Part shown: piece by piece, positions 1-64,000 of the stretch | Position numbering within the stretch: position 1 is the stretch's first letter | Layout: each line of letters opens with the position of its first letter | NCBI RefSeq assembly: GCF_036917535.1 | Contig: NZ_JBALDA010000031.1 | Location: forward strand, 1,242-65,241 | DNA length: 64,000 bases | Direction: 5' to 3' | From: Nostoc sp. | GTDB taxonomy: Bacteria; Cyanobacteriota; Cyanobacteriia; Cyanobacteriales; Nostocaceae | Notes under the pieces: generated by a model | What the model saw: the letters and a program-made list of their open reading frames with translations, nothing else | The model's database searches: none | What the model was told of the DNA's origin: nothing | Position numbers and translations under genes: made by a program

Positions 1-112
1 TGTTTTCCGCAAGTAAAATCAACTTTGACTTTCTCAAAATGCCTTATGACTTATTCATTTTGGTGTTTTCCGCAAGTAAAATCAACTTTGACTTTCTCAA
101 ACCCCAGTTTGC
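1..112 (+). repeat. 21-bp-module tandem repeat (63-bp period), same family as 38085-38289
   Basis: tgttttccgcaagtaaaatcaactttgactttctcaaa occurs at 1-38 and 64-101. Confidence 0.85.
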
Positions 113-261
113 TTTCTCATTTCAGTAGTTAGCGCATTCATGACAACGATCGCTATGTAGCAAAAACTATTGCAGATTTGCCGGAATTCTCTCAAGCTGA
201 TCTATACGGAAATTTTTTAAGGTAAAGAATATTAACCGTACTAGATTACAAGGTGTAGATC

Positions 262-684
262 ATAGCTCGGAGAAAAAGAACTTCTGTAGTATTAGAAAAA
301 GCAGTGCGCCGTGCGGCTAGCATAAACTCAATTGATCCGAGGTTAGATTTAGGCAATGGACTTACCTTACCTGCTTTCTCAACTCTGATCGAGACGATGC
401 GATCTAAAGAAAATGCTTACAATAGTGCCCTTTCCAGCTTGGATAAGTTGTATCGGGAAATGCTAGAAACAGAAAGCGAGTTGGGAGATATGACAGAACA
501 AATGCTAATGGCCGTTGGAACTCGATATGGCAAAAGCAGTATAGAGTACGGCATGGCAGGGGGAGTTCCTAAAAATCAGCGTCGTAAGGGACAGCGAGAA
601 AAGTCACCAATCAATAATGAGCAACCGTCATTCGTTGCCAGTATGGAGAGCAACAATGGAAAGAAACCAGCAGCAACAACTTAA
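262..684 (+). CDS. Conserved-looking hypothetical helical protein; the frame is open back to ATA at 262 (ORF track starts at GTG 304)
   Basis: Frame reads ata gct cgg aga aaa aga act tct gta gta tta gaa aaa gca gtg, with a TAG at 256-258 upstream; IDPRLDLGNGLT and YGMAGG motifs. Confidence 0.65.
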   Translation: MARRKRTSVVLEKAVRRAASINSIDPRLDLGNGLTLPAFSTLIETMRSKENAYNSALSSLDKLYREMLETESELGDMTEQMLMAVGTRYGKSSIEYGMAGGVPKNQRRKGQREKSPINNEQPSFVASMESNNGKKPAATT

Positions 685-1183
685 TATATGCTATTCTACA
701 CAAAATTTTTTCAAGCAAAAATGATTGCATAGACGCATTCGCAAAGCGTCTGGTAGATATCGCTCTCCGTAAGAAAGAGACGTAGCACTGCTACGTCTCT
801 ACTACAACTAAATTTGCATCAGATAAACTTTTATAAAGACTTGATCCTTTCTACGCCGCTGATTTTTGTGTCAACACCTTACGGATTTAAAATAGTTATC
901 AAAATATGGCGGCTATAACTGCGATCGCTAATCTTGTAAATTAGGGAGCCACTGCATTGTTATTCTCAATTAATATCACCTGCTTTGCTTGCCGTTATCA
1001 AATTATTGTTTAACAAATTTCTAGTGCGATCGTTGCTCTTGTAGATTGGGTTGACGGTAAAAAGCATCGACTTGCAAAAGTCAATTTTCTGAAAATGAAA
1101 CCAGAGATGAATACAGATAAACATTGATAATTTATCTATATCCATCTATGATTGTCTGCTTGTGATACCTGGGAATTAAACGA

Positions 1184-2773
1184 TTAGACTTGTTGTATTT
1201 CTGGACTACCATCTTCAACCACAAATGAAGCCCGCTTACTAATTGTGCCAAATGGAGTTGTGACGTTTGATAAAACTAGATAGTCTGTTTTGCAGGTTGT
1301 AGGAGTCAGCGCACAGCGAACATACCCTCGTTGACTGTTGAAGAACTTAATGTGCGGGTTATCGGGTAAGTAAGCTTCAACATTTGGGGTGGTATCTGCC
1401 CCATCGCCACCAGAGGTTATTGAAGTACAGACGAATTCACTCCCGACTGTAGCAGATTCTGGATTATTAAAGTCAGCCTTTAAATTCATTGCCCAGTTGG
1501 AATGGATATCGCCTGATAAGACGATTGGATTAAATGGTTTGCGCTGTTCTAAGAAACGCATGAGGCGATCGCGGGAAGCCACATAACCATCCCACTTATC
1601 CATGCTATAGGTTCCGCCTTTCCCTGGTTTCATGTCTATCTGAGCAACTACAACTTGCTGGGCTAAAACGTTCCACTTAGCCTGTGAGCTATTTAAACCA
1701 TCATATAGCCAATTTTCCTGACGCTTGCCAGTAATCGTTGCATTCGGATCTAAATTTTCTGGGCAACGTTCTTTAGTACCATCACCACATGGCTGATCGG
1801 TGCGATATTGGCGGGTATCTAGGACATGGAAGGTGGCTAAGTTACCAAAGGAGAGCCGACGGAAAAGTTGCATATCGGCGCCAACAGGACGCGAGAAGGG
1901 GCGCAGTGGCATGTGTTCGTAGTAAGCTTGATAGGCAGCAGCCCGCCGTTGGCGGAAGATTGCCCGATTCTGGTCTGGTTCAGTATCGACTTCCGAGATG
2001 TCGTTGGCATAGTTGTTTTCCACTTCATGGTCATCCCAGGTAACAATCCAGGGAAACGCTGCATGAGCTGCTTGCAGATTGGAATCAGTTTTATAGAGGG
2101 CGTGACGGTTGCGGTAATCTTCCAAAGTCACAATTTCTGCACTGTTATGCTGTCTGGGGCGATTTTTTGAAATTCCTCCTTCATAGATGTAGTCGCCAAC
2201 ATGCACTACTAAGCTGAGGTCGTCCTGGGCAAGATATTTGTAAGCAGTATAGTAGCCCTGCTCATAGTTCTGACAAGAGACAAGGGCAAAGTTTAATTTA
2301 TTTAAATAGCCACCTGCTAGAGGAGCTGTACGAGTGCGGCCAATGGGGCTAGCATCTTGACCGACAATAAACCGATACCAGTACCAACTATCAGATTGCA
2401 GTCCCTCTACCACAACTCGAACTGAGTGAGCTAGTTGTGGAGTTGCAAGTACCGTACCTCTGGAGACAATACGCTTCATATCGGGATCAGTAGCCATTTC
2501 CCAGCGAATTGGCACATTAGCAGATGGCATTCCACCTCCGTTTAGGGGTTCGGGAGCTAGACGAGTCCAAATCACTACGCTGGTAGGATAGGGGTCACCT
2601 GACGCTACACCCAAAGTGAAAGGATAATTAGAAAATCTGCTTCTAGCAATCGCTCGTTGATGAGAAAATTGGTTAGCGATCGCCAAACCAGACAATGCTC
2701 CTGCCCCGATAATTAAGTTGCGTCGTTTGATTCGACTGTGTAGGAACTGCTCAAAATTCCGGTAATCTACCAT
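1184..2773 (-). CDS. phoD: Alkaline phosphatase D family protein with Tat-type signal
   Basis: RR leader; FTLGVASGDP, VHVGDYIYE, TWDDHEVENN, LDTRQYR and LSGDIHS motifs. Confidence 0.92.
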   Translation of the reverse strand: MVDYRNFEQFLHSRIKRRNLIIGAGALSGLAIANQFSHQRAIARSRFSNYPFTLGVASGDPYPTSVVIWTRLAPEPLNGGGMPSANVPIRWEMATDPDMKRIVSRGTVLATPQLAHSVRVVVEGLQSDSWYWYRFIVGQDASPIGRTRTAPLAGGYLNKLNFALVSCQNYEQGYYTAYKYLAQDDLSLVVHVGDYIYEGGISKNRPRQHNSAEIVTLEDYRNRHALYKTDSNLQAAHAAFPWIVTWDDHEVENNYANDISEVDTEPDQNRAIFRQRRAAAYQAYYEHMPLRPFSRPVGADMQLFRRLSFGNLATFHVLDTRQYRTDQPCGDGTKERCPENLDPNATITGKRQENWLYDGLNSSQAKWNVLAQQVVVAQIDMKPGKGGTYSMDKWDGYVASRDRLMRFLEQRKPFNPIVLSGDIHSNWAMNLKADFNNPESATVGSEFVCTSITSGGDGADTTPNVEAYLPDNPHIKFFNSQRGYVRCALTPTTCKTDYLVLSNVTTPFGTISKRASFVVEDGSPEIQQV

Positions 2774-2956
2774 TTTCTACTCCTGACTAACAGGTAAGTT
2801 AAAACGCAGCAACAGCTAACATGAAGAAGGCAGGGTGGTCTTAGGCAAACTTCGTAACTAACTCCCTTACCAAAATCAGGTTTTAATTCCCAATTTTTTC
2901 TTCTGGCATCAATGTATTAGATGTTGTTTTGCCAGATAAAAGCATATTACTAAAAG

Positions 2957-2997
2957 ATTAATCCTTGGCAAAGAAAGCGTTAATATCAACTTAACCA
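2957..2997. promoter_or_regulatory. Possible Pho box (SphR-type) upstream of phoD
   Basis: ATTAATCC (2957), GTTAATAT (2979) and CTTAACCA (2990) lie in 11-bp phase and resemble the PyTTAAPyPy consensus. Confidence 0.35.
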
Positions 2998-3000
2998 AGA

Positions 3001-3591
3001 TTAGATTTTAATCTTTTTCATTGATGCTACTTTTTTCTTAATTATCCAACCAAAACTACAAGCAAAGAGAGCGTCAACTAAAGGTGTAGGTTCAGGTACT
3101 TGTGTATAGGAAACTCTACCTGATATGGGTTTAGCATCTGGAGAAGTGCTAGAGAAAATTGTCAAATCCTCACCAATGATTTCGTAACTTATAGAACTGG
3201 AAGGATTAGATTTATCGTTGAACAGATAGTCTAATGCTAAAGATGTTTGTCCGGTTGAGAACGTAGTTGGAAATACTAGGGGAAATTCTGGATATTTAGT
3301 ATCATCTTTTTCAGTGTAAACGGTAGAGTCACCGTCAAATTTGAAAGAGAGTGACTTAATGGTGGCTACGGGATTATCTTCTTTACTGAAAGTTGAGTCA
3401 TCAAAGCTAAAAAAGCCATTTCCCTTAGTTACGGGACTATCAACTGTGAAAGCGTAATTAATAATTGCAGCAGATACAGATTTGGCTTCTACAGTAGCAA
3501 AACTTAAAGTCAAAGTAGCAGCAGCAAGCACTAATTGTGGAACAAATTTCATCTCAGTTTTCCTCACCATAAACTTCTGTAAGTAATGCAC
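3001..3591 (-). CDS. PEP-CTERM sorting domain protein (likely start 3552)
   Basis: N-terminal signal-like hydrophobic stretch; C-terminal VPEP, hydrophobic segment and basic tail (IIKKK). Confidence 0.85.
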   Translation of the reverse strand: MHYLQKFMVRKTEMKFVPQLVLAAATLTLSFATVEAKSVSAAIINYAFTVDSPVTKGNGFFSFDDSTFSKEDNPVATIKSLSFKFDGDSTVYTEKDDTKYPEFPLVFPTTFSTGQTSLALDYLFNDKSNPSSSISYEIIGEDLTIFSSTSPDAKPISGRVSYTQVPEPTPLVDALFACSFGWIIKKKVASMKKIKI

Positions 3592-3975
3592 AATGCAAGG
3601 TATATAAATAGTTTGTTTCTAATTGGCTGATTTCCCAAACGGGTATTCATCACTGATTAGAACAGTGATGAAAATCAATGCTTTTTCCCTTTTTGAGAAA
3701 AAGAAACTAGTCTCCAAATAATTGAAGTCGCCCTATTTTAGAATCATGAGTTTAAGGAGACTTTAATTAGAGGTAAAATAAAATTGCGAATAAAAGAGTT
3801 AGCAGTTAACTAAAACATTTATATTGAACTGGGGACTGGAGAACAGGTGGCGCTCTCTGGGGATAAGGGGTAATTGGGACTGGTTGTACTAGGAATTAGA
3901 AAGATGAGTATATAGATTCATATCTCACCCTAAATGCTGCGTAATCATACTACTGATTGAAATACGGAATGTGGA

Positions 3976-4860
3976 TTATAGAGATTTTATCCGTTCTACG
4001 CCGCCCCATATTTCAAAAAACCGTTTAGTTTCAGCTTCTATCTCTGAAATTGTTCTTGGCTGTCCATTTCCAGAACCCGGAAAAATAATATAAACGATAT
4101 CCTTGGAAATTCCTCGCCTGACTCTTGATTGTACTAATGGATCGTTTCCAACAGCCTGAGACAAAGCTATTGAACCCTCTCCAATCTGGGTTTTAGGGCC
4201 AACATCAGCATAAATTGCAAAAGCGAGTTTTTCGTTATTAGTGTTGTAAACAACTGCAAAATCTCCTAATTTAACGCCTGTAGCCTTTCTAAAATCATTA
4301 TTTCCCGAAAGAACAATATACGGAATCTTTGTTGAATCAACATAGCGACGTGGATCTTGTTTAACAAATCCAGAGTCAAATAATGCAGTCGTAGAAATAT
4401 AGTATCCAGGATATGGATCGGTACTGCCTTGAATAAATGGATTGCCGTTTTTATCTACAGCTAGTGCCCACCAGTTATCCGAATACCCAGCATTTGCCAA
4501 AAAATCAATCCCTGTATCTGCGGGGTGATAAGCATTAGGCGCACCATCAGCATTAATGCTCATACCTGCCTCATAGAAAAATGTAGATTCTCCATTTGCC
4601 TGGAAAATAGAAATTTCACCAATTTTAAGAATAGTCTTGATAGAAAATTTTGTGACTGGACTAAGAAATTTTTGAGCTACAAAACCTTCTAAAGTTTTGC
4701 CTTCAAGAATAGTTGCCACCTTCCACCACTTGTCATTATCCGAATGTTTAATTTTAGTGACAATATATCCTTTTGGAAGAGATGCTATTTGATTAACTTC
4801 GTCAACAATCGGTACTGAACGTATATTTAAACTATCTGAGATTACTTGAAATTGCTGCAT
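3976..4860 (-). CDS. SH3-domain plus glycoside hydrolase family 75 (chitosanase-like) protein
   Basis: N-terminal LNIRS...WWKV...GFV SH3b-like region; NADGAP, YVDSTKIPYIVL, ADVGP and GEGSIAL GH75-like motifs. Confidence 0.7.
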   Translation of the reverse strand: MQQFQVISDSLNIRSVPIVDEVNQIASLPKGYIVTKIKHSDNDKWWKVATILEGKTLEGFVAQKFLSPVTKFSIKTILKIGEISIFQANGESTFFYEAGMSINADGAPNAYHPADTGIDFLANAGYSDNWWALAVDKNGNPFIQGSTDPYPGYYISTTALFDSGFVKQDPRRYVDSTKIPYIVLSGNNDFRKATGVKLGDFAVVYNTNNEKLAFAIYADVGPKTQIGEGSIALSQAVGNDPLVQSRVRRGISKDIVYIIFPGSGNGQPRTISEIEAETKRFFEIWGGVERIKSL

Positions 4861-5283
4861 AAATTACTCCAAATTTAAAAGTTGAAATTATGAAAATATA
4901 TTAAGAAAGCCAAATTTTGTGCTGATGCTATTGCTAATATCTAGTCTCAAATTCTGATTTTTCGATGTCGCGCCAGCTGCTACAATAGAGAGTCAGTCAG
5001 TTAGGCGGGTAATACCTAATTTTTCTAGAAGGAAGCAAGGCAATACAAAAGAACGAACCCCCGCAATCCACGCCACATCTAGATATCACTTACTAAATCG
5101 CTGGATTTAGATCCCCGACTTCTTCAAGAAGTTGCGAATCTAGGCAGCAATTTTTGCTTAAAAAGTAGCATTCCACCTTACAGCCACCTTTGACTTGAAA
5201 AAAAATTTAAACAAAGGTGAGTAAGTGAACATCTTGGGAACTATAGAAGCAAATCAAATTAGCACAACTTTCAGCTTCCAGCA

Positions 5284-7473
5284 ATGAAGACTCACTATCT
5301 CAGCAAAGCTAAGGCGTTGCCATTACAGATTGTTCTTATTGTTCCCTTTGTGATTCAAATTTTTGCAGCGGTCAGTTTAGTGGGTTATTTGTCCTTTAAA
5401 AATGGACAAAGAGCAGTTAATGACCTGGCAGAACAGTTGATAGATCGTAACAGGAACGTAGTGGACGAACACCTCAAGTCTTATCTTTCTGTTCCGCAAA
5501 CCCTGAATCAGATCAACGCAGATGCTATCCACAGGGGAATATTAAATGTGCGCGATCGCCAAACCCTTGGCAAGTATTTCTGGGATCAGATGCACGCCTA
5601 TGACTTGACTTATATTGGTATTGGATTAACGACAGGTGAGGGGCTGGGTGCAGCTCGTTATGATGGCAAGACAATCACTATTGATGATTGGACTGCCAAG
5701 CCTCCCAATAATGTTTACACTTACGCTACTAACGATCAAGGCGATCGAACTCAAATCAATGCTCGGTGGGATTGGAAAAATTCTCAGGAATCTTGGTATA
5801 CCCAACCGATCGCTGCTGGTAAACCTATTTGGGCAAAGATTGTAAGTGGAAATTATCCCACCGGTCCCTACATTGCTGCTTCTGCGAGTCGTCCGATTTA
5901 TGATTCGCAAAATCGCTTGCTGGGAATGATTGCCTGCGATATTCATCTCCTGAAACTAGGCGATTTTTTACGCAATTTGGATATTAGTCAGTCTGGGCGG
6001 GTGTTCCTTTTAGAACGTGATGGCACATTAATCGCTACTTCCGGCACTGAAAAGCCCTTTACCTTCGTTAATCAAAAGGTTAAAAGATTGCAGGCGAGCG
6101 ACAGTTCTGACCCAATAATACAGAAGGTTGTTAGACACCTACAAACTTTTAAAGAGTTTGACTCCATCACCCAAGACACAGATTTTCAACTTGAAATACA
6201 AGGAAAACGGCATTTTGTCGATGTTGTACCTTGGCGTGACAAATATGGCTTGGATTGGTTGCTGGTGGTGAGTGTGCCAGAAAACACATTCATGGCACAA
6301 ATTAACGCTAACACGCAGACCACGCTCGCCCTTTGTTTGGGCGCATTAGTCATTGCCTCAGTGATGGGTGTGTTTACCTCCCATTGGATTGTACGCCCGA
6401 TTCTGCGCCTGAATCGGGCAAGTAAGGCAATGGCATCTGGCAATTTAAATCAGACAGTAAAAACTAGCAGTATTCGAGAACTTAATACCCTGTCTAACTC
6501 TTTCAACTACATGGCAGGACAACTACATGAATCGTTTACGGCTTTAGAGAAAAGCAAGGAAGAACTAGAAGATCGAGTAGAAGAACGTACCACTGAACTT
6601 AAAAATACATTAGAGGAATTGCAACGCACTCAATCTCAAATTATTCAAAGTGAAAAAATGTCTAGCCTGGGACAACTAGTTGCTGGAGTCGCACACGAAA
6701 TTAATAATCCAGTCAACTTTATTCATGGCAACCTCGCCCATGTGCAGGAATATACCCAGGATTTATTAGCACTTATGCAGTTGTATCAGCAATATAATCC
6801 CTACCCTGTTGCTGAAATTCAAACTGTTGCTGAAGACATCGATCTGGAGTTTTTGCAGTCAGACTTGCCAAAATTATTGTCTTCTATGAAAGTAGGCACC
6901 GATCGCATTCGTCAAATTGTACTGTCGCTGCGAAATTTCTCTCGCATCGATGAAGCGGAATTAAAAAGCGTCAATATTCATGAAGGCATCGACAGTACTT
7001 TGATGATTTTGCAGCACCGCCTCAAAGGTAAACCAGAACAACCTGAAATTGAGGTGATTAAAGACTACGACAATGTACCCCCAGTAGAATGCTATGCCGG
7101 ACAACTTAATCAGGTATTTATGAATATTTTAGTAAATGCGATTGATGCGTTAGAAGAAAATAATACCAAGCGTACTTATCAGGAAATCAAGGACAATCCC
7201 AGTCAAATTAAGATTCGCACATCGGTAGTTAATTCAATGTGGTTAGAAGTAGCGATCGCTGATAACGGAGTTGGTATTTCTAAAGAATTTCAGCAACGAA
7301 TATTCGATCCCTTTTTCACCACTAAACCCATTGGCAAAGGAACCGGAATGGGTATGTCCATCAGCTACCAAATCGTCACAGAAAAACATAATGGTAAACT
7401 GGAGTGTTTCTCAACTCCTGGAAAAGGAACCGAGTTTATCATTCAGATTCCCCTGTGGCTAAGGAATGGTTGA
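5284..7473 (+). CDS. Membrane sensor histidine kinase (Cache-like periplasmic domain, HAMP, HisKA, HATPase)
   Basis: Two TM segments; GVAHEINNP H-box; QVFMNILVNA N-box; DNGVG and FFTTKPIGKGTGMG. Confidence 0.92.
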   Translation: MKTHYLSKAKALPLQIVLIVPFVIQIFAAVSLVGYLSFKNGQRAVNDLAEQLIDRNRNVVDEHLKSYLSVPQTLNQINADAIHRGILNVRDRQTLGKYFWDQMHAYDLTYIGIGLTTGEGLGAARYDGKTITIDDWTAKPPNNVYTYATNDQGDRTQINARWDWKNSQESWYTQPIAAGKPIWAKIVSGNYPTGPYIAASASRPIYDSQNRLLGMIACDIHLLKLGDFLRNLDISQSGRVFLLERDGTLIATSGTEKPFTFVNQKVKRLQASDSSDPIIQKVVRHLQTFKEFDSITQDTDFQLEIQGKRHFVDVVPWRDKYGLDWLLVVSVPENTFMAQINANTQTTLALCLGALVIASVMGVFTSHWIVRPILRLNRASKAMASGNLNQTVKTSSIRELNTLSNSFNYMAGQLHESFTALEKSKEELEDRVEERTTELKNTLEELQRTQSQIIQSEKMSSLGQLVAGVAHEINNPVNFIHGNLAHVQEYTQDLLALMQLYQQYNPYPVAEIQTVAEDIDLEFLQSDLPKLLSSMKVGTDRIRQIVLSLRNFSRIDEAELKSVNIHEGIDSTLMILQHRLKGKPEQPEIEVIKDYDNVPPVECYAGQLNQVFMNILVNAIDALEENNTKRTYQEIKDNPSQIKIRTSVVNSMWLEVAIADNGVGISKEFQQRIFDPFFTTKPIGKGTGMGMSISYQIVTEKHNGKLECFSTPGKGTEFIIQIPLWLRNG

Positions 7474-7683
7474 ACTATAAATTATGGCTGAGGCTTGCGG
7501 GAAAAGGAAGATATAAAGAATTTTAGATTATACAGCAGATTTCAATTTGAGGAAGCTGTACTTCATTAACTTGTAAAGTGCTGTTAGTAACAATACTTTT
7601 GCTAATTTACGAAGCTTAAACAATGATTTGCGGTTTAGGGCGTAACAGGTTATGACAGTTGAACAGATTTAAAATCAGTAGTC

Positions 7684-8349
7684 GTGTTTGTTAAAAAATT
7701 TATGCAGATAAATCAGGTGATTGAAACTTACGATCGAGGAGCAGTGGATTATGACGCAATTATGAAGCGTTACTGGCACATTGAACGCGAACCCTTAATT
7801 GCTTCCTTGCAGCTAAAACCAGGACAAACTGCCCTAGATGCTGCGGTAGGAACTGGTCTTAATCTTCCAGCCTATCCTGAAAGTGTACGTGTCGTCGGTG
7901 TCGATCTTTCTGAGAAGATGATAGATGAAGCACGTAAAAAGCCCGTATCCGCAGACATCACTTTCAAGGTATCGGATCTCTGCAATCTTGATTTTTCTGA
8001 TAATAGCTTTGATGCAGCAGCGTCGGGATTTACCCTGTGTGTAGTTGAAGATCCAGTCCGCGCTCTTGCAGAGATCCTGCGAGTTACTAAGCCTGGTGCC
8101 TTGATTGCCATTCTCGATTACTGCAAATCACAAGATCCAGAGATTAAGAAATGGCAAGAATTAATATCTGATAGTACTTCACAGCTAGGTTTTCCGACTG
8201 GCAAGATCAAGTGGGATGCATTGATGGATTATAACAAATTGATTTATAATAGCAAGCTTCCCATTGAAGTGCTTGCGGACGATCGCACAGACAGTCCAAA
8301 TCCGTTTTTATGTGGTTGTCAATTACTGCTTAAAAATTCAAAAAGTTAA
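7684..8349 (+). CDS. Class I SAM-dependent methyltransferase (likely start 7702)
   Basis: LDAAVGTG motif I; GVDLSEKM; RVTKPGA. Confidence 0.85.
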   Translation: MFVKKFMQINQVIETYDRGAVDYDAIMKRYWHIEREPLIASLQLKPGQTALDAAVGTGLNLPAYPESVRVVGVDLSEKMIDEARKKPVSADITFKVSDLCNLDFSDNSFDAAASGFTLCVVEDPVRALAEILRVTKPGALIAILDYCKSQDPEIKKWQELISDSTSQLGFPTGKIKWDALMDYNKLIYNSKLPIEVLADDRTDSPNPFLCGCQLLLKNSKS

Positions 8350-8467
8350 AAGCAATAGGATCAATAGACCTCTTGCACATATACAAAATTCGCCCACCCT
8401 GCGGGGTCTTGCTACATCTCCCAACCTCTTCTCCCAATTTGGGGAGAAGGGGAGCCAAATTCAAAAT

Positions 8468-8572
8468 CGGCGTTGCAGAACAGTGGGATGAATTGGGGCA
8501 AGCAGGGGAGGCAGGGGAAGCAAGGGGAGAATTTTGGAAGTTACTAAATCATCCCGCAACTATGCAACGCCC
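8468..8572. mobile_element. 105-bp MITE-like element inserted in a REP-like palindromic repeat
   Basis: Imperfect ~27-bp terminal inverted repeats (cggcgttgca...gggatga / tcatccc...tgcaacgccc); AAAAT duplicated at 8463-8467 and 8573-8577. Confidence 0.7.
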
Positions 8573-8671
8573 AAAATCCCTCTGCCAAGCTTGGCAGAGG
8601 GATTTTGGGTGAGGGCTTTTGATTCATCCAAGAAGTCCAATGAGTGCGATCGCAGTATGTGCGTTAGAGTT

Positions 8672-9469
8672 TTACAGGTAGTTTTGAAACAGTTCTAAAA
8701 CATGTTGCCAAGCATCAGGAGCCGCTTCTGGGTTATAACTTGGGTGCTGGGCTAAAAATGGGTATTGGTCTTTGAAGAATCCGGCGAAGAATCCGTGTCC
8801 AGCGTCGTATCGAAATACACGATGATTTATTTGATGTTTTTGGAGTTCTGCTTCAATTTGCTCGTTTTCTTCCTGGGAAACTAATGCATCTCTTGTACCA
8901 AAAAATGCATAAATAGTACCTTTAATTTCTGAAGTACGATTAATAGTTGGAGTATCTTCACCATAACTAGCAGTGGTAATCCCACCACCATAAAACGAAG
9001 CCGTTGCTTTGATATCCGGTAAAGTTGCAGCCATATAAGCAACATGACCACCAAAACAAAAACCAATGACACCGAGGGCATCATCTTTGACATTAGGTAA
9101 AGTTTTGAGGTAAATAATGGTAGCTTGAATATCACTGAATATCTCTTGATATTTTACTTGTTGATAATATTCCAAGCCCAGCCGATAGGCTTCTGGACTA
9201 TAGCCAATATCTTCAGGGCTAAAATCAGCCTCAAAACCGGGAGCAATACGTTGATACATCGCTGGAGCGATCGCTATATATCCTTGTTTAGCAATTAGTT
9301 CGGTGATATCTCGAATATTACTATTAATTCCAAAAATTTCTGGAAAAACTATAACTGCGCCAAAGCTTCCCTTTTGTGATGGTTGAGCTAAATAAGCACC
9401 GATTTCTAAATTATTGTTAGGTACTTTGACATAACAAGTGTTAATTTCGATATTTGTTGTTTCTAGCAT
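8672..9469 (-). CDS. Dienelactone hydrolase family protein
   Basis: EIFG, GFCFGG nucleophile elbow, SFYG and AGHGF motifs. Confidence 0.9.
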   Translation of the reverse strand: MLETTNIEINTCYVKVPNNNLEIGAYLAQPSQKGSFGAVIVFPEIFGINSNIRDITELIAKQGYIAIAPAMYQRIAPGFEADFSPEDIGYSPEAYRLGLEYYQQVKYQEIFSDIQATIIYLKTLPNVKDDALGVIGFCFGGHVAYMAATLPDIKATASFYGGGITTASYGEDTPTINRTSEIKGTIYAFFGTRDALVSQEENEQIEAELQKHQINHRVFRYDAGHGFFAGFFKDQYPFLAQHPSYNPEAAPDAWQHVLELFQNYL

Positions 9470-9753
9470 CTTTGTTTCGACGGAGTTTATAGCAATTCAT
9501 CTATTCTGACTGTTTTTTAACACCAATGGGCGATGACTACTATAGGCAGAAACACCAAAGTGTTGTTCTGCTCAATAAAGAGAAATTGCTTACCTCAAGT
9601 ATGACTTTACTGTGATGAGTAAATCGGATGAATTTCTAACTTTTGAATAAAATGCCATCTCAAACTTCTGGAAGATCCCAAGGGTTTTTGATTTGTGCGA
9701 CCTTACATAAAGTAAGCATAAAAACTCTAAACTAATAATCACAACAAAAAACG

Positions 9754-10293
9754 ATGCCCGATCAAAGTTTTAGAACAGACGTTCCAGAAATTGACTCAAC
9801 GGAGATTGAAGATAATCGAGCTGCGATCGCCGAAGAACATCGCTCCTTCCTGGAAAAAGTTCAGGTCAAAGGCGGATTTGCAGATCCCTATGATGCAAGG
9901 GATTTTACTGAAGTTGTGTTTCGCGTAATGCGCGACGTGATGACCACAGAAGCCAGCGATCGCGTCGAGGCAGAACTGCATACAGAGGCTGTACCTACTG
10001 ATGAGAAAGCACTCCAGTTTGAAGTGTCCGATCTCTGGAAAGACACCAATCCAATTGTGGGACTTTTGAGCCGGGTTCGTCCACCCTGGAAAGGCTCAGG
10101 TATCTTTAATATCGATTCCGATCGCTTCCTGTTCCGAGTTGCTAATGAAAGCGGAATGCCGCGATCGGTTGATCGAGAACAAGCGGTTAAAGCAGTCTTT
10201 TCTGCCACCAAAGACGAGCTTTCCGAAGAACGAATTCAGGAAATTGCTAGCTGGCTACCTGACTATGTACGTCAGCTTTGGGAGCAGGCTTAA
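9754..10293 (+). CDS. DUF2267-like protein
   Basis: FLEKVQ...VFRVMRD and AVKAVFSATK...EIASWLP patterns. Confidence 0.65.
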   Translation: MPDQSFRTDVPEIDSTEIEDNRAAIAEEHRSFLEKVQVKGGFADPYDARDFTEVVFRVMRDVMTTEASDRVEAELHTEAVPTDEKALQFEVSDLWKDTNPIVGLLSRVRPPWKGSGIFNIDSDRFLFRVANESGMPRSVDREQAVKAVFSATKDELSEERIQEIASWLPDYVRQLWEQA

Positions 10294-10316
10294 TTAGAAA
10301 GTTAAAAAAAGTCAAG

Positions 10317-10345
10317 CCTGTTTGTGAGTAACGCTCATAAACAGG
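10317..10345. terminator. Hairpin between convergent DUF2267 and xisI genes
   Basis: cctgtttgtgag / ctcataaacagg stem flanked by A and T runs. Confidence 0.55.
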
Positions 10346-10361
10346 TTTTCTATATATAAGT

Positions 10362-10700
10362 TTACCCGACAGCAAACTCTGTATACTGCCGTACATGAGG
10401 TGCATGATATGCTATCACAATATCTTGCTTAGGCACTCCCTCCCTCACAAGTTGATCTGCGCTCGCATCCTCCATTCCGTCATGCTGCACCCAAATTTTC
10501 CCATTCTTGATATCTATATGCAGCATACAGCCATAAATCCGGGTACTACTATCCTTCCATCCCACATGCACAAGCTGATAGTGGTCTTTTGTAGTATCAA
10601 AAATAGTTTGACTTTCTATTGGATCGCTTTCAGAACGCAACTTTGCTCGCGCTGTCAATAATCTCTGAATTAGTTCACGATATAATATTAGCTTATCCAT
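10362..10700 (-). CDS. xisI: XisI family protein
   Basis: MDKL..Y start; FD...DHYQLVHVGW, HIDIKNGKIWVQHDG and GVPKQDIVIAYH motifs. Confidence 0.9.
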   Translation of the reverse strand: MDKLILYRELIQRLLTARAKLRSESDPIESQTIFDTTKDHYQLVHVGWKDSSTRIYGCMLHIDIKNGKIWVQHDGMEDASADQLVREGVPKQDIVIAYHAPHVRQYTEFAVG

Positions 10701-11104
10701 TCTGCAATCTCCTGTTTTTCTGTGTCATACAACAAAGGGGGAATTTTGTTACGGACAATGACCGTTTGAATAAATAGATATCTGAAAAATCGCTTATAAA
10801 CGTCGAGCGGAACTGCCAAATACAACCGCCGCTCTGGATCATCATCTTCCAAAGCTATGCGGTAGTTAATAAATTGTCCAATAGCAGTATGGAACTCAGA
10901 AATCGTTGAGGGTGCCAAAAACGTTTTGATTTCAACTGCAATCTTTTCCTCATCCTTTATCGCTGCTAGCAACAGTTCTGCACCCAAGTCGATGTAAAAA
11001 TCAACAAACTCTAAATCAATGTGGTACGGATCATGAGTAATTATCCACCCTTCCTTCTCAAGGGCACTTCTAACCAGTTCATGAAACGTATCTCTTGCAG
11101 ACAT
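10688..11104 (-). CDS. xisH: XisH family protein
   Basis: MSARDTFHELVRSALEKEGW, YIDLGAE, IAVEIKTF, GQFINYR and LYLAVP motifs; overlaps xisI by 13 bp. Confidence 0.9.
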   Translation of the reverse strand: MSARDTFHELVRSALEKEGWIITHDPYHIDLEFVDFYIDLGAELLLAAIKDEEKIAVEIKTFLAPSTISEFHTAIGQFINYRIALEDDDPERRLYLAVPLDVYKRFFRYLFIQTVIVRNKIPPLLYDTEKQEIAEWIS

Positions 11105-11356
11105 CGTAGACAGCTAACCATAAAGATAAAGTCTTTGCCTAAATTCTATCGTGCATCCCACTAAAGCAGTAGCAGGCATACATACGTTCGGCTTTGTATA
11201 ACCTGAAGGGTATCGCGCAGTCGTTTTTTAGAAAAAAGAATTATATAGACGGCAGTATTATATCACCTCACAACCAAATCTGTGAGAAAATAATATTGTT
11301 ATCTTATAGCCAGTGCAATGCCAACGGTGGGCTACGATTTATGATTTCTACTAATT

Positions 11357-11959
11357 ATGCCTTATAGTCAGTTTACAACTATCAGTAAAGTTAAAGAAGC
11401 CTTCGGGTTAAAAACACAGGAGGGTGGGCGATTCATTCCTGCCACCGAACCCATTGAAGCATCTGCAACACTGACGGCATATCTTGAAGAAAGTCTGCCA
11501 CTAGCTTCTTCGTCAAGTGAAAAAGCTCGTTCTGAAGGAATAATTTACCCTGTATTATTAGAAGTTAGACGAATATTAAATCGCCAAATTAGCTTATTCT
11601 CAGGAGAAGATTTTACAGTCGATGAGGCAGTTGGACTGAATGGAATGTGTGATTTTCTTCTGAGTCGTTCGCCGGAAGTACTAGAAATTGAAGCGCCTGC
11701 AATTGTGATTGTGGAAGCAAAAAAAGCAGATTTAAGAACTGGATTTGGACAATGTATTGCAGAAATGGTTGCAGCACAAAAATTTAATGCTGCCAAAAAT
11801 CGTCCAGTTGCCGTAATCTATGGTTCTATTAGCAGTGGTACGCAATGGCGATTCCTGAAGTTGGAGGATAATCTTGTCACTATCGACTTGATCGATTATC
11901 CTCTTCCACCTGTAGAACAAATTCTCGGATTTTTTGTTTGGATGGTTAAAAACAGTTGA
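11357..11959 (+). CDS. Cyanobacterial PD-(D/E)XK-like hypothetical protein
   Basis: SEKARSE, G.CDFLLS, VEAKK, GQCIAEMVAAQ and ISSGTQWRFL motifs. Confidence 0.75.
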   Translation: MPYSQFTTISKVKEAFGLKTQEGGRFIPATEPIEASATLTAYLEESLPLASSSSEKARSEGIIYPVLLEVRRILNRQISLFSGEDFTVDEAVGLNGMCDFLLSRSPEVLEIEAPAIVIVEAKKADLRTGFGQCIAEMVAAQKFNAAKNRPVAVIYGSISSGTQWRFLKLEDNLVTIDLIDYPLPPVEQILGFFVWMVKNS

Positions 11960-12082
11960 TAGATGCGTTGCCTTTGGCGTAGCTCGCCGCAGGCATCGCA
12001 TTGCAGTATGATATTACCTCACAAACAAATCTGTGACAAAATAATATTGTTGTTTTATAGCCAATGCGATCGCCTAAGACCT

Positions 12083-12652
12083 ATGATTTCTACCATCTCG
12101 CGCCGCTACAGCTTGGATGAATATCGTGCGATCGAAGAAAAAGCCGAAGGACGCAGCGAATATCGAGATGGAGAAATTGTACCCATGCCTGGAGGAACCC
12201 TTAAACACAGCCGCATCGGTGGAAACATTTTTGCCTTTCTCAAGTTTCTGCTGCGCGATACTCAATTCGAGCCAATTAACAGCGATTTACGGCTGTGGAT
12301 TCCTGAACATCGACGCGGAGTATATCCAGATGTAATGGTTTTTGACGGCGAACCGCAACTAAATGCTGAACGTTTAGATGAAGTCTTGAATCCAACACTG
12401 ATTGTTGAAGTTTTATCTCCTTCCACCGCAGATTACGACCGACTGAGTAAATTTCGGATGTATCGCTCAATTGCAAGTTTTAGCGAATATTTATTAGTCG
12501 AGCAGGATGAACCTTTTGTGGAACGCTATAGTAAACAAGCTCAAGGTTGGTTGCTCAGTGATTTTAGCGGCTTAGAGTTATCTATTTCTTTGGATTCAGT
12601 TAGTATTGAATTGCCGATGGCGGAAATTTATCGCGGCATTGTTTTTGAGTAA
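12083..12652 (+). CDS. Uma2 family endonuclease (start at ATG 12083; the longer ORF runs through a repeat)
   Basis: SEYRDGEIVPMPGG, HSRI, YPDVMV, IVEVLSPST and EYLLVEQ motifs. Confidence 0.9.
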   Translation: MISTISRRYSLDEYRAIEEKAEGRSEYRDGEIVPMPGGTLKHSRIGGNIFAFLKFLLRDTQFEPINSDLRLWIPEHRRGVYPDVMVFDGEPQLNAERLDEVLNPTLIVEVLSPSTADYDRLSKFRMYRSIASFSEYLLVEQDEPFVERYSKQAQGWLLSDFSGLELSISLDSVSIELPMAEIYRGIVFE

Positions 12653-12812
12653 ATGAGTTTTGGTTGAATGTATTGTGCTTCGTAACAATGTATGCTTTGG
12701 AAGGGGTGCGATCACCCTTCTGATTTCAGTAGTTGAGCAAATTTATGTGCGGCAGCTTGGGAATTAAGCGGCAATCAAATATGATATCTTAAGGATGCGA
12801 TCATCATACTTA

Positions 12813-13427
12813 TTAGCTCATTTCATCTTCTAAAATATTTGATCGGGTCATCTTTAATCCCATTACCTCACGAGTATATTGCTGTCCCCATTCAGGACAC
12901 TTTAATTTCGGAGGTTTTCCGCTTAGTGTTTCCTCTACTTTTGCAAATATACAAGCGAGAGTTGCAGGGTTCATTCGACCTTCACCAAAGTGAATAGTTG
13001 CATTTTGCATCTCCTTCCAAAATAATTCCTTTAGTTGGTCTGCTTGTGATTCATTTAGTCCAATACCTATAAATGGTCGCCGTCCAAACATTTGCTCAAA
13101 CTCAAAGTAGCCACGAATTGACCAATATGAGTCATAGAAGGGTACACAAGTTGCACGAAGCCATATCCACATAAAATGTGGGTCAGCAACATTAGGAGCT
13201 TCTCGGTGACAACGACGGCACAGTAAAACGAGATTGGATGGAGTATCCAAACCTCCAAGGGAATCAGGAACTATGTGACATCGCTCAAGGCGTGACTGAT
13301 ATCCACAACGCCAACACCGCTTATAAGCATCTGACCAATCAATAGCAAGACCACTCTCGTCTTCGTGCCTTGCCCAATAGCGGACAATATCTTGCTGGGA
13401 AGTTTCAATAGGTTTTCGTTTTTTCAT
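12813..13427 (-). CDS. HNH endonuclease family protein
   Basis: CWRCG...ERCHIVP...GG...NLVLLCRRCH. Confidence 0.85.
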   Translation of the reverse strand: MKKRKPIETSQQDIVRYWARHEDESGLAIDWSDAYKRCWRCGYQSRLERCHIVPDSLGGLDTPSNLVLLCRRCHREAPNVADPHFMWIWLRATCVPFYDSYWSIRGYFEFEQMFGRRPFIGIGLNESQADQLKELFWKEMQNATIHFGEGRMNPATLACIFAKVEETLSGKPPKLKCPEWGQQYTREVMGLKMTRSNILEDEMS

Positions 13428-13784
13428 TTAACTAAAATTTGTTAAGTTTAACAGTAAAGTTAATAGTTATTTTGTACTATTTCAGATAATATGGCACATA
13501 CTCATCTATATAATTAACAGAACTAAATACTTTCTGTAATTTCAACGACTTGAAAATTTTTCTGTAAATCATGTTTGAACTGATTGCATGTTATTGTTGC
13601 ATCTGTAATGCTAATACTTCCACTACGCGAGCGCCTGGTAATTGCCGCTATAATCTTTACACTAGTTATTGCAGCAATAAATACCTAACTATTGAAAGCC
13701 AGATCAAATAGCCCTAAAACCCAAGCTGATCCAGTTTCGTTTCTATAGCCCTACTTTTTTAATTTAGATTTCTATCCAAAATAG

Positions 13785-14183
13785 CTATTCCCAGTCTTCA
13801 TACCTTAAGCCATCAATACGACTAAATTCACGGGTATTGTGGGTGACAAGGGTGAGGTTGTTTGCTAAGGCGATCGCAGCAATTAACAAATCATTTGCTC
13901 CAATTGGAGTCCCCAAAGCATTCAGACGAGCGCGAATATTTCCAGCTATTTTTGCAGCTTGACGATCCAATGGTAAATCAGCAAACTCAGCAAATAAATT
14001 TTCTATATGAGTGAGATTTCTATTAACGTTCGTGCTTTTGTAAGCTCCGTAATATAGTTCGCTATAAACAACCGTACAGATGTAAATTTCCCTAGAAGGA
14101 ATTAATAAAGTTTTTTGAGTAACAGGTGAACTTGGTGAATTTAGAATTTGGATACACGCATTTGTATCTAAGAGGTAGGCCAT
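13785..14183 (-). CDS. vapC: VapC family PIN-domain toxin
   Basis: LLDTNACI, ELYYG, PIGANDLLIAAIA and VTHNTREF motifs. Confidence 0.92.
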   Translation of the reverse strand: MAYLLDTNACIQILNSPSSPVTQKTLLIPSREIYICTVVYSELYYGAYKSTNVNRNLTHIENLFAEFADLPLDRQAAKIAGNIRARLNALGTPIGANDLLIAAIALANNLTLVTHNTREFSRIDGLRYEDWE

Positions 14184-14443
14184 TGAATCTCCTCCCGTTC
14201 TTCAAAAGGAAGCTGTTCTGGACGTTCAAGCGGCTCACCTTCCCAACTACCTATTACTTCTTCAACAAATTTCCGAGAGTATCCTAGTTCTTCCGGCATT
14301 TTGGTTGGAGACTGTGAAGATTTTGGCATAAGAGGTTGAAAGACAATCACTACATCTAATTCTTGATTGGCAACTTCAGGCGGAAGCTGGATTTGCAGAA
14401 TTCCATCATCACCAATATATGTTCTAATTTTAATGCTATCCAT
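14168..14443 (-). CDS. Probable VapB-type antitoxin
   Basis: Small acidic protein overlapping the vapC start; IGDDGILQIQLP and GSWEGEPLERPEQ. Confidence 0.7.
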   Translation of the reverse strand: MDSIKIRTYIGDDGILQIQLPPEVANQELDVVIVFQPLMPKSSQSPTKMPEELGYSRKFVEEVIGSWEGEPLERPEQLPFEEREEIQWPTS

Positions 14444-14486
14444 AACTGACCTCCAAGTTGATTATATTATCAGTATTTGGGCAAGT

Positions 14487-15788
14487 TTAACTTTGTGTAT
14501 AAACCATTTCCATTTTCAACTTTTCAATCTCCAACTTTAACTTATCATTCTCTATCCTCAATTTAGCATTCTCCTCCCTAATCAACTCAACTTCATTTCT
14601 CTTACTCAACGCCTGATTAATCGCCAACTTCCGCATGTCCAGCGAAAACCAACGCTGATAAGTTTGTGTGTGAACTTGCACACTATGCCCCAAATTATCC
14701 GCCGCCGCTTTAATTGGTATTCCTAGAATATGCGCCCGAATTGCCCAAGCATGACGTAAATCATAGGGTTTAAAATCCAATCCTATCTTGCGAAACCACC
14801 AACTAACTCGCTGTGTTAACGCTGTTATCTCAGCATGATTGGTGTTATCTTTTTTAGCGATCGCACTTCTCAACATCTCTAAATATTTAGGATTTCTCAA
14901 ATCAAACTCCTCAATCCATTGCCGATATAATGGTAGTGCTTGTCTCTCACCAGTCTTGCAATCCTGATGAACTTTCCATGTCAAATCTGTATTTTCTTGA
15001 CTTAACCACCAATCAATATCAGGATTAATAAACAGTTCCCTTGGACGTAAACCAAAAACGGCTAACATTCCATACGTCCAGCGCCAAAGTTGCCAGCTAT
15101 CTTGAACATTTTGATTAACTTGATTACCTCTACTATTAAGATGATCTTCAAACTTAATAATCCCTTCAGATATCTCCGTATCAGTCGGTATATTTCGGTA
15201 ACTATTCTCAGGCGTTTTGGAATATTTAGATAAATCGATTTCAATTTTGAATGTCAAGCAAAATGCAGCAATTGCTCTAGCTGCATTATACTTAGCCCAT
15301 TCTTTATCGATTCGTTCTATGGAACTTATCAAGTTCTCAGCATTAGCTAAATCTTGAGGATTTGTAAATCTTTTGGTTCGGGAAAAATAATAAAAAAAAG
15401 TATGCTCGCTTTTAGTTGTACGTTTATGAGTTTTAAAATACTCAGTTTCAAATTCTTTGAGTAATTCTCCTATTGTTTGAAATTCTTTTCTAATTGTTTC
15501 ATTTCCGAAATATTTATCATTCCATTCAAAAGTTTTACGAGCAATTAACTTTCCTAATTCATAGGCTTCTTCCTCAGCCGTCTTGAGTCCATCCAAATTA
15601 GCGGGAATACTCAAACTGAGATTGTATTGCTTTCTCCCAGTACCATTGCTATCTTTGTCTCCCGGTTTAATTGGTAACGTCGCCCGTAATTGCAGACTTC
15701 CATTCGATTCTCTAATTGTCACCTTTGCCTTTGCAGACTTCAAACGCAGATTAACCTTTTCTAATTCCAGTAGTACTTTCGTTTTCAT
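14487..15788 (-). CDS. xisA: Tyrosine site-specific recombinase, nifD element excisase
   Basis: GLRPRE (catalytic R), YDLRHAWAIR, LGHS and TYQRW motifs; N-terminus closely matches XisA as I recall it; position next to the nifD site. Confidence 0.95.
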   Translation of the reverse strand: MKTKVLLELEKVNLRLKSAKAKVTIRESNGSLQLRATLPIKPGDKDSNGTGRKQYNLSLSIPANLDGLKTAEEEAYELGKLIARKTFEWNDKYFGNETIRKEFQTIGELLKEFETEYFKTHKRTTKSEHTFFYYFSRTKRFTNPQDLANAENLISSIERIDKEWAKYNAARAIAAFCLTFKIEIDLSKYSKTPENSYRNIPTDTEISEGIIKFEDHLNSRGNQVNQNVQDSWQLWRWTYGMLAVFGLRPRELFINPDIDWWLSQENTDLTWKVHQDCKTGERQALPLYRQWIEEFDLRNPKYLEMLRSAIAKKDNTNHAEITALTQRVSWWFRKIGLDFKPYDLRHAWAIRAHILGIPIKAAADNLGHSVQVHTQTYQRWFSLDMRKLAINQALSKRNEVELIREENAKLRIENDKLKLEIEKLKMEMVYTQS

Positions 15789-15923
15789 CGTGCGTTCTTT
15801 GTTGCGGTGATTGCAGAGATGAACATAAACATCGGCTCAGAACAATATTTAGATGATGCGTGAGTCCTGAACCTGATTATGCATCGCTGTGTTTTTAGCC
15901 TATATTTAGCCTCAAAATAAATG

Positions 15924-15970
15924 TGTTATCGGCGAACAATGTTTATCTCTGACACTGTTTACTGCAAACA
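15924..15970. promoter_or_regulatory. Three phased TGT-N9-ACA boxes upstream of xisA (NtcA/VF1-type sites)
   Basis: tgttatcggcgaaca (15924), tgtttatctctgaca (15940) and tgtttactgcaaaca (15956), with an exact 16-bp period. Confidence 0.7.
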
Positions 15971-16002
15971 TTAGGCTGTTGAAAAGAATTAAACCACAAA
16001 AA

Positions 16003-16013
16003 GGATTACTCCG
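16003..16013 (+). other. 11-bp nifD element recombination site
   Basis: Exact GGATTACTCCG, the known XisA site, lying in nifD codons (W)DYSG. Confidence 0.93.
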
Positions 16014-16162
16014 GCCCTTATCACGGTTATGACGGCTTTGCCATTTTCGCTCGTGATATGGACTTGGCACTCAATAGCCCAACTTGGGGATTAATTGGCG
16101 CTCCTTGGAATGAAAAAGCTCAGGCTAAGAAGGCTGAAGCTAAGGTTAAGGCTGCCGTCTAG
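16004..16162 (+). CDS. nifD: 3' fragment of nitrogenase MoFe protein alpha chain, rejoined on excision
   Basis: [35 protein letters not shown]...stop; absent from the ORF track because it has no own start. Confidence 0.93.
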
Positions 16163-16408
16163 GGAAATGAGAAAGCGATAAGTAAGGATAACCTGGGGCT
16201 AAAACCCCAGGGGGGAGTTGGGAATCCAAAATTCAAAACTGAAAAATTAAAATTTCTTTTGATTTTTGCATTTTGAATTTTGAATCATATTCCCATCTCC
16301 CTAGTAGAGACGCGATTAATCACGTCTGTACCGGATTAATCGTGTCTCTTTTGCCTCAAATCCTTATTCCTTAATTAGTAAAGAATTCAGTAAGCTTGGA
16401 GATCCAAA

Positions 16409-17944
16409 ATGCCTCAGAATCCAGAAAAAATTCAAGACCACGTAGAGTTATTCCACCAACCGGAGTACAAACAGCTATTTGAAAACAAAAAGCAGTTTGA
16501 AAATGGTCACGACCCCGAAGAAGTACAACGGGTTGCAGAGTGGACAAAGGGTTGGGATTATCGTGAAAAGAACTTCGCCCGTGAAGCTTTAACTGTTAAC
16601 CCTGCAAAAGGTTGTCAACCATTAGGAGCAATCTTTGCTGCTGTTGGTTTTGAAGGTACTCTACCTTTTGTTCAAGGTTCTCAAGGTTGCGTTGCTTACT
16701 TCCGCACCCACTTAACCCGTCACTACAAAGAACCATTTTCTGGTGTATCTTCTTCAATGACTGAAGATGCAGCCGTGTTTGGTGGTCTGCAAAACATGAT
16801 TGACGGCTTAGCGAACTCTTACCAACTCTACAAGCCTAAGATGATTGCTGTCTGCACCACCTGTATGGCAGAAGTAATTGGTGATGACTTACAAGCCTTC
16901 ATCAACAACGCTAAGAGTGCAGGTTCAGTTCCTCAAGATTTCCCAGTACCTTACGCTCACACCCCTAGCTTTGTTGGTTCTCACATCACTGGTTACGACA
17001 ACATGATGAAGGGAATTCTTTCTAACTTGACCGCAGGTCATAAGAAAGAAACCAGCAATGGTAAAATCAACTTCATTCCAGGTTTTGACACCTACGTAGG
17101 CAACAACCGCGAAATCAAGCGGATTGCTTCCTTGTTCGGCTTTGACTACACACTTCTAGCTGACAACAGCGACTACCTGGATTCACCAAATACAGGTGAG
17201 TTCGATATGTATCCAACTGCAACAAAGCTAGAAGATGCAGCAGATTCAATTAATGCTAAAGCTACAATTACTCTGCAAGCACACTCCACCGTCAAAACCC
17301 GCGAGTACATTGAAAAAGAGTGGAAGCAACCAACCTCAGTTTCTCGTCCTTGGGGTATCAAGGGTACTGATGAGTTCTTGATGAAACTCAGCGAACTGAG
17401 TGGTATACCCATTCCCGAAGAATTGGAAGTTGAACGCGGTCGGGCAGTTGATGCCATGACTGACTCTCACGCATGGATTCACGGCAAGCGCTTCGCTATC
17501 TACGGCGAACCAGATTTAGTATACAGCGTAGTGGGCTTTATGCTAGAAATGGGTGCTGAACCTGTGCATATCTTGGTTCACAACAGCAACGAAGTATTTG
17601 AAGCAGAAATCAAAGAACTGCTTGCTTCTAGCCCCTTCGGTCAAAATGCAACTATTTGGCCCGGTAAAGACTTGTGGCACATGCGTTCTCTGCTGTTCAC
17701 CGAACCCGTAGACTTCCTTGTTGGTAACACCTACGGTAAGTACCTGTGGCGTGACACCAAGATTCCCCTAGTGAGAATCGGCTACCCCATCATGGATCGT
17801 CACCACTTACACCGCTACGCCACCATTGGTTATCAAGGCGTGATCAACTTGCTCAACTGGACTGTAAATACCCTGTTTGAAGAAATCGATCGCAACACCA
17901 ACATTCCTTCTAAGACAGATATTTCCTACGACTTGATTCGTTAG
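16409..17944 (+). CDS. nifK: Nitrogenase MoFe protein beta chain
   Basis: NPAKGCQPLGA, GSQGCVAYFR and TTCMAEVIGDD motifs. Confidence 0.98.
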   Translation: MPQNPEKIQDHVELFHQPEYKQLFENKKQFENGHDPEEVQRVAEWTKGWDYREKNFAREALTVNPAKGCQPLGAIFAAVGFEGTLPFVQGSQGCVAYFRTHLTRHYKEPFSGVSSSMTEDAAVFGGLQNMIDGLANSYQLYKPKMIAVCTTCMAEVIGDDLQAFINNAKSAGSVPQDFPVPYAHTPSFVGSHITGYDNMMKGILSNLTAGHKKETSNGKINFIPGFDTYVGNNREIKRIASLFGFDYTLLADNSDYLDSPNTGEFDMYPTATKLEDAADSINAKATITLQAHSTVKTREYIEKEWKQPTSVSRPWGIKGTDEFLMKLSELSGIPIPEELEVERGRAVDAMTDSHAWIHGKRFAIYGEPDLVYSVVGFMLEMGAEPVHILVHNSNEVFEAEIKELLASSPFGQNATIWPGKDLWHMRSLLFTEPVDFLVGNTYGKYLWRDTKIPLVRIGYPIMDRHHLHRYATIGYQGVINLLNWTVNTLFEEIDRNTNIPSKTDISYDLIR

Positions 17945-18062
17945 AAATTGCGTAGAAACACAACGTGTTAATTAAGGGTAGGAAATAATTCTTAATTCGT
18001 AATTCGTAATTATGAATTATTTCCTCCTTTTTATTTCTTGCATTTACCTAAGGTATATATAG

Positions 18063-18410
18063 ATGGAAACCATCAATCACACTTACGAACATACTCACAC
18101 TCATCCTCATCCTAATTACCATCCACCTAACCAGAAAAAACGAGGATGGTTCAACAATCTTCTTAATCCGTTGCGCCGTGTGGTGGATGGAATTCAGGTT
18201 AAAAATAATCGCATCGCTCATCTAATTTGCCAAACAATTCCTTGTTGTTGTCCCTTTGAGCGACAAATTAAATTATTTGGACGGTCTATTAATATCCCAG
18301 CACTATGTAAACTCAATCCTTTATATGACGAATTTGTAGGATTGCGTTTCCGTGCTCTATCTTACCTCACAGATGTATGTGGAGAGGATGTCACAAAATA
18401 CATTTGTTAG
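18063..18410 (+). CDS. Mo-dependent nitrogenase C-terminal domain family protein
   Basis: IPCCCPFER and CKLNPLYDEFVGLRFRALSYL motifs. Confidence 0.8.
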   Translation: METINHTYEHTHTHPHPNYHPPNQKKRGWFNNLLNPLRRVVDGIQVKNNRIAHLICQTIPCCCPFERQIKLFGRSINIPALCKLNPLYDEFVGLRFRALSYLTDVCGEDVTKYIC

Positions 18411-18427
18411 TCATTAGTCATTGGTCA

Positions 18428-18545
18428 GTAGAGACGCGACGCCAGTCGCTACAACGGGGAGCCACTGCGGTCTTGGGGTTTCCCCAAGTGGAGCAAGTGG
18501 CGTGGGAACCCCCGCAACGCGCTGGCTCATTAATCGCGTCTGTAC
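18428..18545. repeat. Three-layer nested small dispersed repeats
   Basis: Palindrome gtagagacgcg|attaatcgcgtctgtac is split by a second element, which is itself split by a third. Confidence 0.8.
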
Positions 18546-18604
18546 AATGGTCATTAGTTATTCAAAGGACAAAGGACAATTAGCAATTCAGTACAAGAAG
18601 AGAG

Positions 18605-19984
18605 ATGAAAGTCACCCAAAGCAAAATCAACGAACTGCTCACTGAAACAGGATGCGAGCATAATCAGCACAAACAATCCGAAAAGAAAAACAAGTCATGC
18701 GCTCAACAGGCACAACCTGGCGCGGCTCAAGGGGGCTGCGCTTTTGATGGTGCAATGATTTCCCTAGTGCCGATCGCAGATGCTGCTCATTTAGTCCACG
18801 GGCCGATCGCCTGTGCTGGTAATTCCTGGGGTAGTCGTGGTAGTCTGTCGTCTGGCCCGCAACTCTACAAAATGGGCTTTACCACTGACTTGGGTGAAAA
18901 TGATGTCATCTTCGGTGGCGAAAAGAAACTCTATAAAGCGATTCTAGAACTCAAAGAGCGCTACCAACCAGCAGCAGTATTCGTCTACGCCACTTGCGTT
19001 ACAGCCTTAATTGGCGATGATATGGATGCTGTCTGCAAAGCTGCGGCTGAAAAAATTGGTATTCCTGTTGTTCCCGTCATTGCCCCAGGATTCATTGGCA
19101 GTAAAAATCTCGGCAACCGTTTTGGCGGTGAATCTTTGTTAGAATATGTTGTCGGCACAGCAGAACCGGAACATACAACGCCTTATGATATTAACTTAAT
19201 CGGTGAATACAACATCGCCGGTGAAATGTGGGGAGTAACACCACTGTTAGAGAAATTAGGCATCCGGATTTTGTCTAAAATTACGGGCGATGCTCGCTAC
19301 AATGAAATTCGCTACGCCCACCGCGCCAAGCTCAACGTCATGATCTGCTCACGAGCGTTGCTGAATATGGCGAGAAAGATGGAGGAACGTTACAACATCC
19401 CCTACATTGAAGAGTCTTTTTACGGCATCGATGATATGAATCGCTGTCTGCGAAACATCGCTGCTAAATTAGGCGACGCTGACTTACAGGAGCGGACAGA
19501 AAAGCTAATTGCAGAAGAAACGGCTGCTTTAGATTTGGCATTAGCTCCCTATCGCGCTCGACTCAAAGGTAAACGGGTTGTGTTGTATACAGGTGGTGTC
19601 AAGAGTTGGTCGATTATATCGGCTGCTAGGGATTTAGGTATTGAAGTTGTTGCTACCAGTACTCGCAAAAGTACTGAAGAAGATAAAGCCAAAATCAAAA
19701 AGTTGCTCGGCAACGATGGCATCATGTTGGAGAAGGGCAACGCCAAGGAATTGCTACAAGTGGTTAAAAACACTAAAGCAGATATGCTGATTGCTGGTGG
19801 ACGTAACCAATATACCGCTTTGAAAGCTCGAATTCCTTTCCTTGATATTAACCAAGAACGCCATCATCCTTATGCAGGTTATGTGGGAATGATTGAGATG
19901 GCGCGGGAATTGTACGAAGCTCTCTATAGCCCGATTTGGGAACAAATACGCAAACCCGCTCCTTGGGACGAGGAGGCTGTTTAA
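18605..19984 (+). CDS. nifE: FeMo-cofactor scaffold NifE
   Basis: [24 protein letters not shown] and YTGGVKSWS motifs. Confidence 0.97.
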
Positions 19985-21324
19985 TGGCGATCGTTACCAC
20001 TTCTAACAAAGCACTGACAGTTAATCCCCTCAAGCAAAGTCAAGCTTTGGGTGCAACCTTAGCCTTTTTGGGATTGAAAGGGACAATGCCCTTATTCCAC
20101 GGTGCTCAAGGTTGTACTGCTTTCGCCAAAGTTGTCCTGGTGCGGCATTTCCGGGAAGCGATTCCCTTAGCTACCACAGCGATGACGGAAGTCACTACTA
20201 TTTTGGGTGGTGAAGAGAATGTAGAGCAAGCAATTCTGACTCTGGTAGAAAAAGCTAACCCAGAAATTATTGGTTTATGTACTACTGGGTTGACTGAAAC
20301 TAGAGGTGATGACGTCGAGGGTTTTCTGAAAGAAATCCGCGATCGCCATCCCGAATTGAATAATTTAGCGATCGTTTTTGCACCTACCCCAGATTTTAAA
20401 GGTGCGTTGCAAGATGGCTTTGCCGTGGCTGTGGAAAGCATAGTTAAGGAAATTCCTCGTGCAGGTGAAATCAGAACTGAACAAGTGACGATTTTGGCGA
20501 GTTCTGCCTTCACACCTGGGGATGTACAGGAAATCAAAGAGATAGTCACGTCCTTTGGATTAGTGCCGATCTTTGTACCTGACCTTGGCGCTTCTTTAGA
20601 TGGTCATTTAGAGGATGGTTATAGTGCGATTACAGTCAGTGGCACTAGCTTAAAACAGCTACGAGAAGTAGGTAGCTCTGCTTTCACCCTCGCATTAGGT
20701 GAAAGTATGCGGGGGGCTGCCAGGATTCTCGAAGAACGCTTTGACACGCCTTATGAGGTGTTTAGCGAACTGACAGGATTAGAACCAGTAGATGAATTTA
20801 TCCAAGCATTGGCGTTTCTGAGCGGTAATAGCGTACCCGAAAAATACCGCCGCCAACGTCGTCAGTTGCAAGACGCGATGCTGGATACCCACTTTTACTT
20901 CGGTGCAAAACGAGTTTCCTTAGCATTGGAACCAGATTTGCTATGGTCAACAGTGCATTTCCTGCAATCGATGGGAGCGCAAATTCATGCGGCGGTGACA
21001 ACCACGCGATCGCCCCTACTAGAACAACTCCCGGTGAAAAGCGTCACCATCGGCGATTTGGAAGACTTTGAGAGTTTAATAGATGGCTCTGATTTGCTGA
21101 TTGGTAACTCGAATGTCAGTGCGATCGCAAAACAGCTCTCAGTTCCTCTTTATCGTCTAGGATTGCCCATTTATGACCGCTTAGGTAATGGTCAATTTAC
21201 CAAAGTTGGCTATCGAGGCACTATAGAATTTGTATTTGGCATCGGCAACCTGTTTTTAGAACAAGAAGAGTCATTAGTAACTAGTCATTCGTCATTAGTA
21301 AGTAATACCAATTTGAAAAAATAA
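19984..21324 (+). CDS. nifN: FeMo-cofactor scaffold NifN (start at ATG overlapping the nifE stop)
   Basis: NPLKQSQALGA and HGAQGCTAFAKV motifs; TAATG coupling. Confidence 0.96.
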   Translation: MAIVTTSNKALTVNPLKQSQALGATLAFLGLKGTMPLFHGAQGCTAFAKVVLVRHFREAIPLATTAMTEVTTILGGEENVEQAILTLVEKANPEIIGLCTTGLTETRGDDVEGFLKEIRDRHPELNNLAIVFAPTPDFKGALQDGFAVAVESIVKEIPRAGEIRTEQVTILASSAFTPGDVQEIKEIVTSFGLVPIFVPDLGASLDGHLEDGYSAITVSGTSLKQLREVGSSAFTLALGESMRGAARILEERFDTPYEVFSELTGLEPVDEFIQALAFLSGNSVPEKYRRQRRQLQDAMLDTHFYFGAKRVSLALEPDLLWSTVHFLQSMGAQIHAAVTTTRSPLLEQLPVKSVTIGDLEDFESLIDGSDLLIGNSNVSAIAKQLSVPLYRLGLPIYDRLGNGQFTKVGYRGTIEFVFGIGNLFLEQEESLVTSHSSLVSNTNLKK

Positions 21325-21494
21325 TGCGACAAATAGACCATTTGTAGAGACGCGATTCATCGCGTCTTTACCCAAGGATGTGTTGCAATCATTAATTGAA
21401 TTGGTATAACAAATGACAAATGCTCAACGACAAATGACATAGACGCACCAGCGGCTTCCCGCAGGGTAGGACAAATGACAAAGGACAAATTACG

Positions 21495-21908
21495 ATGAAA
21501 ATTGGCTTCACCACGAGTGACCGAGTTCATATTAATGCTCATTTTGGAGCAGCAGATGAGATTGATGTTTATGAAATCTCGGATGAAGGATATAAATTCC
21601 TAGAGACTCGTAACTTTGATGACGACATCCAAGAAGATAACAATGAGAGTAGACTCGCACCAAAACTTGCGGCTCTAGAGGACTGCACAATTATTTATGT
21701 TATGGCAATTGGTGGTAGTGCTGCGGCTCGGTTAATCAAGAAAGGTGTCACCCCAGTAAAGGCGCGATCAGAAGAAGAAGAAATTAGCGAAGTGCTAACT
21801 AAGCTAGTCAAAACCCTCAAAGGTAATCCTCCACCTTGGTTGCGTAAAGCTTTACAGCAAAAAACCTCAAATTTTGCCGATGAAGTTGAAAATGAAGCAA
21901 CAGTATGA
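21495..21908 (+). CDS. nifX: NifX
   Basis: INAHFG, AIGGSAAARL and PPPWLRKAL motifs. Confidence 0.95.
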   Translation: MKIGFTTSDRVHINAHFGAADEIDVYEISDEGYKFLETRNFDDDIQEDNNESRLAPKLAALEDCTIIYVMAIGGSAAARLIKKGVTPVKARSEEEEISEVLTKLVKTLKGNPPPWLRKALQQKTSNFADEVENEATV

Positions 21909-22381
21909 CCGCAAATAATAGTGTTAACGGAACCGCTACAGCTGAAGTCTTGAACTCACCTTTTCTGAAGGTATTAATTAAACAAATTCGTGGTCAAGAC
22001 AGTTATGGAGTTTATCGTACTTGGTCGGATGAGTTGATTCTCAAACCCTTTCTTGTCACCAAACAAAAAAAACGAGAAATCTCCCTTGAGGGCGAAGTCG
22101 ATCCGATAACTCAAGCTCGGATTATGGCATTTTTTCGAGCTGTAGCTGCTGGGATTGAACAAGAAACAGGTTTGATATCTCAGGTTGTAGTTGATTTGAG
22201 CCATGAAGGATTTGGCTGGGCGCTAGTTTTTTCTGGTCGTCTTTTGTTAACTGTGAAAACCCTGCGAGATGCTCATCGCTTTGGCTTTGACTCACTGGAT
22301 AAATTAGCCGAAGAGGGAGAAAACTACGTCAAAAAAGGGCTTGATTTGGCAAAGCGCTTTCCTGAAATTGGCAATATTTAA
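21905..22381 (+). CDS. NifX-associated protein (DUF269-like)
   Basis: SHEGFG and LRDAHRFGF motifs; position after nifX. Confidence 0.88.
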   Translation: MTANNSVNGTATAEVLNSPFLKVLIKQIRGQDSYGVYRTWSDELILKPFLVTKQKKREISLEGEVDPITQARIMAFFRAVAAGIEQETGLISQVVVDLSHEGFGWALVFSGRLLLTVKTLRDAHRFGFDSLDKLAEEGENYVKKGLDLAKRFPEIGNI

Positions 22382-22512
22382 TTAGTCATTAGTCATTGGT
22401 CATTGGTTATTAGTAAAAGACAAATGACCAATGACATAGACGCTTCTGCGGCTTCCCGCAGGGTAGGACAAAGGACATAGACGCGCCAGCGGCTTCCCGC
22501 AGGGTAGGACAA

Positions 22513-22713
22513 ATGACAATTGAGGAACTACAAGGACAAATCAGACGGCTAAACAGCAAAGCAGGTCAAATGAAAATGGATCTGCATGATTTAGCTGAAG
22601 GTCTGCCAACAGATTACACACAACTTATGGATGTTGCAGCTGCAACTTATGAAATCTATCGCCAGTTAGATGAACTCAAGCAACATCTGAAACAATTGGA
22701 GAATGCTAAATGA
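22513..22713 (+). CDS. Small nif-cluster protein (DUF683/CCE_0567-like)
   Basis: KMDLHDLAEGLP motif. Confidence 0.85.
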   Translation: MTIEELQGQIRRLNSKAGQMKMDLHDLAEGLPTDYTQLMDVAAATYEIYRQLDELKQHLKQLENAK

Positions 22714-22803
22714 TCTAGGAGAAAAAGCATACAAACCCCTAATTTCTGGGGATTGTTAATTTTGAATTTTGAATTTTGAATTTTGAATTCGGAGCGAAGC
22801 GAC

Positions 22804-23121
22804 GTGACTGGAACTATTGATGAATTCAAGAAACTCGTAGATGCAGAAGAATTTTTTCAATTCTTTAATATGTCCTACGATTTAGAAGTTGTGAATGTAA
22901 ATCGTCTACATATTCTGAAAAAGTTTTCTCAATACATCCAGGAAATTGATGATAATTCTCCTGACTTGAGTCAAGAAGAGAAATTAAATCAATATTCTTT
23001 GGCTTTACAAAAAGCTTATCAGGTATTTATCGAATCAACACCCCACGAACAAAAGCTGTTCAAAGTGTTTAATGACAAGCCAAAAAATGTAGTCACACTG
23101 ACAGAAATCACTTCTGATTAG
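22804..23121 (+). CDS. nifW: NifW (likely GTG start at 22804)
   Basis: AEEFFQFF, VNRLHILKKF and KLFKVF motifs. Confidence 0.93.
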   Translation: MTGTIDEFKKLVDAEEFFQFFNMSYDLEVVNVNRLHILKKFSQYIQEIDDNSPDLSQEEKLNQYSLALQKAYQVFIESTPHEQKLFKVFNDKPKNVVTLTEITSD

Positions 23122-23131
23122 GAGGTATAAA

Positions 23132-23938
23132 TTGGTTAACCTGACGCCTACCGAATTAGAACGCTATCGTCGCCAAATGATGCTTCCGAATTTTGGCGAA
23201 ACAGCACAGAAGCGCCTGAAGTCAGCGACAGTTCTGGTTACAGGTGTGGGAGGATTAGGCGGTACGGCGGCGCTTTACCTAGCAGTAGCGGGTGTTGGGC
23301 GGCTAATCCTAGTCCGGGGTGGCGACTTGCGGCTAGATGATATGAATCGTCAGGTTCTCATGACTGATGATTGGGTAGGTAAGCCAAGGGTATTCAAAGC
23401 TAAAGAAACTTTGGATGCGATTAATCCTGATGTCCAAGTGGAAGCTGTTCATGATTACATCACCCCAGAAAATGTAGACTCATTAGTGCAATCCGCCGAT
23501 ATGGCTCTTGATTGCGCCCACAACTTTACAGAGCGCAATTTGTTAAATGAAGCCTGTGTGCGCTGGCGTAAGCCAATGGTGGAAGCCGCAATGAATGGGA
23601 TGGAGGCTTACCTGACAACGATTATTCCTGGTGTGACTCCTTGTTTGTCCTGTCTGTTTCCAGAAAAGCCTGATTGGGATCAGCGCGGCTTTTCAGTTTT
23701 AGGCGCTGTTTCTGGGACACTAGCTTGTCTAACAGCTTTGGAAGCTATCAAGCTGATTACCGGGTTTAGTCAGCCTCTATTATCGCAATTGCTGACAATC
23801 GACTTAAATCGGATGGAATTTGCTAAACGCCGTTCTTACCGCGATCGCTCTTGTCCAGTATGCGGTAATAATGCGCCTTGGAGACACGCGCAATCAAATT
23901 CGATGGAAGCTACAGGTATTGCACAGAATAGTCATTAG
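23132..23938 (+). CDS. hesA: HesA (ThiF/MoeB family)
   Basis: RYRRQ, GVGGLG, NRQ and two CxxC motifs (CLSC, CPVC). Confidence 0.93.
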   Translation: MVNLTPTELERYRRQMMLPNFGETAQKRLKSATVLVTGVGGLGGTAALYLAVAGVGRLILVRGGDLRLDDMNRQVLMTDDWVGKPRVFKAKETLDAINPDVQVEAVHDYITPENVDSLVQSADMALDCAHNFTERNLLNEACVRWRKPMVEAAMNGMEAYLTTIIPGVTPCLSCLFPEKPDWDQRGFSVLGAVSGTLACLTALEAIKLITGFSQPLLSQLLTIDLNRMEFAKRRSYRDRSCPVCGNNAPWRHAQSNSMEATGIAQNSH

Positions 23939-23948
23939 TCATTGGTGA

Positions 23949-24087
23949 GCCAGTGCGGTCTTCTCCCAAGGGGAGACGCCAAAGGCGATAGCGCAGCGTT
24001 AGCGAGTCATCGAGCGTCTGGGGGTTTCCCCGATGAGCAACTGGTGTTAGCGCAGCGTTAGCGACGCAGGAGCGTCACCCGAAGGGT
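23949..24087. repeat. Nested small dispersed repeat cluster within STRR
   Basis: gagccagtgcggtctt...gggggtttcccc...gagcaactggtgt interrupted by further elements; tagcgcagcgttagcga occurs twice. Confidence 0.7.
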
Positions 24088-24165
24088 CATTAGCAAAAGA
24101 CAAAAGACAAATGACAACCCACATTTGAAATCAGAACACCTAATCGCTACAAATCAGGAGAACTA

Positions 24166-24537
24166 ATGGCCATTATTTTATCAGAAAAAGCAGAATTTCG
24201 GCTGCGGGCATTCCTTAAGGGTTCCGCACCCGACGCTGATGGCGCAACTAAAGGTGTCCGCATCTCTGTAAAAGATGGTGGTTGCAGTGGCTATGAATAT
24301 GCGATGGATATCACCAGCAAGCCCCAACCAGATGATTTAGTAAGTCAGCAAGGCAAAGTACTGGTTTACGTTGATGCCAAAAGTGCGCCTTTATTAGACG
24401 GAGTTATCGTTGACTTCGTTGAAGGAGTGATGGAAAGCGGTTTTAAATTCATCAACCCCAATGCAACTGATAACTGCGGTTGTGGAAAGTCTTTCAAAGC
24501 AGGCGACTGTACGCCTACTGGTGTACCTTGCAAGTAA
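24166..24537 (+). CDS. hesB: HesB/IscA-type Fe-S assembly protein
   Basis: GGCSG and NPNA...CGCGKSF motifs. Confidence 0.93.
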   Translation: MAIILSEKAEFRLRAFLKGSAPDADGATKGVRISVKDGGCSGYEYAMDITSKPQPDDLVSQQGKVLVYVDAKSAPLLDGVIVDFVEGVMESGFKFINPNATDNCGCGKSFKAGDCTPTGVPCK

Positions 24538-24767
24538 CATCATTCTGTTAGCGTCAAGTCTAATTATAGAGATTTCCCATAGACGCACTCTGCAAAGTTT
24601 CAATGCCCTTGAGATAGCTTCTAGTTCGCGTTGCATCCCTTATCCCTGTAGAGAAGCTGACTGAACTTAGTATCTCTATAAGAAGAAGGAAAGCAAAAAG
24701 TTAGGATAGGTTGCTCAAAAACTTCGGAAATTACACCAACTGTATAACGTTTGAGGAGAATCGGTAA

Positions 24768-25067
24768 ATGGCTTCCTACCAAGTTAGATTAATCAACAAA
24801 AAAGAAGACATCGACACCACTATTGAAGTTGATGAAGAGACAACCATTTTAGAAGCAGCAGAAGAAAATGGCATTGAGTTGCCCTTTTCATGTCATGCAG
24901 GCTCCTGCTCTAGCTGTGTTGGTAAAGTTGTTGAAGGTGAAGTTAATCAAGACGATCAAAACTTTTTAGATGACGATCAGGTTTCTAAAGGGTACGCTCT
25001 ACTTTGTGTAACTTATCCTCGTTCTAATTGCACAATTAAAACACATCAAGAAGCATATCTGGTCTAA
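24768..25067 (+). CDS. fdxH: Heterocyst [2Fe-2S] ferredoxin
   Basis: [13 protein letters not shown]...LLCV; position after hesB. Confidence 0.93.
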
Positions 25068-25309
25068 ATTATTACTTTGGCTGCTCCCTTTTGCAACTAA
25101 ATAAAAAATTAAGGATGAAGGATGAAAATATACTTCCTTCTTCCTTTCACAATTCCTAATTTATAATTTTCATTTCTTAAAAATCTAATATTATTGCTGT
25201 AATTACGCTTGACTATGCTATTGGACTCTTTTAGTCACTTAGTTATATAAACTAAATACAATTTGATATCAAAAATAGAGTGGCTTGCAAAGGAAGCCAA
25301 CTCTATTTT

Positions 25310-25519
25310 TTAATCAACAGCAACTATCACATCTGATGATTTAATCACAGCATAAGCCTGCTTACCTTCTGCAAGTGATAGCTTTTCTGCTGATGATTTT
25401 GTAATGATTGACACTAGCTCTACTCCTGGCCCTAGTTCTAAAGTTACCTCAGTATTAACTGAACCATGTACAACTTTTTTGACAGTACCCTTAAGAGAAT
25501 TACGAGCGCTAATTTCCAT
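25310..25519 (-). CDS. Molybdopterin-binding Mop/TOBE protein
   Basis: ISARNSLKG, SIITKSS and AVIKSSDV motifs. Confidence 0.9.
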   Translation of the reverse strand: MEISARNSLKGTVKKVVHGSVNTEVTLELGPGVELVSIITKSSAEKLSLAEGKQAYAVIKSSDVIVAVD

Positions 25520-25835
25520 CTTTTTAATTCGCTAAATTGAACTATTTATACTTTAGTAAGTTAACAAGTTTTTATTTTAAAAATAGCTTTTTTTAAGATA
25601 TCTTAATAATTTTGAAATAATTCTCATTTACTTAACAGTAGTATTTCTGCTTGACGAGCATTACACAAATGGGTGGGGCGGTCATTTGCTCCAAAAAGTA
25701 AGATAAAAATTAAAAAAAACTAACTATTGATGAATATTATCATCAATTTAATATAGCTATTTAATTGTGTATAAACACTGAGGTCATAAAAAATTTACGT
25801 ACTTATAATAACTAGACTAAAAAGAGGTTTATATT

Positions 25836-26717
25836 GTGCAGGATCGACTTAATACAGCAAGACAAAATCTATTTTTTGAATACTTAAGTCCAGGTGTAGG
25901 TGTAGGATTTCCTGTTCCTAAAGACTGGTTGCCAATAACAAGTTTTCCTTTACTAATCATAGTAGGTATGACTGGCGTGGGAAAAAGCACAATCACAAAA
26001 GCTTTGGTTGAAGAAGGTTTGGATTTCACACTTTTACCTAATCGTCGTATTTTAACCGAACGCGTAATAATTGCGCCAATGTTAAAAATGCAAGAGAAAC
26101 TTATGCAACCCCATTGCCGGATTAAACGCCTAACTTATACTCGCCTTTATCGAGAATACTTCCCTGGTGGAATGGGTCACATTTTAGCTTCGCTACACAT
26201 CAATCCACAACAAGTCAACTCTATGTTAGTTTTCGATAGTTTGCGTGGTGAAAATGAGGTTAGCTATGTAGCTAAGGTTTTAAAAAATGCTAAATTTGTA
26301 ATATTGACTGCACCAAATACAGTGCGTTTAGAAAGACTTTTGAAACGTCATGATTCTTTTGATTGGATTGCTAGTCAAGAGTTAGATGATAATAGGCAAA
26401 CTATCCCAGAACCACTGACAAACTTTGCTAGTTTGGGCGTACAAGAGGCTTCTGCTTATTTTACTCTTAAAGAAGAACAAGAAATCTTAGAACTTGTAGG
26501 TAAACAAGTTGTCACAGGTATAGAATTGCGGAACAAACTAAAAATATTTGTCGAAGAGAGTCAAAACTATGATTCGGTTCCTACGAAACAGATTTTAGAA
26601 GCGATGGCTTGTAGCGATCGCTCTCTTATAATTGATACTATACTCAGTCCCCAAGAATCAGCTAAAGCAATTATTTCTCAATTATGTAAATATGGTGATA
26701 TTAAAACTAACAAGTAA
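25836..26717 (+). CDS. P-loop NTPase, nucleoside-monophosphate-kinase-like
   Basis: GMTGVGKST Walker A; FDSLRGENEV; APNTVRLERLLKR lid-like motif. Confidence 0.7.
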   Translation: MQDRLNTARQNLFFEYLSPGVGVGFPVPKDWLPITSFPLLIIVGMTGVGKSTITKALVEEGLDFTLLPNRRILTERVIIAPMLKMQEKLMQPHCRIKRLTYTRLYREYFPGGMGHILASLHINPQQVNSMLVFDSLRGENEVSYVAKVLKNAKFVILTAPNTVRLERLLKRHDSFDWIASQELDDNRQTIPEPLTNFASLGVQEASAYFTLKEEQEILELVGKQVVTGIELRNKLKIFVEESQNYDSVPTKQILEAMACSDRSLIIDTILSPQESAKAIISQLCKYGDIKTNK

Positions 26718-26788
26718 ATATCAAGGAATACTGATGAATCGAACCAACAGTCAAAATTTGAGTGAAGCAACAACCCAATGGCTAATAA

Positions 26789-27796
26789 AAATTAGTACAA
26801 CTTGACCCAAATTATATAGATGCTTCAACACAGCCATCTTCATTTAAAGTTTATCCCAAGTTTTATCGGAGAGTGAAATTAAATCTCAATAATCCTGTTC
26901 ATGCTTTTATCTCATTAACTAGTGCGATAACACTAGAAAAAGTATATAAAGATGGCCCATTAAAATTACGGGTAAATCCATCAGCAGGCGCTCTGTATCC
27001 TACAGAAGTTTACGTACAGGTTCGCCGTATTGAGGGAATAGTAAATGATATATACCATCTAGAAGTTGAGAATAATTGTCTAACTCTTATCTATGAATTA
27101 ATTGATGATGGGTTAGAAAGTTATATTATACCGGGTAAAAGTATCAACGGATTCATCTTTTTAATTAGTTGTGTTTATTATAGGTCTAGCTGGAAATATC
27201 AAAACAGGAGCATAAGATATTGCTTCTTAGATAGCGGACATCATTTAGGTGCAATCGCAGCTTCAGCTTATCTCCATAAAAAAGATATACAACTAGTTTT
27301 TGACTTTGATAAACTTGTGCTCAATTCAGATTTGGGTTTTGAGAATAAAGAGTTTATCACTGCTTGTGCGGTGTCAGGAGAAATACAAGACAAGAAAATC
27401 AGACGTTTAAGGCTGAAAGTTCTTTTTGTCTGGGGTAATGATTATTTTGAATCCAATCAATTTATTGAAGATGCCTATCAAGCAACTGCTCTACAAAAGA
27501 GTTGCCAGCAGAAATTAGAGTATCCTCAATTTGATTTTAACCAGGATAAATTTTACCAAACTGTTTGGGATAGACGTTCTATTAGACGTTTCCGGAAATA
27601 GTCTATTTCTCAAGAAGATTATTTATATGTAATGCAACAACTTCAACAGCCAATACCGACAGAAAATTATGAAGAGATAGAACTTTACTCAGTGGTGCAT
27701 CGGGTAGAGGGAATGACACCTGGGTTATATAGAGGTACATATCTGGTTAAAACGGGTAATTTTAGTGAAAAAACAGGTTACTTTAGAAACAAATAA
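26789..27796 (+). pseudogene. SagB/nitroreductase family pseudogene
   Basis: RVNPSAGALYPTE, LDSGH and RRSIRRF motifs; no in-frame start (TAA at 26786); in-frame TAG at 27599; frame ends prematurely at 27796. Confidence 0.8.
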
Positions 27797-27848
27797 AGAT
27801 GTACTTTATGGAATGGTGATTGGAATATAAGCAGGAAGCTAAAGAGAG

Positions 27849-28223
27849 ATGGCTAGAAAGATGTATTACTTAAATGGTGATGACTCACATCCTATACAAC
27901 CGACATCTGCGGATATTATACTGCGGCAACAACTAGAAGATTCTATAAGTAGATACTTTTATGAAGCTTGCGATCGCACGATTCAAAATCTTCTATCTAA
28001 TTGTCGGTGGTATGTTACAACTCATGCCAATGCTCTGACATTGGTAATTGAATGTCCCGATCAAGTTACTAATTGGCGTGTTTTACAACAAATTGTGCCA
28101 ATGGGGACATTGCTATATGGAATTGTTAACAGTGCTAAAATCCGTGTTTGTCCGCCAGAAAGTCAAGGCATACCTTTTGAAATGAGGGTAGATGAACTTT
28201 CTGTTTATCGAGATTGGGCGTAA
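27849..28223 (+). CDS. Hypothetical protein, paralog of 48207-48581
   Basis: Shares FYxACDR, LLSNCxWY, CPD, PFE and YRDW with 48207-48581. Confidence 0.8.
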   Translation: MARKMYYLNGDDSHPIQPTSADIILRQQLEDSISRYFYEACDRTIQNLLSNCRWYVTTHANALTLVIECPDQVTNWRVLQQIVPMGTLLYGIVNSAKIRVCPPESQGIPFEMRVDELSVYRDWA

Positions 28224-28249
28224 TTCGATTTTAGATTTTGGATTGTTAA

Positions 28250-28723
28250 TTAAAAGTTAATATTCTGGCTGATAAGTGCAGCTACCTCTTCAAAAACCAA
28301 ATCAGCAGAATGTTTGACAACAGGACTTAACTCTAGTCCTAAACCAAGATTTGCCGCCTCAATCAAATAAACAGTCACATCTTCGGGAAAATCATTTTGA
28401 AAGATTTTCCGTCCGGCGGCTAAAGCATTATCCCAACGAAAATCGTGCAAGTTATAACTAGGTTCTGGCAAAGCTTCCAGTTCTTTTCCTGGAACTTTAA
28501 ACACAGCACCCGGTTCTGAACCAGTTGAACTTGCATCAATAATTACTAATTGTTTACTACCTTTAGCTTGAAACATTACTTCCATCCCTGCGGTGCCACA
28601 GTCATAAACTCGCACATGAGGATGAGGATTTTCAACTAGATATTTTTGTAAGCGTTGGGCAATGATTACGCCTACTGCATCGTCATTGCGATTTAGATTG
28701 CCGCAACCGATAATAGTTAGCAT
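28250..28723 (-). CDS. hupW: Uptake hydrogenase maturation protease
   Basis: IGCGNLNRNDDAVG, DCGTAG, IIDA and LHD motifs; lies downstream of hupL. Confidence 0.9.
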   Translation of the reverse strand: MLTIIGCGNLNRNDDAVGVIIAQRLQKYLVENPHPHVRVYDCGTAGMEVMFQAKGSKQLVIIDASSTGSEPGAVFKVPGKELEALPEPSYNLHDFRWDNALAAGRKIFQNDFPEDVTVYLIEAANLGLGLELSPVVKHSADLVFEEVAALISQNINF

Positions 28724-29024
28724 GGGATGAGATTTAATTGTTTAAGCAGTTGCAAATTCTGTGAAAGCGCGATCGCTCGGAGGATGGAAAGCTAACACAA
28801 TATCAATATCAAGTCTAATTTTGACTTTTCTAGTGTTTTGTTTCGACAACTTAACTGGCATTACTTTACGTGGGGTGTAATTATAAATTTGTCTACGGGT
28901 CGATCGCAATTCAACAATTAACGGTAATTAAAGTTTATACTTCAGGAAATCATTAGTGATTAAAACAGAGGCTCTGACTAATAATATAGACAAAGCCTCT
29001 GAAAAATAATTTATCAGCAGTAAA

Positions 29025-29447
29025 CTAGAATTCTACACCATGTTTCTTGGAAACTTCAGTCAGTTTCTCATACTGATCTTGTGATACTTTAGTTAATATC
29101 TCTTCAGCCTGTTCTTTAGTACTTCCTTCTTTAGGAATTAAATACTTAACATAAAGAGATACAAAATCAGCTGCGATCGCTAAACCGGATAAAGCATGTT
29201 TGTCAGCTTCCTTACCAGCGATCGCAGCTACCAAACCTGCTTTAATGGGGTCTGGTTTAACTTTCATGAACTGATCAACAAGTTTTGGAACGTAGTCTGC
29301 TGGTGGCAAATTATCTAACTTACTTCTATCAGGAGTAAAGTTACATTCTGCGGCTTTTGCCTGCTCTACAACACACCATTCGATGAATTCTTGCAATGCT
29401 GCATCGGGAACGCGAGGAAGATAATTATGGAGCGCTAAATCAGACAC
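29025..29447 (-). CDS. Hypothetical protein
   Basis: 140-aa ORF with plausible composition; no motif recognised. Confidence 0.65.
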   Translation of the reverse strand: MSDLALHNYLPRVPDAALQEFIEWCVVEQAKAAECNFTPDRSKLDNLPPADYVPKLVDQFMKVKPDPIKAGLVAAIAGKEADKHALSGLAIAADFVSLYVKYLIPKEGSTKEQAEEILTKVSQDQYEKLTEVSKKHGVEF

Positions 29448-29738
29448 AAGCTTACCTTGTAAATTTCTGTTTTGTTGAAGTAATTAACGCAAGCCTAACG
29501 CACTGTTTCTATAAGTTTTAGTGTGTTACGCTACGAGTTTTGAATATAAGGCATTGGGAATATAGTATTAGGCATAGGTTATTTCTCCTTTCTTTCACTC
29601 ACTCTCCACTCCCTGGCTAAAATAGTTGGTGGCGCGATCGCTGTTGTTGGTATTATGGACAGTGCCCAAATACTTAATGCTCACCTTGCTTTTTTCGTAA
29701 AGTACTATTATAAAATTAGTTTCCCAGAGGCTACGCTT

Positions 29739-39769: not shown

Positions 39770-42118
39770 ATGGCGACTGAAGAAATTAGAGTTGGCGGTA
39801 CTGTTCAAGGAGTAGGATTTCGCCCTACCGTCTATCGTTTTGCTAAAGCCTGTGGTTTGACTGGAGATGTTTGTAATGATGGTCAAGGTGTATTAATTAG
39901 GGTATCTGGTAGTGAGGAAGCAATTACAGAGTTTGTTGCCAGATTGCAAACAGAATGTCCACCGTTAGCAAGAATTAATCAACTAACTAGAACTCCTTAT
40001 GAAGGTGAATTGAAATTTGATAATTTCGTGATTTCTAGTAGTGTCAGTAATGCCATTACAACAGAAATTACCCCTGATGCAGCCACCTGTCCACAGTGTC
40101 AACAAGAAATATTCGACCCCTTTAGCCGCTTTTATCGCTACCCCTTTACTAACTGTACTCATTGCGGCCCCCGCCTGAGTATTATTCGTGCCATTCCTTA
40201 TGACAGATGCAATACCAGTATGTCTGCGTTTGCCATGTGTTCAGAATGTGCAAAGGAATACCACGATGTCGAAAATCGCCGTTTTCACGCTCAACCTGTA
40301 GCTTGTCATGTTTGTGGCCCCGCAGCTTGGTTAGAACGCGCTGATGGAAAATCGGTTACTGCTTCCATGTTTTCGATGTTGGATGATGTCGATGCTGTTT
40401 GTACCTTGTTGCAAAAAGGTGAGATTGTGGCAATTAAGGGGTTAGGTGGTATTCATCTAGCTTGCGATGCAACACAGGAAACCGTTGTACAAAAACTACG
40501 TCAGCGAAAAAAGCGCTATCATAAACCCTTTGGTTTGATGGCGCGGGATATTGAAGTAATTGAACAATATTGTATTGTCAACGCCAAAGAAAAAGAATTA
40601 TTAACCAGTTCTGCTGCACCAATTGTTTTATTACAGGCTTCAGATAAAAAACAGTTAGCATCGTCAGTAGCATCAGGGCAAAATACTCTTGGTTTCATGC
40701 TACCTTATACGCCCTTGCATCATTTAATTCTGCGGCGGATGAATCGCCCAATTGTTTTAACAAGTGGCAATCTTGCTGATGAACCACAATGTATTGATAA
40801 TGACGAAGTAAGGGAAAAATTAGGGACAATTGCTGATTATTTTCTCTTGCACAATCGGGAAATTATGAATCGGGTAGATGATTCAGTTGTACGTGTTCTA
40901 GGTGATAAAGTTCAAACAATTCGCCGTGCCAGAGGATATGCACCAGCATCAATTAGTTTACCACTGGGATTTCACAAAGTACCGCAAATTTTAGCAATGG
41001 GCAGTGAGTTAAAAAATACTTTTTGCCTATTGCGTGAAGGAGAAGCAATTCTCTCCCAACATCTAGGAGATTTAGAAAATGCTGCCGCTTTCAACGCTTA
41101 CCAAGAAAATTTAAAATTATACTTAAATTTATTTGAGCATCAACCAGAAGTAATCGCCATTGATAAACATCCTGAATATCTCTCAAGCAAACTTGGTAAA
41201 GAACTCGCGGACACAAATAAAATCAAAATTTATCCCATTCAACATCATCACGCCCATATCGCCGCTTGTATGGCAGAAAATGGGATTCCCTTAAATTCAC
41301 CTCCAATATTAGGTATTGCTTTAGATGGTTTAGGTTACGGCGATGATGGTACACTCTGGGGTGGAGAATTTCTTTTAGCAGATTACCGAAATTTTAAACG
41401 ACTAGCAACATTTAAATCAGTAGCAATGGTTGGTGGTGAACAAGCAATTTATCAGCCTTGGCGTAATACTTATGCTCAATTAGTAGCTGTTAACCTGTGG
41501 GATGATTGCGAACAAAAGTATGCTAATTTAGAAATATTTAAATTTTTGAAAAACAAGCCACTTAAGCTACTCAATCAACTTATAGATAAAGGAATTAACT
41601 CTCCTCCAGCTTCTTCAGTAGGGCGATTGTTCGATGCAGTGGCAGCAGCTATCGGTATTTATAGAGACGAATGTAGCTATGAAGGACAGGCTGCGATCGC
41701 AATGGAAGCTATAGTAGATGTTAGTAGTTTAAATAATGATAAAGAAACACCAATATATCCTTTTAATTTTATTTTTTCAGATAGTATTTATTGTATAGAC
41801 CCACGTCCAATGTGGCTAGCCTTGCTCGATGACTTACAGCATCAGATTCCACAACCAGTTATGGCAGCCAAATTTCACAAAGGTTTAGCGAATGCCATTG
41901 TGCAAATGGTTAAACATCTTAGTCAAGAAAATCTGATTTATCAGGTAGCATTAACAGGAGGAGTACTTCAAAATTGTATATTGTCAGAGGAAATTAGCAA
42001 ACGATTACAAATATTGGGAATAAAAGTACTTACTCACAGCTTAGTACCAGCTAACGACGGCGGGTTATCTTTAGGACAAGCAGTGATTGCAGCCGCACAA
42101 TTAATACATGAGTCTTGA
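39770..42118 (+). CDS. hypF: Carbamoyltransferase HypF
   Basis: GTVQGVGFRP, two zinc fingers, QHHHAH and PANDGGLSLGQ. Confidence 0.96.
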   Translation: MATEEIRVGGTVQGVGFRPTVYRFAKACGLTGDVCNDGQGVLIRVSGSEEAITEFVARLQTECPPLARINQLTRTPYEGELKFDNFVISSSVSNAITTEITPDAATCPQCQQEIFDPFSRFYRYPFTNCTHCGPRLSIIRAIPYDRCNTSMSAFAMCSECAKEYHDVENRRFHAQPVACHVCGPAAWLERADGKSVTASMFSMLDDVDAVCTLLQKGEIVAIKGLGGIHLACDATQETVVQKLRQRKKRYHKPFGLMARDIEVIEQYCIVNAKEKELLTSSAAPIVLLQASDKKQLASSVASGQNTLGFMLPYTPLHHLILRRMNRPIVLTSGNLADEPQCIDNDEVREKLGTIADYFLLHNREIMNRVDDSVVRVLGDKVQTIRRARGYAPASISLPLGFHKVPQILAMGSELKNTFCLLREGEAILSQHLGDLENAAAFNAYQENLKLYLNLFEHQPEVIAIDKHPEYLSSKLGKELADTNKIKIYPIQHHHAHIAACMAENGIPLNSPPILGIALDGLGYGDDGTLWGGEFLLADYRNFKRLATFKSVAMVGGEQAIYQPWRNTYAQLVAVNLWDDCEQKYANLEIFKFLKNKPLKLLNQLIDKGINSPPASSVGRLFDAVAAAIGIYRDECSYEGQAAIAMEAIVDVSSLNNDKETPIYPFNFIFSDSIYCIDPRPMWLALLDDLQHQIPQPVMAAKFHKGLANAIVQMVKHLSQENLIYQVALTGGVLQNCILSEEISKRLQILGIKVLTHSLVPANDGGLSLGQAVIAAAQLIHES

Positions 42119-42198
42119 TATTTGACAAAATTGTTCTTAGAAAGAATTCTCTGTGCGTTATTTACGCCTCTGTGGTTAATTTATCTTAAAAAATAAAA

Positions 42199-42459
42199 AT
42201 GTGTTTAGGAATCCCCGGACAAATTATAGAAATTACCAACGTTAACCATAAATTAGCTACAGTTAACATTGGTGGTGTTAAGCGCGAAGTAAATATTGCT
42301 TGTATTGTAGATGAACAACATCCCCCCGAAGCTTGTATTGGTAATTGGGTGCTAGTACATGTTGGCTTTGCGATGAATCGAATTAACGAACAAGAAGCGG
42401 CAGAAACATTACAACTGTTCCAAGAATTAGCAGCAGTAGAAGCAGGGATTAGTACGTGA
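42199..42459 (+). CDS. hypC: HypC
   Basis: MCLGIPG and VLVHVGFAM. Confidence 0.96.
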   Translation: MCLGIPGQIIEITNVNHKLATVNIGGVKREVNIACIVDEQHPPEACIGNWVLVHVGFAMNRINEQEAAETLQLFQELAAVEAGIST

Positions 42460-42575
42460 AGAAGGTTGGAGGCAGGAGGTTGAAATCTAGATGAGGCAAC
42501 GCGATTTGTTAAAAAAACCCTCTACTACAAAAGCGAAATTAACAGATACATAAAACTCACTACTCCTCACTTCCT

Positions 42576-43754
42576 ATGAAATATGTTGACGAATTCCGCG
42601 AACCGGAAAAAGCTGAAGCTTTATGCCGCGAAATCGCTAAATTATGCCATCGACTAGAAAAACCTATCAAAATCATGGAAGTATGTGGCGGACATACCCA
42701 TTCTATTTTTAAATATGGTATCGAAGAAATTTTACCCCAAGCTATTGAACTAATTCATGGGCCTGGTTGTCCGGTATGCGTGATGCCAAAAGGGAGATTA
42801 GATGATGCGATCGCAATCTCTCAAAATCATAACGTCATTTTTGCCACCTTTGGCGACGCAATGCGAGTTCCTGGCTCCAAAACAAGTTTACTACAAGCCA
42901 GGGCACAAGGTGCAGACATCCGTATGGTGTACTCTCCCCTAGATAGCCTACAAATTGCCAAAGATAACCCCGACAAAGAAGTAGTTTTCTTCGCATTAGG
43001 CTTTGAAACCACAGCCCCCAGCACCGCCTTCACCATCCTGCAAGCAGCAGCCGAAGAAATTCATAACTTTAGTATGTTTTGCAATCACGTCCTGGTGATT
43101 CCCGCCCTCAAAGCATTATTAGATAATCCTGATTTACAACTAGATGGATTTGTTGGGCCTGGACATGTCAGCATGGTAATTGGCACTGACCCATATCAAT
43201 TTATTTCCCAACAATATAATAAGCCAATTGTTGTTTCAGGATTTGAACCCTTAGATATTCTCCAATCGATTTGGATGCTATTGCAACAGCTAGTAGAAAA
43301 TCGTTGTGAAGTTGAAAACCAATATAACCGAATTGTAGAAAAAAACGGGAATACAGTAGCCCTACAAGCCATAAATAAAGTTTTCGCCGTGCGAGATAAT
43401 TTCGATTGGCGCGGCTTAGGTGACATTCCTTATTCAGGATTACAAATTAAACCTGAATATGCCCAATTTGATGCCGAACTTAAATTTACCATTCCCAACC
43501 TCAAAATAGCCGACCATAAAGCTTGTAAGTGTGGAGAAATTCTCAAAGGAGTCTTAAAGCCTTGGGAGTGCAAAGTATTTGGTACAGCTTGCACACCAGA
43601 AACACCAATCGGTACTTGCATGGTATCTTCCGAAGGTGCTTGTGCAGCCTATTACAAATACGGGCGACTCTCCACTATTGCCAAAAGAACAATCACTGAA
43701 AAACCAAAAATAACTCAAGAACCCCTCCCCGCCTGCGGCTTCTCCTCAGACTGA
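42576..43754 (+). CDS. hypD: HypD
   Basis: MEVCGGHT, GPGCPVC, GFETT and CMVSSEGAC. Confidence 0.97.
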   Translation: MKYVDEFREPEKAEALCREIAKLCHRLEKPIKIMEVCGGHTHSIFKYGIEEILPQAIELIHGPGCPVCVMPKGRLDDAIAISQNHNVIFATFGDAMRVPGSKTSLLQARAQGADIRMVYSPLDSLQIAKDNPDKEVVFFALGFETTAPSTAFTILQAAAEEIHNFSMFCNHVLVIPALKALLDNPDLQLDGFVGPGHVSMVIGTDPYQFISQQYNKPIVVSGFEPLDILQSIWMLLQQLVENRCEVENQYNRIVEKNGNTVALQAINKVFAVRDNFDWRGLGDIPYSGLQIKPEYAQFDAELKFTIPNLKIADHKACKCGEILKGVLKPWECKVFGTACTPETPIGTCMVSSEGACAAYYKYGRLSTIAKRTITEKPKITQEPLPACGFSSD

Positions 43755-43793
43755 TAATACTCCGCCTACCTCTGCGCTTAAAAAAAGTTTAAT

Positions 43794-44897
43794 ATGAATA
43801 TTTTCCCCATAAACTCAATACAAAATTCTCTATTTCAAAAAATAGAAAAAGTTCGTCGTCACCAAAGCAAAGTGCGAGATACTCATATAACTCTCGCACA
43901 TGGCAGCGGTGGTAAAGCCATGCGTGATTTAATAGATGATATCTTTGTCAGCAATTTTGATAACCCAATTCTCTCGCAACTAGAAGACCAAGCCAGCTTT
44001 AACTTAGCCAGTCTCATGCAACAAGGAGACAGACTTGCATTTACTACAGATTCCTATGTTGTAGACCCCTTATTTTTTCCCGGTAGTGATATAGGGGAAC
44101 TAGCCGTTAACGGCACAGTTAATGATTTAGCGGTTAGCGGTGCTAAACCTTTATATCTAACTTGTAGCGTCATTTTAGAAGAAGGATTACCAGTAGAAAT
44201 ATTACGGCGTGTCGCAGCCAGTATGAAAACAGCTGCGAAAAAAGCTGGTGTTCAAATTGTTACTGGTGACACAAAAGTTGTACATCGCGGTGCTGTCGAT
44301 AAACTCTTTATTAATACTGCTGGTATTGGTATCATCCCGCAAAGAGTTAGTATTTCCGCCCACAATATTCAACCTGGAGATACTATAATAATTAATGGTG
44401 AAATAGGCAATCATGGAGCAGCAATTTTAATTGCCCGTGGCGAATTAGCCTTAGAAACCGATATTGCAAGTGACTGTCAACCATTACATACTTTAGTAGA
44501 AACTATTCTCCATGTGTGTCCTCAGATTCATGCTATGCGAGATGCCACACGCGGTGGTTTAGCTACAGTTTTAAATGAATTTGTCCTCAGTTCCAATGTA
44601 GGAATTCGTCTTTTTGAAGAATCTATCCCAGTGCATGAAGAAGTCAACGGAGTTTGTGAAATTCTCGGTTTAGATCCATTATATTTAGCTAATGAAGGTA
44701 AGTTAGTTGTAGTGGTGGCAGCTAAATATGCAGAAACTGTTTTATCTGCGATGAAATCCCACCCAGCAGGCAAAGATGCTTGTATTATTGGCGAAGTTAT
44801 TACCTCACCTCCAGGTATCGTATTGTTAAAAACAGTTTTTGGTGCTGAAAGGATTGTTGATATGTTAGTAGGCGACCAATTGCCACGAATTTGTTAA
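43794..44897 (+). CDS. hypE: HypE
   Basis: HGSGG, TTDSYVV and RDATRGG motifs; C-terminal PRIC. Confidence 0.97.
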   Translation: MNIFPINSIQNSLFQKIEKVRRHQSKVRDTHITLAHGSGGKAMRDLIDDIFVSNFDNPILSQLEDQASFNLASLMQQGDRLAFTTDSYVVDPLFFPGSDIGELAVNGTVNDLAVSGAKPLYLTCSVILEEGLPVEILRRVAASMKTAAKKAGVQIVTGDTKVVHRGAVDKLFINTAGIGIIPQRVSISAHNIQPGDTIIINGEIGNHGAAILIARGELALETDIASDCQPLHTLVETILHVCPQIHAMRDATRGGLATVLNEFVLSSNVGIRLFEESIPVHEEVNGVCEILGLDPLYLANEGKLVVVVAAKYAETVLSAMKSHPAGKDACIIGEVITSPPGIVLLKTVFGAERIVDMLVGDQLPRIC

Positions 44898-44917
44898 TTT
44901 TTAATAGATTTTATAGG

Positions 44918-45259
44918 ATGCACGAACTTGGAATTACTCAAAATATTGTGGCAATCGTGACTGAACATGCCAAAGGTGCAAAAGTGCAGCGAGTTTTATT
45001 AGAAATTGGCAAACTTTCAGCTATTATGCCCGATGCTATCCGATTTTGTTTTGATATTTGCACTCAAGGCACAGTTTTAGCAGGGGCAACATTAGAAATT
45101 TTGGAAATTCCTGGCTTAGGGCGATGTCGCCAATGCGGTACAGAAATTTATTTAGATAAACCATTTGGTATCTGTAACTGCGGTAGCACGCAATTAGATT
45201 TAATTACTGGTGAAGAACTGAAAATTAAAGAAATAGAAATAGAGGAATTATGTGTGTAA
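44918..45259 (+). CDS. hypA: HypA (likely start MHEL at 44918)
   Basis: MHELGI, CRQC and CNC motifs. Confidence 0.94.
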   Translation: MHELGITQNIVAIVTEHAKGAKVQRVLLEIGKLSAIMPDAIRFCFDICTQGTVLAGATLEILEIPGLGRCRQCGTEIYLDKPFGICNCGSTQLDLITGEELKIKEIEIEELCV

Positions 45260-46107
45260 CCTGCGGTTGTTCTGATGATGGTGAAACTAAAATTACCAAT
45301 CTGGAAACAGGTGAAGCTGAACATAACCATCATCATCATACTCACACTTTAGCAGATGGTACTGTCATCACTCATTCTCACAGTCACGACACTCATATAG
45401 AAGCGTCTCAAATTCATGCCAAAATACACAATACAACGATATCCTTAGAACAGGATATTTTGGCAAAAAATAATTTGATAGCAGCCCAAAATCGGGGATG
45501 GTTTAAAGGTCGAAATATTCTCGCCTTAAATTTAATGAGTTCTCCCGGTGCGGGGAAAACAACTCTTTTGACACGAACCATTAATGATTTAAAACATCAA
45601 TTATCTATCGGTGTAATTGAAGGCGACCAAGAAACTGCTAATGATGCCAAAAAAATTAAAGAAACAGGCTCTAAAGTCATCCAAATTAACACTGGAACAG
45701 GCTGTCATTTAGATGCATCAATGATAGACAAGGGTTTACAACAACTGAATCCGCCACTGAACTCAGTTGTGATGATTGAAAATGTGGGAAATTTGGTTTG
45801 TCCAGCTTTATTTGATTTAGGAGAAAATGCAAAAGTCGTGATTCTCTCCGTCACGGAGGGAGAAGATAAGCCGATAAAATATCCCCACATGTTCCGTGCT
45901 AGTGATGTAATGATTATCACTAAAATTGATTTGCTACCTTATGTAGATTTTGATGTTCAAAAGTGCATAGAATATGCTAAACAAGTAAATTCCCAAATTC
46001 AGATTTTCCAGGTTTGTGCAACAACTGGTGCTGGGTTAGAGAGTTGGTATAAATGGGTAACTGAAAAGGTAACAAGCTTGTCAACACTACTCCCTTCAAA
46101 TACCTAA
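45250..46107 (+). CDS. hypB: HypB GTPase
   Basis: MCVTCGC, His-rich segment, SSPGAGKTT, ENVGNLVCP and TKID. Confidence 0.97.
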   Translation: MCVTCGCSDDGETKITNLETGEAEHNHHHHTHTLADGTVITHSHSHDTHIEASQIHAKIHNTTISLEQDILAKNNLIAAQNRGWFKGRNILALNLMSSPGAGKTTLLTRTINDLKHQLSIGVIEGDQETANDAKKIKETGSKVIQINTGTGCHLDASMIDKGLQQLNPPLNSVVMIENVGNLVCPALFDLGENAKVVILSVTEGEDKPIKYPHMFRASDVMIITKIDLLPYVDFDVQKCIEYAKQVNSQIQIFQVCATTGAGLESWYKWVTEKVTSLSTLLPSNT

Positions 46108-46257
46108 ATTTTTTTGAACATAGACGTGCATACCATTTAGACAGCTAGAGTGATCGCTATATCTCTGTAATCTTGCTATCACGTTGAAAAATTTGGAATA
46201 AGAAGCTGAAAAAATGCAAATATAAGAGAATTATCTCGAATTGTATAATGAACTACG

Positions 46258-46884
46258 ATGCAGTTAAACATTTACCAAGCTTTTCTGCTTATTAGTGTTA
46301 GCACTTCTAATCTTTTAACTACTCCCGGATGTGCTGCCAATCCTGAAGAGGTTAAGCAGCTGCTGAATACCAACAAGTGTTTCAACTGCGACTTATCAGG
46401 AGCTAACCTTCAGAGAGCTAACTTGTCGCAAGCTACTTTGTCCCAAGCCAACCTTCAGGGAGCTAACCTTCAGGGAGCTAACTTGTCGCGAGTTTCTTTG
46501 TCCCAAGCCAACCTTCAGGGAGCTAACCTTCAGGGAGCTACTTTGATGCAAGCCAACCTATCAGAAGCAAAGCTGTCAAAAGCCAACCTATCAGAAGCGG
46601 AGCTTCAGGGAGCTTTTTTGTCACTAGCGAACCTTCAAGGAGCGAACCTATCAGAAGCGAAGCTTCAGGGAGCTATTTTGTTCCATGCAAACCTTCAAGG
46701 AGCTAACTTGTCGCAAGCTGACTTGTCGCAAGCCAGCCTGTTAAAAGCCAACCTGTCAAAAGCCAACCTTCAGAGAGCTTTTTTGATACTAGCCAACCTT
46801 CTAGAAGTTAACCTTCTAGGAGCCAATCTTCAAGGAGCCATCTTGCAAGGAGCGATGATGCCTGATGGGAAAATTCATCCTTGA
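46258..46884 (+). CDS. Pentapeptide-repeat protein
   Basis: Signal-like N-terminus, C..CDL motif, many A(N/D)Lxx repeats. Confidence 0.92.
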   Translation: MQLNIYQAFLLISVSTSNLLTTPGCAANPEEVKQLLNTNKCFNCDLSGANLQRANLSQATLSQANLQGANLQGANLSRVSLSQANLQGANLQGATLMQANLSEAKLSKANLSEAELQGAFLSLANLQGANLSEAKLQGAILFHANLQGANLSQADLSQASLLKANLSKANLQRAFLILANLLEVNLLGANLQGAILQGAMMPDGKIHP

Positions 46885-47075
46885 TTTTTGTGGTGGTTTT
46901 AGCCTTAACTGAACCGTATTGACTTATAGGGTTAGAACTGGCGGTGCGATTCGGGGTGGGTATTCGTTGCAAAGAGTGCGATCGCGCTACGCCAGTTTTA
47001 GTTTTTGGCCTTAATCCAAGCGTATTGTGGTATAAATGGGTAAGTGAGAAAATCACAAGTTTTTTTACCAGTAAA

Positions 47076-47954
47076 TCAATCACAAAGTCGCTGTAGTTCC
47101 TCAACTGTATTTAGGGTTTTGATAGCCTGTTGAATCACTTTTAATCGCTGTAAATCTGTGATTTGGTAAATGATTGGCATTAAATCTAAGCCAGTAGTCC
47201 CAAATTTAATCTCTAGTGCCAATTCAATACCTGAATATAATTCCTCTCGTCGTCCGCGTGCTTCCCCGCGTGCTTCCCCGCGTGCTTCTCCTTCACGTAA
47301 AATTTCTTGATACCAAGGCGATTCACGCAACACAGCCATATCCCACCTCATGATTTCTTGGACTAGGGCACTCTCTATTACAAACGTAGCAAAAAAAGCC
47401 AAAACTGTTTCAAGTTGATTTAATTGTTCATCCTGACGCAGAATTTGCAAGGCTTCTCGAATTACAACCTCGTTTTCACCCCCTTTGAGGATGGGTACAA
47501 ATGGAATTAAGGATGGTAATGGTGTCTCAAAGACAGTATTTACATCAACTTCCCATAAGTTAATCACCCGATAATCTTGAGTTGCTCTTAAACCTGCAAC
47601 ATTTGATGTATATGTTGTAGGTATTTCTGTGTTAGTTCCTTTAAGAATGTTGATTAATACCGGATAGGTAGGTAAATTATATTTTTCTTCAGCTAGAGCT
47701 GCATAAGCACGCATCCGTCGTGGCATTTCCGGTTTATAGCGCAGTTGTAATTCATTTACAACTAGAAATTTTCCATACTGCGGATTCTCGACACGGATAA
47801 GTACATCACTTTCTCTACTAAGCCACTGAAATTCTGAGTTGAGAATTTCACCTACAATAACATCAGGAATTTCTGTTACCCATTTTACCCAGTTATCGGG
47901 TGCAAGACTGATTAGGCGTTTAGTGCTGATATCAGCAGGTTTGGGCATAAGCAA
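47076..47954 (-). CDS. Second Rpn family nuclease/putative transposase
   Basis: ESDVL, NELQLRY and LRESPWYQEIL + (GEAR)n repeats. Confidence 0.87.
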   Translation of the reverse strand: MLMPKPADISTKRLISLAPDNWVKWVTEIPDVIVGEILNSEFQWLSRESDVLIRVENPQYGKFLVVNELQLRYKPEMPRRMRAYAALAEEKYNLPTYPVLINILKGTNTEIPTTYTSNVAGLRATQDYRVINLWEVDVNTVFETPLPSLIPFVPILKGGENEVVIREALQILRQDEQLNQLETVLAFFATFVIESALVQEIMRWDMAVLRESPWYQEILREGEARGEARGEARGRREELYSGIELALEIKFGTTGLDLMPIIYQITDLQRLKVIQQAIKTLNTVEELQRLCD

Positions 47955-48206
47955 GTAGGTACGTTTAGATAAGCGCTATTGCACTTTTATTTAGACTACC
48001 ACTGAGTATGGACATTGCGATCGCCTAAATATTTCCGTCTCAAAATACAAAAATTAACCCAAATTACAGTAGTTATTTCTACTTTAATAACTAACTGCAT
48101 CCAATTAAAAAAAATGAATTATACCTCTCAGAAAATACAACACCCTGCACTTTAAAAGTACAGGGTGGAAGACAGCAATAAGGATGATTCCCAGTTTCTA
48201 TTTACC

Positions 48207-48581
48207 TCAAAGCCAATCTCGGTAAGCTGATATTTCATTGACGCTGATTTCAAACGGCATCCCTTTACCAAATGGCGGATAAACGCGGATTTTGCCGTTG
48301 GTAGCAAACCGCTCTAATCTATTACCTAACTGAGGAATATTGCTGACGATATGCCAGTAAGATACTAAGTCAGGGCAGTCAATAATTAGTGTTAGGATGC
48401 TAGCATTTGTTGTGAGATACCACTGACAATTAGACAACAGTACTCGCGTAATGCGATCGCAAGCTTGATAAAAGCATCTGCCAGTAGACTGTTCTAGCTC
48501 CATTTGCAGCATTCCATCCTGTTTTGTTACCTCAGCTGGAGGTAAGTCATCGGGAGGAAGCATGTATAGTTTAGAAGACAT
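48207..48581 (-). CDS. Hypothetical protein, paralog of 27849-28223
   Basis: FYQACDR, LLSNCQWY, DCPD, PFE and YRDW; overlaps the LLM gene stop by 11 bp. Confidence 0.8.
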   Translation of the reverse strand: MSSKLYMLPPDDLPPAEVTKQDGMLQMELEQSTGRCFYQACDRITRVLLSNCQWYLTTNASILTLIIDCPDLVSYWHIVSNIPQLGNRLERFATNGKIRVYPPFGKGMPFEISVNEISAYRDWL

Positions 48582-49578
48582 AATTTCGCACCTCTTGGTT
48601 GTAGCGCGTCAAACTCTCCAGGTTTTTTCGCATATCCGCAGACGAGGGTTTGAGTGCTAACGTACCTAAATCTAATTCGTCCTGAAATTTCTTGATTTTG
48701 TCTCGACAAGTCTCCACATCACCGATAATTGAGTTCTCAATCAAATAGTCTTCATCGAAACAAATATTTGTGCGATCAAATGGTTTTTGGTTAGGATTCG
48801 CACTATTTTTCAAGATTTCAGCCGAATTAGCTTTCATTTTCTGGCTAAATTTGCGAACGAAAGGTAACGCTTCACTCACTGCCTCGTCAAATGTTTTGCC
48901 AAGAAAAAAGAAGCGTGCCAGCACAAAGTTTTCCGCACCACTAGAATTTAAGGCTCGATATTTGGTAATAGTATCCTTCAATCTCTCTAGGGAAAATGGC
49001 GGCCCACCCATCAAGCTGAAGGAATGTTTAGCAGCAAGCTCAATACCATCATCACCACCAGTGGCAACATACACTGGTATTTGACTTTGCAATGGTTTGG
49101 GGTAAATTGTCAGGCGATCGCATTGATAATATTGCCCATTAAATGATACATCAGTTTCATACAAAAGCTTCTGAATCAATGCGATCGCCTCTAGCATCTT
49201 AGGACGAGATTCACTTGGGAGGGTCGCAAAATGCTTGTTTTGTTGAGGAAAGGGGCCACCTTTAGCAACTCCAAATAATAATCGTCCATTGCACAAGTTA
49301 TCCAAAGTGGCAATATCTTCCGCTACGCTAATAGGGTTATGGAATGGCAGCAACACCGCCGCAGTGCCTAATTGGATAGTTGAAGTCAATCCTGCCAAAT
49401 GTGCCATCAACACCAACATAGACGGGCTGAGATTAGATTCACTAAAATGGTGTTCACTCACCCACGCTTCCTCAAAACCTAAGCTTTCTGCCTGTTTTAC
49501 TAGTGCAACTTGCTCAAAGATGGCACGACGAGCATCTTGGTGAAAATTATCGTAATTGCAGAAAATTCCAGTTTTCAT
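48571..49578 (-). CDS. LLM class (luciferase-like) flavin-dependent oxidoreductase
   Basis: AESLGFEEAWVSEHHF, LGTAAVLLP, AEDIATLD and PKPLQ motifs. Confidence 0.9.
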   Translation of the reverse strand: MKTGIFCNYDNFHQDARRAIFEQVALVKQAESLGFEEAWVSEHHFSESNLSPSMLVLMAHLAGLTSTIQLGTAAVLLPFHNPISVAEDIATLDNLCNGRLLFGVAKGGPFPQQNKHFATLPSESRPKMLEAIALIQKLLYETDVSFNGQYYQCDRLTIYPKPLQSQIPVYVATGGDDGIELAAKHSFSLMGGPPFSLERLKDTITKYRALNSSGAENFVLARFFFLGKTFDEAVSEALPFVRKFSQKMKANSAEILKNSANPNQKPFDRTNICFDEDYLIENSIIGDVETCRDKIKKFQDELDLGTLALKPSSADMRKNLESLTRYNQEVRNYVF

Positions 49579-49639
49579 TACTTGTGTTGATACTTTGTAT
49601 TCACCGTAGGTGCTGATTATTCTAGTGGTTGATAGGTTT

Positions 49640-49821
49640 GTAGTAAGGGACTTACAACAAATAAATTACTACTACTTGTGGGGTGGACAGTAGTAAGGGA
49701 CTTCCAACAAATAAATTACTACTACTTGTGGGGTGGACATCTTGTCCGCCCTTAGCTACGGGCGGGCGAGACGCCCACCCCACAAAAAGTAGTTGAGTAT
49801 TTTTTTATTTGGAGTTCCCTA
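49640..49821. mobile_element. MITE/REP-like element with tandem 50-bp duplication of its left end
   Basis: 49640-49689 ~ 49690-49739; ends agggacttcc...ataaa / tttatttggagttccct; inner gtggggtgg / ccaccccac inverted repeat. Confidence 0.7.
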
Positions 49822-49901
49822 AGCACTTTAGTGCTTAAATATTTGGGAATAAAGTCCTCTCTACAAAAGCATTTACCCCTCTCAATTAATGTGATGAATC
49901 A

Positions 49902-50267
49902 CTAAGTTGCAACCCACTGCAACTCCAACCATAGGCGTGGGTTGTTCTCTTTGACCCTCGACAGCGGATCGCGTAACAATCGCTTGGCATTCATGCAAAC
50001 AACCTGGATTAGACCCATATTGTCTGCTACTTCTCTGAGTATTTCTTTTTGAGCTTGCACACAGGAAATCATTTCGTCGGAGCAATAAATTCCTATATAT
50101 TGCAAACGTCTGGCAGGTCGTCCCCAAAAACAGGTGATGACTTTTACATAACACCCATCCAGCAATTCTCCAACTTGCGGGTAGTAATGGTTGACGACTC
50201 TTGTGAATTCCTTGGCTAAGATATCTTCAGCAATCATTGGAACTGATATTTCTGTAGCGTCCATCAC
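49902..50267 (-). CDS. Hypothetical protein
   Basis: 121-aa ORF with five Cys; no family recognised. Confidence 0.65.
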   Translation of the reverse strand: MMDATEISVPMIAEDILAKEFTRVVNHYYPQVGELLDGCYVKVITCFWGRPARRLQYIGIYCSDEMISCVQAQKEILREVADNMGLIQVVCMNAKRLLRDPLSRVKENNPRLWLELQWVAT

Positions 50268-50346
50268 GCTATTTAATATAACATAATTTTATCAGTTAAA
50301 CATGACAAAATATTGTATTAAGCTGGAATAAAATATTAAATATTAC

Positions 50347-50381
50347 AAAAAAAGAGGTGTACCTCATTCGGGATCACCTCA
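50347..50381 (-). terminator. Possible Rho-independent terminator
   Basis: Minus strand reads gaggtg...cacctc followed by a T7 run. Confidence 0.45.
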
Positions 50382-50595
50382 GATTTGCGTAAAGCATCTT
50401 TATATTAAAAGTTCGTAATTCCTAATTCGTAATGATATTTGCAGACTCGCCAACGTAATTATGTTATATATAGATTAGGATTTAAATCCTACCCATAATG
50501 AATCCTAACAAATTTTAGAGGTCGCTGACTCTAAGTCTTGATTTAATTACAAATTACGAATTAGTGTTGAATTATAACTTTTGAATTTTTAATTA

Positions 50596-50907
50596 TTAGC
50601 GAGCATTACGTTCACAAACTAAAACCTCTGCTATGATATCCGGCACATTTACAAAGTCTGTAAATCCTTCAGAACCAACGATTGGTGAAATAAATGTATA
50701 GTTTGGATCGCACACTCCATTGTCATATACTTGAATAAACCACCTATCAGGAAATCCTTCTATACCTAGTTCCACAGTGTACCAACTCTCGCCAATCAGA
50801 CGAGAGTTAAAGATTGTGAACCACTCTCTGTTCTCTTCTGAAATATTCCAGTCTGCCATGAGCAGTTCTAAAGCTATTTGTCCCGCATCCGTTGAAGTCA
50901 ACAACAT
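50596..50907 (-). CDS. Hypothetical protein
   Basis: Acidic Trp-rich 103-aa ORF starting 3 bp after the upstream stop; GGAG RBS. Confidence 0.7.
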   Translation of the reverse strand: MLLTSTDAGQIALELLMADWNISEENREWFTIFNSRLIGESWYTVELGIEGFPDRWFIQVYDNGVCDPNYTFISPIVGSEGFTDFVNVPDIIAEVLVCERNAR

Positions 50908-50909
50908 TT

Positions 50910-51191
50910 TTACTCCTTATTTGCAACTTCAGGATTTGCAACTTCAGTATTAGGAACTTCCGGGTATAAACCTAATTCTTTAGCTAGCTCGCGCGCCACA
51001 AAAAATAAAAATTGGGCACCATCTTGATTGCCTTCATGGGCAAACATAGTTGCTACTTGTAACATTGTTTCTACTAAACCGGAATCAATCAATTCGGGTT
51101 TAGATTCCAAAATTTCTGGTTCTTGACCATTAGGACATCTGAGTAACTCATCTATCAGATTAAAATACAGACTTTGACGTTGTTCTGTCAT
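50910..51191 (-). CDS. Hypothetical protein
   Basis: LLRCPNGQEPEIL pattern, which I recognise as typical of small cyanobacterial conserved proteins. Confidence 0.7.
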   Translation of the reverse strand: MTEQRQSLYFNLIDELLRCPNGQEPEILESKPELIDSGLVETMLQVATMFAHEGNQDGAQFLFFVARELAKELGLYPEVPNTEVANPEVANKE

Positions 51192-51226
51192 GGTAATTTT
51201 CTTGATTTTAGTAAATTGTCAATAAG

Positions 51227-51649
51227 TTACTGTTCGATACTTTGGTGCCACAGTCTTTCCAACATTTCAACTTGTTCTTTTAAAACAGCAGCACGATGAA
51301 CAAGATATCTGTCGTAAAAAAGAATCCCTAACCCAACACAAATCGGGGTTAACAAGAAGAACCATTGCAGGATAGTGGTAAATTTATATTGTTCAGCAAC
51401 AGTAAGCATTTGATGAACCACATTACGATCGGAGGATTGAATGTTAGTCTGAGGGGAATGTGTACCCTCTGTGTAGGGAACCAAGGCAGGAGCATCTGTA
51501 GTCGTGTTGTTAACTTCGCAAGCTAAATTCTGAGATTTTACTAACTCCAGGTGTCGCTCCCAAACGATGCCAAATACTACTAGTTCTGGTGAAAGCACTG
51601 CTAAAGTAACGACGCAAACTGTGAGAACATTTAAAAGTTTGGCTTTCAT
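51227..51649 (-). CDS. Hypothetical membrane protein
   Basis: Two hydrophobic segments; GGAGAG RBS. Confidence 0.7.
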   Translation of the reverse strand: MKAKLLNVLTVCVVTLAVLSPELVVFGIVWERHLELVKSQNLACEVNNTTTDAPALVPYTEGTHSPQTNIQSSDRNVVHQMLTVAEQYKFTTILQWFFLLTPICVGLGILFYDRYLVHRAAVLKEQVEMLERLWHQSIEQ

Positions 51650-52657
51650 CTTGGCTCTCCCTTGCTAGGTAGTATGCACCCAGTAAGAAAATATCTTTTG
51701 CTGTTTATTTAAAGTAGTTGTATATTTCTACCTATCAAACAGTTTTGATATTAAAATATGTGTAATCGGTAATTTTCAGTTATTTTTCTCATTACCACTG
51801 ATCCCTGACTTATAAAAAGTTACCAACCTTTTCCCAAACAAACATAGAATTATTCAGTCAGAAGTAACGCACTTAGATTCGGTAATCTGGTTTCATCCTA
51901 CTTTCAAAAGAGAGATTAAGAAGTCCCCCCTAGTTCACTAAGCTTGCGCTCAGGAATGTTGGGGGGTAGAGGGGAATCTCTGCGTAAATCCTATACGATT
52001 TATATCAGCCGCTCTCCACAAAACAGTTTACCCCAGCCCTGTTAAGATTATTAAATTCATTAGAATAGTACTCAAAGCCTATAAGCCTCACCTAATAAGT
52101 ATTTTAAAAATTAATTGGGGTATGGGTGCTAGTGTTTTTCGGATGGGGTTCTAGTATTTCCGAGGTGGGGTTCTGATGTTTTTGCACTCAACTTTAAAGC
52201 AATGTAGGCAATGGTTAAAGACTATTTACGATGTAATTTTGGACTGATAAAATCTGTACTCAGAATAAAATATCAATGTCTCTTGATAAAGATAGACTAA
52301 GAAATCAGGAAAAGCAATTAAATATTTTAAAAATCAATTATTATATTTTACTAACGAATATAAAATAAAGAAAAATATTTATATATACAGAATTACAAAA
52401 AAATTGAATCTTAGCCCAAAAGATAATAGTTAGCAATTCCAAATGCTAAAATAGAAGAATGATAAGCTAGCCTCTTCTCAAGTGAGAATCAATGGGAATA
52501 TCTAATAAAAGTTCTTCCTAAGCTTTCGTATTGTGTGGTTAAGTTAGAATACATACTATATGCACTCATTGGCATGAAACGGCAAAATAAATACATCAAA
52601 GCTTATTGTTATAAGTAAATATTCTGTACTAAGATTTAGGATTTTAGGAGTTAAATA

Positions 52658-53617
52658 ATGCGGATTGCTCAAGACGTAACAGAACTGATTGGACGAACAC
52701 CTTTAGTTCAACTGAACAAGATTCCTCAAGCTGAAGGAGTAGTTGCAAGGATAGTTGTTAAATTAGAAGGCATGAACCCAGCGGCTTCGGTGAAAGACCG
52801 CATCGGGTTAAGTATGGTACTCTCGGCGGAAGCCGCTGGCTCAATTTCTCCAGGAAAGACCATTTTAGTTGAGCCTACTTCAGGTAATACAGGAATTGCT
52901 CTAGCAATGGTAGCAGCAGCGCGTGGCTACCGTTTGATTTTGACCATGCCAGAGACTATGAGCCAAGAACGACGCGCTATGCTGAGAGCTTATGGTGCTT
53001 CTTTGGAGTTGACACCAGGAACTGAGGGTATGCGGGGAGCAATTCGCAAAGCCGAAGAAATTGTGGCTAATACTCCTAATGCTTTTATGCTGCAACAGTT
53101 CCGCAACCCTTCTAATCCCAAAGTTCACCAAGAAACCACCGCCGAAGAAATTTGGGCAGATACAGACGGGGAAGTAGATATCGTCATTGCTGGGGTAGGT
53201 ACTGGTGGAACGATTACTGGGATTGCAGAAGTACTCAAACAGCGCAAGCCGACTTTTAAGGCGATCGCAGTTGAACCCAGCAATAGCCCAGTCCTCTCTG
53301 GTGGTGAAGCCGGGCCACATAAAATTCAAGGTATTGGGGCCGGATTTATCCCAGATGTTCTCCGCCTAGAATTGGTTAATGAAGTAATTAGAGTCAGTGA
53401 TGAACAAGCGATCGCCTATGGGCGACGTTTGGCAAAAGAAGAAGGCTTATTGTCTGGCATATCCTCTGGTGCAGCTTTGTGTGCCGCAATTCAAGTAGGT
53501 AAACGTCCAGAAAATGCCGGACGTTTAATCGTGATGATTCAGCCTTCCTTTGGCGAACGTTATCTCAGCACACCCATGTTTCAAGATTTGTCTCTAGAAA
53601 CCGCTGGCGTGCGTTAA
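52658..53617 (+). CDS. cysK: Cysteine synthase A
   Basis: [22 protein letters not shown] and [11 protein letters not shown] motifs. Confidence 0.97.
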
Positions 53618-53620
53618 AAA

Positions 53621-53655
53621 GACAGGGAGGCTAGAGATTAACAAACCTCCCTGTC
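53621..53655. terminator. Hairpin right after cysK
   Basis: gacagggagg / cctccctgtc perfect 10-bp stem. Confidence 0.55.
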
Positions 53656-53727
53656 CTGATCATTTGGCTCTTACATAAATTAAGGCAACTTACCTTTTGA
53701 GGTGCGATCGGATCTCATATTACATTA

Positions 53728-54161
53728 CTAGTACAGCATGGCGTAAATAAACTACCCCTACCCTTCGGGAACGCCAAGGGCGAACGGGTGACGCTCTCTA
53801 CCAGACGCTGCGTGTAGCTTGCAACTCTTACAGAGTACGCAGGCTCGCTCTAAGCGTTCGCGTAGCGTCTCGAAGAGAAGCCATGCCGTTGGCGTACCAC
53901 TTCGTGGAAGCAAGCTAGCAAGAGCGTGTCGCAGACAAGCCTCTCGTTCGCGTAGCGTCTCCCCTTGGGAGAAGAGAAGGCTTTACGCTGCGCTAATGGC
54001 AGTTCCTCATGGGGAGCCAGTGCGTTGGGCGGCTCTGCCGACTTGAAGCAACTGGCGTGGGAACCCCCTCTGAGCGACTGCCTCACCATTCAAAATCAAC
54101 CAAACGGTTATACTGCATTCGTTTTGAATTTCAAATTTTGAATTCCGGCTTGCGGTACTAG
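53728..54161. mobile_element. MITE-like shell containing a ~330-bp nest of small dispersed repeats
   Basis: Ends cta-gtacagcatggc / ggcttgcggtac-tag; GC-rich interior made of recognisable small repeats. Confidence 0.7.
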
Positions 54162-54602
54162 TGTTTCTAACTACTTCATATTCCCACGGCTGCGTAAATA
54201 TTGCTACGCTCATTTACCCTAAAAGCCGTGGTATTATTCTGTGAAACTTGCCTCTTACAGTTCATGCTTGCCCGAATTATAGATATAGCGCTTCTGGGTT
54301 GAGTGCAATACAGACCTAATAAGAACAGCCCCTAACCTTATAAAAAGATTTATTTTCTCCAAACTCTTGCTGTGTCGGTGGGTAAAGATTAACATATCTG
54401 TGGGCAGAAGCAATATCTTCTTAAATCAACCTTAATAACAGTGAAAACCTTGGGCTGTCTATTTTAAATCTTGTTTAGCACCAGTTAAGCTTATCTGCAT
54501 ATAGTGACTTAAGACCATTACCTGCTAGGTTATAAATCAGTACAGACTATACTATAGACAATTTACTCAAAACTCTTTCCGGCTTTAAAATCAGAGGTAT
54601 CA

Positions 54603-55298
54603 ATGATTATAACTAATTTTAGCAAACAAAGAAATGAATTTAAGGAATCTAAAGTACTCAAAGCTAAACCACATTGGCAAGGGCAAAATTTGAGTGATAC
54701 TGCTGTCAAAGGTAAAGATACCAAGATGCGAGATCCTGCACCTGATAGTTTGATTTTGAATAACTTAAATCGCGGTCGAGTTGCTATTTTTATTGATGGC
54801 TTAAGCCTGTTCCATACAGCCTTACAACTCGGCATAGAAATTGACTACGTTAAATTGCTTTGTCATTTAACCAGCGGTTCCAGACTGTTGCGTGCTTTTT
54901 TCTATACTGGAGTTGATATCAGTAATGAAAAGCAACAGGGTTTTTTATTGTGGATGCGTCGTAATGGCTATCGCGTAGTGGCAAAGGAACTCGTTGTACC
55001 AAGCGAGAATTTCAAAAAATCAAATCTGAACGTAGAAATTGCTGTAGATATGATAACTTTAGCTCCTTACTACGATACAGCGGTTTTAGTTAGTGGCGAT
55101 GGAGATTTAGCTTATGCTGTAAACGCTGTCAGCAGAATGGGGGTTCGGGTGGAAGTAGTCAGTCTGCAAACAACGACTAGTGAAAGTTTGATTGATGTTG
55201 CTGACTGCTTCATTGACCTCGATAGTATTAAAGTACACATTCAAAAAGATTCTAATCTTGGCTATAGTTATCGCACAGCCTCAAATTTAAACCTCTAA
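54603..55298 (+). CDS. NYN/LabA-DUF88 domain protein
   Basis: AIFIDG, RAFFYTG, VEIAVDM and VLVSGDGDL motifs. Confidence 0.88.
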   Translation: MIITNFSKQRNEFKESKVLKAKPHWQGQNLSDTAVKGKDTKMRDPAPDSLILNNLNRGRVAIFIDGLSLFHTALQLGIEIDYVKLLCHLTSGSRLLRAFFYTGVDISNEKQQGFLLWMRRNGYRVVAKELVVPSENFKKSNLNVEIAVDMITLAPYYDTAVLVSGDGDLAYAVNAVSRMGVRVEVVSLQTTTSESLIDVADCFIDLDSIKVHIQKDSNLGYSYRTASNLNL

Positions 55299-55398
55299 TT
55301 AAAAAGAGGCAAAGAGTGAGAGACACAGGGACGTATAAAAGATATCTCTATGTCTTTGTGTCTTTGCTTTGCCCATTTTGCTCGACCCTATATTTCAG

Positions 55399-56109
55399 AT
55401 GGATATTTTAATAGTTGAAGATGAACCAGAAATTGCTCATTTAATCGAACTCTCTTTAGAAAAAGAAGGATTTTTTTGTCGCACTAGCCGCGATGGGATG
55501 AATGCTTTGCGGATATTTCAAGAGCAACAACCTGATTTAATCATTCTAGATTTAATGATTCCTGGTTTGGATGGGTTGGAAGTTTGTGCCCGAATTCGCC
55601 AGAAACCAGGTGCCAAAGATCCTTACATTTTAATGCTTACTGCTAAGGGTGAAGAAATTGATCGCGTCATCGGTCTATCTACTGGTGCTGATGATTATAT
55701 GGTCAAACCCTTTAGCCCCAGAGAGTTGGTAGCTAGGGTGCGGGCACTATTACGGCGTAGCCTCCGCCAAGGGGGACAACATCAAGTCAATCGTACCCAA
55801 CACTTTATTGTCGATGTAGACCAGCGCACTGCCAGTCGTCAGATGAATTCTCAAGAAGTTGAAATTTTGGACTTAACTACTCTAGAATTTAACTTGCTAA
55901 CCACCTTTGTCAGTAATCCTGGTCGAGTTTGGAACCGCACTCAACTAATTGATAAACTTTGGGGAGATAATTTTTTTGGCGATGAACGAGTTGTAGATAC
56001 TCATGTAGCTCGGTTGCGAAAAAAGATTGAACCCGATCCGGCAAATCCTACTTTTATTAAAACTGTTGTTGGGGTGGGCTATAAATTTGAAGATCCTTTG
56101 GTAACGTAA
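55399..56109 (+). CDS. OmpR-family response regulator
   Basis: IVEDEP, LDLMIPGLDG, GADDYMVKPF, VDTHVARLRKK and GVGYKF motifs. Confidence 0.93.
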   Translation: MDILIVEDEPEIAHLIELSLEKEGFFCRTSRDGMNALRIFQEQQPDLIILDLMIPGLDGLEVCARIRQKPGAKDPYILMLTAKGEEIDRVIGLSTGADDYMVKPFSPRELVARVRALLRRSLRQGGQHQVNRTQHFIVDVDQRTASRQMNSQEVEILDLTTLEFNLLTTFVSNPGRVWNRTQLIDKLWGDNFFGDERVVDTHVARLRKKIEPDPANPTFIKTVVGVGYKFEDPLVT

Positions 56110-56114
56110 ATATT

Positions 56115-57203
56115 ATGAAGATGGGGCTGAGAGGGCGCCTATTTTTCTCCCACTTAGTAGTAATGATCGTGGGGGTAGCTAGTCTGGTGAGTATCAGCAA
56201 AATCTCTTCCCCCCGCTTGTTTGTCTTGCATTTGGAAGGATTAGAAAATCAGGGATTCGACTTAATCGATGTCCGTGCTGAATTGGTGACAGGATTTGAA
56301 CTTGCTTGGCAGCGAAGCACTCTTTGGTCAGTCTTAGTCGGCACTACCGCCGCCGGAGGATTGAGTTACTGGGTGTCCAGACGGATTATGCAGCGATTGA
56401 CCGAGATGGAACAAATCACCCAAAAATTTGCTGCTGGTCAGATGGATGCACGACTACCTGTGTCTGACATTCCAGAACTTAGTGGACTGAGTACCAGTTT
56501 CAACCGAATGGCAGCTAGTTTAGAAGGGGTAGAAGCGCGGCGGCGAGAAGTGATTGGAGATATGACCCATGAACTCCGAACACCATTAACTGTAGTGCGC
56601 GGTTACTTGGAAGAACTGGCTGATGGGGAAATTGAAGCGTCTCCTGAAATCTATCGGCGTTTAGCTAAAGAAACTCGACGCTTAGAACGGTTAGTGAACG
56701 ATTTACAAGAATTATCTAAGGCAGAAGCTGGTTATCTACCAATTAATATCCAACGGGTAAATTTACGTCCGTTGTTAGAGTCATTAGTGGAGAAATTTAC
56801 CGACCAACTATTAGAAGATGGGCCAGTTCTGCTCTTGCAATGTCCGTCTGTGCTACCTCCTGTATTGGCAGATATTGACCGGACAGAGCAGGTATTGGTT
56901 AATCTGCTAGGTAATGCAGTACGTTATACTTACCAAGGTTCAATTACCATTAGTGTTGGGATTGAAGCATCTCAACTCTGGATTGCAGTTAGTGATACAG
57001 GCATTGGTATCGCTCCAGAAAATTTGCCTCATGTATTTGAGCGCTTCTGGCGAGCTGACCAATCGCGCGATCGCCATTCGGGAGGTACTGGTATTGGTTT
57101 AACCATTTCCCGCCGTTTGATTGAACTACAAGGCGGTCAAATTCAGGTAGAAAGTGAATTGGGAGTTAGTAGTACGTTTCGCTTTTTTCTGCCTTTGGCT
57201 TGA
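56115..57203 (+). CDS. Sensor histidine kinase (HAMP, HisKA)
   Basis: HELRTPL, NLLGNA, DTGIG and GTGIGL motifs. Confidence 0.93.
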   Translation: MKMGLRGRLFFSHLVVMIVGVASLVSISKISSPRLFVLHLEGLENQGFDLIDVRAELVTGFELAWQRSTLWSVLVGTTAAGGLSYWVSRRIMQRLTEMEQITQKFAAGQMDARLPVSDIPELSGLSTSFNRMAASLEGVEARRREVIGDMTHELRTPLTVVRGYLEELADGEIEASPEIYRRLAKETRRLERLVNDLQELSKAEAGYLPINIQRVNLRPLLESLVEKFTDQLLEDGPVLLLQCPSVLPPVLADIDRTEQVLVNLLGNAVRYTYQGSITISVGIEASQLWIAVSDTGIGIAPENLPHVFERFWRADQSRDRHSGGTGIGLTISRRLIELQGGQIQVESELGVSSTFRFFLPLA

Positions 57204-57603
57204 GTTGAGCCATAAAACCTTGAAATCCCAGGGATTGACACAAGGTAGTCACGGCTGTGTCATACCCAATTGCTAATTTGAAAGTATCCAAAATTTTAGC
57301 ATGTTGATGGATGCCGAGATTTTGGAAGTGCATAGAGTATAATATTATGTCTACTTTTATTTTGGCTGCTTTTTTGGTTAGTTTACTGAGCTTTTCGGGT
57401 TACGCTGCGATCGCCTACCTGTTCCCTCAAAATCGTTCCCAAGACTGACCAATTAACAATTCAAAATTCTTCGCACAGTGTCTTGTAAAGAAGAGAGTTT
57501 CAAACTCTTATTTAAACCCCAATTGTAGCAAGATCTCCAGGGTAACTTAACAACAAGTGTTTACCCTGGTGGTTAACAGTGTGCTGTAACTAAATGGGAA
57601 CAC

Positions 57604-57819
57604 ATGGGTTTGTACATCTTTTTCTTGCCAGCATACTGCTCAAAGATGAACCCAATTGAATTAGAGTGGCAACATCTTAAAAAAGATGAACTCTGTGGGC
57701 AAATATTTGATGATGAGCTAGACCTCGCTTACGCCGTAATTGACGGTATCAAAGCTAGGGGAGAAAAAGATAACTACAGTACACAACGTGTAAAATTTAA
57801 CTCTAATTTCTCTAGTTAA
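57604..57819 (+). pseudogene. IS630-family transposase C-terminal remnant
   Basis: FLPAYCSKMNPIELEWQHLK motif; the rest of the transposase is absent. Confidence 0.75.
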
Positions 57820-58114
57820 ATTTTCATTACATAATTCGAGAGTCTTGGGATGGTAAAATGTATACCTCTACGACGCAGATAATTACGGATTCTACGATCC
57901 TCTTAATCTGCTATCGCTTGTGACGATTTTGCAGCAGTAGCAGCAGATTCGTTAAAAGAGACAATTATGTATCAAGTTTCTGTTGAAAAAATTTCAGGAT
58001 AAGTCATAGATTTAAATAGATGAATTTATCCATGACTGATTTAATTACCAAACAACAAATTTTTATAGGAGACGATATCCCTACTTGCCTGCATAAATTG
58101 ACAAAAAGCGTAAT

Positions 58115-58750
58115 TTGCTTGATTGGAGGAATTCAATGAGTCGTCCACCATTGTTAGACCCAAATCGCTCGTATACTTTTAGCAATTACTTTGAATTAGG
58201 GTTTGCAGTTGATGATTTAGTAGCTGAATTTGGTTATTCATTCGAGCGTAAATTTTTGGAATTACCACAATATTCAGGCTCATTAGACAGACTTGCCGAA
58301 CTAAAACAACGGATTGAAGAAGTATTACCTTTTGTGGATTTAGAAAACGAAGCTACTCGCCGGGAAATTTTCATTGCGCCGATTGTTACTGATTTAATTC
58401 ATTATTCCCACGCTAAATTACGAATAGAATACAATATTAAAGTTGATAACAAGCTCCAAGGGAATTTGGATTATTATCTGCGAACAACAACAAATTTAAT
58501 TGTGATTGAAGCCAAGCAAGCAGATATAAATAGGGGATTTATACAACTAGCGACCCAGATGATAGCTCTCGATAAATGGACAGATTCTACACAAGCTGAA
58601 ATATTGGGAGCAGTAACAACAGGTAATGTTTGGCAATTTGGTTTATTATACAGACAAAAACAAAGTATTGAACAAGCAATTAACCTTTATCGAGTGACTG
58701 AAGAATTAGAAGTTGTAGTCAGAACGTTGCTGGCTGCACTGATGAATTAA
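58115..58750 (+). CDS. PD-(D/E)XK-like hypothetical protein (likely start 58136)
   Basis: NEATRRE, GNLDY, IEAKQ and AVTTGNVWQF motifs. Confidence 0.75.
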   Translation: MLDWRNSMSRPPLLDPNRSYTFSNYFELGFAVDDLVAEFGYSFERKFLELPQYSGSLDRLAELKQRIEEVLPFVDLENEATRREIFIAPIVTDLIHYSHAKLRIEYNIKVDNKLQGNLDYYLRTTTNLIVIEAKQADINRGFIQLATQMIALDKWTDSTQAEILGAVTTGNVWQFGLLYRQKQSIEQAINLYRVTEELEVVVRTLLAALMN

Positions 58751-58996
58751 CCGCTAACTGGATAAAAATAAACTATACCTATAGGCCCAACCCGTACCGC
58801 TTTCACTTCATAAGTGGCTTCAATTCATGCTGGTTCGCGCACTAACTCTGTGATTTGTCTCTGAATTCATGGTTTGCCCTGTCTCTTCCGGTTTCGAGCG
58901 ATCGTTAGGCTCATTTAAGATTCGCTGTAATAACCGCAGCACTTTCTACTTGGTTTTTACTTAAAAAATAAATATTCAAATGTTCAAAGACAGAGT

Positions 58997-59428
58997 TTGC
59001 AAAGGCAAGTGACATGGTTTCTTTTAGCAGAATCCTTCGTCTTTTTATTTTCACCTGCGAATCTGTTTTCGTTAACGAATCCCTACACAATTTTATTATT
59101 GATTACGCTTGCAGGTAGTTTGCTAGCAAACTTTCTCTCTCCAGAGACAAAAGCGTTTCGAGCGGAGCAGAAATTGCAATCTAAAGATTTCAAGCATCCT
59201 AATAGTAATACAAAGACTATTATATCTAGCTGGATATCTGAGCCTGTACCAAGCCTAGAAAAATTTAAAGTATTGCTGGCTCAAGTAGTAACTAAGTCCA
59301 AGTCCAAATCCGAACCAATATCCGATCCAGTAATGAAGTTGGAACAATTAAAAAAAATGCAAGAGCAAGGAATAATTACTGAATCCGAGTTTGAAACAAA
59401 AAAGCGTGAAATACTTGATAAAATGTAA
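58997..59428 (+). CDS. Membrane protein with C-terminal SHOCT domain
   Basis: KLEQLKKMQEQGIITESEFETKKREIL. Confidence 0.7.
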   Translation: MQRQVTWFLLAESFVFLFSPANLFSLTNPYTILLLITLAGSLLANFLSPETKAFRAEQKLQSKDFKHPNSNTKTIISSWISEPVPSLEKFKVLLAQVVTKSKSKSEPISDPVMKLEQLKKMQEQGIITESEFETKKREILDKM

Positions 59429-59511
59429 AGAATACTGACTTCTAAGTTATTATTTATTAAAATAATTGGTAATTCGTAATTTAATTCTTAACTACGAATT
59501 ACAAATACGAA

Positions 59512-60393
59512 TTAGTTAATTTCCTTTCTCAATAATTCTGGAATTTGAGAAGGACGTTCAGCTACTGTCACTTTTGCTTCTTTTAAAGCAGCTAATTTAC
59601 TTTGGGCTGTGCCAAAGTCAGGAGCGCGTCCGATAACTGTTGCTAAAGTCCCGGTTTGGCGCCAACTTTTTCCTGGTGGTGCTTGTCTACCTGCAATATA
59701 GGCAATTACTGGTTTATCAATTGCCTCGGCAATGTACCGCGCTGCTGCTTCTTCACTATCACCACCAGGTTGACCGACTAAAACGATCGCTTGTGTGGTT
59801 TCATCTTCATCGAGAATTTGCAGCCATTGGAGAAAGGAGGAACCGACGATTGCATCACTACCAATACTGACACTAATCGACTGCCCTAAACCTGCTTTTG
59901 TTAATTCGTAGGCAATTTCGTAGGTGAGGGTGCTGCTACGACTAACGATCCCCACTGTCCCAGGAGTATAAAATTCGCTGGGTTGAGTCCCTAAGAGAAT
60001 TTTTCCCGGTACAATGATCCCCGGACTATTTGGCCCGATTACCAAGGTTTCATAAGCTTCGGCTTTGCGGAGTAATTGCACCATATCCAAAGGCGGCACA
60101 CCAGCAGTAATAATAATAATCTGGCGAATCTTAGATGCGATCGCTTCTAATGCTGCATCTAAAACGTCATAAGGATCTACACAAATAATTGTTGTGTCAA
60201 TTGCCCCAAATTGTTCTGTTACCTCCTCTACTAAATCCAATACTGGCAGTCCATGCAGTTCCTGTCCGCCGCATCCAGGATTAACACCAGCTACTAAATT
60301 TGTGCCATAAGCTTTCATTTGCTCGACATGAGTGCTTGATATAAATTCACAAAAGCCTTGAATTAAGACTTTACTTTCTGGCGTTAGGTTCAT
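59512..60393 (-). CDS. sucD: Succinyl-CoA synthetase alpha-like CoA-binding protein, divergent
   Basis: VAGVNPG, IGPNSPG, VSRS.TLTYE and GQS...SIG motifs; catalytic His motif replaced. Confidence 0.8.
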   Translation of the reverse strand: MNLTPESKVLIQGFCEFISSTHVEQMKAYGTNLVAGVNPGCGGQELHGLPVLDLVEEVTEQFGAIDTTIICVDPYDVLDAALEAIASKIRQIIIITAGVPPLDMVQLLRKAEAYETLVIGPNSPGIIVPGKILLGTQPSEFYTPGTVGIVSRSSTLTYEIAYELTKAGLGQSISVSIGSDAIVGSSFLQWLQILDEDETTQAIVLVGQPGGDSEEAAARYIAEAIDKPVIAYIAGRQAPPGKSWRQTGTLATVIGRAPDFGTAQSKLAALKEAKVTVAERPSQIPELLRKEIN

Positions 60394-60689
60394 AAAAAAT
60401 TACCGTAAGTTTGGCAACCCAGCGCCTTCAACCACTGGGCATAAAAACGACCATTTACAGTGTCGTATTGATTCAATTTTTACTTAAATTCCAAAAATTA
60501 GTGTGGAAGCTGAGTGTTCCAAAACTCAGAAAACCAGCCTCTAGCTAGGAATATTCAGTTTGAATGCACTATATAATTTAGTCCCAGAAAGCAAAGCTGT
60601 ACTTGATTTGAACATCAAATTTAAAAATTTATACCCGACGGTAAAAATTAATAATTTTTGATTTTTGAATTGTCACAAAATGACATTCA

Positions 60690-61916
60690 CTATCTTTTCT
60701 TAGCTGTTGGTTTAGCAAGACGAACTGCTGCCGCCACTGCCTCATCTAAATTTTCTACCACGAGGAGCGCGTCGCTATGGGTTTTTAGTGTTGCTAAATC
60801 TTTTCTCGCAGTGTTAAATTCAGAACCAGCAAGACGAACAACTAAGGATGGAAAATTAAGCTCTTGCCGAACTTTACTACCATTAGAACGTACAACCTGT
60901 GATTCAAGTTCGCTGTTGTCTGGCTGCACAACTCTAGCTATAACTTCAGCCACTTCCTCAGTTTGCGGAATGCTACCCAGAAAGTTAATTAGTATTACTT
61001 GAATGCTTTGATCAGCCTCCAGCATTTTCAAACCTGTTTCTAGGCGATCGCGGAAGGTAGTTGGTGTAGTATCTGTAAGAAAAGCATGACGTAGATTCAA
61101 ACAAACACCTGGATTGCCACCAGCATTCGCAACTAAATCTAAAGTCGCCATCACTGAACCAGTACCATTACCTAAAATACCGATTTTTCCATGCATTTGT
61201 ACACCATCCCAGTCGCCCAAAATACCATTGATTTCAGTACTGGTATGACGACTGATAATTTTTGCTGCCATCTCCGCCAGATCGGGATGACGCTTGATCG
61301 ACCGTTCGTTGACCCTGACTTTACCATTAAGAGCCATAACTTGACTACTAGTACTGACTGCCAAGGGATTAATTTCGACTAAATCCAGGTCTTTTTGGAC
61401 AAATAACTCGTACATCTTCTCTAAAACGCTGCTTACCGACTGCATCAGCGTCCCTTGCAAACCCATTTTCAAAGCCAATCGTCGCGCATAAAATGGCGAG
61501 AATTCTTGTTCTACAACAACATAGTGCATTCTTTCCCCAGCGGATTCCCAATCGATGTCTGCTTCTTTGCAACCTAAAAGTACCGGTCGGCAGACAGCAG
61601 TATCTAAAACCACCGCTAAATAAAATTCCTGGTTGGCGTCGTATTGAGATTCTGCCAGCACAACTTCCGGCAATTCGCCCCATATTGGTAAACTAAAAAT
61701 ATTTTGAGCTGCTGCGACCGCATCAATAGTTGTTTGGGCAAACCTGACTCCACCCGCTTTTGCCCGTTCTGCTCCGTGGACTTGAGATTTCAGTACAATT
61801 GGAAAGCGAATTTTTAACCGTTTCAAATCTGTAGGATGGTCAATTCGTTGGGAAGGCAATACCGGAATGCCTATCTTCGCAAACCATTCTTTAACTTGGT
61901 ACTCTAATAAATCCAT
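60690..61916 (-). CDS. sucC: Succinyl-CoA synthetase beta-like ATP-grasp protein, divergent
   Basis: LLEYQVK, KSQVH...KAGG, EINPL, GNG.G..MATLD and VRLAG motifs. Confidence 0.8.
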   Translation of the reverse strand: MDLLEYQVKEWFAKIGIPVLPSQRIDHPTDLKRLKIRFPIVLKSQVHGAERAKAGGVRFAQTTIDAVAAAQNIFSLPIWGELPEVVLAESQYDANQEFYLAVVLDTAVCRPVLLGCKEADIDWESAGERMHYVVVEQEFSPFYARRLALKMGLQGTLMQSVSSVLEKMYELFVQKDLDLVEINPLAVSTSSQVMALNGKVRVNERSIKRHPDLAEMAAKIISRHTSTEINGILGDWDGVQMHGKIGILGNGTGSVMATLDLVANAGGNPGVCLNLRHAFLTDTTPTTFRDRLETGLKMLEADQSIQVILINFLGSIPQTEEVAEVIARVVQPDNSELESQVVRSNGSKVRQELNFPSLVVRLAGSEFNTARKDLATLKTHSDALLVVENLDEAVAAAVRLAKPTAKKR

Positions 61917-62564
61917 TGATACACCTTGTATTGACACTTTCCAAGCTTTTGGTTAGTCCTGTCTTAATATTTTGCAGCACCTTTATTGCAGAATTAACCT
62001 TTTTGCAGCTATCAAAACTTATTTTTTACGGATCAATTTTATCGAATTCAGCAAATTCAGCATATTAATTTCGATAGCCAACCTGTTTGTAGCAGAACCA
62101 CAACAGGTAATTAATTTTCTCAGCAAGTTTCCCAGCATAGAAGATAATTAGCAGTTCTGTCAAAATACTCTGACATAGCATAGTTTTCTTAACCTCTAGA
62201 TAATTTGGTAACAACTGCTCTGCAACTAGATTTTGCAGAGCAGTAGGTATTGTGAGTTTAATTGTCGCGAAATAACGCAGTGAAAATACTCAAATTTCCT
62301 ATTATTCCCATTTTGTATTTGTAATTTATATCTGAAGACAGATTATTTAATTTTGCATCTAGCGCTGTAAAAATGTATCGCCACGAACAATAATTACTTT
62401 TTTAACTTTTGGTGAAAAGTCAGAATTTGTGTTAGAAAGTTGGTCGTTCAGATTTTCAGGCTGTGGTTGATTAAACTGTGCATTTGCATTCAACAAACCT
62501 AAAAAGTTCATTTCATCTCCTTAAAGATAATCAAAACAATATAGAAGTTCAGCGGGAAAGCTCT

Positions 62565-64000
62565 ATGAAAGTAGCAGTCCAGCAGGAAGATTTACAGCTT
62601 TTAGCCAAAACTTTGCAAGAACAATTACTTGTAGAAGTCTCAACCGCTGAAGTCTTAGAGGTTAAGTGCGTCGTCAATAAAGGCGAGCTAATGATTTTAA
62701 CGCAACACGCATCAGATGTAATAGTTGACGCTCAACTAATTTTTGCAGTTATTGAGGAAGTACTTCAATCTCTAGCACCCCACAAAGAGCAGCGGGTGCA
62801 ATGTTTCCTCAGAGTTTTTGGCGAACAATTTCCTTATACTAAATGTTTCTTGGCGTTGAAGCCGACTGAGGGATGGGTAGCAGAAAAAGATGAAGAAGCA
62901 CAAGAAGATAAGGAAGTAATATCCCCCTCATCGTCTCTGACATCTTCTCCATCAATCAATGAGAGTGAAGAAGAAGAACTGTTTGACCCGTTTGCAGATG
63001 TGCCGAATTTGTCGGCTTCAAAGCCAGGATTCCAGGTCAAATCTATCCTATTGGGTGCGACGTTGGTGGTAATTATAGTTTTGGGCGGTGGTGCTTACTT
63101 ATTGACTCGCCCTTGTGTGATGTCTGAGTGTAAAGAAATACAAAACGCCGAGCGATTAAAAACAAAATCTCCGCAGCTGATGCGCCACGCCAAATCTGAA
63201 AAAGAATTAGTAGCTGTACAACAGCAACTTACAGCAGCCAGTACAAACCTGAATGTAATTCCTAGTTGGTCGCCTCGTTACCAGCTGTCACAGGAACTAA
63301 AAGCAAGTTTGTCTGGGCGAGCAGAAAAAATCAATCAGGTGGTCAAAGCTTTGCAAACGGCATCTTTGGCGACACAAAAAGTTCAAACTCCTGCATCTAG
63401 CTTAGAGGAATTACAAACTAGGCAACACTTATGGCGACAGGCGATAGCACCACTAGAAAGTATAAGTTCCAGTAGTGAACTCTATGGGTTGGTCCAGGGT
63501 AAATTACTGAATTATCGTGTCCGTTTGCACGCTGTAAATCAACAGATATTTCTTGAGGAAAAATGGCTGAAAAAACTAACCGCAGCAAAAGTTGTAGCCG
63601 TTGCAGCCGAAAAACAGGAAGCTACTGCTAAATCCTTGAATGACTGGCAAAAGGTGCAGTCTACTTGGCTGGTAGTAATTAATGCTTTGAATACCATTCC
63701 CCGAAATAGCGTTGGATACCAAGAAGCCCAAAAGCTGTTGGTAGATTATAAACCTAAGTTAGTATTAGTACGCGATCGCGCTACTAAAGAACAATTAGCT
63801 GTTAAAACCTACCAACAGGCCCTTAGCACTGCCAAGCAAGCCAAAGTTTATCAACAACAAAACCAATGGCAAGCAGCAGCGATATATTGGGATCAGGCTT
63901 TGCAAACTGCTAAAAAAGTTCCCCAAGATGGCTTGTACTACACTCAAGCTCAGTCTCTCATCGAACCCTATTCAGCTGCGCTCAAACAAGCACAAGAAAA
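62565..64000 (+). CDS. Large membrane-anchored helical hypothetical protein, truncated by the window end
   Basis: Open frame from ATG 62565 (MKVAVQQEDLQLL...), TM segment ILLGATLVVIIVLGGGAYLL, then AxxxWQ helical repeats. Confidence 0.8.
   Translation, partial: MKVAVQQEDLQLLAKTLQEQLLVEVSTAEVLEVKCVVNKGELMILTQHASDVIVDAQLIFAVIEEVLQSLAPHKEQRVQCFLRVFGEQFPYTKCFLALKPTEGWVAEKDEEAQEDKEVISPSSSLTSSPSINESEEEELFDPFADVPNLSASKPGFQVKSILLGATLVVIIVLGGGAYLLTRPCVMSECKEIQNAERLKTKSPQLMRHAKSEKELVAVQQQLTAASTNLNVIPSWSPRYQLSQELKASLSGRAEKINQVVKALQTASLATQKVQTPASSLEELQTRQHLWRQAIAPLESISSSSELYGLVQGKLLNYRVRLHAVNQQIFLEEKWLKKLTAAKVVAVAAEKQEATAKSLNDWQKVQSTWLVVINALNTIPRNSVGYQEAQKLLVDYKPKLVLVRDRATKEQLAVKTYQQALSTAKQAKVYQQQNQWQAAAIYWDQALQTAKKVPQDGLYYTQAQSLIEPYSAALKQAQE

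Follow-up and report, generated by a model that had tools for sequence, protein, structure and literature searches.

A probable canonical XisA-type nifD element of about 26.3 kb in a Nostoc genome, divided between two contigs at an insertion sequence

The nifD gene of this Nostoc genome is very probably interrupted by a canonical XisA-type element of the common variant inserted near nucleotide 1355, which measures about 26.3 kb and is split across two contigs by a collapsed insertion sequence (IS) of ~1.18 kb. The window analyzed here, the whole stretch of 64,000 nucleotides of contig C31, holds the right-hand portion of the element and its right border (Table 1). The original prediction placed a single recombination site beside xisA, found no 5′ nifD in the window and assigned positions 1–16002 entirely to the element; the scan of the window agrees, with one copy of GGATTACTCCG and neither a 5′ nifD nor a second 11-mer site. 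The 11-mer alone is not significant, as 0.66 matches are expected per window (≤1 mismatch), and the genome contains five exact copies, two at the borders and three at sites with no connection to the element. The right border repeat is nonetheless taken as real because of its context, namely the in-frame 3′ nifD stub, nifK and xisA.

Table 1. Features of the window that belong to or flank the nifD element (C63, contig carrying the left border; relatives, the 17 compared for cargo)
Feature	Position	Strand	Remarks
Right-hand 16 kb of the element	1-16002		Continues leftward through C31:1-1241, the collapsed ~1.18-kb IS and C63:118770-126839
Hypothetical protein, 126 aa	304-684	+	In elements of 10/17 relatives; 19 tblastn matches in genome (E<=1e-8, self included)
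Lineage-specific 3.1-kb insertion with phoD and PEP-CTERM-like gene	858-3975		Flanked by ~28-bp imperfect direct repeat, about 832-860 and 3975-4004
PhoD-family alkaline phosphatase, twin-arginine leader (RIKRRNLII)	1184-2773	-	Only ortholog of its type in genome
Secreted ~190-aa protein, PEP-CTERM-like tail (VPEP, hydrophobic stretch, KKK)	3001-3591	-	By eye
SH3 + GH75-like (chitosanase-type) protein	3976-4860	-	Pfam; 10/17 relatives; single copy in genome
Orphan sensor histidine kinase (dCache-HAMP-HisKA-HATPase)	5284-7473	+	Pfam; 15/17 relatives
SAM-dependent methyltransferase	7684-8349	+	Pfam; 11/17 relatives
Dienelactone hydrolase family protein	8672-9469	-	Pfam; 15/17 relatives
DUF2267 protein	9754-10293	+	Pfam; 16/17 relatives; single copy in genome
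XisI (10362-10700) and XisH (10688-11104) pair	10362-11104	-	One of 14-16 such loci in genome
PD-(D/E)xK nuclease-like gene, 200 aa (11357-11959), and Uma2 nuclease-like gene (11963-12652)	11357-12652	+	
Variable slot adjoining xisA	12813-14443	-	HNH endonuclease 12813-13427, PIN toxin 13785-14183, 91-aa antitoxin-like ORF 14168-14443
xisA, tyrosine recombinase, 433 aa	14487-15788	-	215 bp inside right border; R248 (GLRPRE), H346-x-x-R349, H368, Y377
Three tandem TGT-N9-ACA (NtcA-type) boxes, 16 bp apart	15924-15970		Between xisA and border
Right 11-bp direct repeat GGATTACTCCG, predicted recombination core	16003-16013	+	Left copy C63:118759-118769
3′ nifD fragment, final ~50 codons and stop	16003-16162	+	In frame from repeat; stop at 16162
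nifK, flanking gene outside the element	16409-17944	+	

The left partner repeat, sought together with the 5′ part of nifD, was found on another contig, C63, where it lies immediately 3′ of ...LPFRQMHSWDYS of 5′ nifD, downstream of nifB-fdxN-nifS-nifU-glbN-nifH. With the ATG of 5′ nifD at C63:117407, the left repeat starts at nucleotide 1353 of the gene, which fits the variant described at position 1355 ± 2 (PMC4874684). Removing the element and one repeat in silico gives a NifD open reading frame of 503 amino acids that is 97% identical over positions 1–503 to the uninterrupted NifD of two relatives (G013 and G067), and both halves are open and 94–99% identical to those of relatives. Of 61 genomes surveyed across the genus, almost all have nifD split at amino acid 457; the same 11-mer borders the elements of 14 relatives, and about 250 bp at the left border are conserved. 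This genome’s own assembly contains neither a rejoined nifD nor a circle junction, and a junction of right end, 11-mer and left end is present in the assembly of a close relative (contig G004:C109), where it apparently records excision at these sites.

The recombinase gene occupies the nifK-proximal end in the orientation opposite to nifD, and its orthologs in relatives have the same position. XisA has the full catalytic set (R, HxxR, H, Y), with H346 and R349 in the motif RHAWAIR, and orthologs with 88–93% identity occur in 23 of 24 same-genus relatives. The protein matches an integrase in PHROGs (E = 7e-10) and scores 20.7 bits against Pfam Phage_integrase, under the gathering cut-off of 27.1, which may simply reflect the distance of the family from the model. 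The segment with the NtcA-type boxes aligns without gaps in 14 relatives, with variation at some box letters. By analogy with the paradigm of PCC 7120, XisA would recombine the two 11-bp repeats late in heterocyst differentiation; the element would then leave as a non-replicating circle, and nifD, and with it the nifHDK operon, would be restored. Heterocysts are terminal, non-dividing cells, and vegetative cells would serve as the germ line in which the element stays integrated. The many nuclease and toxin–antitoxin genes, the IS insertion and the hypothesized phage origin mentioned by Hilton et al. (PMC4874684) could be read instead as signs of a decaying, immobile remnant or prophage that leaves nifD permanently broken. 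Such a reading is scarcely credible, however, given an intact xisA with all catalytic residues, exact 11-mers, open nifD halves that resemble those of relatives and the excised circle junction held by the G004 assembly. When 10 proteins (seven without annotation plus XisA, the HNH endonuclease and the Alr1449-family protein) were compared with PHROGs, only the integrase and HNH matched, and the scan revealed no phage structural, packaging or replication genes.

The XisA-type element comprises 8,070 bp on C63 and 17,243 bp on C31. One IS type of ~1,182 bp, with the terminal inverted repeat CAGAAATGTTGAAT and with intact copies in many relatives, accounts for both contig ends: its left end makes up the final 95 nt of C63 and its right end the initial 95 nt of C31, in matching orientations. 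The contig break most likely represents a collapsed copy of this IS, and the element is therefore about 26.3 kb long; the size first proposed, at least 16 kb, was correct but low. Because the two halves lie on separate contigs, their cis linkage, the direct orientation of the repeats and the exact length rest on the matching of the IS ends and on synteny. If C63 joined a contig other than C31 (for instance C88), with more contigs between the nifD halves, the element would be far longer than 26 kb. The assembly does not resolve the IS and has two left ends (C63 and C44) for three right ends (C31, C88 and C93), no target-site duplication was found at the C63/C31 copy, and elements of 48–58 kb are known from the survey of relatives and from the literature (PMC8461463). 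Nevertheless, such an arrangement is unlikely: a 9-bp target duplication, AATTATCCC, already links C93 to C44, C88 carries housekeeping-type ORFs (hisH, rsmD and Tab2 by eye) and apparently ends near an rRNA gene, and C44, C88 and C93 have no similarity to the elements of 17 relatives, for which reasons all three were rejected as alternative neighbors. Moreover, homologs of the C63 and C31 flanks are only 1.8 kb apart within the element of relative G070, and gene order over the break point is collinear in all relatives. At ~26 kb the element is of ordinary size and typical for the genus, as elements measured exactly in 14 relatives span 18.2–48.6 kb and the range in the literature is 4–58 kb. 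Because the draft assembly splits the element at the IS, the nifD rearrangement would escape an automated annotation of this genome.

The sizes quoted in the original prediction for the elements of PCC 7120 (~11 kb) and N. punctiforme (~24 kb) agree with published values of 11,289 and 23,723 bp (Table 2 of PMC8461463), and the element of N. punctiforme PCC 73102 (relative G020) also measured 23,723 bp here. With that element (Hilton, Meeks and Zehr, 2016; PMC4874684) the present one shares the insertion point, the 11-bp repeat, an xisA that is 90% identical and located at the same end in the same orientation, the three TGT-N9-ACA boxes and much cargo: the Alr1449-family gene (95%), tRNA-CAU, TraX, GH75, the kinase, the methyltransferase, the hydrolase and DUF2267. 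It is ~2.6 kb longer and has as extras HigBA, DUF433/DUF5615, DUF2891, the IS, HNH, the PIN pair and the phoD/PEP-CTERM-like insertion, a module located at 1.6 Mb in N. punctiforme, a long way from the nifD of that strain (0.5 Mb). The mechanism, the 11-bp direct repeat, the nifK-proximal XisA and NtcA-type sites upstream of xisA are likewise those of the 11-kb element of PCC 7120 (Golden, 1985; Lammers, 1986, 1990, as cited in PMC1079853 and PMC4874684). In comparison, the present element is about 2.4 times larger, its accessory cargo is mostly different and, unlike in PCC 7120, no cyp110 P450 is found among the ORFs scanned. The NtcA-type sites of PCC 7120 are of the VF1/BifA kind. Neither in size nor in kind is the present element out of the ordinary.

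Comparison of cargo across Nostoc nifD elements, scored as the presence of each gene in the elements of 17 relatives, shows a mosaic with a conserved core. Only XisA and a 192-aa Alr1449-family protein occur in all 17; the core consists of this protein, a tRNA with CAU anticodon, TraX, the sensor kinase, the hydrolase and DUF2267. It is surrounded by swappable selfish genes (toxin–antitoxin pairs, nucleases and an IS) and by occasional captured chromosomal genes. The toxin–antitoxin and nuclease genes differ between relatives’ elements; the HNH endonuclease, for instance, occurs in none of the 17. Pfam confirmed the cargo named at the outset: PhoD (402 bits), GH75 with SH3, the Cache-HAMP-HisKA-HATPase kinase, the SAM methyltransferase and the dienelactone hydrolase. 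An Rfam scan returned the tRNA only, and TRF detected no tandem arrays in positions 1–16500. The cargo is dispensable for the process of excision by XisA.

The module of phoD and the PEP-CTERM-like gene, otherwise chromosomal, is present in the element as an insertion that can be dated. PhoD has both the PhoD and PhoD_N (113.5 bits) Pfam domains and the RRNLII twin-arginine leader; because it scores 715 bits against the NCBIfam equivalog with a cut-off of 1000, it is named here as a PhoD-family protein and not as that equivalog. The neighboring product, originally called a PEP-CTERM protein, has by eye an N-terminal signal peptide and a VPEP...LFACSFGWII-KKK tail; searches of Pfam and NCBIfam gave no match to it within the E-value limits applied. 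The insertion is shared with one relative only, and about 40 relatives carry the pair at a chromosomal site adjoining one conserved gene, which is present here without the pair. Its GC content is 41.1%, compared with 39.9% for the remainder of the element, and its ends show no mobility signatures: the outermost 166 and 191 bp consist of unique sequence and not of MITE or IS ends. Nostoc 2RC offers a precedent: its nifD element of 58 kb carries a secondary insertion of 18.4 kb, made up of DNA that other strains have outside the element (PMC8461463). There the inserted DNA is mobile and encodes an integrase of its own, whereas the 3.1-kb module seen here consists of two chromosomal genes, has no gene for mobility and is flanked by a 28-bp duplication. 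The sole genomic copy of the captured pair is now on the element. With its mosaic cargo and this insertion, the element supports the suggestion of a gene-capture platform in the weak sense that is already in the literature.

It was also suggested that excision in heterocysts switches the dosage or regulation of cargo such as phoD and the kinase, a function for which the element would be kept; the idea is not new. The sole genomic copies of phoD, GH75, DUF2267, TraX and the Alr1449-family gene are on the element, as is that of the methyltransferase if a paralog with 34% identity is disregarded, and the cargo core is conserved across the genus. On the other hand, no sequence feature ties cargo expression to excision, about 40 relatives have phoD at an ordinary place in the chromosome, and the variable cargo is mostly selfish (toxin–antitoxin genes, nucleases and IS). 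Equal growth and N2 fixation of Nostoc with or without the element is reported in work cited by Hilton et al. (PMC4874684), and strain FSR lacks the element and grows and fixes N2 normally (PMC8461463). In addition, the complete Nostoc genome G013 has neither a nifD element nor an Alr1449-family gene. A role as a switch for which the element is maintained is very unlikely.

The Alr1449 family (PF27270) is a pan-cyanobacterial family of PsbP/Mog1-fold proteins, conserved in non-heterocystous cyanobacteria too. Of 61 Nostoc genomes, 58 have one copy of its gene, which lies inside the element in every case with the needed coordinates. The family name follows the locus-tag style of PCC 7120, in which alr1449 is presumably located inside the nifD element. 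A PDB sequence search with the family gave nothing meaningful, and a literature search on alr1449 found no paper. An ancestral chromosomal block of the tRNA and the Alr1449-family gene was considered and rejected, as the two are not adjacent in three Leptolyngbya-type genomes. A bolder proposal, very unlikely to be right, is that the element is the exclusive home in the genus of genes that are chromosomal elsewhere (the Alr1449 family and, in this lineage, phoD) and that excision in heterocysts uncouples them from the chromosome and changes their expression, making it a developmental switch for cargo as well as nifD. If this were true, one example could be the silencing of a factor related to a photosystem or to NDH in cells where O2 evolution is being shut down.

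The insertion offers a clean, datable case in which a developmentally excised element captured the sole copy of a conserved chromosomal pair, and the site next to the usual neighbor gene of the module can be identified in this genome, where it does not carry the pair. As the sole universal cargo besides xisA, the Alr1449-family gene is a well-defined starting point for the question of whether the element serves its host.

The original prediction placed the start of the window inside a nifD excision element. A search of the assembly (113 contigs, 8.34 Mb) confirms and extends this, with the missing left end located on contig C63. The border repeat GGATTACTCCG is found once in the whole window, where the 3′ nifD stub starts, and its partner 11-mer stands on C63 immediately after ...LPFRQMHSWDYS of the 5′ nifD. 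As an 11-mer alone, GGATTACTCCG is not significant (0.66 chance matches expected with at most one mismatch, and 5 exact copies genome-wide); its genomic context is decisive. When the two halves are joined in silico, the resulting NifD has 503 aa and aligns along its whole length, at 97% identity, with the NifD of two relatives (G013 and G067) whose nifD is uninterrupted. Neither of the outcomes by which the original prediction would have been refuted was observed. The left repeat begins at nifD nt 1353, and the insertion is the same as the common nifD-element variant at "position 1355 +/- 2" of nifD (Hilton et al., PMC4874684).

Coordinates of the element borders, neighboring genes and cargo features (window positions unless a contig or stretch is named; L001 is a stretch of C63, and L002 is a stretch of C31)
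Feature	Position	Strand	Remark
Left repeat	C63:118759-118769		GGATTACTCCG
Right repeat	16003-16013		GGATTACTCCG
3′ nifD stub	16003-16162		
nifK	16409-17944		downstream of 3′ nifD stub
xisA	14487-15788	-	433-aa ORF, 215 bp inside right border
TGT-N9-ACA boxes	15924, 15940, 15956		
TAGCCTA heptamers, right	~15865-15895		two copies
TAGCCTA heptamer, left	C63:~118860-118875		one copy
Alr1449-family gene	C63:123558-124133 (L001 15556-16134)	-	192 aa, PF27270 ("Alr1449")
tRNA-CAU	C63:123280-123352 (L001 15281-15353)	-	
xisH/xisI	10362-11104		
Segment adjoining xisA	~12,700-14,480		
phoD insertion	858-3975		
Repeats flanking phoD insertion	832-860, 3975-4004		~28 bp, imperfect, direct
~63-bp tandem unit	L002 ~1130-1330		three or four copies
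fdxN	L001 4629-5018		129-aa ferredoxin ORF
glbN	L001 7642-7998		cyanoglobin gene
aroA-like gene	C15:94969-96327		

The element is split between C63, which holds 8,070 bp of it, and C31, where 17,243 bp precede the right repeat; the window corresponds to C31:1242-65241. The final 95 nt of C63 (126745-126839) match contig C44 in reverse, and the first 95 nt of C31 (1-95) match C88 and C93, also in reverse. The 95-mer of C63 represents the left end, and that of C31 the right end, of a single IS of ~1,182 bp, which has the terminal inverted repeat CAGAAATGTTGAAT and codes for a 351-aa transposase-like ORF. Intact copies are present in many relatives, such as N. punctiforme PCC 73102 (G020:C1:4572818-4573999). 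With at least three copies, the IS has collapsed out of the host assembly, where no full-length copy is found; apart from these contig ends, it has left only a diverged fragment of its right end, on C103. The IS pair on C44 and C93 shares a 9-bp target duplication, AATTATCCC; the C63/C31 copy has none, perhaps because IS copies recombined at this variable spot. Gene order across the break is collinear in all relatives, and in one of them (G070) the homologs of the C63 and C31 flanks lie 1.8 kb apart within its own element. C88 was rejected as a neighbor: its ORFs are of housekeeping type (by eye hisH, rsmD and Tab2), and it seems to end close to an rRNA gene. C44, C88 and C93 were likewise rejected as parts of the element, none resembling the elements of 17 relatives. 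Very probably, C63 joins C31 through the IS, and the best estimate of element length is 8,070 + ~992 + 17,243 + 11 = ~26.3 kb. Just left of the window, a ~63-bp unit (AAAATCAACTTTGACTTTCTCAAAATGCCTTATGACTTATTCATTTTGGTGTTTTCCG...) is repeated in tandem on C31; copies of it are scattered through numerous genomes of the genus and often lie within their nifD elements.

This size is not unusual, because ~26.3 kb falls within both the exact lengths from 14 relatives (18,179-48,578 bp) and the 4 kb to 58 kb spanned by published nifD elements (PMC8461463, PMC4874684). The element of PCC 73102 measured 23,723 bp, equal to the published N. punctiforme value. Among 61 genomes of the genus, almost all have nifD interrupted at aa 457. 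A second interruption at aa ~307 occurs in ~16 of the 61 (e.g., G021:C1:5135323-5143593); in those relatives that were also searched for XisA, a ~49% identical paralog accompanies it. The host genome has the aa-457 element only.

The tyrosine-recombinase residues of XisA are present (R248, H346-x-x-R349, H368 and Y377), and orthologs with 88-93% identity are found in 23 of 24 same-genus relatives. The protein matches a PHROG integrase family (E = 7e-10) and scores under the gathering cut-off in Pfam. Three TGT-N9-ACA boxes lie in a segment that aligns without gaps in 14 relatives, some box letters varying; in PCC 7120, xisA is preceded by three VF1/BifA (NtcA) sites, to which the boxes correspond. 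The left border is conserved over ~250 bp. The heptamer TAGCCTA (reverse complement TAGGCTA), with two copies close to the right border and one within the conserved stretch at the left, is invariant across relatives, and its copies could be arm-type XisA binding sites. At the sequence level, the nifD breakpoints also carry exact direct repeats, and the recombinase gene is intact; by the paradigm of PCC 7120, the host element would be excised. In the relative G004, the end of contig C109 near xisA (L050 and L051) reads from the element right end through GGATTACTCCG to the element left end, followed by an N gap and the chromosomal right junction. This is a circle junction caught in a relative's assembly and indirect support for excision; excised elements were evidently present in the culture that was sequenced.

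Upstream of the 5′ nifD, C63 carries nifB, fdxN, nifS, nifU, glbN and nifH in this order; fdxN and glbN alone were scanned, and the others are named by ORF size and order only. Because fdxN appears uninterrupted between the nifB- and nifS-like ORFs, the host is probably without an fdxN element. glbN is directly upstream of a 297-aa ORF taken as nifH, as it is upstream of nifH in N. punctiforme (PMC8461463).

Cargo was assigned with Pfam, NCBIfam and PADLOC. The C63 portion encodes two ORFs without assignment, a HigB/HigA-like pair, a DUF433 and DUF5615 (PIN-like) pair, a PD-(D/E)xK nuclease-like gene, tRNA-CAU, the Alr1449-family gene, TraX and DUF2891. The C31 portion encodes a 246-aa ORF without assignment, a 126-aa ORF, PhoD, a PEP-CTERM-like protein, GH75 with SH3, an orphan Cache-HAMP sensor kinase, a methyltransferase, a dienelactone hydrolase, DUF2267, XisI and XisH, a second PD-(D/E)xK nuclease-like gene, Uma2, HNH, a PIN toxin with an antitoxin-like ORF, and XisA. 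In a tblastn matrix against the elements of 17 relatives, XisA and the Alr1449-family protein were each present in all 17, DUF2267 in 16, the sensor kinase and the hydrolase each in 15, TraX and the methyltransferase each in 11, and GH75, the 126-aa ORF and XisI each in 10. Toxin-antitoxin genes were found in 2-5 of the 17, and PhoD, the PEP-CTERM-like protein, HNH and a 73-aa ORF in none; the segment adjoining xisA has no counterpart in most relatives. The matrix agrees with the published finding that nothing but xisA and one small hypothetical protein is common to all nifD elements (PMC8461463). The xisH/xisI pair is one among 14-16 such loci in the host (paralogs 50-57% identical), so its presence in the element does not argue for its taking part in nifD excision. 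The tRNA-CAU gene, which adjoins the Alr1449-family gene, is kept at ≥90% identity in 13 of the 17 elements; four further CAU tRNAs exist in the host, by eye including initiator-like, elongator-like and tRNA-Ile2-like ones.

The Alr1449-family protein keeps 72-90% identity throughout cyanobacteria, the non-heterocystous Leptolyngbya and Phormidesmis among them, and its gene has an ordinary chromosomal context in the three Leptolyngbya-type genomes examined. Within the genus, 58 of 61 genomes carry the gene as a single copy, and it lies inside the element interval in the 17 relatives with fetched elements and in the others with 5′ nifD on the same contig. Its AlphaFold model (pLDDT 84, pTM 0.81) gave Foldseek matches to PsbP, CyanoP, PsbP-like NDH subunits and Mog1 (E ~1e-6, TM-scores 0.55-0.63); a PsbP/Mog1-type fold is predicted, and this fold is generic.

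The functional interpretation in the original prediction is upheld only in part, for gene capture and not for excision as a heterocyst-specific switch of cargo dosage or regulation. Nothing in the sequence supports such a switch. Against it, strains that lack the element grow and fix N2 (cited in PMC4874684; strain FSR, PMC8461463), and the complete one-contig genome of G013, with its nifD uninterrupted, has neither an xisA ortholog nor the Alr1449-family gene. The only related experiment saw CYP110 of the PCC 7120 element in vegetative cells and not in heterocysts (PMC1079853); a possible switch is thus an old idea.

Gene capture is illustrated by phoD. The phoD insertion has no counterpart in the elements of the relatives examined, which are collinear apart from it, and is flanked by a direct repeat that covers the 3′ end of the GH75 gene and is single-copy in the relative G045; no IS or MITE ends are found at the insertion. 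In ~40 of 61 genomes the phoD/PEP-CTERM-like module occupies a chromosomal site (82-93% DNA identity), far from nifD where the genome is complete and on another contig where it is a draft. In G058 and G020, the two relatives with flanks fetched, it adjoins a gene read by eye as aroA-like. The module is absent beside the aroA-like gene of the host, whose only other PhoD-like gene is 31% identical. The insertion is common to G004 only (95% identity, full length, within that relative's own element), and G004 likewise has no chromosomal copy of the module. The module has therefore either been relocated or been duplicated with a later loss, in a common ancestor or via a shared element. Hilton et al. 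called nifD elements dynamic, with gene insertions and deletions. The present element is an ordinary further case of this well-described kind, and its phoD speaks for gene capture as Hilton et al. had already understood it.
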